A stretch of 64,000 nucleotides of DNA, taken from contig JAGVVH010000415.1 in assembly GCA_019135895.1 (NCBI GenBank), positions 3,226 to 67,225 of the forward strand, given 5' to 3'. The position numbers were made by a program, and so were the translations under genes. This DNA is from Bacteroidota bacterium (lineage in GTDB: Bacteria > Bacteroidota > Bacteroidia > Bacteroidales > WCHB1-69). Shown in pieces: positions 1 to 64,000 of this stretch (positions within the stretch are counted from its first letter, which is position 1; every line of letters begins with the position of its first letter). A model generated the notes under the pieces. The model had not been told where the DNA came from. It did not search any database and was given only the letters and a program-made list of their open reading frames with translations.

Positions 1-905
1 GTTGCCTGAGCCTGCTCAATGGTTCGCTTAGAGTAATTTTGTTCCTGATAGACCAAAAGCCAGGTAAAGCAGCTGATAGGATATGCCCCCGGAGCAGTAG
101 AATTGGTAATCATGGTACGAGTGTCTTCGGGAATGTCTCCCTGAGCAGCTGCAGAAATAGAAGCAGCAGAAGGAGTGATAAATTCTCCGGCAGGATTTTG
201 AAGATTGGCAATAGTCGTTTTTAAAGCAAAAGCATATTCAGAACCAATATAACCGATGGATCCTTCTGTTTGACTGATTGTTCCTGCTACACCGGGATTC
301 CCCTTAGAGGCAATACCAATAGGGAAATTCAGAGACTTTCCGGTGCCGATTTGTTCTTTCCATTCAGGACTTATTTTTGTCATATAGTCGCTGAAAACAT
401 AAGTTGTCCCGCTGCCGTCCGAACGATAAACGGCTGTTATGGATTTATCCGGTAAAGAAATCCCTTCATTGATAGCCATAATTTGAGGGTCATTCCATTT
501 GGTTATTTTTCCCATAAAAATTGCTGCTACGATGGGTCCGGTTAAATTCAGTTTGTCAATGCCTGGGAGGTTATATGAAAGTACTACTGCTCCCAAACAG
601 CTTGGAATATGTATGACGGCTTTCATCTCCGCAGCTTCATCATCTGAAAGATAGGCATCACTTCCGGCAAAATCTACAATTCCATCTTTTAAACTTCTGA
701 TACCACCGCCACTACCGATTGCCCCATAAGAAATGGCAGTGCCGGATTTTTGCTGAAATGATTTAAAAGCTAAATTATAATAGGGTTGTGGAAAGGTGGC
801 TCCTGCACCTGAAAGGTCAATTTTCTTTTTGCCGGAGCTGTTGCAACTTGATAGCACAACTGCGACAATACTTAGAATAATCATTAATTTTTTCATTGTT
901 TTCAT
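1..905 (-). CDS. pstS: phosphate ABC transporter substrate-binding lipoprotein PstS (C-terminal end runs off the window start)
   Basis: Absent from the ORF track because there is no stop in the window. My minus-strand translation from ATG 905-903 gives MKTMKKLMIILSIVAVVLSSCNSSGKKKIDLSGAGATFPQPYYN...IGSGGGIRSL...RSDGSGTTYVFSDY... This shows a lipobox plus PstS-type motifs. The frame stays open to base 1. Confidence 0.85.
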   Translation of the reverse strand, partial: MKTMKKLMIILSIVAVVLSSCNSSGKKKIDLSGAGATFPQPYYNLAFKSFQQKSGTAISYGAIGSGGGIRSLKDGIVDFAGSDAYLSDDEAAEMKAVIHIPSCLGAVVLSYNLPGIDKLNLTGPIVAAIFMGKITKWNDPQIMAINEGISLPDKSITAVYRSDGSGTTYVFSDYMTKISPEWKEQIGTGKSLNFPIGIASKGNPGVAGTISQTEGSIGYIGSEYAFALKTTIANLQNPAGEFITPSAASISAAAQGDIPEDTRTMITNSTAPGAYPISCFTWLLVYQEQNYSKRTIEQAQA

Positions 906-1060
906 TTTTTAATTGATATTTATTGTTCTTTTTTTTCGAATACAAAATAAACCATAATCTATTTCTATTTCGTTTCAAAGTTATTACAAATCTATTAATT
1001 TAACAACCCCAAATTTGATTGAAAAAAAAACCACATCGTAATATAAATTTAAAATTATGG

Positions 1061-1068
1061 TAATTTTG
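1061..1068 (+). promoter_or_regulatory. candidate Bacteroidota -7 promoter box (TAATTTTG)
   Basis: Matches TAnnTTTG. Lies 70 nt upstream of the ATG at 1138. Confidence 0.3.
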
Positions 1069-1137
1069 ATCCATCATTTTTGCATTGTAAAAAGAAATTG
1101 AGTTTGTAATTATTATGAAATTAAATATCTATTTAAA

Positions 1138-2157
1138 ATGAAAAAAAATCTCGCTATTGCAATGTTCCTTTTATTATGCCTGAATTTATTTAGTCAGGAA
1201 ACCGCCTCTAATGATAAACGTCCGGGTGATAGTTTGAAAAAAGAGGTATTTAAATTTTCTGGTAAACCAATTGTGTTGCTTTATACAAATTTTCACTATG
1301 GATTTGCAAATGCTATGGGAAATACTGGCTTTGAATTGGAAAGATCATATTTCGGCTATCAGTTTAATATTTCTTCGGACTGGTCTGCAAAGGTGGTTTT
1401 TGACATTGGAAATCCTAAGTTGTCAGGATCTGATCTGGAAAGAATTGCCTATGTTAAAAATGCTATGATTAGTTGGACCCCCGGAAAATTTACGCTGAAT
1501 GCAGGCTTAGTCGGATTGGAACAAGTTAGTTTACAAGAGAAGTTTTTCGGTTATCGATATATAATGAAATCGTTTCAGGATGAATATAAATTCGGAACCA
1601 CTGCAGATATGGGAATTGTGGCTAAATATAAATTTGCCAATTGGGTATCTGCCGATGTTACCTTTATTAATGGCGAAGGCTACAAGAAATTGCAAGCAGA
1701 TAATAAATTCAGATACGGAGCAGGTATTACTCTTAACCCATGCAAATTATTGACTTTCAGAGTTTATTACGACAGAGCCGACCATCAGGATGTGGATACT
1801 TTAGGGAAAGCACAAGAAAACCTCTCTCTGTTTTTAGGATTAAAAAATGATTATTTCTCTGTCGGCGCAGAATGGAACGACCTTTTTAATGCAAATTTTG
1901 TCAATGCCAAACATCAATACGGAAGTTCTCTCTATTTTAGAATAAAACTGCCTAAGAACTTTGAACTTTTCGGTCGCTGGGATTATCTGTTTTCCAACAA
2001 TGATTGGAATCTTGCAAAGGATGGACAAATTGCATTTCTTGGCTTTCAATACAGCCCTATAAAATATGTTAAAATTGCTCCAAATTGTCAAATGGAAATT
2101 ACCAAATCAGGAAAAATTGAGGGTTTGGTTCGTGTTAATTTAGAAATTGCTCTGTAA
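1138..2157 (+). CDS. outer-membrane porin, possibly phosphate-selective porin O/P family
   Basis: Signal peptide MKKNLAIAMFLLLCLNLFSQ. Alternating beta-strand-like composition. Divergently adjacent to pstS. The family call is by context, not a recognised motif. Confidence 0.5.
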   Translation: MKKNLAIAMFLLLCLNLFSQETASNDKRPGDSLKKEVFKFSGKPIVLLYTNFHYGFANAMGNTGFELERSYFGYQFNISSDWSAKVVFDIGNPKLSGSDLERIAYVKNAMISWTPGKFTLNAGLVGLEQVSLQEKFFGYRYIMKSFQDEYKFGTTADMGIVAKYKFANWVSADVTFINGEGYKKLQADNKFRYGAGITLNPCKLLTFRVYYDRADHQDVDTLGKAQENLSLFLGLKNDYFSVGAEWNDLFNANFVNAKHQYGSSLYFRIKLPKNFELFGRWDYLFSNNDWNLAKDGQIAFLGFQYSPIKYVKIAPNCQMEITKSGKIEGLVRVNLEIAL

Positions 2158-2170
2158 GAGAAATAGAATT

Positions 2171-3181
2171 CTATTTATTTAAGGAAGAACTGTTTTCAAC
2201 TCGTATAACACAATTTTCTCCCACCTCCATTTGGCAGAGACAGCCTAAACGTAAAGCGTAATTATTCCGCACATGACCAACCGGGGCATTAAACAAAATA
2301 GGGTAGTGATAGTCTCGGCAATTTTCAAGTACGATTTCTTCAATTTTCTTTCCCATCACCACACCATCGGTCTGAATTTCTTTTAATCTCACAAATTCGC
2401 CCACTATCAGGCCTGCCAGATGTTCTAACTTGCCGGCACGCCGCAATTCAGTCAGCATACGGTCAATATGATAATAGTATTCGTCACAATCTTCAATAAC
2501 TAATATTTTCCCGTCGAACTCCATTTCAGATATTGATCCGGTTAGGGAGACCAACAGCGATAAGTTTCCGCCGATAAGTTCGCCTTCTGCATGACCGTTA
2601 CGATTATAGGAATTGGGAGAAATGTCATATTGGAGAGGCTCTCCTTTCAAAGCCTTAATCAGCGATTGAGCAGCTTCGTTGTTGCAATTTTCGGGAGTGA
2701 TTATGAATGGCATTACCGAATGGATGGAGGCAGTTCTGTAAACTTTGTTCAGGTGTGAGTGAAAACAGGTAATGTCACTGAATCCGCAAAGCCATTTTGG
2801 ATGTTGATTAAAACGAGTAAAGTCGAGACGATCTATCAGCTTAAGAGCACCATAACCGCCACGGGTTGCCATAATTGCCTTGACAGACGGATTGTCAAGC
2901 ATCGACTGAAAGTCGGCCAGCCGTTCCTCTTCGGTCCCTGAATAGAGGCTGCTTTTTTTAGTATCCATACAATTCCCGATCAAAACCTTAAACCCAAGGC
3001 TATCCAGCCATTTCAAGGCAAATTCAATCTCGTTGATATTCTGTTTATAGGATGGTGCCAACAGTCCAATAGTATCTCCACTCTTGAGATAGTTAGGAAC
3101 AATAATGTCTCTTTCTTTTTGAGAAAATGAATTTCCGGAGATTACCACTGAAAGGAGAAAGAGAACAAATGCTTTTTTCAT
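2171..3181 (-). CDS. LD-carboxypeptidase (peptidase S66, LdcA/MccF-like)
   Basis: Signal peptide. Motifs ATRGGYGALKLIDRLDF, GFSDITCFH (nucleophile Ser) and PVGHVRNN are typical of S66. Confidence 0.8.
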   Translation of the reverse strand: MKKAFVLFLLSVVISGNSFSQKERDIIVPNYLKSGDTIGLLAPSYKQNINEIEFALKWLDSLGFKVLIGNCMDTKKSSLYSGTEEERLADFQSMLDNPSVKAIMATRGGYGALKLIDRLDFTRFNQHPKWLCGFSDITCFHSHLNKVYRTASIHSVMPFIITPENCNNEAAQSLIKALKGEPLQYDISPNSYNRNGHAEGELIGGNLSLLVSLTGSISEMEFDGKILVIEDCDEYYYHIDRMLTELRRAGKLEHLAGLIVGEFVRLKEIQTDGVVMGKKIEEIVLENCRDYHYPILFNAPVGHVRNNYALRLGCLCQMEVGENCVIRVENSSSLNK

Positions 3182-3277
3182 AATGGAGAAGAATTATCGA
3201 AAACAAAGATACAAAAAGGGAAAATATGATTACCCAGAGAATACATGCTATTCAAATATAACAATTAATTTTTTTTG

Positions 3278-3285
3278 TATGTTTG
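3278..3285 (+). promoter_or_regulatory. candidate -7 promoter box (TATGTTTG)
   Basis: TAnnTTTG match 22 nt upstream of ATG 3307. Confidence 0.45.
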
Positions 3286-3306
3286 TCCTTTTTAATCAGG
3301 ATTTTT

Positions 3307-4140
3307 ATGAAAAAGATAATTTTATCATTTTTACTTTTCACATTTTCTATAACGCTATTTTCACAAACGGAAGGTGAGCTTTCCATCCTGTCGTTCAATT
3401 TGAGATATAGTCAAGGTCAGGACAGTCTCAATCACTGGAGTTTTAGAAAAGAAGCTATTGTAAAAATGATAAACATAGCGGCTCCTGATGTGATAGGCTT
3501 TCAAGAAGCCCTTTATGATCAGGTGCAATATCTTGACGCTAATTGCAGCCAATACCTGCGTGTGGGTGTAGGTAGAGATGACGGCAATAAAGAGGGCGAA
3601 TTTGCAGCCGTCTATTTTCTGAAAAAGCGTTTTGTTATTGTGGATTCAGGAAATTTCTGGCTCAGCGAAACGCCGGATGTTCCTGCTCTTGGATGGGATG
3701 CCGCCTGCAAAAGAATAGTCACTTGGGTCCATTTGGAAGATACACTGCTGGATAATGAATTTTACCTTTTCAACACCCATTTCGACCATGCCGGCATAAG
3801 AGCCCGGAAAGAGTCGGCATTGTTACTGCTCAAAAAAATTGAAGAATTGGCCTACTGCTTTGAAAATAATATTTTTATTACCGGGGATTTCAATACTGTC
3901 AGCGAGGATTCGATTTTTCTGCCGCTGAAAAAATATTTCAAATCGGCACGTGATGTTGCCCCTGTAACCGATAAAAGTTTCACCTTTAACAATTTCGGAA
4001 AAACAGATGGGGCACCTATGGTCATTGATCATATTTGGTTTACAAAGCCTGTTCCGGTAGAATTCAGGATCCTAAATGGAAATTACGGAGTTCCATACAT
4101 TTCAGACCATTATCCTGTGTTGGGCATATTTAAATACTAA
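3307..4140 (+). CDS. endonuclease/exonuclease/phosphatase (EEP) family protein, secreted
   Basis: The ORF track starts at TTG 3283. The ATG at 3307 gives a clean signal peptide, MKKIILSFLLFTFSITLFSQ. LSILSFNLRY, GFQE, NTHFDH and SDHYPV are EEP hallmarks. Confidence 0.8.
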   Translation: MKKIILSFLLFTFSITLFSQTEGELSILSFNLRYSQGQDSLNHWSFRKEAIVKMINIAAPDVIGFQEALYDQVQYLDANCSQYLRVGVGRDDGNKEGEFAAVYFLKKRFVIVDSGNFWLSETPDVPALGWDAACKRIVTWVHLEDTLLDNEFYLFNTHFDHAGIRARKESALLLLKKIEELAYCFENNIFITGDFNTVSEDSIFLPLKKYFKSARDVAPVTDKSFTFNNFGKTDGAPMVIDHIWFTKPVPVEFRILNGNYGVPYISDHYPVLGIFKY

Positions 4141-4333
4141 AAAGCCTAGGACTATCCATAATACCTTCCTTTATTCATTTCTTATCCGAAAAATAATCAA
4201 TCGGATTGCTTTCCGCATTAATTACAAGAAAATTTTTTCGCTAAATCCAATTATAACCAGCGAAGAAATAGTGACAAACAATAGGCGAATTTATTTGTTT
4301 TATAGATAAATAACAATATAAAATATAAATACA

Positions 4334-5101
4334 ATGAAAAAGTTAGAAAATAAGGTATCCATCGTTACAGGAGCTGGAGCAGGCATGGGAAAAGCCATTG
4401 CCATTCTGTTTGCTTCGGAAGGAAGTAAGGTGGTAGCTACAGATATTGACCCCACAAGACTTGATTTACTGAAAAAAGAAATTAGTGCTTTCGGGGGCGA
4501 AGTAACAACACTCGTTGCCGATATGGCAAAAGAAGATGACATTGAAAAGATGATTAATGTTGCAGTTGAAAAATATGGAACATTGGATATTTTAGTCAAC
4601 AATGCCGGTATAATGGATAATTTTCAGCCCGTTGCGGAATTAGATAACCAAATGTGGGAAAAGGTTATGAAAGTAAATCTTGAAGGTCCGTTTAAGGCAA
4701 TGCGCAGCGCTATAAAAATATTCCTTGCCAAAGGAAGTGGAAACATTATTAATATTGCCTCTCTTGGGGGATTGAAGGGTGGTGTTGCAGGTGCCGCCTA
4801 TACCACAAGTAAACATGCCTTGGTAGGATTGTCGAAAAATACCGGCTATCTCTATTCTAAATCAGGAATCCGCTGTAACACTATTGCTCCGGGTGCTGTT
4901 AATACAAGTATAGCCGATACTATTGACTTTAGTAAAATCACTCCTCTTGTAAACGAAAGAATTATGACGGGATTGGCTCTTAATCCAAGAGCCGGGGAGT
5001 CTTCAGAAATAGCTACTGCTGCTCTGTTTCTCGCATCCGATGATTCCAGTTTCGTAAATGCACAAGTTCTTGTAGTTGACGGAGGCTGGAGTTCCTATTA
5101 A
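4334..5101 (+). CDS. SDR family NAD(P)-dependent oxidoreductase
   Basis: TGAGAGMGKAIA (TGxxxGxG), NNAG, and a catalytic Y-x3-K in YTTSKHA. Confidence 0.85.
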   Translation: MKKLENKVSIVTGAGAGMGKAIAILFASEGSKVVATDIDPTRLDLLKKEISAFGGEVTTLVADMAKEDDIEKMINVAVEKYGTLDILVNNAGIMDNFQPVAELDNQMWEKVMKVNLEGPFKAMRSAIKIFLAKGSGNIINIASLGGLKGGVAGAAYTTSKHALVGLSKNTGYLYSKSGIRCNTIAPGAVNTSIADTIDFSKITPLVNERIMTGLALNPRAGESSEIATAALFLASDDSSFVNAQVLVVDGGWSSY

Positions 5102-5183
5102 TGAGTAAGTATGAGAGCCTGTAATCTTTTCACTGCAAGTAAGTAAAACTCCGTAAGAGTTGAATAATGTTGTAGATTTAACG

Positions 5184-5220
5184 TATTATTAGAGACACAA
5201 TTATTGTTTCTCTAATAATA
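5184..5220. terminator. 37-nt near-perfect palindrome / hairpin downstream of the SDR gene
   Basis: tattattagaga (5184-5195) pairs with tctctaataata (5209-5220). The inner acaat/attgt also pair. There is no clear T-run, so terminator function is uncertain. Confidence 0.3.
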
Positions 5221-5644
5221 TAATTAATTGAAAATTAAGTATAAAAATCTTCTGAAAATTTTCATAGGCGTGAAATGAAAATATTAAAAGCATATTTTAA
5301 ATTTTCAAAAAAATTGATTTTACTCAAAAAATAGCAATTATTAGAATCCACTTTAGCTTTATCGAGTTTGTGAAATTATCAGCTATTTATTATCTGAGGA
5401 AATTTTGCAAGGATAAAGCTTTTTTATATCCATATGTTTTTTTGATCACCATTCTAAATCAAGTTAGATGACTTTCCTCTGGCTTGAGTAGCGCATTGTG
5501 AAGAAAAATAGAATAAATCAATATTCAATTCCGAATACATATTTTATTTTTTTAGTATGTTATAATTAATTGAAATGTAATTAAATCTTATTGATTTTGC
5601 AATTCTGTTTTTTGTTTTTTGCATCAGAAAAAATGACATAAAGT

Positions 5645-8506
5645 ATGAATCAAATTTCCAACTTCCAAAAGTGTATTTCAATGAATTTTATAGTTATCCT
5701 GATCCTCTCGATGCTATTTACTTTTATTCAAATTGATTCTTATGCTAGTGATAATTTGCCTAATGTTTACGGTAAAATCACTGATAAAATAACTGGAGAA
5801 GGATTACCCTATGTCTATGTTGTCATTCCCGGCACAAATGTCGGCACAATGACCGATGCGAAAGGAAACTATTATCTTACTCTTGGAAAGGGCAGTTATA
5901 AACTGAAAATCACGTATATGCTTTATAAACCGGAAGAGATTTCCGTAGAAATTAAGGATAACAAAACAATTTATATCGACATTTCGCTGGTTCCGGATAA
6001 AACCGCCCTGAATGCAGTGACCGTTACAGAAAAAAAAACAATTGCTTCGGATATCGTTCTTCTGAATGAAATTAAAAATTCTCAAAACGTTGCTTCCGGA
6101 TTATCATCGCAACAGATTGCCAAATCTCCCGATAAAAATGCCTCTGAAGTAATAAAGCGTATTCCCGGCGTAACTATTATGAACGGGCGTTTTATAGTGG
6201 TGAGGGGCCTCTCTCAGCGCTATAACAATGTTTGGATTAACAATGCCGTTGCCCCCGCTTCCGAAAGTGATTCGAGAGCCTTTTCTTTTGACTTTATCCC
6301 GAGTAACTTGATTGACAATATAATTATCTATAAAAACCTTTCGCCGGATTTACCTGCGGATTTTTCAGGAGGATTTGTTAAGATCATCACTCGCGATATT
6401 CCTTCCGAAAACAACTTAGCTCTTTCCTATTCAAGCACATTCAGCACCAATACAACATTTAGCACGGTGAAATATTATGCTAACGATATTGCCGATTTTT
6501 TCGGAGCCGGAACCTTGACAAGAGACTTCGGTTCTTCTTTTCCTTCGAATTTAGATGACGTCACTTCGAAAGAGGCTTGTCGGCAGGTGGCAACTCTGAA
6601 AAACGACTGGGCGATAAAGAACCGGACAGCCATTCCGGACATTAACCTGTCTCTATCATTTGCTCACCGAAAGAAAATCAAAAATTACACTTTGGGACAA
6701 AGCGGCTATGTGGGCTATAGTTATAAAAATGAAAAAAATACTCAAAGCAATAACAGTTATGGCATTTATAATTATTCAAAAGGAGAGTCTTCTTACAGTA
6801 AAAAATATATCGACACTCAATATGTTTCCGAAGCCAAACTCAGTGCTGCCTATAATGTTACCCTGTTAAATAATAACGGCACTCAAATTGCCTTTAAAAA
6901 TCTCTTGCAGAATATCGGAAATGACCGGATTACTTTCAGAGAAGGGGAAAATTTCAGTAACGGATATATCGAAAAATCGAGAGAATATCTTTATAGCAAC
7001 AAACTCACCTACTCTTCTCAGTTGTCTGGAAGTCACCAGCTTAGAAAAGACACAAATATGATTTACTGGACATTGGGATACGGTTATTTGAATAATAACC
7101 AACCCGATAGAAAAGTAATGGATGCACGAATGGAACAAAATGAAAGCAGTATTTATTATGGACAGTATAAGTCTATGGATAATGACATCAAACGCTATTT
7201 TCAGGAACTCACAGAACACAGCGCCTCTCTGTCCATAGATTACTGCCATAATCTGTTTTTTGGCACTTTCAAACCTTCTTTTAAAACGGGTATTTATTCG
7301 GAATATAAAAACAGACATTTTGATGCAAGGAATTTCACTTACAAAAAAAGTCTGAATTATGATTTGCCCGAAGGATATTTCTATTTGCCTTACGAAGAGA
7401 TGTTTGACCTGCAATATTTGAGACCGGACGGTTTTTATCTGACAGAAAATACCGGAAAGGCAGATTCTTATTTTTCATCAAATCTGATAAATGCTGCTTA
7501 CCTGTCCATTAATCTGGCTTACCTCGGATTTAAGCTGAGTGGCGGTCTGAGGGAAGAATATCAGTATCTTCAACTTGACAGTTATGAGTCTGACGGAGTG
7601 AAACCGGTAAATATCAGACAGCACAATTTCGGATTATTCCCTTCGGCAAATTTTTCTTATACTCTTAAAGAAAAACACGTATTCAGAGTTGTTTACGGGA
7701 AAACTATCAACAGACCCGAATTCAGAGAAATAGCTCCTTATGTTTATTATGATTTTGAATCTTTCTCTTTTATTGAAGGAAATCCCGATCTTAAAAATGC
7801 CGTTATTCATAATCTTGATTTCAGATACGAGTTTTACCGAACTGCCAATGAAATAATTAGCCTCGGGGCATTCTATAAAAAATTTATCAATCCGATAGAA
7901 ATCACTTATTACTATGCCGGCAGTGAGCTTCAATATACTTTTATAAACGCCAACTCGGCAGAAAGTTATGGATTGGAGTTGGAAGTAAGAAAATCTCTCG
8001 ACTTCATAAAATTAAAGAATTTCAGTCTGTTGCTGAATGCATCTTTGATAAAAAGTGAAGTGATATTTCCCGATGGAAGCAACGAAAAAGACCGCCCCAT
8101 GCAAGGACAATCGCCCTATATTATCAACGCCGGATTATACTATGACAATCCCCAAATTAATATGACATTCGGTATTTTATACAACATTATCGGAAAACGC
8201 ATTGTTGCAGTGGGTCAGAGCAATCAGAACTCAAATGAAGATATTCCCAACACTTATGAGATGCCGTTTCACTCGCTGGATGCTGTCATTCAAAAAAAAT
8301 TCGGCAGAATATCCCTCAATCTGGGAGTTCAAAATATGCTGAATCAAAAGACAGTATTGTCACAGATCGGAACTGTCAGCGAAAATGGGAATGAGTATTC
8401 CTATACTCAAAATACAAGAGTTGTCAAAACCGGTATCCGTATAACGGCAGGAATATCCGTTAAACTTAATCAGCCCAAAGTAAATAAAACCAAGAAGAAT
8501 AATTAA
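5645..8506 (+). CDS. TonB-dependent receptor with CarboxypepD_reg-like N-terminal domain
   Basis: VYGKITDKITGEGLPYVYVVIPGTNVGTMTDAKGNYYL (carboxypeptidase-regulatory-like). Plug-like SEVIKRIPGVTIMNGRFIVVRGLSQRYNNVWINN. Long beta-barrel body. An alternative start is possible at 5681. Confidence 0.85.
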   Translation: MNQISNFQKCISMNFIVILILSMLFTFIQIDSYASDNLPNVYGKITDKITGEGLPYVYVVIPGTNVGTMTDAKGNYYLTLGKGSYKLKITYMLYKPEEISVEIKDNKTIYIDISLVPDKTALNAVTVTEKKTIASDIVLLNEIKNSQNVASGLSSQQIAKSPDKNASEVIKRIPGVTIMNGRFIVVRGLSQRYNNVWINNAVAPASESDSRAFSFDFIPSNLIDNIIIYKNLSPDLPADFSGGFVKIITRDIPSENNLALSYSSTFSTNTTFSTVKYYANDIADFFGAGTLTRDFGSSFPSNLDDVTSKEACRQVATLKNDWAIKNRTAIPDINLSLSFAHRKKIKNYTLGQSGYVGYSYKNEKNTQSNNSYGIYNYSKGESSYSKKYIDTQYVSEAKLSAAYNVTLLNNNGTQIAFKNLLQNIGNDRITFREGENFSNGYIEKSREYLYSNKLTYSSQLSGSHQLRKDTNMIYWTLGYGYLNNNQPDRKVMDARMEQNESSIYYGQYKSMDNDIKRYFQELTEHSASLSIDYCHNLFFGTFKPSFKTGIYSEYKNRHFDARNFTYKKSLNYDLPEGYFYLPYEEMFDLQYLRPDGFYLTENTGKADSYFSSNLINAAYLSINLAYLGFKLSGGLREEYQYLQLDSYESDGVKPVNIRQHNFGLFPSANFSYTLKEKHVFRVVYGKTINRPEFREIAPYVYYDFESFSFIEGNPDLKNAVIHNLDFRYEFYRTANEIISLGAFYKKFINPIEITYYYAGSELQYTFINANSAESYGLELEVRKSLDFIKLKNFSLLLNASLIKSEVIFPDGSNEKDRPMQGQSPYIINAGLYYDNPQINMTFGILYNIIGKRIVAVGQSNQNSNEDIPNTYEMPFHSLDAVIQKKFGRISLNLGVQNMLNQKTVLSQIGTVSENGNEYSYTQNTRVVKTGIRITAGISVKLNQPKVNKTKKNN

Positions 8507-8517
8507 AACCAATAAAA

Positions 8518-9933
8518 ATGAAAAAGAATTTTTTAAACAACAACAAAATGAAAAAAAAGATTATCATGCTTGCAATGTTGGGTGTTACTTTTACATCCTT
8601 GCTTATTATTAATTCCTGTAAACCGGAAGAAACGGAAGATCCCGAGAAAGGAGATGCCGTTCTGTCGGGAGAAATTACCGGAACGCGCACATTAAGTGCA
8701 GACACCACCTACCTGATGGAGGGTTTTGTTTATGTGACCGATGGGGCAACCCTTAGCATCCCTGCCGGCACGATACTGAAAGGAGACGATGCCAGCAAAG
8801 CAACTCTGATTATTGAGAGAGGCGGAAAAATCTTAGCTCAGGGGACGGCTGCCAAACCTATCGTTTTTACTTCAAACCAAAGCAAGGGACAGAGAAATTA
8901 CGGCGATTGGGGCGGCGTTATCATTTGCGGAAAAGCTCCTGTAAATACTCCGACCGGTGAATCCAAAATTGAAGGAGGCCCCCGTTCTTTCTTTGGAGGA
9001 GGTACAAATCCCGTTGTTAACGACAATTCGGGAATTCTTACTTATGTTCGTATAGAATTTGCCGGTATTGAGTATGCCACCGATAACGAAATTAACGGCC
9101 TTACACTTGGTGGAGTGGGCAGTGGCACTACTATCCATCATATTCAGGTGTCCTATTGCGGCGATGATTCTTTTGAATGGTTCGGCGGCAATGTAACTGC
9201 AAAATATTTGGTTGCCTACAGAGGATGGGATGATGAATTCGACACCGACTACGGTTTCAGCGGCAAATTACAGTTTCTTGTCGGTTTGCGCAATAAAGAT
9301 GTGGCAGACAAGTCTAAATCCAACGGATTTGAATCCGATAACGATGCCAACGGCTCCTCAAACTCTCCTTTCACTTCTCCCGTTTTTTCAAATGTAACGC
9401 TTATAGGACCCTATCAAACTTTATCAGACACTTCTTATGTTCCGACAGGTGGCAACGGCGATTTTCAGGCTGCCATGCATCTACGCAGAAATACCAAACT
9501 AAAAGTCTATAATTCTGTCTTTGCGGGATGGCCTTACGGATTATTTATTGAAGACGGTGGAAAAGGAAGTGCTCAAACAAATGCTCAAAACGGTGAATTA
9601 GTGGTTAAAAATTGTATTTTGGCCGGAATGAAAAAAAACTTTAAAGAAGATGCTACAGGTGCCGGCGGTGCTAATTTCAATCAAACTTATTTTAACCAAA
9701 GTGCCTTGTCTAATCAGCTAATCGGAACTGTTAATCTTTTGGGAATTAGCTCGATTTCAAATCTTAATAATCCAAATTTTTCTTTGATTTCATCAAGTTC
9801 TTTGTTGTCAGGGGCAAATTTTTCTGATCCAAATCTAAGCGGTTTAGATAATGTGAATTATATCGGTGCTTTCGGTACTACAGACTGGACCGACACATGG
9901 TGCAACTTTGATCCGCAAAACACCGATTATTAG
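8518..9933 (+). CDS. lipoprotein of unknown function, probable surface partner of the upstream TonB-dependent receptor
   Basis: Lipobox LLIINSC followed by the acidic stretch KPEETEDPEK. Lies 11 nt after the receptor gene. I recognise no catalytic family. Confidence 0.6.
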   Translation: MKKNFLNNNKMKKKIIMLAMLGVTFTSLLIINSCKPEETEDPEKGDAVLSGEITGTRTLSADTTYLMEGFVYVTDGATLSIPAGTILKGDDASKATLIIERGGKILAQGTAAKPIVFTSNQSKGQRNYGDWGGVIICGKAPVNTPTGESKIEGGPRSFFGGGTNPVVNDNSGILTYVRIEFAGIEYATDNEINGLTLGGVGSGTTIHHIQVSYCGDDSFEWFGGNVTAKYLVAYRGWDDEFDTDYGFSGKLQFLVGLRNKDVADKSKSNGFESDNDANGSSNSPFTSPVFSNVTLIGPYQTLSDTSYVPTGGNGDFQAAMHLRRNTKLKVYNSVFAGWPYGLFIEDGGKGSAQTNAQNGELVVKNCILAGMKKNFKEDATGAGGANFNQTYFNQSALSNQLIGTVNLLGISSISNLNNPNFSLISSSSLLSGANFSDPNLSGLDNVNYIGAFGTTDWTDTWCNFDPQNTDY

Positions 9934-9956
9934 TCAATAAATTATTTTAAGGTTGA

Positions 9957-9985
9957 AAGAGGAGAATAATATCTCCTCTTTTTTT
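9957..9985 (+). terminator. rho-independent terminator after the lipoprotein gene
   Basis: Stem agaggaga (9958-9965) / tctcctct (9972-9979), 6-nt loop, then a T-run at 9980-9985. Confidence 0.7.
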
Positions 9986-10053
9986 ATGAAGAAGCATGTT
10001 ATTAATTCATTTTCTATGATTGAATTAATATTTTTTAAAATAATTTTTTTCTC

Positions 10054-10061
10054 TATTTTTG
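10054..10061 (+). promoter_or_regulatory. candidate -7 promoter box (TATTTTTG)
   Basis: TAnnTTTG match 24 nt upstream of ATG 10085. Confidence 0.5.
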
Positions 10062-10084
10062 CATTTCACTTAATAGTGCAAGGA

Positions 10085-13000
10085 ATGTTTAAAACCTATA
10101 AAGCCTCTGCCGGGTCAGGAAAAACAACCAATCTGGTTGCGGAATATTTATCGCTTTGCTTTTCAAATCCGCATAAGTATCGCAATATTTTGGCTGTAAC
10201 CTTTACTAATAATGCTACGGCACAAATGAAAGAGCGCATTATCAGCACGTTACAAAATTTTGTTTTTGAAACTGACTATAATAACTTAAAAGGTTCTGAT
10301 AAAGCTATTTTGAATTTAATTTCTAAAAATCTTCATTTGGGGCAAGGACAAAATGAGGACTATTTTCGTCAAAAATCTAAGGAACTCCTTCAGTTGATTT
10401 TATATGATTATCCCAATTTTTCAATTAGTACTATTGATAGTTTTTTTCAACGTGTGCTGAGGTCGTTTGCACTGGATTTGAAACTGAATCTTAATTATAA
10501 TCTCGAAATTCAGTTAGATGATTTTTTTACTCAGACTATTGATATATTGATGAATAAAATTTCTCGAAATTCTAAAAAATACCATGATTCCGGTCTAACT
10601 GACAGAGTGTTGTATTTGATGGAAAATAAGATGGATATCAGTGGCAGAAGTAATATTGAAGAAGAGTTGAGGAAGGTGTTGCTCTCCATATATGATGAAA
10701 ATTCTTATTTGCCGTTGAAAGAATTGAATAAATTGGAAGAAGATGAATTCCTTCAGAAATGTAAAATTCATAAAAATATTACTGGTAAATTCCGAAAAGA
10801 TGTTATAAAATTGGCTTTAGAAGGTGATGATATTATTAAAAGCAGCTCAATTCCGGAATCAAATTTCTATCAAGGAAATAGAGGCCCTTATTCATGGTTT
10901 TTAAATTTGGCTAAAAATCCTGATTCTACTTCTCAGGGGTATATGCTAAAAGCTATAGAACGTGAATCCTTTACCAAAAATAAAGGCGAATTGCCGGACG
11001 ATATACACCAACAATTGGTGGAGTTGTATTATAAAACTGTCGAAGCCCGCGATCTTTATATTTATGCGTCCATTTTGTCTCAAAATATTGAATCATTAAT
11101 GCTCATTTTTGATTTAAAAAAGATTATGGACGATATTAAGTTGAGGGACAATCTTTTCTATCTCAGTGAAACCAATGCTAAAATATATGATGAGATAAAA
11201 GATGAGGAAGCTCCCTATATATACGAAAAATTGGGAAACCGTTATTCCTATTTTTTAATTGATGAATTTCAAGACACTTCTCATTTACAGTGGAGAGATA
11301 TATTTCCTTTGGTGAAAAATGCACTTTCCGGCAGCAATCAATATCATGAAGAGGGGAAAACTATTATTTTTGGAGATGTGAAACAGGCCATTTATCGTTT
11401 CAGGAACGGGGATGCTGCTCTTTTGGATAAGCTCTCTTCTTTTGAAGGCTATCAAAATGAGTTTGGTTTTCATGAAAAAGATGATAGCAGGTTTGAGTTG
11501 ATTTCTTTGCAAACCAATTATCGTTCAAATTCCAATATTGTTGATTTTAACAATCAATTTTTTACTTATCTAAAGCAGATAACAAATAAAGAACTCCCTG
11601 TTTTTCCAAGGGCTGAAAGACTTTATGATGATGTAATTCAAGAGATAAAACCTGCTGCCAAATCAGGTTTTGTTTCCATTCAATTTAATTCCGGAGAATC
11701 AGAAAAATATGAAGAAGAAAAGGTACTTGAGGCTGTTAAGGATGCTCTAACTAGGCAATATAGTTTTAAAGACATTGCTGTTTTGACAAAAGACAGGGAA
11801 AGGGGAGTCCGCTTGGGGCAGATGTTATCAGAAAATAATATTCCGGTAATATCTTCTGATACGTTGCTGTTGAGTAACTCCGATAAAGTGAATATGATTA
11901 TAGCCACTTTAAAATATCTTAGTAATAGGGATGATAAATTATCCAAACTATTTATTGCCAATTATTTAATCAAATTTAAAAATAGCACCAATCATATTGA
12001 GGATATATATTCTTATTTGGAAAATGAAGACTCTTTCTCGATTTTTTTGCATTTTTTCAATATTACGATTTCCAAAGAGAGACTTTTGACATTTCCATTA
12101 TTTACCTTAATAAAAGAAATCATTATTTTATATGATTTTTTGGAATCCGATCTCTTTGTTGTTGGGCTGTTGGATGTGGTTTTTGAATACACTTCTAAAA
12201 ACAATAGCGATCTGACTCAATTTTTAAACTGGTGGGGAATGCAAGAGGGAAAACTTTCTATTACCTCCCCGAATAAAAATGATGCAGTTACTGTCACTAC
12301 AATTCATAAAGCAAAAGGCCTTCAATATCGTATAGTCATTATTCCTATAAACCAATATAAAGAGAAATCAAACAATAAGCTTTTTTGGTATAAAAATGAA
12401 AATGATAAATTTGGATTGCCATACGTGCCGATATCACTTTCCAAAAAATTGTGCGGGACTTCTCTCGAAGAATTGTATGACAATGAATCAGCACTGGCAA
12501 GTTTGGATAATCTAAATGTGCTCTATGTTGCACAAACCAGACCCCATGATGGTATGTATATTATTACCGGAAAAATGGATAAAGGTAACTATTCAAAGTA
12601 TTTATTTGATTTTTGTGACAAAAACAGGGATAATCCACTCTTTCACTTTTTAGAAAATATCCGTATTATTTATGGAGATATAGACTATTGCAAAATTAGT
12701 GAAGAGGAAGACAAGATACAATCGGAACATGGTATTTCCAGAATGCACACTTCGTCTTTTACCCCCGAATCAAAGCAGCTTGCTTATCAACTGTTTTCTT
12801 TACCATCGACCAAAGAAAAAGAGATCGGCCTTTTTGTTCACGATTTTTTATCTTCATTAACTAAATTTCCACAAACTTTTCAGGAAATTGAAGAAATGGA
12901 CTTAGCAATGGATGAAGAAAAAAAGTCAATGGTTAAAGGTGCTCTGAAAAAAATTATTGCCGATGAAACCCTCAAACCTTATTTTTTTACTGAGGCAGAG

Positions 13001-13204
13001 GTGTTGAATGAAATTTCAATATTAAAATCAGACGGTTCGGTACGACGTCCGGATAGGATCGTTATAACATCGGATGAAGTGATGGTAATTGATTATAAGA
13101 CGGGAAAAGAAAATTCCAAGTATCAAGAACAGCTAGAAGAGTATAAATCTCTTTTAATTGAAATGGGTTATAAAAATGTGCAGGGAAGATTGGTTTTCGT
13201 ATGA
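10085..13204 (+). CDS. UvrD-type helicase fused to a PD-(D/E)XK nuclease (AddA/RecB-like)
   Basis: MFKTYKASAGSGKTT (Walker A), LIDEFQDTS (motif II), TIHKAKGL, YVAQTR, and a C-terminal RPDRIV...VIDYKTGK nuclease motif. The ORF-track start 9953 (TTG) spans the upstream terminator and promoter box, so I use ATG 10085. Confidence 0.8.
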   Translation: MFKTYKASAGSGKTTNLVAEYLSLCFSNPHKYRNILAVTFTNNATAQMKERIISTLQNFVFETDYNNLKGSDKAILNLISKNLHLGQGQNEDYFRQKSKELLQLILYDYPNFSISTIDSFFQRVLRSFALDLKLNLNYNLEIQLDDFFTQTIDILMNKISRNSKKYHDSGLTDRVLYLMENKMDISGRSNIEEELRKVLLSIYDENSYLPLKELNKLEEDEFLQKCKIHKNITGKFRKDVIKLALEGDDIIKSSSIPESNFYQGNRGPYSWFLNLAKNPDSTSQGYMLKAIERESFTKNKGELPDDIHQQLVELYYKTVEARDLYIYASILSQNIESLMLIFDLKKIMDDIKLRDNLFYLSETNAKIYDEIKDEEAPYIYEKLGNRYSYFLIDEFQDTSHLQWRDIFPLVKNALSGSNQYHEEGKTIIFGDVKQAIYRFRNGDAALLDKLSSFEGYQNEFGFHEKDDSRFELISLQTNYRSNSNIVDFNNQFFTYLKQITNKELPVFPRAERLYDDVIQEIKPAAKSGFVSIQFNSGESEKYEEEKVLEAVKDALTRQYSFKDIAVLTKDRERGVRLGQMLSENNIPVISSDTLLLSNSDKVNMIIATLKYLSNRDDKLSKLFIANYLIKFKNSTNHIEDIYSYLENEDSFSIFLHFFNITISKERLLTFPLFTLIKEIIILYDFLESDLFVVGLLDVVFEYTSKNNSDLTQFLNWWGMQEGKLSITSPNKNDAVTVTTIHKAKGLQYRIVIIPINQYKEKSNNKLFWYKNENDKFGLPYVPISLSKKLCGTSLEELYDNESALASLDNLNVLYVAQTRPHDGMYIITGKMDKGNYSKYLFDFCDKNRDNPLFHFLENIRIIYGDIDYCKISEEEDKIQSEHGISRMHTSSFTPESKQLAYQLFSLPSTKEKEIGLFVHDFLSSLTKFPQTFQEIEEMDLAMDEEKKSMVKGALKKIIADETLKPYFFTEAEVLNEISILKSDGSVRRPDRIVITSDEVMVIDYKTGKENSKYQEQLEEYKSLLIEMGYKNVQGRLVFV

Positions 13205-13213
13205 AATAATTTG

Positions 13214-13221
13214 TATTTTTG
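13214..13221 (+). promoter_or_regulatory. candidate -7 promoter box (TATTTTTG)
   Basis: TAnnTTTG match 16 nt upstream of ATG 13237. Confidence 0.45.
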
Positions 13222-13236
13222 CGCCAAATAAGAGCA

Positions 13237-13941
13237 ATGAACTATAAACGGATTTTATTAAAATTAAGCGGTGAATCCTTAATGGGGGATGAGAACTATG
13301 GATTGGTTTATCAGGCCGTTAAACACTATGCAAGTGAAATTAAATCTGTTACCGATCTTGGCATTCAGGTTGGAGTTGTGATAGGCGGAGGAAATATCTT
13401 TCGTGGCGTAAAAGGAGCCGGCATTGGTTTTGACCGACGCAAGGGAGATTATATGGGAATGCTGGCAACGGTCATCAATTCTATGGCTTTGGAAGCAGTG
13501 TTAGAAGAAATGGCTGTAAAGGTAAAAGTTATGACAGCTTTTGCCATCGAAGGATTGGGTGAAAAAATCTATTATCAAAATGCTGTTCGCTACTTGGAAG
13601 ATGGATATGTGGTTATTTTTGCCGGGGGAACGGGAAATCCTTTTTTCACAACCGATTCGGGAGCTGCCCTTCGTGCTGTTGAAATAAAAGCTGACGTGTT
13701 ATTGAAGGGAACCAGAGTGGATGGAATTTATTCGTCCGACCCTGAGAAAGACCCTGATGCCATTAAATTTGATGAATTAACCTTTATGGATGCTTATAAC
13801 AAAGAGCTTCATATAATGGATTTGACAGCTTTTACTCTTTGTCGTGATAATAATATGCCAATCTGTGTCTTTAATGTCAATGTTAAAGGAAATCTTTTGA
13901 AACTATCTTCCGGAGAAAAAATTGGCACAATTGTCAAATAA
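13237..13941 (+). CDS. pyrH: UMP kinase
   Basis: MNYKRILLKLSGESL..., VIGGGNIFRG, FAGGTGNPFFTTDSGAALRA. The ORF-track start 13219 is a TTG. Confidence 0.93.
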   Translation: MNYKRILLKLSGESLMGDENYGLVYQAVKHYASEIKSVTDLGIQVGVVIGGGNIFRGVKGAGIGFDRRKGDYMGMLATVINSMALEAVLEEMAVKVKVMTAFAIEGLGEKIYYQNAVRYLEDGYVVIFAGGTGNPFFTTDSGAALRAVEIKADVLLKGTRVDGIYSSDPEKDPDAIKFDELTFMDAYNKELHIMDLTAFTLCRDNNMPICVFNVNVKGNLLKLSSGEKIGTIVK

Positions 13942-13977
13942 TTCCGGATTTTTAAAAACAATTTTAAACGGTGAATT

Positions 13978-14412
13978 ATGGATGAAAAGATGACCAATTT
14001 TCAAAATGTAACTTCTGATTTGGACAATAATAGCCAAGTGGATTCTACCTCACCAAATCCCGATAATTCCGAGATGGTTGATAAGAAACTTTACAAAAAA
14101 GCTACCCGAAGAGCTGCATTTAAAATTCATCTCGCCATTTATGTTATAGTTAATCTGATTTTTTGGTTAATTTGGTTTTTTATCATTAAAAGTGAACCCC
14201 TCGATCCGACAAGTATTAAAATATTAAAAACTTTAATTTTCTTTACCATTGTATGGCTGTTATTGTTAGTGGGGCATTATTTGGCGGTATATAGGTGGAA
14301 CAAAACGCTTGTTGAAAAGGAATTGAATAAATTATTGAAAGAAAATAAGGCAAATGAGGAAAAACTGAGAATAGAAAGACAAAAAAAAATCAATAGTCAG
14401 CAAAGTAATTAG
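13978..14412 (+). CDS. 2TM-domain membrane protein, unknown function
   Basis: KKATRRAAFKIHLAIYVIVNLIFWLIWFF followed by a second hydrophobic helix, then a charged coiled C-terminus. Confidence 0.55.
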   Translation: MDEKMTNFQNVTSDLDNNSQVDSTSPNPDNSEMVDKKLYKKATRRAAFKIHLAIYVIVNLIFWLIWFFIIKSEPLDPTSIKILKTLIFFTIVWLLLLVGHYLAVYRWNKTLVEKELNKLLKENKANEEKLRIERQKKINSQQSN

Positions 14413-14434
14413 AATTTTTTTAATAGATATAACT

Positions 14435-14998
14435 ATGACAGAAGAATCCAAAAAATGTTTTGAGCAGGCTAAAGAAGCAATGAATCTAACTATAACTTTT
14501 TTTGATAAAGAGTTGCAAAAAGTTCATGCCGGAAAAGCAACTCCCCAGATGCTTGAAGGGCTAAAAGTAGATTATTACGGGAACCCAACACCTGTTGAAC
14601 AAGTTGCAAATATCAACACGCCTGATGCCCGTCAGATTATCATTCAACCTTGGGAACGCAATATGCTTTCGGCAATTGAAAAAGCAATTTTAGCTGCCAA
14701 CTTAGGTTTTACACCCCAAAATAACGGAGAATTTATTAGAATTGTGGTTCCAACTCCAACCGAAGAGAGAAGAAAAGAACTAGTAAAAAAAATAAAACAA
14801 GATTCTGAACAAAATAAAGTTACCATTCGTAATATTAGGCGTTCAGCAAATGAAACTGCTAAAAAATTAAAAGATTCCGGACTTCCCGAGGATGATACTA
14901 AAAAACTGGAAGATGATATCCAGAAAATTACTAATGAGTATATAACAAAAATAGATAAAATGGCTGAAGCCAAAGAAAAAGAAATAATGACAGTATAA
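14435..14998 (+). CDS. frr: ribosome recycling factor
   Basis: Length 187 aa. LQKVHAGKATPQMLEGLKVDYYG, IQPWE and TEERRKELVK are characteristic. Confidence 0.93.
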   Translation: MTEESKKCFEQAKEAMNLTITFFDKELQKVHAGKATPQMLEGLKVDYYGNPTPVEQVANINTPDARQIIIQPWERNMLSAIEKAILAANLGFTPQNNGEFIRIVVPTPTEERRKELVKKIKQDSEQNKVTIRNIRRSANETAKKLKDSGLPEDDTKKLEDDIQKITNEYITKIDKMAEAKEKEIMTV

Positions 14999-15010
14999 AT
15001 TATTAAAACT

Positions 15011-15391
15011 ATGAATGTACCAACAAATTTAAAGTATTCAAAAGACCACGAATGGGTAAAAATCGAAGGAGATATTGCTTACATTGGAATTACTGCTTAT
15101 GCAGCTGACCAGTTAGGAGATATCGTTTTTATTGATGTAACAACAGTTGGAGATAATCTCGACAAAGAAGAGGTTTTTGGAACAATTGAAGCAGTAAAAA
15201 CTGTATCTGATATTTTTATGCCAATTGGTGGTGAAATTATTGAGTTTAATGAAGCACTTGAAGGGAATCCCGGATTGGTTAATACAGATCCCTATGGCGA
15301 AGCGTGGATTATAAAAATTAATCCTACCGATGTTTCGGAAATGAATGATTTGTTAGACGCTGATGCTTATAAAGCTTTAATTGGCGAATAA
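15011..15391 (+). CDS. gcvH: glycine cleavage system protein H
   Basis: [23 protein letters not shown], and lipoyl-lysine context EAVKTVSD. Confidence 0.92.
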
Positions 15392-15410
15392 AAATTTTCT
15401 TTTCCAATAT

Positions 15411-15458
15411 AGAAGTATTAAGTGCATAAAAATTGTCACTTAATACTTCTTTTTTTTA
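15411..15458 (+). terminator. rho-independent terminator after gcvH
   Basis: Perfect 14-bp stem agaagtattaagtg (15411-15424) / cacttaatacttct (15437-15450) followed by a T8 run. Confidence 0.8.
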
Positions 15459-15489
15459 TCAAAAAAAATGGATGTAAGTAATAAATTGT

Positions 15490-15497
15490 TATTTTTG
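15490..15497 (+). promoter_or_regulatory. candidate -7 promoter box (TATTTTTG)
   Basis: TAnnTTTG match 45 nt upstream of ATG 15542. Confidence 0.45.
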
Positions 15498-15541
15498 CAG
15501 TTCTTAAAATAATAGAATATTAACATCTAAAAACTTTAGAT

Positions 15542-16228
15542 ATGATAATCAAAAAATCGCCAAAAGGAGACTTGGAAAGCAGGAGGAATATGTTCCTATT
15601 AATAGGACTTGTTTTAGTTCTTGCCCTTGTTTATGTTGCATTTGAGCTTTTTGCAACACAGGAAAAATCTCAGGTCATGACTGTAGAGGAAGAAGAATAT
15701 GTCGATATAATGGATGAGAATGTTTTGGCCACCGACCAAACGCCACCTCCACCGGCTCCTGCAGTACAGCAACAGACAGAAGTTGTAATCAATATTGTGG
15801 AAGACAATATTAAAGTTACTACAGATTGGGATTTTAGTCAGGATTTTGATGAATCTGCTGTTATTGAAGAATATACACCGATTGATATCGTTGAGGGAGC
15901 AGTTGACGATACTCCTCCTGTCCGTTTTGCTGAAGAGATGCCTGAGTTTATTGGCGGAGAAGAAGCTTTGTATAAATTTTTGAGCAATGAGCTGAAATAC
16001 CCCAATTTGGCTAAAGAAAATTTAATTCAGGGTACTGTTCTTGTTGAATTTGTTATTGAGAGAGACGGAAGTCCAAGTAATGTAAAAGTATTGGTCTCTC
16101 TTTTCCCAGATTGTGATCAGGAAGCTATGAGAGTTATTAAAAGTATGCCTAAATGGAAACCCGGAAAACAAATGGGAAGACCGGTTCGTTGTTTCTACAA
16201 TATTCCTATTAGATTTACATTACAGTAA
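15542..16228 (+). CDS. energy transducer TonB family protein
   Basis: N-terminal TM anchor, Pro-rich linker TPPPPAPAVQQ, and C-terminal TonB domain YPNLAKENLIQGTVLVEFVIERDGSPSNVKV. Confidence 0.85.
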   Translation: MIIKKSPKGDLESRRNMFLLIGLVLVLALVYVAFELFATQEKSQVMTVEEEEYVDIMDENVLATDQTPPPPAPAVQQQTEVVINIVEDNIKVTTDWDFSQDFDESAVIEEYTPIDIVEGAVDDTPPVRFAEEMPEFIGGEEALYKFLSNELKYPNLAKENLIQGTVLVEFVIERDGSPSNVKVLVSLFPDCDQEAMRVIKSMPKWKPGKQMGRPVRCFYNIPIRFTLQ

Positions 16229-16244
16229 ATTTTAAACTTAACAT

Positions 16245-16278
16245 AAAAAAAGAGAGGTCAACTGACCTCTCTTTTTTT
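16245..16278. terminator. bidirectional terminator between convergent genes
   Basis: Stem agagaggtca (16251-16260) / tgacctctct (16263-16272), flanked by an A-run upstream and a T-run downstream. Confidence 0.75.
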
Positions 16279-16280
16279 GT

Positions 16281-16796
16281 TTAAAATAAAATTGATATAT
16301 CTTCTTTAAGTGCTTTCATTGCAAGAGTTCCGGGAGATTTAGCAGATACTTTTTCTAATATGGAAGTAGCTAAATCAATGCTCGTAGCTTTATCGTCCAA
16401 TTTTCCCGCACAAAGATTGATAAGTTGAATAGTCTCCTCTTTTGCCTGAACAATAAGGTCCCAAACGACTGAAGAAATATAAATCTGTTGAGACAGGTTG
16501 TGTTCAAATTCTGCACGGATAGATGTTAACATGATTGTCTTGAACTGCTCAGAAGTCAAATTCTGATTATTTAAACGTTGAATGAGCTGATTTGGTTCTA
16601 TTCTTTCTAAAAACATCGCCATTCTTTCATATGCCTGAAGCCTAATGGGAGTAATCAATGACTTAGAATTATATTTAAGTTCAAGAATTCTTTTTTTCTG
16701 ATCATTTTCCAAGAAATATTTAATTGAAAAAAAAGCAGTAAAAAAAACCACAGCACCGGCAAAAGCAATTCCAATAATATACCAAAAGATTTCCAT
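16281..16796 (-). CDS. membrane-anchored hypothetical protein
   Basis: Single N-terminal TM helix (IIGIAFAGAVVFFTAFFSI) then a helical soluble domain. No family recognised. Confidence 0.5.
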   Translation of the reverse strand: MEIFWYIIGIAFAGAVVFFTAFFSIKYFLENDQKKRILELKYNSKSLITPIRLQAYERMAMFLERIEPNQLIQRLNNQNLTSEQFKTIMLTSIRAEFEHNLSQQIYISSVVWDLIVQAKEETIQLINLCAGKLDDKATSIDLATSILEKVSAKSPGTLAMKALKEDISILF

Positions 16797-16837
16797 AAAA
16801 TCGTAATTTTAAAATATAAAAAAAATATGTTTAATGA

Positions 16838-18346
16838 TTAACCGCAATGAAAATAGGTATGAACCAATTCTGACAATTTTTTTGCATTTAATTCTACTTC
16901 TTTTCTAATATTCTTGTCATTAAATGATTTAAGATGTTTTACAATATCATCAATCATTTCAGCATCAAATACACCATGTTTTTCAAAGATATGACGATGG
17001 GCTGATAATTCGTCGGCAGATTCCCAACAGCTGGCAGGTAATTGTCCAAGTTTAAGAAGTTTACTTTTGTTTTCAGGACTATGAATATTAACATCAACAT
17101 AAGTTGATTTTGCAAAGTCAAGTGCACTTTCCATTTCGAATCCATAACGAGCAGCAACGGCAAGACCGGCAATCAAAAGATAAATGTCGGCTGAACCATC
17201 CGGGCATCTGAATTCAACAGTTTGTTTTTGAGTAAGGTCTTCCGAGTTTCCTTTTTCAAGAGGATTTACCTCAGCAATCATATCATTTTTGTGAGTCCAT
17301 CCCAGAGGAACTCTTACCAAAACAGAGCGGTTTCTATCTCCCCAGCAAATAGAAGTTGGGGCTTCCTGATGAGGTACTAAACGAAAATAGGAGGTTGGAT
17401 TGGTGTTGCCAAAAGCAGTAAGAGAAGATGCACAAGTCATGTATCCGGCAATGGCAGATTTGGCAATTGAATTTAGTTTTCCTTTAGTAACCATTTGGTT
17501 GACGCCATTCTTGTTCACAATTCTAGTATGGATATGAAGTCCGCTTCCTGCTTTTCCGGTAGTTATTTTTGGGGCAAAAGTAACATTCAATCCATACTGA
17601 TAGGCCATAGTTCTGATAATCCATTTTGCAATTACCAGCTGATCAGCGGCATCCTGAGCATCACAAACTAAAAATTCAATTTCATTCTGTTCATAGATTT
17701 TGTTGTCTAAAGTAAAATTACCGACTTCAGAGTGTCCGTATTTAATCTGACCTCCTGCTTTTGCAATACTAAGCATACATTCTGTCCGGAATTGTTCAAA
17801 TTTTGTAAAAGGAGCAGATTCATGATATCCTTTTTGGTCAGGGGTTTCATAAAGGTCATCTTTTTCTCCAATGACATAATATTCCAATTCACCCATAGCC
17901 TGGAAAGTCATATTGGTAACTTTCGTAAAAGCACTACATGCCTTTTTGAGAATATATTCGGGAGAATTCTGCATAGGTTTTCCATCTTTGTTGAAATAGG
18001 AGCATAGAAAACATAAAGAAGGAATATCGCTGAATGGATCTATAAAGGCAGTACTAAAACGGGGGATAACATATAAGTCGCTTGAATCTGCATGAATAAA
18101 GTCTGGGAAAATATTAGAACCGTCCACTCTTTCACCAGCAGATAGAATTTGTTCAAGATAGTCGCGGTTATTGATGACAAAATTCAGGCTTTTTAATTTT
18201 CCGTCACCTGCAACATACCTAAAATTAATCATTTTGATTTCATTCTCTTCAACATACTTAATTATGTCAGCTTTTGTAAATTCTTTGGGAGATTTCTTTA
18301 AAAAGATGACTAAGGGATTTAGACTTAATGCAATGTTTTCTTTCAT
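16838..18346 (-). CDS. glnA: glutamine synthetase (about 500-aa type)
   Basis: Beta-grasp N-domain. Catalytic-domain motifs FAPKITTGKAGSGLHIHT, NPTSYFRLVPHQEAP and VRVPLG. Confidence 0.85.
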   Translation of the reverse strand: MKENIALSLNPLVIFLKKSPKEFTKADIIKYVEENEIKMINFRYVAGDGKLKSLNFVINNRDYLEQILSAGERVDGSNIFPDFIHADSSDLYVIPRFSTAFIDPFSDIPSLCFLCSYFNKDGKPMQNSPEYILKKACSAFTKVTNMTFQAMGELEYYVIGEKDDLYETPDQKGYHESAPFTKFEQFRTECMLSIAKAGGQIKYGHSEVGNFTLDNKIYEQNEIEFLVCDAQDAADQLVIAKWIIRTMAYQYGLNVTFAPKITTGKAGSGLHIHTRIVNKNGVNQMVTKGKLNSIAKSAIAGYMTCASSLTAFGNTNPTSYFRLVPHQEAPTSICWGDRNRSVLVRVPLGWTHKNDMIAEVNPLEKGNSEDLTQKQTVEFRCPDGSADIYLLIAGLAVAARYGFEMESALDFAKSTYVDVNIHSPENKSKLLKLGQLPASCWESADELSAHRHIFEKHGVFDAEMIDDIVKHLKSFNDKNIRKEVELNAKKLSELVHTYFHCG

Positions 18347-18411
18347 AACTCAGAATGTTTATTATTAATATTATATATAAATTCAACTAATAGTATGCAA
18401 AAATAGAGATA

Positions 18412-19389
18412 TTATTGATTTAAAAGCTTGAAATATCTTTTAATTTCAACTTTCATTCTTTCATTGCTGCCAAAACTAACGTTTTTTGGTTCGATTCCAT
18501 TTTTAAACATAACCATTCCGGCATCGCTGGTGGAAATATAAGGAGTGATATCAAATTCGGCCACTTCGTTCATTTTGTAATCACGAATTAATATATTAGA
18601 GTATCCGGAATAGACTTCTTCAAAGTAAATATTTTTTTCTTCACAATATGACTGTAAAATGGGAATATACTCATCCCACTCTTCCGGTTTGTTTTCTTTA
18701 TTATAATAAAAAACTACCGCATTGTAATTGGCACTATCCTGTTGTTGAACATGTTCAAATCTACTCATTTCATTAATATAATACTTGTCCATAACGAAAT
18801 ATGATTTTTGAAATGCGGAAGGATCGTTTTCTATTTCTGTTTTAGTAACATCAACGACAGATTTAATCCATTCATAGGATTTTTCAACAACAAAAGCTCC
18901 ATCTGATTCACGACGGGTAGTCCACACTTCGGTTTCAAGTACATTTTGGTTTTGGACTGCAAGATTAACCGCAACGGGAATTAGGTCAAGAATTCGTTGT
19001 GTTCCAAGTCCCGAAGTAATCACTAAATAAATCCACTCCCTACTTTTTGATTGTACCATCCACAACTCTCTGCCTTCAGGCAATCTTTCAATACAAACAA
19101 CACCCCATTCATTTGGAAAGTCAATTTTTGTTCGAACAGGTTCTCCTTCAAAATCGTTTGCCTGTCTGATAAATTCTTGTAAAAAATCTTCACTGACAGG
19201 ATATAAAGGTGAGTTATCAGAAAGTGATGTGGCAATAGTATTAGAAATTATGGTAATAGGGTAATCAACTGTTTCCGTTAATGTCTCCGTCGGTGGAGGC
19301 GTTTTTTGTTTCCTGCAGGAGGAGCCACTAAATACTAATATTAAAACCGTGAGTGTTATGATAAAAATTTCTTTTAGGTAAGTTTTCAT
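18412..19389 (-). CDS. hypothetical lipoprotein
   Basis: Signal peptide plus lipobox VFSGSSC. No recognised domain. Confidence 0.5.
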   Translation of the reverse strand: MKTYLKEIFIITLTVLILVFSGSSCRKQKTPPPTETLTETVDYPITIISNTIATSLSDNSPLYPVSEDFLQEFIRQANDFEGEPVRTKIDFPNEWGVVCIERLPEGRELWMVQSKSREWIYLVITSGLGTQRILDLIPVAVNLAVQNQNVLETEVWTTRRESDGAFVVEKSYEWIKSVVDVTKTEIENDPSAFQKSYFVMDKYYINEMSRFEHVQQQDSANYNAVVFYYNKENKPEEWDEYIPILQSYCEEKNIYFEEVYSGYSNILIRDYKMNEVAEFDITPYISTSDAGMVMFKNGIEPKNVSFGSNERMKVEIKRYFKLLNQ

Positions 19390-19463
19390 ATTAATACAAA
19401 ATTATTGAATCGGTATAATAGACTAGGGCAAAGATAATATATTTTTGATAATAATTTAAGAAG

Positions 19464-21359
19464 TTATTTGTTAGATGCTTTACTCCAAATTTTTAGCTGA
19501 GAAACAAGACTTTCAACATCAAATCCCAGCTCACTATGAAGATTAGGGATATCACCATGGTCAATAAATTTGTCGGGAATTGCAATAGGATGCAAAATAT
19601 TGGAATAATGTCGATTTTCAAGAAATTCTGCTACGGCTGAAAATAAACCTCCCTTTTCAGTCCCATCTTCCACGGTAACCAAAATTGGATATTTTTCTGC
19701 AATTCTAGTTAAAAGATCTTCATCAATAGGTTTAAGAAATTGCATATCAATATGGGCAGGGAAAATATCCTGAGATTCAAGAATGTCAATTGCCTCAGCA
19801 ACATTATTTCCAATTGGCCCTAAGGAGATGACTGCCATATTTTGACCGTCTCTCAATATATTGCCTTTACCAATGGTCATTTTTTGGAATGGCTGATGCC
19901 AATTTTTATGAACACCTCTTCCACGGGGATAACGGATAGCAAAAGGATTAGTTTTATTAAGATAGGCAGTATATAATAAATTCCGTAAAACAATTTCATC
20001 CAAAGGAGATGCAATAATCATATTGGGTACCGAACGAAGAAAAGCCAGATCAAATGCTCCATGATGAGTTACGCCGTCTTCTCCAACAATCCCCGCTCGA
20101 TCAATACAAAATATAACTGGAAGATTTTGCAAGGCAACATCATGAATTATTTGGTCATATCCTCTTTGTAAAAAAGATGAATATATGTTGCAGAAAGGGA
20201 TATATCCTTCAACAGCAAGTCCTGCAGAAAAAGTAACGGCATGTTGTTCCGCAATCCCTACGTCAAACATGCGGTCAGGATAATGTTCCTTGAGAATGTT
20301 TAAAGAACAACCGGTTGCCATGGCAGGAGTAATGCCAACAACTTTTTCATTTAATTTAGCCAGTTCAAGAATTGTTTCTCCGAAAACTGTTTGATATTTT
20401 GGTGGAGTATCAGGACTGTAATTTTCAATGAGTTCTCCGGTGTCTGGATTGAATTTTCCCGGGGCATGATAGGTGGTCTGGTCAGATTCTGCAAGTTTAA
20501 GACCTTTCCCCTTTACTGTAATAATATGTAATAATTTAGGACCGGAAATGTTTTTTAATGCCTGCAATATGGCAACAAGTTTTACCACATCATGACCATC
20601 AGCCGGACCAAAATAACGAAAACCCATACTCTGAAAGAGATTACTTCCACTGAGCAGGAAGCCCTTCAGGACATTCCCCATGCTGCTCAAAAAATGGGTT
20701 AATTTATTAGACTGTTTCTTTTTAAAAGTAAAGAAATTCCACAACTTGTTTTTATATCTGTTATAGGCAGGAGATGAAGTGATATTAAGCAGATATTGGC
20801 TCATTGCCCCAACATTACTGTCAATTGCTATTTTATTGTCATTAAGTATAATCAACATATTGGCATTTGAACCGCCGGCATGATTCATTGCTTCGAAAGC
20901 CATTCCTCCCCCCATTGCACCATCTCCAATAACCGCAATATGATTTCGATTTATATTTCCATCTAATTTGGCTGCAGCAGCCATTCCCATAATGGCAGAA
21001 ATGGAAGTGGAAGAGTGGCCGGTTCCAAATGAGTCATATTCGCTTTCACTCATTTTCGGGAATCCGCTGATACCTTTGTATTTTCTATTAGTATGAAAAT
21101 GTTCTTTTCTACCGGTCAATATTTTATGAGTATAGGCCTGATGGCCTACATCCCAAACTAATTTATCATCAGGAGTATTAAAAACATAATGAATGGCAAC
21201 AGTCAATTCTATTGTTCCAAGACTTGCCCCAAGATGACCCGGATTTTCTGCAGTTTCGTTAATGATAAATTCGCGGAGTTCTTCACACAATTTCGGCAGT
21301 TCAATAATGTTGAGTTTTCTAAGATCTTCCGGGTATTTTATTTGATCGAGATAGTTCAT
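19464..21359 (-). CDS. dxs: 1-deoxy-D-xylulose-5-phosphate synthase
   Basis: GHLGASLG, VWDVGHQAYTHKILTGR, GDGAMGGGMAFEAMNHAG, AEQHAVTF. Confidence 0.95.
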   Translation of the reverse strand: MNYLDQIKYPEDLRKLNIIELPKLCEELREFIINETAENPGHLGASLGTIELTVAIHYVFNTPDDKLVWDVGHQAYTHKILTGRKEHFHTNRKYKGISGFPKMSESEYDSFGTGHSSTSISAIMGMAAAAKLDGNINRNHIAVIGDGAMGGGMAFEAMNHAGGSNANMLIILNDNKIAIDSNVGAMSQYLLNITSSPAYNRYKNKLWNFFTFKKKQSNKLTHFLSSMGNVLKGFLLSGSNLFQSMGFRYFGPADGHDVVKLVAILQALKNISGPKLLHIITVKGKGLKLAESDQTTYHAPGKFNPDTGELIENYSPDTPPKYQTVFGETILELAKLNEKVVGITPAMATGCSLNILKEHYPDRMFDVGIAEQHAVTFSAGLAVEGYIPFCNIYSSFLQRGYDQIIHDVALQNLPVIFCIDRAGIVGEDGVTHHGAFDLAFLRSVPNMIIASPLDEIVLRNLLYTAYLNKTNPFAIRYPRGRGVHKNWHQPFQKMTIGKGNILRDGQNMAVISLGPIGNNVAEAIDILESQDIFPAHIDMQFLKPIDEDLLTRIAEKYPILVTVEDGTEKGGLFSAVAEFLENRHYSNILHPIAIPDKFIDHGDIPNLHSELGFDVESLVSQLKIWSKASNK

Positions 21360-21392
21360 AATTGGATGTTCTTAATTATCTATTTCGACAAG

Positions 21393-22622
21393 TTAATCTT
21401 GTTCTAAAATTGGTTCATGGTTGATAAGGTCATAATAGAAAGCAATAATTTTTTCTGTAATTATTTCATTGTTATGATAAAGTGTGACATAATTTTTAGC
21501 ATTTTCACCAATAATTTTGCATATATCAGGTGTCCTTACACATTTATCAATCACTTCAATAAACTCATCCGGATCATTAGCAATGAGAATATTTTTACCG
21601 TTTTCTACCGATAAACCCTCGGCTCCGATAGTTGTAGTAATAATTGTTTTGCCAAGGGCCATCCCTTCAAGTATTTTGATTCTTACTCCGCTTCCTGACA
21701 AAAGAGGAACAATCATAATATCTTTTGATAAGATAAATTCTTTAGCATCTTTTACTTCTCCAAGAATAATCAAGTTGGGAATGTTGTATTCCAAAAATTT
21801 AGCCGGGGTGTTTCTTCCTGCAATTGCAAAAGTCAATTGAGGAAATAATGCATTAATTTTACCCCAAACCTTTTCAATAAACCAGCTAAGACCTTCAATA
21901 TTAGGGGCCCAATTCATACTTCCAATATGAAATAATTCGGGTTTATCTGATGGGATATATTCATCTTCCGAATGATAAAGTTCCATATCAATTCCAGCTT
22001 CAATAACAGTTCCTGGGACATACGGGAATAATTCATGGAAGAAGTTATAATCCTGATCAGAGATAGCCATATAGCCATCGATAAGGTTGAAGGTTGAATA
22101 TTCAAACTTTTTTAACTGATTGGTTATTCTTCTTAAAATAATCTTTTTGGCAATATTTTTTTCATGAAGCATAATCCGCTCCCATATTCTATGTTCTATG
22201 TTATGGGTACGGAGAACAATTTTAGCTTTAGAGTATTGTCTAATAACAGGAATATAGGGCGCAATAAAAATTGTTTCCAAGTGAATAACATCAAACTCTT
22301 CAGCTTTCAGAATAGAGATAATTTTTTGAGTTAACTCCTTCGAAATAAAACGTTGGACATGATAGGATTTATTTAACATCAATGCTTTTAATAAGCTGAG
22401 TTTTTTCAAGGAAGTATCAATAAAAACACTTTCAAACCGGGTTTTCATTAAATAATCCTGAGGTAATTCAGATTTTTTAAAAGGATGTTTCGGTGTTGAT
22501 ATAGCCACTACTTTTATATCATGCCCACTTTTAAGTACGCCACGGGTAATATTGTTGATGGCTATACAACCTCCGTCCACCGCCGGTAAAGGAGGCTTAT
22601 TACAAAACTGAAGTATTTTCAT
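21393..22622 (-). CDS. glycosyltransferase family 4
   Basis: C-terminal GT-B motif SGSGVRIKILEGMALGKTIITTTIGAEG. The start overlaps the upstream stop (ATGA). Confidence 0.75.
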   Translation of the reverse strand: MKILQFCNKPPLPAVDGGCIAINNITRGVLKSGHDIKVVAISTPKHPFKKSELPQDYLMKTRFESVFIDTSLKKLSLLKALMLNKSYHVQRFISKELTQKIISILKAEEFDVIHLETIFIAPYIPVIRQYSKAKIVLRTHNIEHRIWERIMLHEKNIAKKIILRRITNQLKKFEYSTFNLIDGYMAISDQDYNFFHELFPYVPGTVIEAGIDMELYHSEDEYIPSDKPELFHIGSMNWAPNIEGLSWFIEKVWGKINALFPQLTFAIAGRNTPAKFLEYNIPNLIILGEVKDAKEFILSKDIMIVPLLSGSGVRIKILEGMALGKTIITTTIGAEGLSVENGKNILIANDPDEFIEVIDKCVRTPDICKIIGENAKNYVTLYHNNEIITEKIIAFYYDLINHEPILEQD

Positions 22623-24061
22623 TTTGAAATCTCGGAAGATTTATTTATAAAATTAAATTTTTTAATCCATTTAGCATATTCTTCTGTTGATAATACTGCT
22701 GAATCTATTGTTGCTTTATTTGTCAAAAATGCACAAATGGGAATCAATATAAATGTTGAAAACCACATTCCTATGTTAACGGGGATAAGACTTCCTTTTG
22801 AAACTTTTTCGCCAATAATTGAAATTACAAAATAGAAAGTAAAAAATACAATAGTAACCACTAGTGGAATCCCGATGCCGCCTTTTCTTATTATTGATCC
22901 AAGAGGAGCTCCAATAAAAAAGAACAGAACACAGGCAACAGCTAAAGTAAATTTTCTATGCCATTCAATTTGGTATGACCAAAGGGCAATATTGCGGTAA
23001 TCCATTTCATCATAGGAAAATTTCACTGAATTGATAAAATTTCCCGAACATTGTTGTGCAAAATTAAAAATTCTTTCCTGATTTCGGAAAGGAATACTGT
23101 CTATGGAATATTTTGAAACATTTTCCATCGGGATATAATCTGCTGTATCAGATTTTATTATTTGGCTGAAATAAAATAAATTATTAAAGAATGAGCTGGA
23201 TGCATTAGAAGTAATCAAAGAAATCTGTTTTTTCAGAGTATCAATTTCTTTAGTTAAATCTTTAATTGGCAATGCCTTAGTAGTTGTTTTAAAAAAAGAC
23301 TCATCAGATTTCTGAATTTGAAAAGAGGAAAGGTCAAAACGTTTATATTGTTCTTTGAATTTTGCTCTTGTTAAAGGGAAACGGGTACCTCTGCTATTAT
23401 TATTTTGACTTTCATCCCAAAAATAGCCGTTGTAGAGTATAAAAAGCATATATTTCTTATCAGGAGTAATCTTCATAGTGCCTTTTTTTGCATAAGTCAT
23501 GGTTGTATTTCCCTGATGTTTTGAATGGTCATATATCAAGACATCTTCAATAGTTTCATTATTGCGATGTTTTTTCCCAATTCGAATCGTGTAATTGTCA
23601 AAGCCATCATAAAAGGTCCCTTCTTCAATGCTTAAGGCAGGTTTTTGCTCTCTGATGTCGTATAGTAACGTTCTCATTTTGATGTATGCTTTGGGGCTTA
23701 CATTATTGCTAAACCAAAATGAACCACCGGCAATTACAACTGAAAGCAATGCAAGCGGGATCATCAATTTGCTGATTGGAATTCCGGCTGATTTTAGTGC
23801 CACAATTTCATAACGCTCACCTAATGAACCAAAAGTCATTAAAGAGGATAGGAGCACAGCCAAAGGAGCAGCCATTGAGACAAAAGTAGCTGAGGCAAAT
23901 AATAAGAGTTCAAGAATCAGATGTATTTCCAAACCTTTTCCAACTAATTCATCAACATACTTCCATAAGAATTGCATCAGCAGGATAAAAAGTGCAAAGA
24001 AAAAAGTAAGGACAAAGGGCCCGAGAAATTTTTTTATTAAGTAGCGATAAATAATTTTCAC
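22619..24061 (-). CDS. LptF/LptG family permease (YjgP/YjgQ)
   Basis: N-terminus IIYRYLIKKFLGPFVLTFF, six hydrophobic segments with a large central periplasmic domain. GTG start. Confidence 0.8.
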   Translation of the reverse strand: MKIIYRYLIKKFLGPFVLTFFFALFILLMQFLWKYVDELVGKGLEIHLILELLLFASATFVSMAAPLAVLLSSLMTFGSLGERYEIVALKSAGIPISKLMIPLALLSVVIAGGSFWFSNNVSPKAYIKMRTLLYDIREQKPALSIEEGTFYDGFDNYTIRIGKKHRNNETIEDVLIYDHSKHQGNTTMTYAKKGTMKITPDKKYMLFILYNGYFWDESQNNNSRGTRFPLTRAKFKEQYKRFDLSSFQIQKSDESFFKTTTKALPIKDLTKEIDTLKKQISLITSNASSSFFNNLFYFSQIIKSDTADYIPMENVSKYSIDSIPFRNQERIFNFAQQCSGNFINSVKFSYDEMDYRNIALWSYQIEWHRKFTLAVACVLFFFIGAPLGSIIRKGGIGIPLVVTIVFFTFYFVISIIGEKVSKGSLIPVNIGMWFSTFILIPICAFLTNKATIDSAVLSTEEYAKWIKKFNFINKSSEISK

Positions 24062-24074
24062 GGATAAAAACTAA

Positions 24075-24920
24075 TTAGTAATCCCCGATAGTTTCGGGTA
24101 ACTGAGCCAACGCTTTCGCTGCTTGTTCGTCGTTTGGAGGAGTTCCGTGCCATTTATGAGTACCCACCATGAAATCAACACCCATTCCCATTTCGGTGTG
24201 CATTATAATAATGATCGGTTTTCCTTTTCCGGTTAATGTTTTAGCATATTTTAGCATTTTAACGGTATCTTCCATAGCATTGCCGTTCATTTCAATAACT
24301 TCCCAGTCAAATGCAAGAAACTTGGATTTTAAATTTCCAAGACTGCATACGTCATCCGTTGATCCATCAATCTGTTTTTTGTTATAATCAACAATAGCAA
24401 TAAGGTTGTCAATTTTATTTGCAGAAGCAAAAAGCAAAGATTCCCAGATTTGTCCTTCTTCAAGTTCACCGTCTCCGGTCAGAACAAATACTGTTTTGTC
24501 ATCTTTATTGTTTTTTTTGGCAATAGCAGCTCCAATGGCAACTGAAATACCTTGCCCTAATGAACCGGAGGTAACTCTGATTCCAGGTAAATGTTTAGCA
24601 GGTGTAGGATGTCCTTGCAATCTTGATCCAAAAAGCCTGAATGACTTTAATTCATCTATTGGAAAATATCCGCGACGTGCCATTACACTATATAAAACAG
24701 GAGTCAGATGACCATTAGAAATAAAAAACATATCTTCATTAGTTCCTGTTTGCGTAAAATTTGTTGGATTAACATCCAAAATTTCAAAATACAGAGCTGT
24801 CAAAAAATCGGCACAGCCAAGTGATCCCCCGGGATGTCCTGATTTAGCATTGTGAACCATTCTGATTATATCTCTTCTAACCTGAGCTGAAATAGTCTCT
24901 AATTCTCTAATTGAAGTCAT
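24075..24920 (-). CDS. transketolase, N-terminal (TPP-binding) half of a split enzyme
   Basis: GHPGGSLG, SNGHLTPVLY, GSLGQGISVAIG, TGDGELEEGQIWES. Only 281 aa, and no C-terminal half lies adjacent. Confidence 0.85.
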   Translation of the reverse strand: MTSIRELETISAQVRRDIIRMVHNAKSGHPGGSLGCADFLTALYFEILDVNPTNFTQTGTNEDMFFISNGHLTPVLYSVMARRGYFPIDELKSFRLFGSRLQGHPTPAKHLPGIRVTSGSLGQGISVAIGAAIAKKNNKDDKTVFVLTGDGELEEGQIWESLLFASANKIDNLIAIVDYNKKQIDGSTDDVCSLGNLKSKFLAFDWEVIEMNGNAMEDTVKMLKYAKTLTGKGKPIIIIMHTEMGMGVDFMVGTHKWHGTPPNDEQAAKALAQLPETIGDY

Positions 24921-24977
24921 TCTGAATAATATTTTGATTAATTGTCTAACGATTTATTATAAAGTATATTATATTTT

Positions 24978-25499
24978 TTAAATTACATTTTCATTTGTTT
25001 TTAGTATTTCATTTTCTAACTGAGTGAGAAAATAAGTTCCCAGTAAAGTTATGGTCTCAAGTTGAGAAAGATAAGTAAAGTCTTTTGAAACTTCGATATC
25101 TCCTTTAATAGTCCCGGCAATGGTTGGTTTATAACGAACAATAATCTGATTTTTTTCGTTAGTCCATCCCCATTGGTTTTTCCAAAGATTAATTAGTCTG
25201 AAGTAAAAGGCAACTTTATCAATTGTAATTTTTGTATAGCAATCCAGATTCAAATAAGCAATAGTTTCATTTGTATCATGTTTTTCTTTACGAAGTGTAA
25301 TATAGGGTTTAAAAAAACCGCATCTTTTAACCGTAAATGTTCCCTGATAAGTTTCAAGTCGTGCTAAAGTTCCGGTATTATTAACCAGGTCGACAGAACC
25401 ATATAACTCTTCTCCGGATTTTATTTCATAGTATTTTTTTATAATATCGGGTTTGATTATTTGGAGGGTTGTTATCGGGCTCTCACTAATTGTTTTCAT
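24978..25499 (-). CDS. hypothetical protein
   Basis: ATG at 25499 (MKTISESP...) avoids overlap with the upstream HIT gene. No recognised family. Confidence 0.45.
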   Translation of the reverse strand: MKTISESPITTLQIIKPDIIKKYYEIKSGEELYGSVDLVNNTGTLARLETYQGTFTVKRCGFFKPYITLRKEKHDTNETIAYLNLDCYTKITIDKVAFYFRLINLWKNQWGWTNEKNQIIVRYKPTIAGTIKGDIEVSKDFTYLSQLETITLLGTYFLTQLENEILKTNENVI

Positions 25500-25518
25500 T
25501 GCTGATAAAATATTATGG

Positions 25519-25917
25519 TTATTGTGTGATGGCTTTTGATATTTCAGATGCAATTGCTTCAAATTCTTCTTTACTAAGAGAAACTCTTTTTCCGGCGAAG
25601 TTCATTTCTTCAACTTTATTTATGGGAATCAGATGAATATGAGTATGGGGGACATCAAGTCCAATAACAGCAACACCGATTCTTTTACAAGGGATAACTT
25701 TTTCTATTCCGATAGCTACTTTTTTAGCAAAAAGTGTTAATTCTGAAAGCATAGCATCTTCAAGGTCAAAAATATAGTCATTTTGAATTTTTGGTACTAC
25801 CAGAGCATGTCCTTTAGCTAAAGGGGAAATATCTAAGAAAGATATAAAATTATCATTCTCAGCAATTTTATAACAAGGAATTTCACCTTTGATTATTTTT
25901 GTAAATATTGTTTCCAT
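25519..25917 (-). CDS. HIT (histidine triad) family protein
   Basis: METIFTKIIKGEIP..., PLAKGHALVVPK, and histidine triad HTHIHLIP. Confidence 0.88.
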   Translation of the reverse strand: METIFTKIIKGEIPCYKIAENDNFISFLDISPLAKGHALVVPKIQNDYIFDLEDAMLSELTLFAKKVAIGIEKVIPCKRIGVAVIGLDVPHTHIHLIPINKVEEMNFAGKRVSLSKEEFEAIASEISKAITQ

Positions 25918-25918
25918 T

Positions 25919-26392
25919 TTATCTTGATACATTTAAAATCTCAAATTGTATTTTGCCTGCCGGAACATCAACCGTAATCTTATCTCCGCTTTGTTTGCCT
26001 AATAATGCACTTGCAATAGGCGATGTGACAGATATTTTCCCAAGTTTTATGTCAGCTTCAGATTCAGGAACTATAGTATAGCTCATTTCAACTTTATTAG
26101 AAATATTTTTAATTTTAACAATAGAATATAGCAATATCTTAGAAGTGTCAATTTTAGTTTCATCTAAAACTCTTGCATTTGCAATTAAGTTTTTCAATTT
26201 GGATATTTTAAGTTCAAGAAGCCCTTGTGCCTCTTTAGCGGCATCATATTCTGCATTTTCCGAAAGATCTCCTTTATCTCTGGCTTCAGCAATTGCTGCT
26301 GATATTTTGGGTCTTTCAACAGATTCAAGTTCTAACAACTCTTGTCTTAAAGTTTCTAAACCTTCTTTTGAATAGTATTTAATTTTGTTCAT
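25919..26392 (-). CDS. greA: transcription elongation factor GreA
   Basis: Length 157 aa. ARDKGDLSENAEYDAAKEAQ (coiled-coil finger) and C-terminal SPIASALLGK. Confidence 0.93.
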   Translation of the reverse strand: MNKIKYYSKEGLETLRQELLELESVERPKISAAIAEARDKGDLSENAEYDAAKEAQGLLELKISKLKNLIANARVLDETKIDTSKILLYSIVKIKNISNKVEMSYTIVPESEADIKLGKISVTSPIASALLGKQSGDKITVDVPAGKIQFEILNVSR

Positions 26393-26423
26393 AATTTCTA
26401 TTGTTTGAATAACAATGAAAATT

Positions 26424-26445
26424 AAAGAGGCCCAAAAGCCTCCTT
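26424..26445 (-). terminator. probable terminator of the three-gene outer-membrane operon
   Basis: GC-core stem gaggc (26427-26431) / gcctc (26438-26442) with flanking A:T pairs. On the minus strand it is followed by CTTTAATTTTC. Confidence 0.45.
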
Positions 26446-26476
26446 AATTTAATATTTTAAAAGGATTATATGGTTT

Positions 26477-27634
26477 CTAGAGTGCTACTTTTAAACTAAT
26501 ATAATGGTTTCCTTTCCATTTATTTGTAAATCTATATGCATAATCTAAAATTAATTTCTGATTTCCCTTGTTCTTTTTTACAAGAGGAATACCCAGAGAA
26601 ACTCCGGCGCAAGGACCAGAATACCATGTTGTGCTGGTTTTAGCATTCCACATACCTCCCTCAATAGTATATCCAGCGCGAATCATAAAAATATCCATAA
26701 GACTATATTCAATTCCCAAAGCGAATAAGTCTCTGGAGTAAGAATTTGCAGTGAATGAACCGGCCAATGTTATTCTGCTTGTTGCATCATTTCGGGTGAG
26801 TCCTTCGTCAATTCTATCTTCTTTGCTCATAGTCTTATATTCTTTTCCCCAAAAAAGGAAGTCATAGGAAATACCGATAGTAAGTAATGAAGGCATTTCG
26901 AATTGAGCAGAACGTTGTTCCAAAGTTAATTCATGATCAGTAGCGTTAACAATTCCTCTGAGAGAATAACCATCACCGGCATAACGCATAGGAAGACCGA
27001 TGTTCTTCATGGTAACTCCAATTTTGAAATTTTCGTAAGGACCAGAAAGATACTGAACGCCGGCATCAATTGCAAAACCTGTTGTACTAAGATCTGCAAT
27101 ACTTTCATTAATTAATTTAAATGATACACCGCCATGGATATATTTATTAAATGATTTGGCATAATGCAAGCCAATATAGAGTAGATTAGGAGAAAAAGTT
27201 CCCATATTACCTTCGGGTTGGGGAACTGTTGTAATTTCAATATCTCCAAAGCCCATAGAGAATACAGAGATACCTAATACACCAAAATTTTTAATAATTT
27301 TTCCTGTTTCCTTATCTTTTTTGGTAAGTGATTGAGCAAGTGCAAAAGAATTAATAGAAATCCCGGAGCCAACCAGATATTGAGTTCTGGAAAATCCAAA
27401 TTCAGTTTTTTTAATAAAAGCCATTCCGGCTACATTAGAGTAAATTGATTCTAATCCACGAATTTCAGCAACTCCCGCAGTTCCCCATCCGTTGGTTCTT
27501 GCCCAGGGGTCAATCAGTAAATGTTGTGCACCTGCTTGGCCTGAACGGTCTTTATTTCCTGCAAATACTTGAGTACTTACAGATAATATTCCCATTAAAG
27601 CGATAATTATTAATGTTTTATATGTTTTATTCAT
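26477..27634 (-). CDS. PorV/PorQ-family (FadL-like) outer-membrane beta-barrel protein
   Basis: Signal peptide. N-terminal signature LLIDPWARTNGWGTAGVAEIRGLESIYSNVAGMAF parallels the PorV-type motif. About 385 aa with alternating-strand composition. Confidence 0.55.
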   Translation of the reverse strand: MNKTYKTLIIIALMGILSVSTQVFAGNKDRSGQAGAQHLLIDPWARTNGWGTAGVAEIRGLESIYSNVAGMAFIKKTEFGFSRTQYLVGSGISINSFALAQSLTKKDKETGKIIKNFGVLGISVFSMGFGDIEITTVPQPEGNMGTFSPNLLYIGLHYAKSFNKYIHGGVSFKLINESIADLSTTGFAIDAGVQYLSGPYENFKIGVTMKNIGLPMRYAGDGYSLRGIVNATDHELTLEQRSAQFEMPSLLTIGISYDFLFWGKEYKTMSKEDRIDEGLTRNDATSRITLAGSFTANSYSRDLFALGIEYSLMDIFMIRAGYTIEGGMWNAKTSTTWYSGPCAGVSLGIPLVKKNKGNQKLILDYAYRFTNKWKGNHYISLKVAL

Positions 27635-27669
27635 AGTCGTATAATATTAAAATTCACAAATTAATAATG

Positions 27670-30600
27670 TTAAAATGCATTTAAGTCAACAGGACGCATT
27701 GCACAGAAGAATTTTAAGGTTCTTTCTCCAATACCCGGGGCTTTTACGTGAATTATGTAAACACCACTTGCAATAGGAATACCGGCATTGTTTTTAAGAT
27801 CCCAATTTACATATGTAGACCCACTGTCTCCTTTTGAAATAGATTTTACCAAAAGCCCACCTACCGTGAAGATAGATATAGAACAATTCTCAGGTAAATT
27901 TACAATTTTAATATAATTTTCCAATGCAGTCGATTCATACATTGAAAAACCATAGTATGGATTAGGAACTACATTAATCTCATCAAGAATACTCTGATGT
28001 GTAGATTCAGCATTAGTAGTTGGAGCAATATTTTTTGTTGTAAAAGTATACATAGGGAATCCATTATTTTGAGATGCGTTTGAAGCAGTCGAAGGGTTGT
28101 CATACCAGCGGGAAGAATATCTCATATAAGGACGGGAAACACGAAGTTTGACAATAGCTTGATTTGAAAGCCAGTTTTCATTTTGGCCGTATGCCGGCAT
28201 AGGAATACTGGTCCACATAACATTATTAAATAATTGCATTTTAAACTGATGAATAATGCTATTACTTAATGTTGAATTATCAACAAACTGAGAGAACTTT
28301 GCCTTTAACCAAGAACATTCATCATATGGACCACATTCGTAGAAAGGATAATCTTTTCCACCAAAAGAGAATGATCCGCCTTGGTTAATTCCATTACTCA
28401 GGAAATATTGATAGCTGTCATTGTAGTTACGTTTTCTATCAAAACCTCTGGCACTGTAAAAAATAGAATTTGTATTACCGCTACTTCCACAAACATATAC
28501 AAAGTGTTTTCCACCCCATACTGGTTCAGTTGTTCCGGTAAAAATACTATTATAAGTTGCTGCATTAATTGGGTAAAGTGTGTCAATACCTTCATCTTCA
28601 TTTGTGTAATGAAAATATGCATAAACATCAGTAGGATTAAAGAGCATATCATTTCCATTATTTCTGGTGTCAGATGAATTTTCTGAAAACATAATATTAA
28701 GACGCTCCCCTGTTTCCACATTGATTGCATAACCCGGGAACCAACCCATACCATATGAATCAGGATCAGAATCAGGGTTCCCATCTTTATCAACGGAGCG
28801 GTGTTTTCTTGGCTCATTTTTCAATGCTCCACCTTCTGAGAGAGTTTCATCATCACAAGCTTCAAGAACAATACAATGTGTCCATTTACTCTTATCGGGA
28901 GTAAGAACAATGTCAACAGAATAAATGTTGGTCATTGTCTGATTAAACCCAGGACAATTAGGAATTGCACCCAACAATGTGAAGTCGTAATAAGGTTCTT
29001 CAGGTTGTACTCCCGGAATGGTGTCAGGTTTAATATATTTTGCCTGAGGTCCGCCATTATAAGGAGACGACAAAACATAAGGAGCCCAAGTTCCTCCAAT
29101 AGCGTCTTCAAATTGTCCCTTAGGATCTTTCCATCCTCTGGATTGCCAACTGTCATTAAGTGTACCTGCAGCCATTAACATGAAGAAATCTTCAGTCTTC
29201 CATTTTGCATAATCATCCCTAACTCCTTCTCCTGCTTCCAATCCTTGCCATTGACCAGAGTTTTGTTGTCCTGAACGAATCCAGTTATTCGGGAAATCTC
29301 CTTCACCATCTTCAACTCCACCCAACCATGGTTTGCTGTTGTCAGCATATTCTATGCTGGAGCCGATGAAGTCTACTTGTGCATATTTAGAAAGGTTAAC
29401 ATAATTTAAACCGGTGGATGTTGATTTTACCCAATCCATTAATTCTTTTTGATGAATTTGAAATTCATAATTTTTAATAGATATAGAAATACCAAGAGGA
29501 AGAATCAATTGTTCATTAGTCATGTCAATACTCATTTTAGAATTGATTATTCTAATAGGGTTGTTATCTTCATCAACTAAATTCAAACTGATAAGTTCTT
29601 CATCAGTAACATCCATAATTTCAAGTTGCCAATTAGTAGAATCTGTAACATCGTCGGCATTTTCAATAAATTTGATAGTATAGTCAAAAGGTTTAACTTT
29701 TAATGGGTCAATAACTTTAATTCCAAGTGGACCATAATTATTTTTATATTGGATTTCATTTATAGCCCATGTTGGTTGTCCGTAATCGTCAAGCTCTCCA
29801 CCAGAGATGATTTTATCTCTTGATTCGTCAGTCATGTCAAGAAAATAACCTCCGTTGCCTTGTCCTTCAATTCTGGTTATCATGGGTTGTGTACCATATG
29901 CAGAATTTAGAACAGTTCCTTCATTTTGAGGAGTTGTTTTGTGAGGTATTCCGGAATATACTTTTATATTCTTTCTACCGGCAAGAAATACTTTTTGCTG
30001 TCCTGCTAAGCCTTCAACACCATTTGTGATAGAATAAGGTGCGAATTCATTGTAGGCATAAGCAATAACCATATAATAATATGTTTTATGATTTACTAAT
30101 TCAGTTGCAGTTGTGGCAAATTTATCTTCGGTTAATTTAAGTGAGTGATAAATTCCATTATTTGAACCATTTACCATTTCTGTTGCAACAGATGAAGCAA
30201 CAGCGTCATTGTAAACCCAGTTAACTAATTGTCCTACAGCGCTTCCGTCAGATCTGTAATTTTCAATATCACATTGACCAACCAGCTTGGCTTTATCAGG
30301 ATCATCAAGATCAGTTACACTTATACTTTTATTTTTCAATTGATAAATCATATATCCTTCAAAACGGTATTTTCTATCATTTGGAATTTTATCAATTGAA
30401 GTGACTTGTCTTGTATAAGTAATGATAGTATCGCGTCCATCTTGTGTGTAAGCATGTATTGTATCAGTCACATTATAAGAAGTTTCAACTTCTCTAAATT
30501 CAGCGATCTGATTGTCAAATTCTTCGTATTCTTCATTATAGTTATTGCTTAACTTGTCATCATTGGAGATGTAAAGGATAAGTTCATTTTCAAGTTCGCG

Positions 30601-32397
30601 AATAGTGATATCAGGTGCATCGGGTCCATCCAGTACTTTAAAGCAGTTTTCAAAAAGTGATTGACATTTATCGTCAGCAATTTTCAAAAGTTCAACGGAA
30701 GCCCAGGCACCGCCCTGTGAGGCACGCGCCCAAGGAATACCGACAGTAATGTAGTTGACAGAACCGGCTTTCAGTGTGAAAGGTCCGGCAGATTGCATAA
30801 AACGACGGTCATAAGGAGCATTTCCAACATTAGCTTCTGTCCATCCACCGTCACCATATTGTGATATGTTAGGATCAATACCGGCAGTTCCCCAATTACA
30901 AGGGTCTGTTGTTCCGGGGAACATAAAATCACATTCCGGACCTGAAGCCCCGTTTGATGGATGTGCATTTGCTCCATATCTCATTCGTTGATTATCTCTC
31001 CAAATACCTTGTAACATATTATAATAATCAATAGCTACATCTGGATCTCCGGTAGGAGAGTCATTATTGTTGTGGTAAACAAATCTTCTCATTCCGAAAC
31101 GTTCATTGTCAACAATGCCATCACCAAAGTTAACTCCGTTGATTGCCATTTGATCAACAGCATATTCGCTTTCCAAAAAACGATCACAATATCCGTTTAC
31201 AATAGAAGAATCTTTGTAAAATTTAGGGTTGTCTCTGCCATCATCGTCGATATAAGGTCCTTGAAAAAAGTCAACTCCAACAGCAGGTGGTTGATTACTA
31301 TATGCCCAAGTTTGACCAGTTCCGTCAACATCATAGCCATTGTAACAATAACCCAATCCTCTGGCTACATCGCAACCGACATAGTCATCATTGGCATAAC
31401 CCAAATCAGGGTCAACCCATTGTGAGAAAAAAGTATTGGTTAATTCATAAGTAGATCTATTGATGATTTCATAAGAATAGAAAGTCATGTTGTTTAGATC
31501 GTCATTGGTAGCAAAACCAAATGCTTGTCCACGAATTTCAAGGCCGATAGGTTCTCCTTCGGATTCGGTATGAGCACCTCCTTTATCATTGAAAATCCAA
31601 TAGAGTGTCTCATCCCCTTTAAGAACGTGGTCAGCATAGATCATTCCGGTGGTAACACCGGAAGCTTCTTCAGGAGTAATCGGGAGCATTCCTGCAGCAG
31701 CCAAAGCTCTATTTGCTTCAGTCCAAGGACATAAATCATTGTCAAGGTCATAATAAGGATAATCACCTTGATCCGGATTGTATTCACCGTCTTCACCTAA
31801 ATCCTTAAATGGAGCCAGATATTTGGATTGTCCTTTGGAAACATCCCCATGTGCAGGCCAGTTGGTAATAATTGAAGGAGTGACATATTCCGGGTCAATC
31901 AAAGTTCCGTTTTCGTCGAAAGCAGCGATATGAGCTTCTACCTGAGCACGAGTAATTTTAAAATGTTTATCATATTGACTGCAAGTTTCCTGATCTACAG
32001 ATGCGCCTACAACTGTAAGTGGACCTGTCCAAAAATCATCTCCTTTTTGGCGAAAACGGACAGCAGCCAATTTTAATTGTTGATTAATATCTCTTCCTCC
32101 AATCCATAAGGCAGAGGAAAACATTGAAGTCATTCCGGAGCCAATAGGCACTTCATATTCTGCAACTTCTTTGAACCACATTGTTCCGTTTGTTTCCAAA
32201 TATGCTCTAACATTATTGATTGTCAGTTCATTTGAATTGGTAGCGGGAAGGCAGGAGGCATTTGCTTTTTGTTTTGTAGAAATTTGGACATTTCTTGATC
32301 TTTCTGCCAATACCGACGAGGAAGCAAGGAGTGTGAAAATTCCAACTAAAATTAAAATTTTGTTTATATTCTTCATGTCTCGATTTATTTTTTTCAT
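27670..32397 (-). CDS. giant (1575 aa) secreted protein with a T9SS-type C-terminal sorting domain, function unknown
   Basis: Signal peptide ILILVGIFTLLASSSVLA. C-terminal VVPNPYYG...CSISIFTVGGLLV...WDLKNNAGIPIASGVYIIHV...LKFF resembles the Por secretion tail. No PorU/C25 or other catalytic motif seen. Confidence 0.7.
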   Translation of the reverse strand: MKKINRDMKNINKILILVGIFTLLASSSVLAERSRNVQISTKQKANASCLPATNSNELTINNVRAYLETNGTMWFKEVAEYEVPIGSGMTSMFSSALWIGGRDINQQLKLAAVRFRQKGDDFWTGPLTVVGASVDQETCSQYDKHFKITRAQVEAHIAAFDENGTLIDPEYVTPSIITNWPAHGDVSKGQSKYLAPFKDLGEDGEYNPDQGDYPYYDLDNDLCPWTEANRALAAAGMLPITPEEASGVTTGMIYADHVLKGDETLYWIFNDKGGAHTESEGEPIGLEIRGQAFGFATNDDLNNMTFYSYEIINRSTYELTNTFFSQWVDPDLGYANDDYVGCDVARGLGYCYNGYDVDGTGQTWAYSNQPPAVGVDFFQGPYIDDDGRDNPKFYKDSSIVNGYCDRFLESEYAVDQMAINGVNFGDGIVDNERFGMRRFVYHNNNDSPTGDPDVAIDYYNMLQGIWRDNQRMRYGANAHPSNGASGPECDFMFPGTTDPCNWGTAGIDPNISQYGDGGWTEANVGNAPYDRRFMQSAGPFTLKAGSVNYITVGIPWARASQGGAWASVELLKIADDKCQSLFENCFKVLDGPDAPDITIRELENELILYISNDDKLSNNYNEEYEEFDNQIAEFREVETSYNVTDTIHAYTQDGRDTIITYTRQVTSIDKIPNDRKYRFEGYMIYQLKNKSISVTDLDDPDKAKLVGQCDIENYRSDGSAVGQLVNWVYNDAVASSVATEMVNGSNNGIYHSLKLTEDKFATTATELVNHKTYYYMVIAYAYNEFAPYSITNGVEGLAGQQKVFLAGRKNIKVYSGIPHKTTPQNEGTVLNSAYGTQPMITRIEGQGNGGYFLDMTDESRDKIISGGELDDYGQPTWAINEIQYKNNYGPLGIKVIDPLKVKPFDYTIKFIENADDVTDSTNWQLEIMDVTDEELISLNLVDEDNNPIRIINSKMSIDMTNEQLILPLGISISIKNYEFQIHQKELMDWVKSTSTGLNYVNLSKYAQVDFIGSSIEYADNSKPWLGGVEDGEGDFPNNWIRSGQQNSGQWQGLEAGEGVRDDYAKWKTEDFFMLMAAGTLNDSWQSRGWKDPKGQFEDAIGGTWAPYVLSSPYNGGPQAKYIKPDTIPGVQPEEPYYDFTLLGAIPNCPGFNQTMTNIYSVDIVLTPDKSKWTHCIVLEACDDETLSEGGALKNEPRKHRSVDKDGNPDSDPDSYGMGWFPGYAINVETGERLNIMFSENSSDTRNNGNDMLFNPTDVYAYFHYTNEDEGIDTLYPINAATYNSIFTGTTEPVWGGKHFVYVCGSSGNTNSIFYSARGFDRKRNYNDSYQYFLSNGINQGGSFSFGGKDYPFYECGPYDECSWLKAKFSQFVDNSTLSNSIIHQFKMQLFNNVMWTSIPMPAYGQNENWLSNQAIVKLRVSRPYMRYSSRWYDNPSTASNASQNNGFPMYTFTTKNIAPTTNAESTHQSILDEINVVPNPYYGFSMYESTALENYIKIVNLPENCSISIFTVGGLLVKSISKGDSGSTYVNWDLKNNAGIPIASGVYIIHVKAPGIGERTLKFFCAMRPVDLNAF

Positions 32398-32412
32398 TAT
32401 TACTTCATTATA

Positions 32413-35400
32413 TTAAAAACCAAATTGAAGTCCCAAACTAACCCTTGCAGGTGTGCTGTAGTTATAAGGATTTTGCATTATCATATTGTAATAGTTAATG
32501 TAGGAAGGCACATATATCTGTGAATTAATTTGTTGTTGATATTCAGTAGCTGAAAGGTATCCATCATCATCAGGATTTCCGGTGTATGTATATACAGATA
32601 TAATGTTTTTAAAATTAAAAATATTAGTAATATCTAAATAAACAAGCAGGTATGCATTTTTAGAATTTTTTTGTTTTCCTTCTTTGTCTTTAGAATTTAG
32701 ATTAAAAATAAAAGTTTTATCAATACGGATGTCGCATTGGAAAGTCCATGGTTTATGAGAACCATTTATAGATCCTGAAAGTTGAGAAGCGGTTCCTGAA
32801 ACGTAGGTTGAGTAAGGTGTACTTGAGCGGCTATAAGGGAGACCTGAAGCTGCTGATAATAGAAGAGTTATTCCGGTATTTTCAAGCCATCTGATTTCTT
32901 TAACTTTATTAGTTCCTTTTTTAGAATATTGAGATTTGGGACCGTTATAGTCGGCACCTCCATCAAAACGGTAGTCAATATTGGCACTAATACGATGTCT
33001 TTGGTCAAAAGAAAGATTATTTAATGTTCTTAAATTAGGTTGACCTGAAGCAATGATGGCGAGGTTTGAAGAAGCCGAGGATCCGGTTCCTTTTGCAAAT
33101 TGCAAAGTATAACCTGCACGAAGAGAAATATTTTTTATTCTTCTTAAATCATAGCTTAAAGAGAAGCCCTGAACTGTTCCAAAGTCAAGATTAGCATAGG
33201 AGTAATAAGTACTCGGATATGAACCGGAATAACGGTATGCCTGAATCTGGTCACGTTTTTCAGAATAATAAGCAGTAATTCCGATTGCCGATTTATCACT
33301 TACTTTTTGAGTAAAACTAACCTCATAGTCAATACTTTTTTGAGGTTTAAGGTTTGGATTGTTTACAATATTATTTGCATTGGTCCCGAATTTTTCTATA
33401 AAGAGATAATCAATAGGACTTAATTGTAAGTTGGTAGGACGGGAGGTGATAATATTATAGTGAGCAGTAAATACTGAGTTATCTGAAACAGGAAATGAAA
33501 ATGAAACACGTGGCATAATAGACCATTGTGGTTTATAATCTTCAAAAGCACTTGGGTCAACTTTTGAAATAGCTCCGTTTTCAAGAGCATCTACTAAGAT
33601 TGGACCACCATTAGCTCCCAACATGTTTTCAGGATCGGCTACTTCTTGACCCTGACTATCATACCAAGTATTTCCGTTTCGATAACCGATGATAGTAGTA
33701 TTATCTAAATCAAGAGTTCCATCTTTTTGGTTTACATATACAACCCAGTCGTCTCCTGCGTTATTAGTAAAATATTGATCCCTCATATAGCCTTTCTCAA
33801 CTAAATCTCCAACAGTGTATGCTGCGCGGAATAAGTAAGGGTCAGACAATACAGATTGATTTGCATCGAAACGGTCAATGCGGACACCAATATTAAACAA
33901 TAAACTCTGAATAGAGAATTTGTCCTGTAAGTATAAAGCCATATATATAGGTTCATAAGCTCCAATATTGTAAGTCTTATTACCATTTTCATCTGTAGAA
34001 TTAAAGAAATCGTAAATCGTAGTTTTTTTATTGTATTTGTGAGTTCCTGTATAATCATAACCATAATAATTTACCAGAGAACTGCTGAGTCCAACCAATA
34101 ATTCTTCGGCTGAGAACATGCTTAAATCATAAGTTTCAGGAGAAAGATTATCAATATCAATCCAGTCGCTGCCATTAGGATCCAATCCCAGTGAAGTACG
34201 TAAATTTCTGTCGAAAGAAGTTTGTTCATCCAAATTGATTAAATTATTATAATCAACAGTATCTCCATGAATGATGGGATTGTCAACATCAAGCTCATTA
34301 ATATGGAAGTTGGCTTTTTGTCTCATCATTGTCCAAAGTGGAGTTGGATTAACTGAGAATCCACGACTGGTAAGTTTTTCAAATTCATAACCTAATTTAA
34401 ATTCATGATCTTTTAGATTAACAGATAAACTTGCTTTAGCCCCTAAAGAAGTTAATTCGGATTTGCTATAACCATCGGTAATTGCACCAGGCATATAAAA
34501 AAGGCTATAAACACGATCAGGCTGGTCTCCGTTTCTCAAAGCTCCGAACTGAGAATATAAAGTCAAGTTATAAGGTACTGTATATCCGTAATAGTCATTA
34601 ATTATTTCAGGAGTGAACTGATCAACAAAATTCTGAGTATAGTAAATTAAGTCCGGATTAGAGCTTCCTGTTGCATCAAAAGTAACTAAAGAATCATAGA
34701 TATTGGTCAATACAGTCATATCATAATACATAATAGAATCGATTTTTATATCCTGTAATTCATAATATTTAGCTTTGGTAGTTTTAAAATATCCAATATG
34801 ACCATAATTAAACAATTTATCTTTATGTCTTGCATCCTGAGTTAATGAATTAAACTTAGTATAGTTAATATTAATATCATACATAATATTTTTAAAGATA
34901 GCGGTATCACTTGGATTGGTATAAACTCTATGATTGATTCGGGCATTCAATCTCATGGTAGAGTTTTGTGATTCAGAGTTGTTTTGAGCATTAAACAGTG
35001 CAGTTGACCTACCCCAGTTTTTACCTTTTAAGAATTCATAAGAACCACCCACGGATATCTTTACATTATGTGTTTTTCCTGTAAGGAAATCAAGTTTTCC
35101 CTGCAAGAGATAATTCCAGTAACCGGCATGATCTCTTACTCTTCTTTTATAGAAAGCATCACTTTCAAGGTAACTGGCGCTTTGATACCATACTCCGAAA
35201 TCAGTTGGGTCATAACGAAGCGGAGTTTTAATCAAATAGTCAATAGTTTCATCAGTAGCTCGCCAAGTTCCACCTTGTGCAGGAGAGTTATCGATATCAT
35301 AAGAAATTTCACCTGTGAGCAAAAATCCAATTCTGGCAGGATCTGAAAGTTTTTTTCCTTTGAGGAGAGGCCCTGAAAGAGAAAGAGCTCCAAGGAAATT

Positions 35401-36132
35401 GCCATAGCCTTCAAGAGAGCCTCTTAGTTCAGCAGCTCCATGAAAATCTTTAGAAATACCTTTTGTCGTAATAACGGTAAAACTGGTTCCATCACCATAT
35501 TCAGCAGGAATACCTCCCTGAATTAATTCGGCTTCTTCAATTGATTGCATAGAAACTCCACCATTACCTCTGACACGCACACCATCAATAATTGTTTGTT
35601 GTCCATCAGGACGATTTCCGCGGACACTGGCAATGGCTCCGTCTTGAATGGTAACACCTTCCACACTGGCAAGTGCTGCATTGATGGATCGACCGGGGGT
35701 TCTTCGTAAATCCTCACCAGTAATAGTGACTGACTTTTTTGTTTCATCTTGATCAAATACGGGCTTTTCCCATTTAATTTCCACGGCAGCAAGTTCTTGA
35801 CCACACGTGATGGTAGCATTTTCAAACATTACAACATTAGGGGAGATGGAAATACCTGTTTTCTTGTATGTGTTTGAACAACCAAGAGGCCCGGTAATTT
35901 CAAGATCATATTTTCCGGCAGATATACCGAACAGTTGGTATTCTCCCTTTTCATTAGTCATAGCATAATTCACAACTTTATCATCCTGTTTCAAATATAC
36001 GTTTGCATAAGCCAAGGCCGACTTAGTTTGATCTTTAACAGTTCCTTTTAAAGTACTTTGTTGTGAGTACGCAATTTCGCTGCAAAGGAAGATAATTCCA
36101 AGAGCAAATAGTAACTTTTTAATCATAGCCAT
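32413..36132 (-). CDS. oversized (1239 aa) TonB-dependent-receptor-like plug/barrel protein with CarboxypepD_reg-like domain
   Basis: Signal peptide. TLKGTVKDQTKSALAYANVYL...NEKGEYQLFGISAGKYDLEI. Plug-like ASVEGVTIQDG...VRGNRPDGQQTIIDGVRV. Ends GLQFGF (terminal aromatic). Confidence 0.75.
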   Translation of the reverse strand: MAMIKKLLFALGIIFLCSEIAYSQQSTLKGTVKDQTKSALAYANVYLKQDDKVVNYAMTNEKGEYQLFGISAGKYDLEITGPLGCSNTYKKTGISISPNVVMFENATITCGQELAAVEIKWEKPVFDQDETKKSVTITGEDLRRTPGRSINAALASVEGVTIQDGAIASVRGNRPDGQQTIIDGVRVRGNGGVSMQSIEEAELIQGGIPAEYGDGTSFTVITTKGISKDFHGAAELRGSLEGYGNFLGALSLSGPLLKGKKLSDPARIGFLLTGEISYDIDNSPAQGGTWRATDETIDYLIKTPLRYDPTDFGVWYQSASYLESDAFYKRRVRDHAGYWNYLLQGKLDFLTGKTHNVKISVGGSYEFLKGKNWGRSTALFNAQNNSESQNSTMRLNARINHRVYTNPSDTAIFKNIMYDININYTKFNSLTQDARHKDKLFNYGHIGYFKTTKAKYYELQDIKIDSIMYYDMTVLTNIYDSLVTFDATGSSNPDLIYYTQNFVDQFTPEIINDYYGYTVPYNLTLYSQFGALRNGDQPDRVYSLFYMPGAITDGYSKSELTSLGAKASLSVNLKDHEFKLGYEFEKLTSRGFSVNPTPLWTMMRQKANFHINELDVDNPIIHGDTVDYNNLINLDEQTSFDRNLRTSLGLDPNGSDWIDIDNLSPETYDLSMFSAEELLVGLSSSLVNYYGYDYTGTHKYNKKTTIYDFFNSTDENGNKTYNIGAYEPIYMALYLQDKFSIQSLLFNIGVRIDRFDANQSVLSDPYLFRAAYTVGDLVEKGYMRDQYFTNNAGDDWVVYVNQKDGTLDLDNTTIIGYRNGNTWYDSQGQEVADPENMLGANGGPILVDALENGAISKVDPSAFEDYKPQWSIMPRVSFSFPVSDNSVFTAHYNIITSRPTNLQLSPIDYLFIEKFGTNANNIVNNPNLKPQKSIDYEVSFTQKVSDKSAIGITAYYSEKRDQIQAYRYSGSYPSTYYSYANLDFGTVQGFSLSYDLRRIKNISLRAGYTLQFAKGTGSSASSNLAIIASGQPNLRTLNNLSFDQRHRISANIDYRFDGGADYNGPKSQYSKKGTNKVKEIRWLENTGITLLLSAASGLPYSRSSTPYSTYVSGTASQLSGSINGSHKPWTFQCDIRIDKTFIFNLNSKDKEGKQKNSKNAYLLVYLDITNIFNFKNIISVYTYTGNPDDDGYLSATEYQQQINSQIYVPSYINYYNMIMQNPYNYSTPARVSLGLQFGF

Positions 36133-36156
36133 TTATTTATATTAAACATTATTATT

Positions 36157-36207
36157 TTGTCAGAAAATTCTGGGCGGTAAATTTATAAAAATAATTTGTT
36201 CTGACAA
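36157..36207. promoter_or_regulatory. 9-bp inverted repeat in the leader of the outer-membrane operon
   Basis: ttgtcagaa (36157-36165) and ttctgacaa (36199-36207) are exact reverse complements 33 nt apart. On the minus strand the spacer contains TAAATTTA, a near match to the -7 box. Confidence 0.35.
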
Positions 36208-36244
36208 TTTATTTTTTTTGAAAGCCCAATATTTTTATAATATC

Positions 36245-36649
36245 TTAATAATTAGGTCTTTTTAAAATCTCGCCATATATAATTCCATTTATAATTTCAC
36301 CACTTTCAAGGGGTAACATTGGAAAAGATTCGTCTTCATTATCAACACTTTGAATTTTTGCTTTGACAAAAGAATCATCATTATTGTAAAATTCTGCTTC
36401 AATTTTATTCGTTTCTTCATAAGTGAAATAATTCTCTTTTTTGGAAGAATTTATTCCAATTTCTTCCATTGAGGTGTTCAAAACAGTTCTTTTTTTTTCA
36501 AATTTTGGTTCAAAAGGGATATTGACAGATTCAGGTATCTTTGGTATTTCAACCGGCTCAGAATTGTTGCTTTTTTCTTTCTTTTTATAATTGAAAAACA
36601 AGTAGGCAGCAACAACAATAATTGAAATAACTATATCAATGGTATCCAT
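36245..36649 (-). CDS. small membrane-anchored hypothetical protein
   Basis: N-terminal TM helix IVISIIVVAAYLFF, then an acidic low-complexity tail. Confidence 0.4.
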   Translation of the reverse strand: MDTIDIVISIIVVAAYLFFNYKKKEKSNNSEPVEIPKIPESVNIPFEPKFEKKRTVLNTSMEEIGINSSKKENYFTYEETNKIEAEFYNNDDSFVKAKIQSVDNEDESFPMLPLESGEIINGIIYGEILKRPNY

Positions 36650-36681
36650 CCGATTTTTTTAAGTGCAAATATACAATATTT

Positions 36682-36689
36682 TATTTTTG
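36682..36689 (+). promoter_or_regulatory. candidate -7 promoter box (TATTTTTG)
   Basis: TAnnTTTG match 22 nt upstream of ATG 36711. Confidence 0.45.
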
Positions 36690-36710
36690 CTTCGTTATAT
36701 TCTTTTACCG

Positions 36711-37127
36711 ATGAAAAAATTATTTTTTATATTATTCTGTTTTTGGTGCTTAATTGGTTGTAATGGTTATGAGCACGAGACTATTCCTAACGTTCAAGTA
36801 GATTTTACTATTTATCCAAATGATGTTGCATACTATAGTTTAAATAATTATGGAGGGCATATGTATTTTACCGGAGGTGTGAGGGGAATTGTTGTCTATA
36901 GGCTTGATCCATATACTTTTATGGCCTATGATCGTGCATGCCCTTACGACTGGGAAGATAACGATTCTTGGATTTGGGTGGAGGAAAGTGGTATTACACT
37001 TATTGACAGTTGTTGTGGCTCCAGATTTAATATATTGGATGGCTCTGTTATTAATGGTCCTGCAATCTATTCGTTAAAGCATTACAGAACAACCTTTGAC
37101 GGAGTAAAACTTCGTGTCTATAACTGA
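36711..37127 (+). CDS. lipoprotein with a degenerate Rieske-like domain
   Basis: MKKLFFILFCFWCLIGC lipobox. ACPYDW...DSCCGSRFNILDGSVINGPA follows the Rieske CxH...CxxH...GPA pattern, but both His ligands are replaced. Confidence 0.45.
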   Translation: MKKLFFILFCFWCLIGCNGYEHETIPNVQVDFTIYPNDVAYYSLNNYGGHMYFTGGVRGIVVYRLDPYTFMAYDRACPYDWEDNDSWIWVEESGITLIDSCCGSRFNILDGSVINGPAIYSLKHYRTTFDGVKLRVYN

Positions 37128-37924
37128 GGCATCATTTCATATACTAGTTGCACCATTTTGGGCCCTGCTGCTGCGGCTTCCTTCAGCACTTCTTCATGGG
37201 AAGCTTTTTCAACTTTTCCAATAATACCCAAATCTGTTATTACAGATAATGCAAATACTTCCATTCCCCTGTGTTTGGCAGCAATTGTCTCCGGAACAGT
37301 TGACATTCCAACAGCATCGGCTCCCATATAATGAAACATTCTGTATTCTGCGGGGGTTTCAAAACAAGGACCGGTTACGCCCATATATACACCTTGTTGA
37401 AGGTGTATGTTGATTTTTTTTCCTGTTTCCAAAGCAATCTTAATCAGCTTCTTAGAATATGCCTCGCTCATATCGGGAAAGCGGGGTCCTTCATTGTCTT
37501 CGTTTGGTCCAAGTAGTGGATTGTTTCCGAAAAAATTAATATGGTCATTTATTATCATAATATCTCCAATTTTAAATGTGGGATTCATCCCTCCTGCAGC
37601 ATTTGACAATATTATTTTTTCAATTCCAAGCTCTTTAAGAATCTGAATTGGAAGAGTAACTTCTTTCATTGAATATCCTTCATAATAATGAAACCTGCCA
37701 TTAAGAACAATTACATCTACGTTATTTAATTTTCCAAAAATCCAGGTTCCTTTATGTCCTTTAACCGTCGAAACAATAAAATCAGGAATTTCTCGGTATG
37801 GGATTTCAATTCTTTCTTTTATTTTATCAACAAGGCCTCCTAAACCTGACCCTAAAATTATTGCAATTTTAGGGCGATTTGTCATCTTTTCTTTTAAATA
37901 CTTAACAGTTTTATCTATGTTCAT
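37118..37924 (-). CDS. purine nucleoside phosphorylase, trimeric (PunA/human PNP) type, copy 1
   Basis: Collinear with human PNP: GRFHYYEGY, SNAAGG, GPCFETPAEYRM, GADAVGMSTVPE, then SVITDLG where human has SLITNKV. Confidence 0.9.
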   Translation of the reverse strand: MNIDKTVKYLKEKMTNRPKIAIILGSGLGGLVDKIKERIEIPYREIPDFIVSTVKGHKGTWIFGKLNNVDVIVLNGRFHYYEGYSMKEVTLPIQILKELGIEKIILSNAAGGMNPTFKIGDIMIINDHINFFGNNPLLGPNEDNEGPRFPDMSEAYSKKLIKIALETGKKINIHLQQGVYMGVTGPCFETPAEYRMFHYMGADAVGMSTVPETIAAKHRGMEVFALSVITDLGIIGKVEKASHEEVLKEAAAAGPKMVQLVYEMMPQL

Positions 37925-37984
37925 TTCATATTATATTATATAGTATATTTTTTTGTTTGCATTATGACAAAATAAACTCAATTG

Positions 37985-38800
37985 CTATGAAATCAAAGGC
38001 ATCATTTCATAAATTAGCTTCACCATTTTAGGTCCTGCAATTTCAGCTTCTTTAAGAACCTCTTCCAAAGATACTTTTTCTATTTTTCCGGTAATACCCA
38101 AATCAGTTATAACAGATAAAGCGAAGACTTTTATATTTCTGTGACGTGCCATTATGGTTTCAGGCACAGTTGACATTCCGACTGCATCAGCACCTAAATA
38201 ATGAAACATCCTGTATTCTGCCGGAGTTTCAAAGCAGGGCCCGCTTAATCCCAAATATACACCCTGTTGAAGATGAATATCTGTTTTTTTTGCACAAGTT
38301 AAAGCAATATTGATTAATTCTTTCGAATATGCTTCGCTCATATCAGGGAATCGTGGACCTAAATTGTCATCATTTGCTCCTATCAAAGGATTGGTCCCGA
38401 AAAAATTAATATGATCGGTAATAATCATGATATCACCAATTTTGAATGCCGGATTCATTCCACCTGCCGCATTTGATAAAATGAGTTTTTCTATTCCAAT
38501 TTCTTTCATGATTTGGATAGGCATTGTTACTTCATTTAATGTGTAACCTTCGTAATAGTGAAACCTTCCATTAAGGACAACAACATCAACTCCGTTAAAT
38601 TTTCCAAAAATCCAGGTCCCTTTATGACCGCTAACAGTTGAAATAGGAAAATTTGGAATATCTTGATAGGGTATTTCAAGTTCTACTTGTAACTTTTCAA
38701 CAAGTCCACCCAGACCTGTTCCCAAAATAATGCCTATTTTGGGTTTTGAAAACATTTTGTCTCTTAGATAATTAATTGACGATTGAATTGGATCTAACAT
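37985..38800 (-). CDS. purine nucleoside phosphorylase, trimeric type, copy 2 (tandem paralogue)
   Basis: Carries the same motifs as copy 1, and most residues are identical by eye. The start is set at ATG 38800 (MLDPIQSSINYLRDKM) by alignment with copy 1, giving a 29-nt overlap with the end of lpxK. Confidence 0.88.
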   Translation of the reverse strand: MLDPIQSSINYLRDKMFSKPKIGIILGTGLGGLVEKLQVELEIPYQDIPNFPISTVSGHKGTWIFGKFNGVDVVVLNGRFHYYEGYTLNEVTMPIQIMKEIGIEKLILSNAAGGMNPAFKIGDIMIITDHINFFGTNPLIGANDDNLGPRFPDMSEAYSKELINIALTCAKKTDIHLQQGVYLGLSGPCFETPAEYRMFHYLGADAVGMSTVPETIMARHRNIKVFALSVITDLGITGKIEKVSLEEVLKEAEIAGPKMVKLIYEMMPLIS

Positions 38801-39845
38801 ATTGCTTGATAATATCATTAAAAATTTCATCTTCTTCAAAAAGAAATTTAACTTCTATAGGGATAGTAAAAACCGGCATAGAATTAATTTCATCTAGTAA
38901 GGCTTTACTCCTAAATCGCATCATATCTTTTTCTGTCGTAAAAACAACAGTGTTTGATTTTAGTTCATCCGAAATCCTTTTTTTGATAATAATCATATCT
39001 TTTTTAGTAAAGAAATGATGGTCTTGAAATTTTAAATGCAATACTTTTTTGTATTGCTTTGAAAGTCTTTCATATAATGGTTTTGGGTGAGCTATTCCGG
39101 TAACTAATAGAATAGTCGTTTCGGCATTAAGAGCAATTTGTTTAGCGGGTAAAGTTTGAGGCTCCGGATTACCATATACATAGGTTGTAAAAAACAATCT
39201 TTGTCTTGGGAAAAGTGCTATTTTTTCACAAAAAACATCCTTTTCTAATCGGGTAATACAATCAGGGGTTTTAGAAACTATAATGATGTCAGCAATATTT
39301 GCCGTGTTACGAAATTCTCTTAAATTCCCTGCCGGAATAGGATAATCATTAAAAAAGGGTTTTTCATATTCTGTCAGTAATATCTTTAGCCCTGCATTGA
39401 CTTGAATATGTTGATAGGCATCATCCAATAAAATTAATTGCAAAGATGGGAATTTGTTAGTGAGATTGATAATTCCTATTTTCCTTTTTTCTGCAACTGC
39501 TACTTTTGTATTAGGATATTTGACATAATATTGCATGGGTTCATCTCCGATTAGTAAAGCATCCGTATTGCTTATCTCAGTATCATTTAAAAGAATATAT
39601 CCTTTAGAAATACGTCCGTAACCTCTGCTCAAAGTTGCAATTTCCCATTCTGGAAACAATAATCTTATTAAATATTCTGTATGGGGTGTCTTTCCGGCTC
39701 CTCCCAAACATAAGTTTCCAATAGCAATTGAGGGGAGTTTGGGATCAAACGGTTTTACAATTTTGTGATGGTATAAAAAACGTCTTATCCAAAGAAAAAA
39801 TCCATAAATCAAAGAAAAAGGGAGAAGTATTAACCTGATTTTCAT
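38772..39845 (-). CDS. lpxK: tetraacyldisaccharide 4'-kinase
   Basis: P-loop IAIGNLCLGGAGKTPHTEYL, SRGYGR, LLDDAYQH. Confidence 0.9.
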   Translation of the reverse strand: MKIRLILLPFSLIYGFFLWIRRFLYHHKIVKPFDPKLPSIAIGNLCLGGAGKTPHTEYLIRLLFPEWEIATLSRGYGRISKGYILLNDTEISNTDALLIGDEPMQYYVKYPNTKVAVAEKRKIGIINLTNKFPSLQLILLDDAYQHIQVNAGLKILLTEYEKPFFNDYPIPAGNLREFRNTANIADIIIVSKTPDCITRLEKDVFCEKIALFPRQRLFFTTYVYGNPEPQTLPAKQIALNAETTILLVTGIAHPKPLYERLSKQYKKVLHLKFQDHHFFTKKDMIIIKKRISDELKSNTVVFTTEKDMMRFRSKALLDEINSMPVFTIPIEVKFLFEEDEIFNDIIKQYVRSNSIVN

Positions 39846-40816
39846 GTCGGAGAGTTTTGGAATTTATCATTTTCCCACTTTTCATATTTTTCAATGATTT
39901 TTGTAACAAGGTGATGTCTAACAACATCAGAGTTGTCTAAATAGACAAAATCGATACCTTTAACATTATTCAATATTTTGGTAGCCTGAATGAGTCCGGA
40001 GTTTTGATTACGAGGAAGATCAATCTGAGTAATATCACCGGTGATAAAGAATTTGGCATTTTTCCCCATTCTGGTGAGGAACATTTTGATTTGGCTTTCA
40101 GTTGCATTTTGTGCTTCATCCAAAATGACGTATGCATTATCCAAAGTTCGACCTCTCATAAAAGCGAGAGGTGCAATTTCAATGGTTTTATCCTCCATAT
40201 AGGAAAGAAGTTTTTGCATAGGCATCATATCCCAAAGTGCATCATAAAGTGGCTGGAGATAAGGATCTAACTTATCTCTTAAATCCCCGGGAAGAAATCC
40301 GAGATTTTCACCGGCTTCCACTGCCGGTCTTGTTAAGATAATTCTTCTGATCTGTTTATTTTTCAGGGCTCTGACTGCTAATGCAACAGCTGTATAGGTT
40401 TTTCCGGTCCCAGCCGGACCGATGGCAAATACCATGTCATGTGATGCAGTACTTTCAACAATTTTTCTTTGGTTTGGTGTCAATGCTTTAATTAATCTTC
40501 CATCTTTCCCATGTAAGATAATGTCATCCTGAATACCATTGTGGTCTAATCTATAAAATGAATCGTCTTCCGATGAAATAATATTGAGAATGTCATTTTC
40601 ATTAATTTTTCCAAAACGTTCGTAGTGTAAAACCAAAAGTTGAAATCTGTCTATAAAAAGTTCTACTTCCGAATTTTCTCCCAAAACTTTAACTTCATTG
40701 CCTCTGGCATTTATCTTTAGTTTTGGGAAAAGATTTCTTAGGAGGTCAATGTTTTTGTTGTTTGTCCCATATATTCCTACTGCAATATTATTTTCTAATG
40801 TGATACTTGTTTCCAT
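39842..40816 (-). CDS. phoH: PhoH family ATPase
   Basis: FAIGPAGTGKTYTAVALAV, ILTRPAVEAGENLGFLPGD, VILDEAQN, ITGDITQIDLP. Confidence 0.92.
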   Translation of the reverse strand: METSITLENNIAVGIYGTNNKNIDLLRNLFPKLKINARGNEVKVLGENSEVELFIDRFQLLVLHYERFGKINENDILNIISSEDDSFYRLDHNGIQDDIILHGKDGRLIKALTPNQRKIVESTASHDMVFAIGPAGTGKTYTAVALAVRALKNKQIRRIILTRPAVEAGENLGFLPGDLRDKLDPYLQPLYDALWDMMPMQKLLSYMEDKTIEIAPLAFMRGRTLDNAYVILDEAQNATESQIKMFLTRMGKNAKFFITGDITQIDLPRNQNSGLIQATKILNNVKGIDFVYLDNSDVVRHHLVTKIIEKYEKWENDKFQNSPT

Positions 40817-40831
40817 TATTTAATCTACTTT

Positions 40832-41749
40832 TTAATTAACTACTATGTAATCGCTTGGATTAACCGGAAACCCGTTGTACCAAAGTTCAAAATGAAGAAA
40901 AACTTCTTTTGACCTATTTCCACTATTTCCCATTCTGGCAATAGGTTCACCCGCCAACACTTTATAGCCTTCTTTTTTGAGCAAAATTTCTGTATGTTTA
41001 TAAACAGAAATTAGATTTCCACTATGTTGAATTATAATAGTATTTCCATCTTTTGGATCATAGCCTGAATATATGACAATCCCATCTGCAACACTTGTTA
41101 TCAATGTATTGCGAATATTCTTAATATCAATTCCATAATGATTTTCGGCAGGATTGTATTCGGCAAGAATAACTCCAATCGTAGGGGGTAATAATAGGAG
41201 TGTATTTATATTAGCTCTTTTGCTTAAAGGAGTTGAAGCAGTTGCACTATTTTTGAGACTTTTCTTTTCTTTCATAATCAAATCAGCTTCTTCAAGTATT
41301 GCAGCATTGGCTTCAGCAATTTTTTTTCTTTCACTTTCTGAAATTTCTTTTTGAGAATAGCTCTTTTCTTGAGTATTCTCCATATCTTCAGTAGTAGTTA
41401 TTTTATCATTGATTATTCTGTAAAAATTGTCAATATACTGTTGATTTTGATTTAGCATTAATTCTACAGAATCAATACTAATTGCCATTTTCTTAATATT
41501 TCTGTAGTCTTCAGGGTTTGTATATCCCGGAACATAAACACGTAGGGGAGTAAAGGCAATTAGAAGAGCAGTAAGAATAATTAGCAGAACAGAAGAGGTG
41601 GTGACCACTACAAAAACATTTCTTGGACTTAACAGAAATGATATCTTATCTGCATGAGAATCATCATTTCTAATAATCAGGCGATATTTAGTTTTCCAGT
41701 TGATTCTGAGCCGGCTCCAATAATATTTTATTTTTTTAAATTTTATCAT
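40832..41749 (-). CDS. M23 family peptidase-like protein with a degenerate HxH motif
   Basis: TM anchor. HYGID (HxxxD) is present, but the terminal motif reads VFLHFEL (F-L-H) where the neighbouring paralogue has PHLHYE. Confidence 0.75.
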   Translation of the reverse strand: MIKFKKIKYYWSRLRINWKTKYRLIIRNDDSHADKISFLLSPRNVFVVVTTSSVLLIILTALLIAFTPLRVYVPGYTNPEDYRNIKKMAISIDSVELMLNQNQQYIDNFYRIINDKITTTEDMENTQEKSYSQKEISESERKKIAEANAAILEEADLIMKEKKSLKNSATASTPLSKRANINTLLLLPPTIGVILAEYNPAENHYGIDIKNIRNTLITSVADGIVIYSGYDPKDGNTIIIQHSGNLISVYKHTEILLKKEGYKVLAGEPIARMGNSGNRSKEVFLHFELWYNGFPVNPSDYIVVN

Positions 41750-41766
41750 ATCATTTCAGGTAATTA

Positions 41767-42732
41767 TTACGATAAAGCCTGATTTACTTCTTTAGATGAT
41801 TTGAGAATTGCATCGTATTCTGCCGGTGTGATATCATTGAAGAAATAGTGAACCGGATTTACATAAGAACCATTTTTTATGATTTCATAATGAAGATGAG
41901 GACCCAATGAAAGACCTGTATTGCCAACATATCCGATAATTTGTCCTCGTTTTACTTTTTGTCCGGCTTTTACAGCTTTTTTTGACAAGTGTGCATATAC
42001 TGATTTATAGGAATATCCGTGATTAATTATTACCACAATACCATAACCTGAGCCACCCGTTTCTCCGGAAATATAGCCATCCGCAGTTGCATATACCGGA
42101 GTTCCCCTGGGAGCAGTTATATCAATACCTGTGTGAGGTCTTAATGTTTTCAGAATAGGATGATATCGTCTTCCAAATCCTGAAGAAATAGAGTACATAT
42201 TTTTTAGGGGTCTGATTGCAGGAATTGATGCAAGCATTTCAGCTTTTTTTGTTGCCAGTAAAGAAATAGTATCATAAGAACGTGATTGTGAAGCCATCTG
42301 AACAGTAAGCTTGTCCATTTTTACTTTTAGTTCATTTAGCAACTCATAGGCTTCATCGTGTGAAAGACGGTCATATTTTGTGCTTCCCAACATCGTGGGA
42401 TTCCTTTGTTCTAACGGAAGTGGATCGGTTTCAAAAATTGATCGGTAAACATTGTCATCTCTTTCTTGTAGATCATTCATTACAAATTCAAAAACATCCA
42501 TTTTTTTATTGATTTTTTTTAGCTCAGCCTTGAGTTCATTATTCTCTCTTTGAAGCATTTTTTCTTTTGGAGAATCAATGAGATAAAATGAAATCCATAA
42601 AACAATTACAGAAAAGGAGAGAGCGGTTGCAAAAAACCATAATAACCTCTTAATAATATCTTTCAGAGTGAGTTTTTCTTTTTCAAAAGATAGTGTATTT
42701 GGGTTAAAATAATAAAATGTTTTTTTGGACAT
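41767..42732 (-). CDS. M23 family metallopeptidase (canonical motifs) with coiled-coil N-region
   Basis: TM anchor, coiled coil ENNELKAELKKINKKMD, HTGIDI (HxxxD), GNTGLSLGPHLHYEI (HxH). Confidence 0.85.
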   Translation of the reverse strand: MSKKTFYYFNPNTLSFEKEKLTLKDIIKRLLWFFATALSFSVIVLWISFYLIDSPKEKMLQRENNELKAELKKINKKMDVFEFVMNDLQERDDNVYRSIFETDPLPLEQRNPTMLGSTKYDRLSHDEAYELLNELKVKMDKLTVQMASQSRSYDTISLLATKKAEMLASIPAIRPLKNMYSISSGFGRRYHPILKTLRPHTGIDITAPRGTPVYATADGYISGETGGSGYGIVVIINHGYSYKSVYAHLSKKAVKAGQKVKRGQIIGYVGNTGLSLGPHLHYEIIKNGSYVNPVHYFFNDITPAEYDAILKSSKEVNQALS

Positions 42733-42736
42733 GATG

Positions 42737-43939
42737 TTATTTTTTACACGAGATACAGATGATGTTTCCTACGCTAAATTCACTCATTTGATAATTATTT
42801 CTTGCAAAAATCAACTTTAATGGAACAGCATATTTTTGAGCAATGTATTTCATGGTTTCCCCTTTCTCAATAGTATGAAAAGAAACTTCTGATTTTTTGT
42901 TTTTGTACTGCAAATAAACAACTTCCCCTGGAATAGGTTCATAATTATCGTCAAAAATATCATTAAAAAGTCTAAGATTGGACTCTGTTATCTGAACATC
43001 TTTCCCTATTTTTGCATAGGTATCCCCTTTTTGTGCAATAATAAATTTAATTTTATTATTTACATATACAGTTCTTGAAGTGTAAGGATAATATACAGGC
43101 TGATATTCCATCTCTTTTGCAGTAAATACTTTTGCAATAACTGGTTGCTCCTCAGTTTTCACAATTGCTACAGAATCTTTTCCACAAGACTCCTGGGGTT
43201 TGACTTTTCTTTCAATAATGACTTCAATTCCTGACTCAATCAAAGTGTCTCTTTTAATAGTGTCATTGTTTGATTTTTCTTTGGGAAGCTCTGCAATCTT
43301 TTTCGTAATATTACTTATTGAAGAATCAGAGATTTTATTTTTTTGAACCGATTCTTTCTCAACAGGAATTTGTTCAGTAATTTCCGGAAGATTGGTTTTT
43401 ATTTCATCTTTTATTTTTGTTGAGAGTTCACTTTCAGGTTTGTCATACAAATAAAGAAAATAGGTTTCAATGATATTAATCAACTGATTGCTGTAGTTAG
43501 GGTTTATTGAGTAACTTGCTTCCTGAAGTCCTTTTGCCCATCCTTTATAATCGTTAATTTCAAGGGTAAATAATTTGTTATATCTGCTTCTTTCGACAAG
43601 AAATTTTGAATGGTCATTATAGGAATCTTCAACAGAAGCATATTTTCTGTAACAGGTGTGGGTTATATCAGCAGGATCATAATAAATATCTCCTGAGTAT
43701 TTTTCATGACAAAGAATTCCAAAGTGGTTGTTGGCAGATTTTGAGAGTGTATTAGTTCCGGCATTAGAAGAATAGATAGCTTGTGCAAGTTTAATACTGG
43801 CAGGAATATGACTGGTTTGCATTAATTTAACTGCCAAATCTTTATATTTATCAATATATTCATAGACAATTTTGTCATTGTATTGGGCAAAGGAAGTTGC
43901 ACTATACAAAAACAGTATTATGATACATAATTTTTTCAT
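42737..43939 (-). CDS. GH73 glucosaminidase-like protein with two LysM repeats, catalytic Glu replaced
   Basis: Collinear with the upstream paralogue, but LAQAIYSSNAG has Ser57 where the paralogue has Glu57. C-terminal LysM-like repeats (GDTYAKIGKDV..., GETMKYIAQKYAV...). Confidence 0.75.
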   Translation of the reverse strand: MKKLCIIILFLYSATSFAQYNDKIVYEYIDKYKDLAVKLMQTSHIPASIKLAQAIYSSNAGTNTLSKSANNHFGILCHEKYSGDIYYDPADITHTCYRKYASVEDSYNDHSKFLVERSRYNKLFTLEINDYKGWAKGLQEASYSINPNYSNQLINIIETYFLYLYDKPESELSTKIKDEIKTNLPEITEQIPVEKESVQKNKISDSSISNITKKIAELPKEKSNNDTIKRDTLIESGIEVIIERKVKPQESCGKDSVAIVKTEEQPVIAKVFTAKEMEYQPVYYPYTSRTVYVNNKIKFIIAQKGDTYAKIGKDVQITESNLRLFNDIFDDNYEPIPGEVVYLQYKNKKSEVSFHTIEKGETMKYIAQKYAVPLKLIFARNNYQMSEFSVGNIICISCKK

Positions 43940-43943
43940 AGTA

Positions 43944-44939
43944 TTAATGTTTCAATTTAATAATATCTCCGGGTTGTATAATCGATTTTTCATCTAAATT
44001 ATTATATTTAAAAAGATAATGCAACTGAATAGCGTATTTCTGAGATATGTATCTTAATGTTTCACCCCTAGAGACAATGTGTTTTTGAACAGGATTGTAT
44101 TTTGCCTTGTTTTCAATGTAAATTACTTCCCCTTCCCGAGGCTGAATTCCGAGTTTTGCATCATTATACTTTCGAATATTTTTTTCTAAATCCTGAACAT
44201 CTTTAGCAATTGAAGCATAAGTGTCGCCAGATTTGGCAATGATAAAGAAATTTTTATTGTTTACATATACTTTTCTCTCTGTAAATGGGAATTCGCCTCT
44301 TGGAAATTCATTGTCTTTAGCACTAAAAAAAAGATAATTCAAGGCTTTAGGTTCAGAGGCTGCCACATCTTTTTCTTTAAGATTAGCACTTTTATCATTA
44401 TAAGTGGTATCAAAGGAGATATATCTTTTTAAAAAGATAGTATCCTGTTTTGAAATGTTATACTTTTCAATCAAATTGATAAGACGCTCAGCATACTGTG
44501 GATTAGTTGCATAACCGGCTGCTTTTAAACCTTTTGCCCACCCTTTATAGTCCATGATGTCAAGTGAGAAAAGTTCGCTGTATCTTGGTCGGCTTGTAAG
44601 GAATAATGCATGGTCAGTATAGGAATCTTCCACTTTTAGATATTTTCGAAAACACTCTCCCAGTGAATCATCATCAATGAGCAAAGTATCACCTATCCAC
44701 TCTTTATGACATTTAATTCCAAAATGATTATTCCCTGAGATGGCTAATTTGCTTTTTCCACAAGCACTTTCAAAAATTCCTTGTGCCAAAGTAATGCTGG
44801 CGGGAATTTTGTATTGGTGCATTTTTTGTATAGCCAGTTCTTTATAATTATCAATGTAAGTGTATATATCTTTTTCATTGTACTGAGAAAATGCAGTTCC
44901 ACAATACATTATAAATAGTAACAAAAAAAATCTTTTCAT
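43944..44939 (-). CDS. GH73 glucosaminidase (mannosyl-glycoprotein endo-beta-N-acetylglucosaminidase family) with two LysM repeats
   Basis: LAQGIFESACGKS (catalytic Glu context), NNHFGIKC, GYATNPQYAERL, and two LysM repeats (GDTYASIAKDV..., GETLRYISQKYAI...). Confidence 0.82.
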   Translation of the reverse strand: MKRFFLLLFIMYCGTAFSQYNEKDIYTYIDNYKELAIQKMHQYKIPASITLAQGIFESACGKSKLAISGNNHFGIKCHKEWIGDTLLIDDDSLGECFRKYLKVEDSYTDHALFLTSRPRYSELFSLDIMDYKGWAKGLKAAGYATNPQYAERLINLIEKYNISKQDTIFLKRYISFDTTYNDKSANLKEKDVAASEPKALNYLFFSAKDNEFPRGEFPFTERKVYVNNKNFFIIAKSGDTYASIAKDVQDLEKNIRKYNDAKLGIQPREGEVIYIENKAKYNPVQKHIVSRGETLRYISQKYAIQLHYLFKYNNLDEKSIIQPGDIIKLKH

Positions 44940-44954
44940 AATGATTTATCGTCG

Positions 44955-45938
44955 TTAATTGTTATTCAAAGCCTCAAATATTAATTCTGAATAAAAATCA
45001 ACAATATTGATGTTTAGAAATTTTACTTGGCGCGGGATAATACTCATGGCTGTCTGACCCGGAATGGTATTAATTTCCAGAAAAAAAGGAATTCCCTCAG
45101 GAGTCAGGATATAATCAATTCTTACAACTCCTTTACATCCCATTTTTTTAAATACAATTTCTGAATATTCTTTAATTTTATCTTCTGTTGACTTGTCAAT
45201 ATCAGCAGGGGTAACTAATTCCAAATATCCGGGTGTATATTTTGCCTGGTAATCGTAATATTCTTTTTTACTTTTAACTTCCGTAACGGCTAATGGAGTC
45301 ACTATTCCCTTGATGGTGGCTACTCCGCAAGTCATTTCCCTTCCCGGTATGAATTTTTCAATCATTAACTGATTGTCGTATTGAAAAGCCGTATCTATTC
45401 CACTTATTAATTCTTCCATGTTATGTGCCTTCGTTACTCCAACACTAGATCCGGAATTACAGGGTTTAATAAAGCATGGGAATCCGCATCTGTCAATAAT
45501 GTTTTCGAAATTAATAGCTTCATCTTTATAATAATGAATGGATGGAGCAATTGGAATTCCAAAATTGGAAACAGCAATGTTGCAAAAGTATTTATTGAAA
45601 GTTATGGCAGAAGTAAACATATCGCACCCGGTATATGGAATTCCAAGCATTTCAAAATAACCCTGAAATTTACCATTTTCGCCAGGAGTGCCATGAATTG
45701 CAATAAAGACAGCATCAAAGGAGATCTTGTCTGAACCTAATAAAAGAGAAAAATCATTTCTGTCAAGCTGAATTTTTTGTCCGCTATTATCAGTGTAAAA
45801 CCATTCAACACCCTGAACAAGAATCAAATAAGGAGTAAATTTATCTTTATCGAGAACATTATAAATGTTGTCGGCTGTCTTTAATGAGATTTCATATTCG
45901 CCCGAATTTCCACCTGCTAAAATTGCAATATTTTTCAT
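44955..45938 (-). CDS. ddl: D-alanine--D-alanine ligase
   Basis: IAILAGGNSGEYEISL, HGTPGENG, ATP-grasp motifs FIKPCNSGSSVGV and LEINTIPG. Confidence 0.92.
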   Translation of the reverse strand: MKNIAILAGGNSGEYEISLKTADNIYNVLDKDKFTPYLILVQGVEWFYTDNSGQKIQLDRNDFSLLLGSDKISFDAVFIAIHGTPGENGKFQGYFEMLGIPYTGCDMFTSAITFNKYFCNIAVSNFGIPIAPSIHYYKDEAINFENIIDRCGFPCFIKPCNSGSSVGVTKAHNMEELISGIDTAFQYDNQLMIEKFIPGREMTCGVATIKGIVTPLAVTEVKSKKEYYDYQAKYTPGYLELVTPADIDKSTEDKIKEYSEIVFKKMGCKGVVRIDYILTPEGIPFFLEINTIPGQTAMSIIPRQVKFLNINIVDFYSELIFEALNNN

Positions 45939-46059
45939 TTTTTATAATTATAGAGCCTCGCAAAAGTACAAAAAATATATGAAAATTGTGTTTTCTTATA
46001 CCGGATTTGTGAACAACAGTATGTTGAATTGTCGTAAGGAAATGTTACATATTTTTTTG

Positions 46060-46067
46060 TATTTTTG
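46060..46067 (+). promoter_or_regulatory. candidate -7 promoter box (TATTTTTG)
   Basis: TAnnTTTG match 57 nt upstream of ATG 46124. Confidence 0.4.
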
Positions 46068-46123
46068 TGCCCAATTATAATAATTAAGCGGATTTTTTGT
46101 TTATATGTTTTAAGAAATTATTT

Positions 46124-46717
46124 ATGGGAAAGTTTAAAGATTTTTTTAAACACGACAGATTGGGATTTCATCTATTACTTGCTTTCGGAATCACTATATT
46201 CCTGATTGTTGTTGCGTTGATTTTTTTAAGGATTTATACTCGTCACGGACAGGAAGTAGAAATGCCCAATTTTATTGGAAAAGATTCAAAATTATTAATC
46301 CAAAATACCTCTTCTGCTGATTTTATTATGGTAGTTTCAGATTATGTTTATGATAAATCACAGCCGGAAGGAATTGTTTTAAAACAAAATCCTCAAGCAA
46401 AGGAGATGGTTAAAATGGGTAGGAAAGTATATCTTACAGTTGCATCTTCTATACCCCCAAAAGTTAAAATGCCTGAGTTGAAAGACGTTTCTCAACGCCA
46501 GGCGGAGATTATGCTGAAAGCAATAGGACTTGAAATCGGTGATATTATCTATAAAGCAAGCCCTTTTGAAAATGCTGTGCTTGAGCAACTTTATAAAGGC
46601 CGTGCAATTGCTGCAGGAACTGATATCAGTATGGGTGAATCTGTAACGCTTGTTGTGGGAAAAGATATCAATGATTTACCCGAATCAAAAGACTCTTTGA
46701 TGAATATTCAGGAATGA
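46124..46717 (+). CDS. PASTA domain-containing membrane protein
   Basis: ATG 46124 (the ORF track starts at TTG 46097). TM helix LLLAFGITIFLIVVALIFL then two PASTA-like repeats (MPNFIGK..., MPELKDVSQRQAEIMLKAIGL...). Confidence 0.7.
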   Translation: MGKFKDFFKHDRLGFHLLLAFGITIFLIVVALIFLRIYTRHGQEVEMPNFIGKDSKLLIQNTSSADFIMVVSDYVYDKSQPEGIVLKQNPQAKEMVKMGRKVYLTVASSIPPKVKMPELKDVSQRQAEIMLKAIGLEIGDIIYKASPFENAVLEQLYKGRAIAAGTDISMGESVTLVVGKDINDLPESKDSLMNIQE

Positions 46718-46783
46718 TTATTCACCAATTTGAATTAAACAATTAAGATTAAAATAAATGGTTTTTTTGAAAATTGATATTCT

Positions 46784-48934
46784 ATGAAGTGCTATTACTA
46801 TTGTAAGTTATTTTTTGTTTTAATTTTCGTTTTGTGTTTTGCTAATTTTTTGGCAGCACAAGAAGTTCTGACAGATCTTCCCAATAATATTCAGCTTTTA
46901 AAAGAATCAAAAAATGTTCATATTAAATCTTCTATAACTAATGCTGAACCTGTTAAACTACCTTTTGTAGATGATTTTTCTGATTATAATCTATATCCCA
47001 ATCCCCTGTTATGGGAAGATAAACAAGGTTTTGTCAATTCCACTTTTCCTATTAATCCACCCTCAATCGGTGTTGTTACATTAGATGCCCTTGATGAGTT
47101 CGGGAAAATTTATAGCCATGCTTCAGAGTCGCCTTTTGCTGCTGACACTCTTACTTCACATACTATAAGATTGGATTCAGTATTTAATCCGAATCGACCA
47201 GTTGGGATACAAGATTCAGTTTATTTCAGTTTTTATTATCAACCGGGAGGCGGTACTTTTTCTCATCCTTATCTTGAATGGGAAAGAATTGGAAATCGAC
47301 CGGATAATGAAGATAAACTGATTCTTGAGTTCGGGTATGCTACCGGAGATACTATTTTCACCGGTTATTCTTATGCTGAATATATTTTAGGTGAAGGAGA
47401 ATCATACGTGATAGGGGATTCTCTTGAAAATCCCTATATCCCAGGCACTTATTATGTTTTTGAATCAAATGCTTTCCCCGGTCAGACCATATTATTACCT
47501 TTTGATTCCCTTTTCGGTCCTGAAAAAATTTGGAGTGAGGTTTGGTCATCAAACGGTTGTAAGCTGGATGATTGGCTGGATGCAGATTCTTTAAGGTTGA
47601 CTTATTTTAAACAGGTGCTTATCCCAATTACGGATCCTATATATTTTCGAAACAATTTTCAGTTCAGATTTCGAAATTATGCCAGTCTTGAGCCAAACGG
47701 AGTTGCCGGCTGGGCAAGCAATGTTGACCAATGGCACATTGATTATATAATTCTTAATATTAACAGAACCAAAGATGATATTTATCCCAATGATATCGCT
47801 TTTGCCCTGCCTACTACTACTTTTCTCAATAAATATTATTCAATGCCCTGGAATCAATTTCAAGTTTCCGATATGAAAAGTGCTTTTAATAATCAACTTG
47901 CAAATATTTCCAATACAACTAAAAATACAAGCTATTCTTATCATGTTGTAAAAAACGGAAGTCAGATAGTTGGAAATTATGTGAGCAATAATGAAAATGC
48001 CTATTCTTATTACCCAAATGGTTTTCATACCTATCCTATGCACGCCAATCCGTCAATAAACTTTGCAATTTCTTATGATAATCAGGATAGTGCAACTTTC
48101 TTGGTGACTCATATTTTTCAAGTTGTAGGAGGAACCGGTGATGCACGTCATCAAAATGATACCTCTTTTTTTGAACAGAAATTTTATAATTATTATGCGT
48201 ATGATGATGGAACTGCAGAGGCAGGCTATTCTCTTCTTTCCACTATGGCTTCTCCTGAAGCATCATTTGCAGTAAAATTTACATTGGCTTATCCCGATAC
48301 ATTGCGTTGTGTAAGAATGTGGTTTAACAATGTTCTTGAAAATGCTAATTTTGATTATTTTACACTGAAAGTATGGGATGATGATAATGGCTTTCCCGGA
48401 AATGAATTATATTCTTCTGAATCACTGCTTCCTTCTCAAAGTTCTGATTTTCTTGATTTTGTGAGTTATTTTTTGGAAGAACCTTTGTTTGTCTCAGGTA
48501 CTTTTTATGTTGGCTTTTATCAAAATCACGATACTCAACTCAATCTTGGATTTGATCAGAATAGTGATGCTCGAGGAAATTTTTTTTATAAAACTGCTGA
48601 TGAATGGGTTGAATCTTTCTTCAAAGGAGCTCCGATGGTTAGACCGGTATTGGGTAAATATTTTAGCCCGGTATCTGTTCCAAATAACTCTCCGGTGACT
48701 TTTTCGGTTTTCCCTAATCCAACTTCTCAATATGTTACCATTAAACTAAATGATGATAGTTATAATTTTGATAAAGTTATGATATATGATATGTATGGAA
48801 AACTTTTGAAAATCTATACTTCTGGCCAAAATAGCAATGTTATTGATTTATCTTCTTTTGCCCCGGGTGTCTATGTTTTGCATTTAGTTAGTGGAAGTAA
48901 AATATTGGGTATTTCAAAAATTGTCAAACTATAA
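46784..48934 (+). CDS. secreted protein with a T9SS type-A C-terminal sorting domain, function unknown
   Basis: Signal peptide. C-terminal FSVFPNPTSQYVTIKL...VMIYDMYGKLL...LSSFAPGVYVLHL...KIVKL is a classic Por secretion tail. Confidence 0.75.
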   Translation: MKCYYYCKLFFVLIFVLCFANFLAAQEVLTDLPNNIQLLKESKNVHIKSSITNAEPVKLPFVDDFSDYNLYPNPLLWEDKQGFVNSTFPINPPSIGVVTLDALDEFGKIYSHASESPFAADTLTSHTIRLDSVFNPNRPVGIQDSVYFSFYYQPGGGTFSHPYLEWERIGNRPDNEDKLILEFGYATGDTIFTGYSYAEYILGEGESYVIGDSLENPYIPGTYYVFESNAFPGQTILLPFDSLFGPEKIWSEVWSSNGCKLDDWLDADSLRLTYFKQVLIPITDPIYFRNNFQFRFRNYASLEPNGVAGWASNVDQWHIDYIILNINRTKDDIYPNDIAFALPTTTFLNKYYSMPWNQFQVSDMKSAFNNQLANISNTTKNTSYSYHVVKNGSQIVGNYVSNNENAYSYYPNGFHTYPMHANPSINFAISYDNQDSATFLVTHIFQVVGGTGDARHQNDTSFFEQKFYNYYAYDDGTAEAGYSLLSTMASPEASFAVKFTLAYPDTLRCVRMWFNNVLENANFDYFTLKVWDDDNGFPGNELYSSESLLPSQSSDFLDFVSYFLEEPLFVSGTFYVGFYQNHDTQLNLGFDQNSDARGNFFYKTADEWVESFFKGAPMVRPVLGKYFSPVSVPNNSPVTFSVFPNPTSQYVTIKLNDDSYNFDKVMIYDMYGKLLKIYTSGQNSNVIDLSSFAPGVYVLHLVSGSKILGISKIVKL

Positions 48935-48950
48935 TTTCCCCCATTTTTTT

Positions 48951-49700
48951 ATGCATCAGGATAATATTATTTATGGACTAAGACCTCTGTTGGAAGCCAT
49001 TAAAAATGATAAAACAATCGACAAAGTATTATTTCAAAAAGGGCTAAAAGGAGATCTTTTTAAGGAGCTTTTTTATCTTGTTCGCCAAAATGGAATTCCC
49101 TTTCAATATGTACCGGTTGAAAAAATAAATAAATTTACACACGCCAACCATCAGGGGGTTGTTGCCTTTATTTCAGCAATTGAGTATCAGGACATTTTTT
49201 CTATTTTACCTTCCATATTTGAAAGGGGAAAAGTTCCTTTTCTTCTTATTTTGGACAAGATTACGGATGTTCGTAATATTGGAGCAATTGCCCGTTCTGC
49301 GGAATGTGCTGCAGTTGATGCGATAATATTGCCCCTAAAAGGAGGGGCTCAACTCAATGAAGATGCTGTTAAAAGTTCTGCCGGGGCCTTGCATTCAATC
49401 CCTGTTTGTCGTCATTCAAATCTTGTTGAAATTATACAATTCCTTCAAGATTCAGGAGTTGAGGTTGTGGCAGTGACAGAAAAGGCAAAACATTACTATT
49501 TTGAAAAAGATTTTACTAAACCTCTTTGTTTGATTATGGGAAATGAGTATGAGGGTATTGCTTGGGATTATCAAAGAAAATGTAATGATGCTGTCAACAT
49601 ACCTATGCTTGGTTCTATTGAATCACTGAATGTATCTGTTGCAACAGGTATTGTGCTCTTTGAAGTAGCCAAACAAAGACTAAGAGATATTGGTGTTTAG
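48951..49700 (+). CDS. rlmB: 23S rRNA (guanosine-2'-O)-methyltransferase RlmB / TrmH-family SpoU methyltransferase
   Basis: Start at ATG 48951 (the ORF-track start 48891 is a GTG inside the upstream gene). LDKITDVRNIGAIARSA, LIMGNEYEGI, IPMLGSIESLNVSVATGI. Confidence 0.82.
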   Translation: MHQDNIIYGLRPLLEAIKNDKTIDKVLFQKGLKGDLFKELFYLVRQNGIPFQYVPVEKINKFTHANHQGVVAFISAIEYQDIFSILPSIFERGKVPFLLILDKITDVRNIGAIARSAECAAVDAIILPLKGGAQLNEDAVKSSAGALHSIPVCRHSNLVEIIQFLQDSGVEVVAVTEKAKHYYFEKDFTKPLCLIMGNEYEGIAWDYQRKCNDAVNIPMLGSIESLNVSVATGIVLFEVAKQRLRDIGV

Positions 49701-49727
49701 TTTTTCTATTATGTAAGATTTTTAATT

Positions 49728-50216
49728 ATGACAATCGGCATACTTTCCGACACACATGGGTACCTACATCCTAATATTTTCTCTTTCTTTGAAAAATGTG
49801 ATGAAATATGGCATGCCGGCGATATCGGAAATAGCGAAATTCTTGACCAACTGGAATTAATTGCCCCTGTTAAAGCAGTTTTTGGAAATTGTGATGACTG
49901 GTCAGTACGAAGCCAGATTCCCGAATTGATGGTTTTCCCTTGTCAGGAACATAAAATTGCTTTAATGCATATCGTTGGTTCTCCCGGATACTATTATTCT
50001 AAATCAATTGAAATTATTAAAAAAGAGAAACCTACTGTTTTTATTGCGGGTCATTCTCATATTCTAAAAGTGATGAATGATACAAAGAATAATTTGCTTT
50101 TCATTAATCCCGGATCAGCAGGAAGATACGGTATTCATAAAAGATTAACTTTCCTTCGATTTAAGATTATTGGAAAAAAAATTAGTGATCTTGAAATTTA
50201 TGATGAACCAAAATAA
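49728..50216 (+). CDS. metallophosphoesterase (YfcE/MJ0936 family)
   Basis: GILSDTHG, WHAGD, GNCD, GHSH, NPGS. Confidence 0.85.
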   Translation: MTIGILSDTHGYLHPNIFSFFEKCDEIWHAGDIGNSEILDQLELIAPVKAVFGNCDDWSVRSQIPELMVFPCQEHKIALMHIVGSPGYYYSKSIEIIKKEKPTVFIAGHSHILKVMNDTKNNLLFINPGSAGRYGIHKRLTFLRFKIIGKKISDLEIYDEPK

Positions 50217-50226
50217 TAGCAAATTA

Positions 50227-51150
50227 ATGATTCATGATATTATTACTATTCTAGGTCCTACTGCAACGGGAAAAACTCGGCTGGCGGCCCTTTTGGCAAA
50301 TGAATTAAAGGCTGAGATTGTCAGTGCCGATTCCCGTCAGGTTTATCGTGATATGAATATTGGAACAGGAAAAGATCTTGACGACTACAGAATAGGAAAT
50401 ATTACGATTCCCTACCATCTGATTGATATTGTAAATCCGAGATTAGAATACAATATTTTTCTATATCAACAGGATGCAGTTAAGGCTATTAATTATATCC
50501 AATCTAGAAAAAAACAGGTAATTCTTTGTGGGGGTAGTGGTATGTATATTGAAGCTTTGCTGAAAGGATACAAACTCTTTCCTGTTCCTATAAATCAATT
50601 GCTTAGAAAAGGACTTGAACAAAAATCTGAAGAAGAATTAATAAGTTTACTTACCTCTTTTCGTGCAATTCATAACGTTACTGATACTTGCGAACATTCC
50701 AGATTGCTTCGAGCTATCGAAATTGAATATTATTATCGAGAACATCCTGAATTAAGTGAGTTTGCTAAACCGATACCATCGCTAATTTTTGGATTAAAAG
50801 GAGACAGAGATTTAATCAGAAATAAAATTACTTTACGCCTTAAACATCGTTTAGAAAATGGGATGATTGAAGAAGTGGACAATTTGATAAAAAGAGGTGT
50901 TAATCCCAATTTACTAATAAGATATGGGCTTGAATATAAATTTATCACCCTATTTTTACTCAAAGAAATAGATTATAATACTTTATTTAAACGACTTAAT
51001 ACTGCAATTCATCAATTCTCGAAAAGGCAGATGACCTGGTTCCGAAAAATGGAACGGGATGGTTTTAAAATTAACTGGATAGATATTTCTCTTGATGAGG
51101 AAGAAAAATTAAGATTAATCATGGACTTTCTGAGAAGTCACAATTCCTAG
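50227..51150 (+). CDS. miaA: tRNA dimethylallyltransferase
   Basis: MIHDIITILGPTATGKT (P-loop), SADSRQVYRDMNIGTGK, QMTWFRK. In-frame upstream ATGs at 50200/50203 would overlap the preceding gene, so the start is uncertain. Confidence 0.88.
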   Translation: MIHDIITILGPTATGKTRLAALLANELKAEIVSADSRQVYRDMNIGTGKDLDDYRIGNITIPYHLIDIVNPRLEYNIFLYQQDAVKAINYIQSRKKQVILCGGSGMYIEALLKGYKLFPVPINQLLRKGLEQKSEEELISLLTSFRAIHNVTDTCEHSRLLRAIEIEYYYREHPELSEFAKPIPSLIFGLKGDRDLIRNKITLRLKHRLENGMIEEVDNLIKRGVNPNLLIRYGLEYKFITLFLLKEIDYNTLFKRLNTAIHQFSKRQMTWFRKMERDGFKINWIDISLDEEEKLRLIMDFLRSHNS

Positions 51151-52586
51151 AATCTGATACCGACAGTGGCAAAGACTTTATGATTAATATAAGTGTTGTT
51201 TGAAGCTTCTACTAATTCAGGATTGTATAACCAATAGTTTTCAATTGAATATTTGAAAATATAGGCTAAATCAAAGAAGAAAGATTTAGTTCTTATGCCA
51301 AATCCCAAAGATCCCAAATGTGAAGTGCCGGTGTTAATTTCATTCTTGTAAGGTGAACTCTTGAAATTATATCCTAGTCGAATTAAAAAATTTTCCGATA
51401 AATAGACTTCTGTTCCGACACGAACAATATTTGATATTCCATATTTTTCCTGAATATTTTTATTTTCATCTGCAAAGGAATAATCATTGGCATACATATA
51501 GGCCATTCCATAATCTACAAATTCATATTCTGCACTAATAAAAGCACGCTTGTTGATAAAAAAAGCAAGACTCCCGATTGCACGGAGAGGAGTGGTAAGT
51601 TTGTAGTTATACTGATTTTCGTATGAAGCCGAATATTCTTTTCCTGCATCACTAGTAGAGGTTATTTCTCTGTAAAAATTATCTGAAATAGCGTTATAAT
51701 AAGTTGGAGTGTGAAAAGCTGCACCAATTCTCATGAATTTAAAAGGTTGGTATAAAATACCTAGTTTTAAGTTAATGCCACTTCCTTTTACAATAAGTTC
51801 ATCATCTATGGTATAAGAATCCATTCCACCCACAGTCATCTCTTCATCAATTTCTTCATAACTGGAAATTTCCTTATAATGTATAAATGGTATTCCCATC
51901 GTTGCCCCAATAAATATACGATCATCGTAATTTCCTCCAACAGAAAAAGCCATTTCATCTATTCCACCACTCGTTTTGGTATATTTACTTTGAGCCAGAT
52001 TTGATCCGCTGAATGGAGAATAATAATGGTTGTCATCACCTGGCAAAGTGTCTATTAACCAAGTTTCCCAAGCTACAAGATTATCCCCATATAGGTTTTG
52101 AAAATTTGTTGAATTAGCACTGTTTACAAATTCATCAGTCATTGAACTCCCTATTGAGGTCCCTTCTACAAGGCTGGAATTATTAAAATCATTAATTCTG
52201 TTATATCCAACTCCAAATTGAATAGCATTCCATTTAGAGTTTGGAATAGCATTAGTTTTAAAGACCATTCCTAAATTTGTAATACTATAGTTTGATGAAA
52301 TATATTTTGACTCAGAATTGAAATAGTTTGCTTTGCTATTAAAAACAGAGATTACAATAGGAGTAAAAGAAATCTCATTTTTTTTAAAAACACCAATTGA
52401 TGCAGGGTTTGTGCTTAATGCTGAAAAGTCAGCTCCAACTGCTCCAAAAGCACCTCCGGCTCCCATAAAGCGTGCGGTTCCTTCCCAATTATTTTGAGAG
52501 AATCTGAATGCATCAATGTCATTTTGAGCATTTATAAATACAATGAAAAAACCAAATACGATACTCAAAAACAATTTCTTTTTCAT
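51147..52586 (-). CDS. outer-membrane beta-barrel protein, FadL/OMPP1-like
   Basis: Signal peptide. N-terminal GTARFMGAGGAFGAVGADFSALSTNPASIG resembles the FadL-family hatch motif. Ends VGIRF. Confidence 0.55.
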   Translation of the reverse strand: MKKKLFLSIVFGFFIVFINAQNDIDAFRFSQNNWEGTARFMGAGGAFGAVGADFSALSTNPASIGVFKKNEISFTPIVISVFNSKANYFNSESKYISSNYSITNLGMVFKTNAIPNSKWNAIQFGVGYNRINDFNNSSLVEGTSIGSSMTDEFVNSANSTNFQNLYGDNLVAWETWLIDTLPGDDNHYYSPFSGSNLAQSKYTKTSGGIDEMAFSVGGNYDDRIFIGATMGIPFIHYKEISSYEEIDEEMTVGGMDSYTIDDELIVKGSGINLKLGILYQPFKFMRIGAAFHTPTYYNAISDNFYREITSTSDAGKEYSASYENQYNYKLTTPLRAIGSLAFFINKRAFISAEYEFVDYGMAYMYANDYSFADENKNIQEKYGISNIVRVGTEVYLSENFLIRLGYNFKSSPYKNEINTGTSHLGSLGFGIRTKSFFFDLAYIFKYSIENYWLYNPELVEASNNTYINHKVFATVGIRF

Positions 52587-52694
52587 AATTATTTTATTTT
52601 AATGAGAAAAACTATAAAATGGAATTAACGTCTGTTTGAACTACTGCCGGAAGAAGATGAACTTCTGCTACTGCCAGAGGAAGATGAACTGCTT

Positions 52695-52892
52695 GGAGAT
52701 GAATAGGATCTGCCAGATGAACTACTTGGAGATGAATAGGATCTGCTGGAGGAACTGCTCGGTGAAGAATAGGATCTGCTGGAGGAACTACTTGGTGAAG
52801 AATAGGATCTGCCGGAAGAGCTACTTGGTGAAGAATAAGACCTGCCGGAACTTGAATTAGGGGTTGAATAGCTTCTCCCACTTGAATTATCA
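52695..52892 (-). repeat. imperfect 33-nt coding tandem repeat, about 6 copies
   Basis: Units start at 52695, 52728, 52761, 52794, 52827 and 52860. In the frame ending at 52625 they encode SSSGRSYSSPS-type 11-aa repeats. Confidence 0.85.
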
Positions 52893-52911
52893 GTTTTTTT
52901 GTATGTTGGAG

Positions 52912-54171
52912 TTATTCTGGAATTAGATGGTCTGTATTGGTTATTATAAGGATTGGGATTATTTTGGGGAGTGTTTCTATATTGATTATTATGTGTTCCG
53001 GAATTAGGATTTTGTCTAGAATTGTTTTGGGGAGTATTATATGTAGGTCTTGTCGTAGTAGTGTTAGCAGGTCTTGTCGTAGTAGTGTTAGCAGGTCTTG
53101 TCGTAGTAGTGTTAGCAGGTCTTGTCGTAGTAGTGTTAGCAGGTCTTGTCGTGTTGAGGGAACCGTATTGTAAGTCTTTGAAGTTGTGGAGGTATTATTA
53201 GTTCCATTGCTTGGAGAAACTGTATTTTGTGTTTTAGAGTTGGTAGTATTATTAATGGTTTTATCTGATGAAACTTTGTTGGCGGTATTTGCCGGTTTGT
53301 TTATTTCGGAAGCGCTTGTAGAGGATGCTGCAAGGGCATCATAACGTTGATTAAAACTGGTTGGAGTTACAGAACGAGAAACTGAACCCGAATTATTATT
53401 ATTGTTGTCGTCTCCATAATCGTTGGGTCTGTCACCGCGCCCCCCGTGGTTGGCAATCCCATTTGAGGAGCCAACATTATGCCTGTGTCCATAGAAATAG
53501 GAGTGATTATTATCATAATTATTGTGATAATATCCTGCAAAGTATCCTGTATAATAGCCGTCGTAATATCCCCAGTTATAAGCATTCCAGTAATAATTCG
53601 GACGATGGCATCCCCATCCCCATCCATAGTTAAAACCATAAGAATAATAACCGTAATCATAATAATATGGGCGATACATATATGATGGCCACCACCAGTC
53701 ATATCCTAAATAAATACTCATGCCCCAGCTTGAGGGGTAATAATCATACCAGTACATATTGGTATAGTATGGATCGTAATATCCCCATCCATAATAAGAA
53801 TTTGAATGAAAACGTCGAATGCGGGAGGAATAATAATAGTCATAATAATCATCATAAAAATCGTAATTATCATAATTATCATAATAGTAGTTATTAGTTA
53901 CATATGCATTTCCTTCTTCATCATAATAGGTTTCTGAATTTTCATAAGCTAAAGAAGGATTTGTTGTGTCATAGTAAACGACATTGTTATCATCTATGTT
54001 TTCATCAACATAATATTGAACCTGATTATCAGAAGTTGTCTCTATTGGTTTTTGATACTGGGCATCATTGGATGATGTGTAAATATCATCATAGTAGGTT
54101 AAAGTACCGATGTTGCAAGATATCATGCTGATTGCTAAAATGAAAAGCGGGATTAAAATCTTTTTTTTCAT
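52912..54171 (-). CDS. Tyr/Trp/Gly/Asp/Asn-rich lipoprotein; the 3' part is probably frameshifted (alternative open frame 53194->52625)
   Basis: Lipobox ILAISMISC. Extreme aromatic low-complexity core (YYDNYDNYDFYDDYYDYYY...GWGWG...). See the findings for the frame analysis. Confidence 0.6.
   Translation of the reverse strand: MKKKILIPLFILAISMISCNIGTLTYYDDIYTSSNDAQYQKPIETTSDNQVQYYVDENIDDNNVVYYDTTNPSLAYENSETYYDEEGNAYVTNNYYYDNYDNYDFYDDYYDYYYSSRIRRFHSNSYYGWGYYDPYYTNMYWYDYYPSSWGMSIYLGYDWWWPSYMYRPYYYDYGYYSYGFNYGWGWGCHRPNYYWNAYNWGYYDGYYTGYFAGYYHNNYDNNHSYFYGHRHNVGSSNGIANHGGRGDRPNDYGDDNNNNNSGSVSRSVTPTSFNQRYDALAASSTSASEINKPANTANKVSSDKTINNTTNSKTQNTVSPSNGTNNTSTTSKTYNTVPSTRQDLLTLLRQDLLTLLRQDLLTLLRQDLLTLLRQDLHIILPKTILDKILIPEHIIINIETLPKIIPILIITNTDHLIPE
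53045..53152 (-). repeat. perfect 24-nt coding tandem repeat, 4.5 copies
   Basis: aggtcttgtcgtagtagtgttagc occurs at 53045, 53069, 53093 and 53117, with a 12-nt partial copy. It encodes RQDLLTLL in the annotated frame or TRPANTTT in the alternative open frame. Confidence 0.95.
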
Positions 54172-54209
54172 GGCTTTATCTCCTATATTTTTTGGGTTCT
54201 TATTTTTTA

Positions 54210-54217
54210 TATTTTTG
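54210..54217 (+). promoter_or_regulatory. candidate -7 promoter box (TATTTTTG)
   Basis: TAnnTTTG match 57 nt upstream of ATG 54274. Confidence 0.4.
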
Positions 54218-54273
54218 CAATTCGAATTAATAGACTACAAAAATAATTAAAAGTTAATCCTAAACGAAAAATA

Positions 54274-55746
54274 ATGGCAAAAAGTATTACTACTCGTGTT
54301 GAAAATTACTCTCAATGGTACAATGATATTGTTAAAAAAGCTGATCTTGCTGAAAATTCGTCAGTTAGAGGTTGTATGGTAATAAAACCCTATGGTTATG
54401 CAATTTGGGAAAAAATGCAGTCAGCTTTGGATAAAATGTTTAAAGATACCGGACATGTAAATGCATATTTTCCTTTGTTTATACCAAAGTCATTTTTTAG
54501 TAAAGAAGCAAGTCATGTTGAAGGATTTGCAAAAGAATGTGCAGTTATAACTCATTACCGTCTGAAAAATGATCCTAATGGTGGTGTTATTGTTGATCCG
54601 GAAGCTAAACTGGAAGAAGAATTGATTGTTCGTCCCACTTCTGAGACAATTATTTGGGATAGCTATAAAAACTGGATTCAGTCATACCGTGACCTTCCTC
54701 TTTTAATAAATCAATGGGCAAATGTTGTTAGATGGGAAATGCGTACTCGTTTGTTTTTGAGAACCGCTGAATTTCTTTGGCAAGAAGGTCATACTGCTCA
54801 TTCAACTAGGCAAGAGGCAATAGAAGAAGCTGAAAGAATGCTGAATGTTTATACTGATTTTGCAGAGAATTTTATGGCTGTGCCAGTAATTAAGGGTGTT
54901 AAGTCTCCTAATGAACGTTTTGCAGGTGCAGAAGAAACCTATTGTATTGAAGCTCTTATGCAGGATGGAAAAGCACTTCAGGCTGGAACTTCGCACTTCT
55001 TAGGTCAAAATTTTGCAAAAGCATTTGATGTTAAATTTTTGAATAAAGAGAATCAGCTGGAATATGTTTGGGCTTCTTCGTGGGGGGTTTCTACACGTTT
55101 AATTGGGGCTCTTATTATGACACATTCTGATGATAACGGATTGGTACTACCTCCAAAACTTGCCCCTATCCAAGTAGTGATTGTTCCTATATACAAGGAA
55201 GAAGAACAGTTAAAAATGATTACTGAAAAAATTCAACCTTTGATTGGAAAATTGAAAGCCAGAAATATATCGGTCAAATATGATGATGATGATTCCAAAC
55301 GCTCAGGATGGAAATTTAATGAATATGAAATGAAAGGTGTTCCTGTTCGTTTAGTTATTGGACCAAGGGATTTGGAAAATAATCAAGTTGAAGTTGTACG
55401 CCGTGATACTTTACAAAAAATGAATCTTTCTTTTGATACGCTGGATTTGGAGGTGGAGAAATTGTTGGATGAAATTCAACAGAACCTTTTTGAAAGATCT
55501 TTGCAATTTAGAAAAGAAAACATCCGTAAAGCAGATTCTTGGGATGAATTTATCAATATTCTTGATAATAAGGGAGGTTTTGTTTTAGCTCATTGGGATG
55601 GAACTGCTGAAACCGAGCAGTTAATTAAAGAGAACTCAAAAGCTACCATACGTTGCATCCCAATTGACAATCAGCATGAAGACGGGAAATGTATTTTGAC
55701 GGGCAAACCATCTATTCAAAGAGTACTTTTTGCGAGAGCTTACTAA
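54274..55746 (+). CDS. proS: proline--tRNA ligase (archaeal/eukaryote-like short form)
   Basis: Length 490 aa. [41 protein letters not shown], and a C-terminal extension ending RAY. Confidence 0.92.
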
Positions 55747-55804
55747 ATTAAATGATGATTTGAGGTAATTTTTATTTTATTACTGATTTTATTAAAATTA
55801 TAAT

Positions 55805-56581
55805 ATGCAAGATAACAGACTCTCAGCCTTTAAAAGATTATTGGATATTATGGATGAACTCAGAGAAAAGTGTCCATGGGATAGCAAACAAACATTTGAA
55901 ACTCTTCGTTATTTGACTATTGAGGAAACTTACGAACTCTCAGACGCCATCCTCGACAATAATCCTTTGGAAATTTCTAAAGAATTGGGAGATCTTATGC
56001 TCCATCTTGTTTTTTATGCAAAAATCGGTTCAGAATCAGGTTCTTTTGATATTGCTGATGTTTTGAATGGGATATGTGAAAAGTTAATTCGTCGCCATCC
56101 TCATATTTTTGGAGATGTTAAGGTTACTGATGTTGATGATGTTAAGAATAATTGGGAGAAAATTAAATTAAAAGAGGGAAATAAATCTGTCCTGGCAGGC
56201 GTTCCTTCTTCGCTCCCGGCAATGGTTAAAGCATATCGAATTCAGGAAAAAGTAAGAGGAGTGGGTTTTGATTGGGAAAAAAAAGAGCAAGTTTGGGATA
56301 AAGTTGAAGAAGAAATTAGGGAGTTTAAATCAGAAATGGATTTAAATTCTTGTAAAATGGAAGATGAATTCGGAGATCTTCTTTTTGCACTTGTTAACTA
56401 TGCGCGTTTTATAAAAATCAATCCGGAAGATGCACTTGAAAAGACTAACAGAAAATTTATCAGACGTTTTCAGTTTATGGAAAAATGTTCTCAAGAATCC
56501 GGAAAACCCTTATCGGAAATGACTCTTAATGAAATGGAGCTTCTTTGGCAACAGGCAAAATCGGAGAAAAATTTAATTTAG
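55805..56581 (+). CDS. mazG: nucleoside triphosphate pyrophosphohydrolase MazG
   Basis: CPWDSKQTFETLRYLTIEETYELSDAI, ELGDLMLHLVF, and a second repeat EFGDLLFALVNYARF. Confidence 0.9.
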   Translation: MQDNRLSAFKRLLDIMDELREKCPWDSKQTFETLRYLTIEETYELSDAILDNNPLEISKELGDLMLHLVFYAKIGSESGSFDIADVLNGICEKLIRRHPHIFGDVKVTDVDDVKNNWEKIKLKEGNKSVLAGVPSSLPAMVKAYRIQEKVRGVGFDWEKKEQVWDKVEEEIREFKSEMDLNSCKMEDEFGDLLFALVNYARFIKINPEDALEKTNRKFIRRFQFMEKCSQESGKPLSEMTLNEMELLWQQAKSEKNLI

Positions 56582-56598
56582 TTATTAATTTCCCTACT

Positions 56599-58530
56599 AT
56601 GAAAATTCGCCCATTTGTATTATCATTGTTGATAATTCTAGTTACTTCCACCTCATTTTCTCAGCAAAATGCAAGCAAAAAAATTATGAATCTTTGTAAT
56701 AAGGCCAAAGAAGCTATTAATTTGCAACAATTTGACAAAGCAGAAAAATATCTTCAGAAATCTTTGTCCCTCGACTCTTCATACGCAGATACTTATGTTT
56801 TGTATGGGGATATCTATAATGTTACATTACAGTCTGCTAAAGCTGCCGATTGTTATAATAAAGCTATTAGTTTACTTAAGAATCCAAAGCCGAATTTATT
56901 TTTTATTGCTGCAGGAGAAGAGTTGAAATGCGGACGTTATCAGAATGCTCAGAAAAATTTGAATTTATATTTGGAAAAAACAGGAAATGAAACACCATTG
57001 ATTGATGAGGTTAAGAAAGGACTTGAAACTTGTGCATTTGGGATTGAAGCACTTAAAAATCCTGTCGATTTTAATCCTGTTAACCTAGGTCGTAATATCA
57101 ATTCTGAATGGGATGAATATTTGGCTGCTTTAACTGCTGATGAGGAAGAATTTATCTTTACGGTTCGCCGCCCAAGAGATAACAATACTATTTGTGCCTT
57201 TTGTCAAATGGAAGAAGATTTCTATTCAAGTTTAAAAGAAAATGGTGAGTGGCAGCCTAGAAAACCCTTAGATAATCCTGTTAATTCAAGCTATAATGAA
57301 GGGGCTCAGTGCATTTCTCAGGATGGTCGATTTCTTTTTTTTACACTATGCAATGCCGATTTTGGATATGGTAGCTGTGACCTATATTGGTCAAAAAAAA
57401 TTGGAAGTAGATGGTCACGTCCCAGAAATTTCGGACAGCCCGTGAATTCTCCCTTTTGGGAATCACAACCAACCATTTCTCCTGATGGAAAAACTATCTA
57501 TTTTGCCTCAAACCGTCCGGGCGGAAATGGTAAAATTGATATATGGAAAACTGAAATGACGGAAGAGGGAGTCTTTACTGTTCCTGAAAATTTGGGCATT
57601 ATTATCAATACCAAAGATGATGATACAGCACCTTTTATTCATGCTGATGGAAAAACTCTCTTTTTTGCTTCCGATGGACACCAGGGAATGGGAGGAAAAG
57701 ATATTTTTTATTCTACTTTGTTGCCAGACAATAGTTGGGCTGAGCCAACAAATCTTGGCTATCCGATTAATACACCCGCTGATGAAATCAATATTTTGAT
57801 TAATGCATCCGGAAATACAGCCTATTTTGCCTCAGATAAAGATGGAGGTTTCGGAGGATTGGATTTATATAGCTTTGAACTTGATGAACGACTTCGTCCT
57901 ACTCCGGTTACTTATATTAAAGGAAGAGTTCAGGATGCCGTTTCTTTACATCCAATTCAAGCTTCTATTGAGCTATTTGACCTGAACCAAAATCAGATTA
58001 TTACTTCCACAAGTTCAGATCCTGAAACTGGAGAGTTTTTAGCTTGTATTCTTACCGGAACAAATGTTTTGCTTAATGTCTCAAATCCCCTCTATCCTTT
58101 TTATTCGGAAAATTTCCAATTAAAAAAATCATATTCTGAGCTAGAACCTTTTCATAAAGACATTAATTTGCGTAGACCCGATGTGGGATCTACTTTTATT
58201 TTGAGAAATATTTTCTTCGATTTTGACAAAAGTAGTTTAAAAAATGAGTCATTTGTTGAGTTAGATAAACTGGTTGATTACTTGAAACAGAATCCTTCGT
58301 TAAACATTGAAATTGGTGGACATACTGATAATTCGGGAAGTGATGATTACAATTTAAGACTCTCGTTGGATCGATCAAAAGAAGTTTATAATTATCTGAT
58401 TTTAAAGGGTTTGGATGCCTCTCGCTTGACTTATAAAGGGTATGGTAAAAATAACCCGATTGCATCCAACGATACCGAAGAGGGGCGAGCTGCAAATCGC
58501 AGAACTGAATTTAAAATCATCAGTAGGTAG
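56599..58530 (+). CDS. OmpA family protein with TPR and TolB-like (PD40) repeats
   Basis: Start at ATG 56599 gives the signal peptide MKIRPFVLSLLIILVTSTSFSQ. PD40-like repeats (SPDGKTIYFASNRPGG, ADGKTLFFASDG). C-terminal OmpA domain NIFFDFDKS...GHTDNSGSDDYNLRLSLDRS...NRRTEFKI. Confidence 0.85.
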   Translation: MKIRPFVLSLLIILVTSTSFSQQNASKKIMNLCNKAKEAINLQQFDKAEKYLQKSLSLDSSYADTYVLYGDIYNVTLQSAKAADCYNKAISLLKNPKPNLFFIAAGEELKCGRYQNAQKNLNLYLEKTGNETPLIDEVKKGLETCAFGIEALKNPVDFNPVNLGRNINSEWDEYLAALTADEEEFIFTVRRPRDNNTICAFCQMEEDFYSSLKENGEWQPRKPLDNPVNSSYNEGAQCISQDGRFLFFTLCNADFGYGSCDLYWSKKIGSRWSRPRNFGQPVNSPFWESQPTISPDGKTIYFASNRPGGNGKIDIWKTEMTEEGVFTVPENLGIIINTKDDDTAPFIHADGKTLFFASDGHQGMGGKDIFYSTLLPDNSWAEPTNLGYPINTPADEINILINASGNTAYFASDKDGGFGGLDLYSFELDERLRPTPVTYIKGRVQDAVSLHPIQASIELFDLNQNQIITSTSSDPETGEFLACILTGTNVLLNVSNPLYPFYSENFQLKKSYSELEPFHKDINLRRPDVGSTFILRNIFFDFDKSSLKNESFVELDKLVDYLKQNPSLNIEIGGHTDNSGSDDYNLRLSLDRSKEVYNYLILKGLDASRLTYKGYGKNNPIASNDTEEGRAANRRTEFKIISR

Positions 58531-59395
58531 GAGACTCCTTTTTATTCAAAAAAAGTAGAAGAACATTAGCTACTTTTCTTTCACCGAAATGATCATATTT
58601 TCCATTGTCAGTCGGATGATTTATGATACCATAATTATCTTTGTTAATAAAAAGAGTACTTGAACCTCCACCGTCAAGGTTAAGCATAGTCTTAGCGTTG
58701 AGCCATTTTAGAATGGATGCAAATTCCTTAAGTGTCATTCCCGCAGCTTCTTTCATTCGCCCGTCAACAACAATTAGCAATATTTTTCCTTCATCAGTAA
58801 TGGCAACTCCGGTTCTGTTATGGCGATCTAATGTAAATGAGTTTTGAATAAATGAAAGTGTTTGATGATCAAACAATAACATTGGTCCCGATGTCATTAT
58901 TTCTTCATGTTGCAAGCCATCTTCAAAATCAATATTAGTGTCCGGCATTATGATGGAAAGATGCCCGTTTTGAATGGCAAGAAGACCATTCTTATAGGTT
59001 TTGCGTTTGCCATCTTTATAAGTATTTGAAGCAATTTTTTTGCCATTCACTCTGAGATAGTCAGTAGGGATTCCACTTTTCATAAAAAAAAAGGAACCGT
59101 TTATCGCAACGAAAGCTTTATTTATTTTACAAAATTCGGAAGTTTTGGTTAAAGTCGAAGATGCTGCCAGTTTAAAGAAAAAGTCATTTTTATTTTCATC
59201 AATTTCTACAATATATATATTTTGATTTGAGTTGAACAAAGAATTATCTGAAATGGATAAATTTTTAAGCAACAGACCTTCTGCAAGTGTGTCCGTTATC
59301 CAATTTCCGTTAACGACAGCTAATGAATCAAAATTTTGGGCAATCAAGAGATTGCCCAAAAGAGATATAAATATAGCTAAAAAGCTCTTTTTCAC
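58520..59395 (-). CDS. phosphodiester glycosidase family protein (DUF2233/NAGPA-like)
   Basis: GTG start with signal peptide. RTGVAITDEGKILLIVVDGR, and NLDGGGSSTL characteristic of the family. Confidence 0.75.
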   Translation of the reverse strand: MKKSFLAIFISLLGNLLIAQNFDSLAVVNGNWITDTLAEGLLLKNLSISDNSLFNSNQNIYIVEIDENKNDFFFKLAASSTLTKTSEFCKINKAFVAINGSFFFMKSGIPTDYLRVNGKKIASNTYKDGKRKTYKNGLLAIQNGHLSIIMPDTNIDFEDGLQHEEIMTSGPMLLFDHQTLSFIQNSFTLDRHNRTGVAITDEGKILLIVVDGRMKEAAGMTLKEFASILKWLNAKTMLNLDGGGSSTLFINKDNYGIINHPTDNGKYDHFGERKVANVLLLFLNKKESPTY

Positions 59396-59410
59396 AAAGC
59401 CAAATATTTA

Positions 59411-60340
59411 TTAGTCAAGTTCAAAAGAAGTTTCACCGAGAAAACCGGAATCGGAAAATATTTCTACAATATATTTACCTTTTGCCACTTTGTCACCATC
59501 ACGAACATCCCAAAATAAAGTAACATTTTCTGCTTTTTTTGTATAATTGATGGTCGTCTTTGCAGTATATTGTAACTGCTGTCCATTATTATTAAAAGTA
59601 TAAGCATCACTTGCACCCGGTGAAAGAACACGTCCTGTCTCCGGAACTGCAATTCTGCAATATATGTTAACCGGTCCCGGCTCAATAAGAGAGTTCTCTC
59701 CTAATATTAAACTGGTTTTAAATTTTTTTGCTCTTGAAGCTTTCTCAGTAATTACTTCAGAAGAATTTCTGGATTTGTAATAAACAGCACGACTATATAT
59801 GTTGTATGCTTTAAAAACAGCAGCAGTTGTAATTTTGGCACTTAAGTTTTCTTTTTCCTGTTGATAGGTGGCACTTTTTTCCTTCTCCTGAACGAGGGAC
59901 TCTTTTACCTGCGTATTTTCTTGTTTTAATGCAAGATTTTCCTGATACAACTTATCCATTTCATCAACATATTCTTTCGCAATAGTTTGCAGACGAGCAA
60001 GTTGTTTCTTGATTTTTTTGTAGTCAGCCTGAGAATTGATTAATTTCTTAATTTCTTCTGCATTAGCTATTATGGTACTGTCTTTTTCGCTAAGTTGCTC
60101 TGAAAGTTCCCCATACTCAGCTTTAATTTTATCATGTGAAGCTAGTAATGAATCCAATTCGGTCTGGAGATTTTCTTTCTCAGTAGTAGCCTCAACATAT
60201 TGTGTATTAAAAACAGGCTTTGCAAAAAATCCAAAATAAAGAGTTGTTGCAAAAAATACTATGGCTAAGATTGCCAGTGTAATTACCCATTTTTTTAATG
60301 GATTGGTTTGTTCATTTTTTAATTCTGTTGTTGTTTCCAT
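59411..60340 (-). CDS. membrane-anchored coiled-coil protein, unknown function
   Basis: One TM helix (WVITLAILAIVFFATTLYFGFF), about 120 aa of heptad-like E/K/L/Q-rich sequence, then a beta-rich C-domain. Confidence 0.5.
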   Translation of the reverse strand: METTTELKNEQTNPLKKWVITLAILAIVFFATTLYFGFFAKPVFNTQYVEATTEKENLQTELDSLLASHDKIKAEYGELSEQLSEKDSTIIANAEEIKKLINSQADYKKIKKQLARLQTIAKEYVDEMDKLYQENLALKQENTQVKESLVQEKEKSATYQQEKENLSAKITTAAVFKAYNIYSRAVYYKSRNSSEVITEKASRAKKFKTSLILGENSLIEPGPVNIYCRIAVPETGRVLSPGASDAYTFNNNGQQLQYTAKTTINYTKKAENVTLFWDVRDGDKVAKGKYIVEIFSDSGFLGETSFELD

Positions 60341-60402
60341 ATTGAAAATAATTAATTTTGTAAACTCTAATTAAACTGCAAATATACTATTTTAATTGTG
60401 TT

Positions 60403-61104
60403 ATGAGAAAAATATTTACTAAACTAGCCTTCAACCTTTTATCCTTTTTTTATCCAAAATCTTGTGTCTCTTGTAACAATGCTTTACAACAAAATGAAAA
60501 GCAACTTTGTTTAAATTGTATGCTTCATTTGCCTGAAACAAATTATCATTTATATATTGAAAATCCTTTAAAAAACATTTTTTCCGGAAGAGTAAGAGTT
60601 GAAAATGTTGCTTCTTTGCTTTTTTATAAAAAAGAAAATCAGGTACAAAAAATATTGCATAGTTTAAAATATAAGGGGAATAAGTATCTGGGCGAATATC
60701 TTGGAATTTATTATGGTGAAAAATTAATCCAACAAAAAGAATATCAGAATATTGATCTTATTATTCCAATTCCCTTGCATGAAAAAAAATTGAAATTAAG
60801 AGGATATAATCAAAGTGAATGGATAGCTAAAGGTCTTAGTAAAGGAATGAATCTGCCCTATAATGCAAATCTATTAATAAGAACTGAATATACTGGAACC
60901 CAAACAAAAAAAAGTCGTTTTAATCGTTGGGAAAATGTCCGTGATGTCTTTGAATTAACTGACATAGATTTACTTAAAGATAAGCATATTTTATTGTGTG
61001 ACGACGTTCTCACAACAGGAGCTACTACTGAAGCAGCTATCCAAAAAATAATTGAAATTGAAAATGTTAAAGTGAGTGTGGTTACTTTGGCAAGTGTCTA
61101 TTAA
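60403..61104 (+). CDS. comF: ComF family phosphoribosyltransferase-domain protein
   Basis: N-terminal CxxC...CxxC (CVSCNN...CLNCM) and PRT motif ILLCDDVLTTGATT. Confidence 0.85.
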   Translation: MRKIFTKLAFNLLSFFYPKSCVSCNNALQQNEKQLCLNCMLHLPETNYHLYIENPLKNIFSGRVRVENVASLLFYKKENQVQKILHSLKYKGNKYLGEYLGIYYGEKLIQQKEYQNIDLIIPIPLHEKKLKLRGYNQSEWIAKGLSKGMNLPYNANLLIRTEYTGTQTKKSRFNRWENVRDVFELTDIDLLKDKHILLCDDVLTTGATTEAAIQKIIEIENVKVSVVTLASVY

Positions 61105-61109
61105 TAGAC

Positions 61110-61505
61110 TTAATTATCTTTTTCTTTTTTTGAATTACCTTTAAGGGCAAAAATCTCAAAAATGGCAAATAAAAAATAAATGATAATAAATGATATCGCA
61201 AATCGCCATTTATCTTCTTTATTGAAAATGATATAAAGGAATAAAAATAGAAGACAGGACATAAATTTAACCGTGCGAGACAGCAGATACCTTGAAATAA
61301 ATCTTTTTTCATCCCTGTGTTTGTCATTCCTCAATATAATATATAGTGTAAAAAGAGTAATAATAAAGAAAAAAAGAACTATATAAGGCAAGGCAGGAGT
61401 TGAATATTGTGGATACTGCCATTGCATTATAACAGTTAGGGCTGATATAATTATAGAAAAAACAAGTAATCTAAAAGCATACTGTTTAATTGGAATTTTT
61501 GCCAT
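61110..61505 (-). CDS. small integral membrane protein (4 predicted helices)
   Basis: Hydrophobic throughout. The start overlaps the upstream gene by 20 nt. No motif recognised. Confidence 0.5.
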   Translation of the reverse strand: MAKIPIKQYAFRLLVFSIIISALTVIMQWQYPQYSTPALPYIVLFFFIITLFTLYIILRNDKHRDEKRFISRYLLSRTVKFMSCLLFLFLYIIFNKEDKWRFAISFIIIYFLFAIFEIFALKGNSKKEKDN

Positions 61506-61731
61506 TATTATTTTTGTTGATGAATAAATCTTTTATTATAATATACATTGAAATTGCAATTGAAATTAAAGCTCCTAAAATAGTAAACAAAGGTTTTAAA
61601 TTCAGAAATTCATCAAGTTTTAATCCCCCATAAGTGCCTCCTGCAATGATAACAATCATTTGAATAGCAATTCCTGAATAATAAGAATAACTCTGGATTT
61701 GTTTTGTATATTTTGTTTTTTTCTTAATCAT
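61486..61731 (-). CDS. AtpZ/AtpI-like small membrane protein
   Basis: YSGIAIQMIVIIAGGTYGGLKLDEFLNLKPLFTILGALISIAISMY fits the two-helix AtpZ pattern as I remember it. The ATG at 61731 overlaps the bactofilin TGA by 1 nt. Confidence 0.5.
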   Translation of the reverse strand: MIKKKTKYTKQIQSYSYYSGIAIQMIVIIAGGTYGGLKLDEFLNLKPLFTILGALISIAISMYIIIKDLFINKNNNGKNSN

Positions 61732-62132
61732 CAAATGATTTGATTCGGCTCATTTTTTTGAGAAGAATCTATGGGCATTTCTATTTTATTATTGTGCATT
61801 TTGCAATTACCGGCAAAGTTTGCACCAGGCTCAATAGCAACTTTTCCTACCATTATGTTGCCTATCAAATTGGCAGTGGTTTTTAAAGTGAGAAGTTCTC
61901 CCACATTAATATTTGCCTTTACATTTCCCTCTATATCAATAGATTGACAAACGATATCGCCTTCAACACTACCGGAATGGCCAATTATAACTTTTGATTT
62001 GGACTTAATATTGCCTTTAACAGTTCCGTCAATTCTGCAATCTCCTGTTGAAATAATATCTCCGGTTAGAGTTGTTCCGGAAGCTATGATGTTAACGTCT
62101 GTTACACCTTCTTGTTCGTAAATTTTTGCCAT
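61731..62132 (-). CDS. bactofilin family polymer-forming protein
   Basis: Repetitive beta-helix pattern TLTGDIISTGDCRIDGTVKGNIKSKSKVIIGHSGSVEGDIVCQSIDIEGNVKANI... Confidence 0.8.
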   Translation of the reverse strand: MAKIYEQEGVTDVNIIASGTTLTGDIISTGDCRIDGTVKGNIKSKSKVIIGHSGSVEGDIVCQSIDIEGNVKANINVGELLTLKTTANLIGNIMVGKVAIEPGANFAGNCKMHNNKIEMPIDSSQKNEPNQII

Positions 62133-62197
62133 ATTTTCTTGATTTGTTTCTAATTTATTATTTGTTATGTGATATTCATTATGATCACTTCTAATTT

Positions 62198-64000
62198 TTA
62201 TTTCAAATAATATGTCTCAAAAAACTCTTTATACATGGAGCGTTGATCGATTTTATTATAATAAGTAGTATAGTTTGTCGCAGATATTGGATAAATTGTA
62301 ATACTTGCATCTCCTATTTTGGATGCAAATTTATCATTTCTTGTGATAGTATTATAATATTCTAATGAAGTTTCTTTATTTTTAAATCTCGAAATAGTAA
62401 TCATTTGTTCATTTTGATTGATATAAAAACTATTCATGTTGAAGTTTTGCAATCTGAAAAACTCTTTGTTAAAGTTGTTTACATCATTTTTTATATCGAG
62501 TACAGCGTGTTTGCTTACATTTACGATAACAATTACATAATGAAGTTCATTTGGCTTATATTGAAAAGGTCCGTTTAAAACACCTCCCTGATTGGCAATG
62601 GATGTGACAGAAGTATCTGCGGTAAGGTTTGAGGTGATGGAAGAGGGCGTTAGTATTGAGAGATAGGTAGCTGCTATTTCTTTGATTTGAGTATTCGGGT
62701 ATTCATTGATGATGAAATTTAGCTTTTTTCGAAGAGAATCTTCTCCATAAGTTTGTCCAATGGCAACTGCTAATATGTACTCATATTTGGCTTTTAAGTT
62801 CTTATCTGTACACAAAGGAATTGCTTCATTTGCCATTTGGATAGTTTGGGACCACTGTTTTTGTTGGTAAGCTTGAAAAGCTTTTTCATATTTTATTTCA
62901 AGTTCTTTATTTTTTTCGGCAATTTTCTTATAATAATCAGGATCTAAAATAAGTTTTGCAAAATCGGTATCAGAGTATTTGGTTAGAATAATATTTTTTG
63001 GGGTTTCATATTTTGGATTATTTAAATGTAAATAATTCAAATATAACATATAATAAGAAGGTAAAGTTAATTTATCATTGGGGAATCTGGAGATTAATTT
63101 TTCGAATGTTTCATTTGAACGTCTCATATCATTCAGTTGATCCAAATATATGATGGCAGCATTGTACAAAGCATTTGCTATTTTAACATTCGAAGAATCC
63201 ATAGCTTCTTTTGTTAGTGGCAGATCTTGCGTGTAATATTCTGCTTTTTTAGGATCTGTTTCTCTTTTTTTGATTGGATTTCCTTCATCATCATATTCAG
63301 TGGAATCTTTTTCAAGTGTAGGGTCATTTAAGACTGCCATATCTTCAAACGAAATCTGCTGTTTATTGCTTACCCTCCAATTGTCCTCAAGTTTGCGGTT
63401 CCCCCAACGAGTATAAAATTCATTTTTCCCTGCGGTAACTAAGGCTTGGTTGTAAAAATACCATTTTCCGTTTGATGAAGTGGTGTTTATATTAGACATT
63501 CCGGCAGTACTCTGTAATGCCAGCATCCTTTCGGCTTCTTCTTGAGCTGCTCTTCGTTCATCTTCAGTATATTTTGCAATCATCTTATTGACCCAGCTGC
63601 TTCTTTGAGAATCATTAAGTTTGGCTATCCTTTGTAAACTATCCTGAAGGATAACAATTTGGAGATTTTCAACCAGCCCCTTCAAAGTGTTTGCTTTCTT
63701 AACAATTAGAGCATGATTAGGATAATTTTTTGGCAACGAAAGAAGTGCAGTATCATAATATGCCTGGGATTCAATATATTGTTCTTCTTCAAAATATATG
63801 TCGGCCAATGTTACTGCAGAATAGGTTCTTTGATAATCATTGTTGGAATAATGGGAAACAGATAAGGCCAAATTTTTCTTCTGTTCATCTGTATCCTGAT
63901 CAATCCGATAAATTTCTGATATCGCAAAGTAAATCTGGTCTCTGTAGTCTTCATTTTTTTTCTCTTCTAACATCTTTTTCATCTCTTTGAGAATAGTATT
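62198..64000 (-). CDS. large TPR-repeat protein, N-terminus beyond the window end (possibly PorW/SprE-like)
   Basis: The frame remains open upstream of the listed ATG to base 64000. TPR-like Y/A/L periodicity. The PorW/SprE suggestion rests only on remembered synteny with bactofilin/AtpZ genes. Confidence 0.45.
   Translation of the reverse strand, partial: NTILKEMKKMLEEKKNEDYRDQIYFAISEIYRIDQDTDEQKKNLALSVSHYSNNDYQRTYSAVTLADIYFEEEQYIESQAYYDTALLSLPKNYPNHALIVKKANTLKGLVENLQIVILQDSLQRIAKLNDSQRSSWVNKMIAKYTEDERRAAQEEAERMLALQSTAGMSNINTTSSNGKWYFYNQALVTAGKNEFYTRWGNRKLEDNWRVSNKQQISFEDMAVLNDPTLEKDSTEYDDEGNPIKKRETDPKKAEYYTQDLPLTKEAMDSSNVKIANALYNAAIIYLDQLNDMRRSNETFEKLISRFPNDKLTLPSYYMLYLNYLHLNNPKYETPKNIILTKYSDTDFAKLILDPDYYKKIAEKNKELEIKYEKAFQAYQQKQWSQTIQMANEAIPLCTDKNLKAKYEYILAVAIGQTYGEDSLRKKLNFIINEYPNTQIKEIAATYLSILTPSSITSNLTADTSVTSIANQGGVLNGPFQYKPNELHYVIVIVNVSKHAVLDIKNDVNNFNKEFFRLQNFNMNSFYINQNEQMITISRFKNKETSLEYYNTITRNDKFASKIGDASITIYPISATNYTTYYNKIDQRSMYKEFFETYYLK

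Follow-up and report, generated by a model that had tools for sequence, protein, structure and literature searches.

A conserved three-gene unit in Bacteroidota places a giant protein with a T9SS-like C-terminal domain between a TonB-type barrel and a PorV/PorQ-family barrel

Introduction

Why are a TonB-type barrel, a giant protein with a T9SS-sorting-like C-terminal domain (CTD) and a PorV/PorQ-family barrel encoded side by side in a Bacteroidota genome, and do the three proteins act together? The locus lies in the window, the whole 64,000-nucleotide stretch of DNA that was analysed, where the first-pass annotation had proposed that a PorV-family barrel is hard-wired to a single giant cargo and to a TonB-type gated barrel. 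No published description of the trio was found in the literature, and all named relatives are MAGs.

Results

Layout of the locus

Recomputed coordinates agreed throughout with the first-pass annotation of three co-directional minus-strand coding sequences (Table 1), including the exact position and length of each gene. The open reading frames leave gaps of 15 nt between genes 1 and 2 and 35 nt between genes 2 and 3, and a leader of 112 nt runs from the gene 1 start at 36132 back to the end of the upstream open reading frame at 36245. The true start of gene 1 is probably the second ATG, at 36126 (MIKKLL, giving 1237 aa), because GCTATGATTAAAA is common to all aligned leaders, and gene 2 probably also starts at its second ATG, at 32376 (MKNINKIL, 1568 aa), because M8 is invariant.

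Table 1. Positions of genes and sequence features at the locus, numbered along the window.
Feature	Position	Strand	Description
Gene 1	32413..36132	-	1239 aa
Gene 2	27670..32397	-	1575 aa
Gene 3	26477..27634	-	385 aa
T9SS Ig-like CTD of gene 2	27700..27978	-	~aa 1474-1566; VVPNPYYG ... ASGVYIIHV ... LKFF
Family-specific tail of gene 2	27673..27699	-	AMRPVDLNAF-COOH; consensus x-M/L-R-P-x-D-L-N/D-x-F
Leader inverted repeat	36199-36222 / 36142-36165		core TTGTCAGAA/TTCTGACAA
Promoter-like -7 box	36173..36185	-	TAAATTTACCGCC, with a T-run before it; Bacteroidota TAnnTTTG-type
Leader box	36135..36148	-	TGTTTAATATAAAT; 12-24 nt upstream of the probable start codon
Intrinsic-terminator-like hairpin	26419..26450	-	14 pairs, then a T-rich tract; 26 nt past the gene 3 stop, before greA

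Two elements of the leader are conserved. The -7-like box, a putative promoter element, is kept at the same place as TAnnTTTACCGCC/GAC in most of the 72 orthologous leaders, while the second element, the invariant box GTTTAATATAA, takes the form GTTTAATAT in 40 of the 72; each has its sole exact match within the window at this site. Across 19 aligned Bacteroidales-clade leaders GTTT-AATATAA is invariant, leaders of a Lentimicrobiaceae-like clade carry CTAACATAAAA in place of the leader box, and RNAalifold predicted no secondary structure here. The inverted repeat seen in the leader on first reading is indeed present, but it occurs only in the window and in a 95%-identical relative (L005) and is absent from the other 70 leaders, so it is not a conserved feature of the locus.

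At the other end, the hairpin and T-tract already annotated behind gene 3 form a stem directly past its stop codon, and within 11 kb no other terminator-like site is as strong as this one (26450->26419 on the minus strand, with TCATTGTTAT after it). Since the seven terminator-like sites found in the region do not exceed chance (6.2 expected), it is the position and stem length of this one that argue for a terminator. The short gaps, the one conserved promoter-like leader and the sole strong hairpin after gene 3 together indicate that the trio is one transcription unit.

Conservation of the trio

Synteny was examined in 80 species-level genomes and, further afield, in lineages L086, L088, L097 and L098. 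Of the 80 genomes, 78 have a gene 1 orthologue upstream of gene 2, the remaining two being cut by contig ends, and 79 have gene 3 downstream, so that order and strand are identical wherever the contig reaches; intergenic gaps in the relatives are mostly 7-60 nt. The trio is usually followed by greA-HIT, an arrangement also found in the four distant lineages. Across the 80 genomes amino-acid identity is 37-64% for gene 1, 43-95% for gene 2 and 40-98% for gene 3, which marks all three as real genes, and retention of the same order and strand at these identities points to selection on the arrangement. The operon is single-copy and appears to be kept in hundreds of uncultured Bacteroidota species. 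In this clade it has LpxK on one side and LptF/G with a glycosyltransferase on the other; these LPS-gene neighbours are confined to close relatives, and the trios of L086, L088 and L097 have others.

Gene 1 encodes a TonB-type barrel

Gene 1 encodes, in order, a signal peptide, a CarboxypepD_reg extension, a TonB-box-like stretch, a plug and a large barrel that ends in ...LGLQFGF, bearing out the earlier reading of a CarboxypepD_reg-like domain, a plug and a terminal aromatic residue. Pfam matches were above cut-off for CarboxypepD_reg (residues 27-89, 2.2e-10), Plug (128-216, 2.7e-8, 34.7 bits against 23.9) and TonB_dep_Rec_b-barrel (522-1077, 7.3e-14, 52.9 bits against 27), the succession of plug and receptor beta-barrel that characterises a TonB-dependent transporter. 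The family profile searched against the PDB matched Cir (9e-11) and PfeA in their plug regions, as well as the N-terminal extension domains of SusC-type receptors. Between extension and plug, 37 orthologues share a conserved stretch, L-x-x-V-E-V-x-x-Y-K-x-P-L-I, that may be a TonB box. No SusC/RagA model (TIGR04056-type signature) matched gene 1 in NCBIfam, and the lack of a SusD-like partner was confirmed among the neighbouring open reading frames, which are two small unannotated ones, gene 2 and gene 3. The description of gene 1 as oversized stands against classical TonB-dependent receptors, which have 600-800 aa; the usual length of SusC/RagA-type receptors is exceeded by only ~10-20%.

Gene 3 encodes a PorV/PorQ-family barrel distinct from PorV and PorQ

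The first-pass annotation had noted a resemblance of gene 3 to PorV/PorQ-family barrels, and residues 34-383 match the NCBIfam family model NF033709 at 123.8 bits (cut-off 90), while the family profile retrieves Flavobacterium johnsoniae PorV from the PDB (6h3i_F, 1.3e-15). Curated cut-offs rejected its identification as PorV (NF033710, 50.5 bits against 250), PorQ (NF033711, 55.5 against 220) or PorV2 (NF052325, 39 against 325), and four orthologues from other lineages gave the same pattern (NF033709 133-140 bits, PorV 54-69 bits). One gene 3 orthologue scored 25.9 bits against the PorP/SprF family (cut-off 90.55). In L086 a true PorQ (346.9 bits) is encoded separately, two genes downstream of the trio. 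By these profile matches gene 3 encodes a predicted outer-membrane barrel of the FadL-like kind, paralogous to but separate from PorV, PorQ and PorV2; judged by the curated cut-offs, it is probably not simply the core porV.

Gene 2 carries a PorZ/PorU-like CTD with a conserved tail

The gene 2 protein comprises a signal-peptide-like N-terminus, a beta-rich multidomain body of ~1,430 aa, the CTD and a tail. For the full protein there was no NCBIfam model and in Pfam only a sub-threshold FlgD_ig match; no Pfam family was found in the body of any of 25 relatives, and in sequence and profile searches of the PDB only the last ~100 residues matched anything. AlphaFold2 models were fairly confident (pLDDT 79.7 and 86.5), yet with Foldseek the body gave weak matches only (TM-score <=0.2), to glycoside-hydrolase-type beta-sandwich domains, its N-terminal part being weakly like beta-sandwich domains of glycoside hydrolases and phosphorylases. 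Profile searches and Foldseek revealed no recognisable catalytic or binding fold; the first reading of the protein had likewise recognised no catalytic motif. The family comprises 7,027 clusters at 50% identity (E<=1e-3), and numerous Asp, Asn, His, Glu and Arg positions in it are invariant. Identification as PorU was rejected, as only the CTD aligns to the PorU equivalog NF033707 (model positions 993-1076, 17.4 bits against 420), the full protein has no PorU match and no C25-type peptidase domain was matched in NCBIfam or Pfam. PorZ was likewise rejected: the match to NF052228 covers positions 665-740 only (36.8 bits against 260), and the 127 columns of the Foldseek alignment to PorZ 5m11 are CTD only, with no beta-propellers. 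From these searches, gene 2 appears to encode a secreted protein of an undescribed family.

The CTD had been recognised as a T9SS-sorting-like region of about 90 aa, and both NCBIfam and Foldseek identify it as an Ig-like CTD. In NCBIfam the C-terminus of PorZ ranks first (1.6e-9) and that of the PorU sortase second (6.5e-4), followed by the T9SS type A model TIGR04183, which the last 129 residues match at 19.2 bits (E 9e-4), below the cut-off of 23; PF18962 was seen in three of 25 relatives (best E 0.011). Foldseek matched PorZ 5m11 (8e-6), PorU 6za2 (1.4e-3) and the NucA and RemZ CTDs bound in the translocon (8glk/8gl8), and a PDB profile search placed PorU and PorZ at the top. The domain has the seven strands, PNP motif and late Lys of the Ig-like fold, with VPNPYY and K1562 invariant. 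The Lys of type A CTDs contacts PorV (PMC10994853), and K1562, taken as its counterpart, would support docking of gene 2 on gene 3.

The extra C-terminal residues picked out on first reading proved to be a family feature. A type A CTD would end at the last beta-strand, past which ~9 residues (MRPVDLNAF) extend here, and none of 25 relatives departs from M1567, R1568, P1569, D1571, N1573 and F1575, with R and D also unchanged in 26 diverse family members. The pattern K-x2-x3-R-x2-D-x3-end holds in 438 (~90%) of the 485 full-length family members sampled; position -7 is P in 87% and position -1 is F/Y in 97%. Conservation of the tail matches that of the CTD core, and AlphaFold2 models it, at low confidence, as a short helix.

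Gene 2 also has paralogues that end in this tail but are not part of a trio, in L085, L087 and L089 and as a second copy in L057. The claim of a single giant cargo therefore calls for qualification, as these tail-bearing paralogues may share the anchor. Context was examined for two members of the family that have an ordinary type A CTD and lack the tail; both lie outside any trio. Some paralogues stand alone or in tandem near two-component regulators, GH97, GH172 and BNR-repeat proteins. The window also encodes the T9SS protein PorW/SprE (360 bits, cut-off 250), an OmpA protein resembling PorE and a further CTD protein, matched by TIGR04183; gene 2 may be exported by the T9SS.

Discussion

Like PorZ-PorQ and PorU-PorV of Porphyromonas gingivalis, genes 2 and 3 would combine a T9SS-exported protein bearing an Ig-like CTD with a 14-strand barrel of the PorV/PorQ family. 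The differences are that the gene 2 body has no C25 peptidase or beta-propeller similarity, its CTD adds an invariant 9-residue tail, gene 3 falls short of the PorV and PorQ cut-offs, and the pair is encoded with a TonB-type barrel; porZ and porQ are not known to be adjacent in P. gingivalis. [quoted passage not shown] PorU and PorZ themselves keep their CTDs, which are anchored by PorV and PorQ (PMC10202324, PMC12365241), and by analogy the CTD of gene 2 would stay on the mature protein. Such retention is supported by a CTD closer to PorZ and PorU than to the generic type A model, by a tail conserved like the CTD core, and by the location outside trios of the tail-less type A members examined.

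Three further systems offer partial parallels. Type B CTD cargo and its PorP/SprF carriers (SprB-SprF and Fjoh_1677 of F. johnsoniae) also set a large surface protein beside its own carrier barrel, and one such carrier can serve several cargo proteins with the same signal (PMC12618676), a parallel to the unlinked gene 2 paralogues with the same tail. Unlike these, gene 2 has a CTD of type A/PorZ-like Ig fold that TIGR04131/PF13585 did not match, gene 3 belongs to the PorV/PorQ family, and the PorP/SprF systems have no TonB-type barrel. SusCD, RagAB and BtuB-BtuG share with the trio the CarboxypepD_reg domain, plug and large barrel and a co-encoded surface partner presumed to capture ligand; the trio lacks a SusC/RagA match and a SusD-like gene, and gene 2, three times the size of SusD, would be a T9SS substrate tethered via a separate barrel and not a lipoprotein. 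In the Bacteroidota BAM complex (BamA-BamG-BamH), a FadL-family 14-strand barrel likewise binds a large surface protein and rests against a bigger barrel, which produces an extracellular canopy (PMC12578637, PMC12611786). BAM is an architectural precedent for a barrel, a small barrel and a surface giant; its proteins are unrelated, BamH is a lipoprotein, no T9SS takes part and gene 1 does not belong to Omp85.

The reading that we favour, with slightly less than even confidence, is that gene 2 is exported by the T9SS, docked on gene 3 through an uncleaved CTD and tail, and serves gene 1 as a surface capture or processing subunit; as part of it, and no more firmly, the three genes would be one operon encoding an outer-membrane complex. 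Gene 2, its CTD of the PorZ/PorU kind ending in the additional R-P-x-D-L-x-x-F, would remain on its own barrel as PorZ does on PorQ and PorU on PorV. Held at the surface, it would act as the extracellular subunit of the gene 1 barrel, in parallel with SusD-like and other surface lipoproteins of SusC-type transporters, and TonB-driven plug movement would import the ligand. The conserved adjacency, the family assignment of gene 3 and the CTD support the earlier proposal of a PorV-family barrel tied to the giant protein and a TonB-type barrel, and the contacts of gene 2 with genes 3 and 1, like transport itself, are what we infer from them. Against this reading, the gene 2 body has no recognisable binding or catalytic fold, the known partners of TonB-dependent transporters fall far below 1,300-1,600 aa, and the TonB box of gene 1 is only a plausible reading of a conserved stretch. 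Nor need gene 2 have gene 1 beside it, as same-tail paralogues exist without an adjacent barrel, and adjacency to a TonB-dependent barrel is by itself no proof of transport.

Unlikely on balance is that the trio serves the envelope or the T9SS as an accessory module and does not transport. It would be a third attachment-type complex beside PorU-PorV and PorZ-PorQ, in which the giant, sitting on its PorV paralogue, performs a core surface task (such as coat assembly, LPS or glycan modification, or outer-membrane maintenance) and the TonB-type barrel is mainly a membrane platform or energised partner. An envelope-biogenesis or structural role fits at least as well as uptake because the operon is single-copy, highly conserved and set among housekeeping genes, staying beside greA-HIT in many lineages. 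The flanking LpxK, LptF/G and glycosyltransferase genes of this clade, the specific resemblance of the CTD to those of the two attachment-complex proteins, the true porQ near the trio in L086 and the precedent of BamG, a FadL-like barrel that keeps a large surface protein in place above a second barrel (PMC12578637, PMC12611786), point the same way. Against this, the LPS neighbours are not kept in L086, L088 and L097, gene 1 still has a complete plug and the N-terminal extension, both typical of transporters that work, and our searches found nothing in the gene 2 body that resembles PorU, PorZ or any enzyme of LPS or glycans.

Somewhat less probable again is a loose operon resembling a polysaccharide utilisation locus, without a stable complex, in which gene 2 encodes a conventional T9SS enzyme or adhesin, secreted or attached to A-LPS and maybe acting on glycans, gene 3 is only its dedicated shuttle from the translocon and gene 1 imports the products. 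The solitary or tandem paralogues near regulators and GH97, GH172 or BNR-repeat proteins, those with a normal type A CTD, the weak likeness to glycoside hydrolase and phosphorylase domains and the invariant polar and charged residues are compatible with this, and type B CTDs provide known cases of a shuttle dedicated to the cargo encoded beside it (PMC12618676). A CTD that falls under the type A cut-off and is nearest to the two retained ones argues otherwise, simple removal of the CTD would make the invariant extra tail difficult to account for, and no catalytic domain was recognised in gene 2. Polysaccharide utilisation loci are also variable, unlike this operon with its core-genome style of conservation.

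That three independent outer-membrane genes were inherited as neighbours with no functional meaning is very improbable: synteny alone can persist in these lineages, and greA and HIT, surely unrelated in function, are kept in the same block, but the very short gaps and single conserved leader endure down to 37-45% identity while the outer genes change, and a CTD protein beside a barrel of a CTD-binding family matches known cognate cargo-carrier pairs (PMC12618676, PMC10202324).

The first-pass annotation set the trio apart from core T9SS, but the operon is so widely conserved beside housekeeping genes that it may belong to the core of the envelope in these lineages. As a more speculative extension of the favoured reading, to which we assign a low probability, the trio would represent an unrecognised class of T9SS-dependent outer-membrane machine, in which a third kind of PorV-family barrel latches a giant protein for good, by a novel C-terminal signal made of its PorZ-like CTD and R-P-x-D-L-x-x-F-COOH, and holds it to a TonB-energised gated barrel, coupling inner-membrane energy to a T9SS protein at the cell surface. 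Such a machine would be a core, near-universal part of the envelope of large uncultured Bacteroidia lineages, apparently absent from model organisms.

The trio is a strictly conserved operon

The three co-directional open reading frames of the trio lie on the minus strand exactly where the first-pass annotation had placed them, separated by gaps of only 15 nt and 35 nt in a window with a G+C content of 34%, and its observation of a discrete unit is confirmed as a whole. The stop codon of the upstream open reading frame ends at 36245, which gives a 112-nt leader ahead of gene 1, and the hairpin 3' of gene 3 has the longest stem among seven terminator-like sites in the 11 kb scanned. Because GCTATGATTAAAA is common to all aligned leaders and the first ATG is unconserved, gene 1 probably starts at 36126, the second in-frame ATG (MIKKLL...). 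Gene 2 probably also starts at its second in-frame ATG (32376, MKNINKIL...), since M8 never varies and MKNI opens the consensus of its family. Compared with these probable starts, the mechanical ORF starts add two residues to gene 1 and seven to gene 2.

Features of the trio, of its surroundings in the window and of related loci
Feature	Sequence	Position	Strand	Remarks
Gene 1	Window	32413..36132	-	1239 aa
CarboxypepD_reg	Gene 1 protein	residues 27-89		Pfam, above cut-off
Plug	Gene 1 protein	residues 128-216		Pfam, above cut-off
TonB-dependent-receptor barrel	Gene 1 protein	residues 522-1077		Pfam, above cut-off
Gene 2	Window	27670..32397	-	1575 aa
Gene 3	Window	26477..27634	-	385 aa
TAnnTTTACCGCC box	Window	36173-36185	-	Conserved in leader alignment; resembles Bacteroidota -7 promoter element
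GTTTAATATAA box	Window	36135-36148	-	12-24 nt ahead of gene 1 start codon
Terminator-like hairpin	Window	26450->26419		14 pairs, then T-rich tract; 3' of gene 3
greA	Window	25919..26392		Next gene downstream of trio
Small ORF	Window	36245-36649	-	134 aa
Small ORF	Window	36663-37127	+	154 aa
Small ORF	Window	24978-25562	-	194 aa
PNP_UDP_1 gene	Window	37118-37924	-	Tandem with next
PNP_UDP_1 gene	Window	37985-38839	-	
PorW/SprE	Window	62198-63982	-	NF052312, 360 bits; match starts at model position 277
OmpA-family protein	Window	56545-58530	+	Resembles PorE/CHU_0125; 314-322 bits, under 600-620 cut-offs
CTD protein	Window	46784-48934	+	716 aa; standard TIGR04183 (type A) CTD
Second TonB-dependent receptor	Window	5645-8506	+	953 aa
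ORF after second receptor	Window	8518-9933	+	471 aa
porQ	L086	14062-15114		347 bits
Gene 2 paralogue	L085	8001-11822		Alone; ends in R-P-x-D-L-x-x-F tail
Gene 2 paralogue	L057	9950-14227		Second copy directly after greA; ends in R-P-x-D-L-x-x-F tail
Gene 2 paralogues	L087	9001-17166		Tandem; beside histidine kinase + response regulator, GH97, GH172
Gene 2 paralogues	L089	5618-16879		Tandem arrays; one copy ends in R-P-x-D-L-x-x-F tail
Gene 2 paralogue	L090	3915-8054		Outside trio

Gene order was counted in 80 retrieved loci of gene 2 relatives. Gene 1 lies immediately upstream of gene 2 in 78 of them and gene 3 immediately downstream in 79, both exceptions in the former case and the single one in the latter being contig ends, and the intergenic gaps are short throughout. 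The gene greA follows gene 3 in about 72 of the 80; most of the remainder are contig ends, and the retrieved flanks of L052, L053 and L062 do not contain it. The same trio followed by greA and HIT recurs in four more distant loci (L086, L088, L097, L098). Outer neighbours vary by lineage, with LpxK and LptF/G flanking the block in the close clade only. Between LpxK and the trio, the window has tandem PNP_UDP_1 (purine/uridine phosphorylase-family) genes at a position where the relative L001 has a single one. None of the three small ORFs that flank the block matched Pfam or NCBIfam. About twenty related loci have, in the same place, a weak homologue of the 134-aa ORF that lies upstream of gene 1 (27-42% identity, and 93% in L005).

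Close homologues of gene 2 number more than 5,000, and the top 120 are full-length proteins with identities of 59-89%. When residues 41-1240 were searched without filters, 7,027 clusters were returned (50% identity, E<=1e-3), and 1,939 clusters at E<=1e-30, with typical lengths of 1,300-1,450 aa; when each species was represented by one genome, at least 521 genomes contained a relative. The named relatives from homologue searches with different seeds are all MAGs, with no cultured or characterised carrier among them, and their records are labelled Bacteroidales, Lentimicrobiaceae, Bacteroidia, Marinilabiliales, Saprospiraceae and 'Chlorobi'. The closest relative is Bacteroidetes bacterium OH_PDB_151 (JAEWNB01, 95% identity), which is among the MAGs that carry the trio, as are OW818690.1 and NKJG01; for Lentimicrobium, the only carrier found is a MAG (L068). 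Proteins identical to the three of the window occur in several metagenome assemblies. Two records are titled 'Oscillospiraceae bacterium' despite a typically Bacteroidota locus (L009, L037; CAVCMI010000009.1, CAVEXN010000001.1) and two others with such a locus just 'bacterium' (L012, L073); mislabelling or contamination of these bins is probable. Outside the trio there are also gene 2 paralogues, some of which adjoin two-component regulators, GH97, GH172 and BNR-repeat proteins.

Conserved elements in the leader

Alignment of 72 orthologous leaders revealed two conserved elements, the TAnnTTTACCGCC and GTTTAATATAA boxes, each with one exact match within the window. The trio is predicted to be carried on a single transcript that starts a few nucleotides past TAAATTTACCGCC. 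The GTTTAATATAA box is invariant in 19 aligned close-clade leaders and is found at this position also in L001-L043 and other loci, across genomes whose proteins are just 55-64% identical; in a Lentimicrobiaceae-like clade, CTAACATAAAA replaces it at the same place. In many loci the box can be read as a mini-ORF (ATG TTT AAT ATA AAT TAA) whose stop overlaps the ATG directly 5' of the conserved gene 1 start. RNAalifold predicted no pairing in the 19 leaders, on which grounds a riboswitch or attenuator was rejected, and the GTTTAATATAA box could therefore be a translational or regulatory element. The inverted repeat noted earlier in the leader does not hold up as a conserved operator, as it is limited to the window and one near-identical relative and is missing from the other leaders. 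Scanning the window against Rfam and for tRNAs gave no matches.

Gene 1 encodes a TonB-dependent-transporter-type barrel

Gene 1 has the three Pfam domains of the table and ends in ...QFGF. Searched against the PDB, a profile of 37 orthologues matched the plugs of the colicin I receptor (9e-11) and of ferric-enterobactin receptors, as well as isolated N-terminal extension domains from SusC-type receptors. A conserved L-x-x-V-E-V-x-x-Y-K-x-P-L-I stretch, located where a TonB box is expected, is a putative TonB box. With no match of gene 1 to the SusC/RagA models of NCBIfam and no SusD-like gene near the trio, a SusC/SusD-type PUL was rejected.

The second TonB-dependent receptor in the window is of TonB-Xanth-Caul type, at 182 bits, which is under that model's cut-off. 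The 471-aa ORF that begins 11 nt after it has no NCBIfam match, and the two may form another receptor-partner pair.

Gene 3 is a further PorV/PorQ-family paralogue

Gene 3 passes the NCBIfam PorV/PorQ family model (123.8 bits, cut-off 90) and falls far under the equivalog cut-offs for PorV (50.5 of 250 bits), PorQ (55.5 of 220) and PorV2 (39 of 325), a score pattern that its orthologues in four other lineages repeat. A PDB search with its family profile matched PorV of Flavobacterium johnsoniae (1.3e-15). In L086, a locus on a 3.28-Mb MAG contig, a genuine porQ lies two positions past the trio, just after the trio-greA-HIT block, which links a core T9SS barrel gene to the trio neighbourhood in at least one lineage. 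The assignment of gene 3 as porV or porQ was rejected on the equivalog scores of gene 3 and its orthologues. Because gene 3 passes the family model and fails the equivalogs, because its orthologues behave alike and because L086 has a separate PorQ, it is by sequence a further paralogue within the family.

No second PorV-family gene was found within the window. The window does encode PorW/SprE, a PorE-like protein and a protein with a type A CTD (T9SS C-terminal domain), which indicates that the organism has a T9SS.

Gene 2 is a giant protein with a PorZ/PorU-like CTD and a conserved tail

The whole gene 2 protein has no NCBIfam match, and its sole Pfam signal is a sub-threshold FlgD_ig in the tail region. 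No Pfam family was found in the body of 25 relatives (E<=0.1), and neither gene 2 alone nor an 80-sequence profile matched PDB sequences. AlphaFold2 models built from the 80-sequence alignment in two overlapping parts, residues 33-1050 (pLDDT 79.7, pTM 0.72) and 880-1575 (pLDDT 86.5, pTM 0.79), are reasonably confident and predict a multidomain, largely beta-strand architecture. Foldseek matched the body weakly to beta-sandwich accessory domains of glycoside hydrolases and phosphorylases in the PDB (GH15, GH94, GH63, GH116); with TM-scores <=0.2 and rmsd >7 A, these were discounted as homology.

The last ~100 residues form a T9SS-type Ig-like domain. When this region was scanned separately against NCBIfam, the PorZ C-terminus ranked first (1.6e-9), followed by PorU (6.5e-4), and the generic type A model TIGR04183 scored 19.2 bits, under its cut-off of 23. 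Foldseek returned the same order (PorZ 5m11, 8e-6; PorU 6za2, 1.4e-3) and also matched substrate CTDs bound inside the translocon (8glk, 8gl8), and a sequence profile of the CTD searched against the PDB placed PorU and PorZ on top, weakly. That gene 2 is itself PorU or PorZ was rejected on the NCBIfam and Foldseek results. PorU and PorZ are the known CTD-keeping T9SS substrates, held at the surface by PorV and PorQ (PMC10202324, PMC12365241). Type A CTDs contact PorV through a Lys (PMC10994853), and the equivalent Lys is invariant in the gene 2 family.

The last strand of gene 2, LKFF, is followed by nine further residues (AMRPVDLNAF), a tail that is invariant or nearly so among close relatives and whose R and D stay unchanged across 26 diverse family members. 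A K-x2-x3-R-x2-D-x3-X ending is present in 438 of the 485 full-length family sequences; of these, 87% have P at -7, 97% have L/F/Y at -4 and 97% finish with F/Y. In a few members (P0199, P0389, P0393, P0408) an ordinary type A CTD replaces this ending, and both of the two whose context was examined lie outside any trio.

Proposed function and alternatives

In the model that the evidence favours most, gene 2 would be a T9SS substrate whose PorZ/PorU-like CTD and tail are kept and not removed. The retained CTD would dock it permanently on a dedicated PorV-family barrel, gene 3, and the surface-held giant would then serve the gene 1 TonB-dependent barrel as a capture or processing subunit. We advance this model tentatively, at a little under an even chance. 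The first-pass annotation had read the trio as a dedicated surface capture, uptake or anchoring machine, and this stands in part. What is observed here is which domains the proteins have, what kind of CTD gene 2 carries, its tail, that gene 3 is a separate paralogue and that the operon is strictly conserved; what we infer is retention of the CTD, physical contact between the proteins, transport and the ligand.

The kinds of component have precedents. PorZ-PorQ and PorU-PorV pair T9SS cargo with cognate carrier or anchor barrels in the same manner as gene 2 and gene 3 would, PorP/SprF are cognate barrels for type B CTD cargo (PMC12618676), TonB-dependent transporters with surface partners are already known, and in the Bacteroidota BAM complex a FadL-like barrel keeps a surface protein beside a larger barrel (PMC12578637, PMC12611786). 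The novelty lies in how these are combined, in a third paralogue of the PorV family, in a giant family not described before and in its tail signal. No description of the trio was found in the literature searched, and the searches found no Pfam or NCBIfam model, solved structure or paper for the gene 2 family.

A role as an accessory to the envelope or the T9SS, in which the TonB-type barrel would be a platform, draws on the core-genome style of the trio's conservation and on the specific resemblance of the gene 2 CTD to attachment-complex CTDs; we consider it unlikely, with a real share of the probability. A looser arrangement, in which gene 3 would act only as a shuttle and gene 2 would be an enzyme either released or attached to LPS, would fit the glycan-related contexts of some gene 2 paralogues and appears rather improbable. 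Neighbourhood inheritance alone, with no functional linkage, is very unlikely to account for the trio.

The named relatives of gene 2 all come from uncultured Bacteroidia, found in rumen, gut, digesters, sediments and freshwater, and the family is therefore a large blind spot in abundant organisms. The trio gene order together with a C-terminal ...K-W/F-F-x3-R-P-x-D-L-x2-F provides a signature that could annotate thousands of 'hypothetical' or 'T9SS type A sorting domain' proteins. The trio is widespread and uncharacterised, with a function that we infer and with crisp experimental handles, and it offers three testable ideas: that PorV-family paralogues may be dedicated anchors for particular cargo, as already hypothesised for PorZ/PorQ (PMC10202324); that a short tail added to the CTD may set whether a substrate stays bound or is cleaved; and that a T9SS-delivered partner may replace the surface lipoprotein on a Bacteroidota TonB-dependent transporter.
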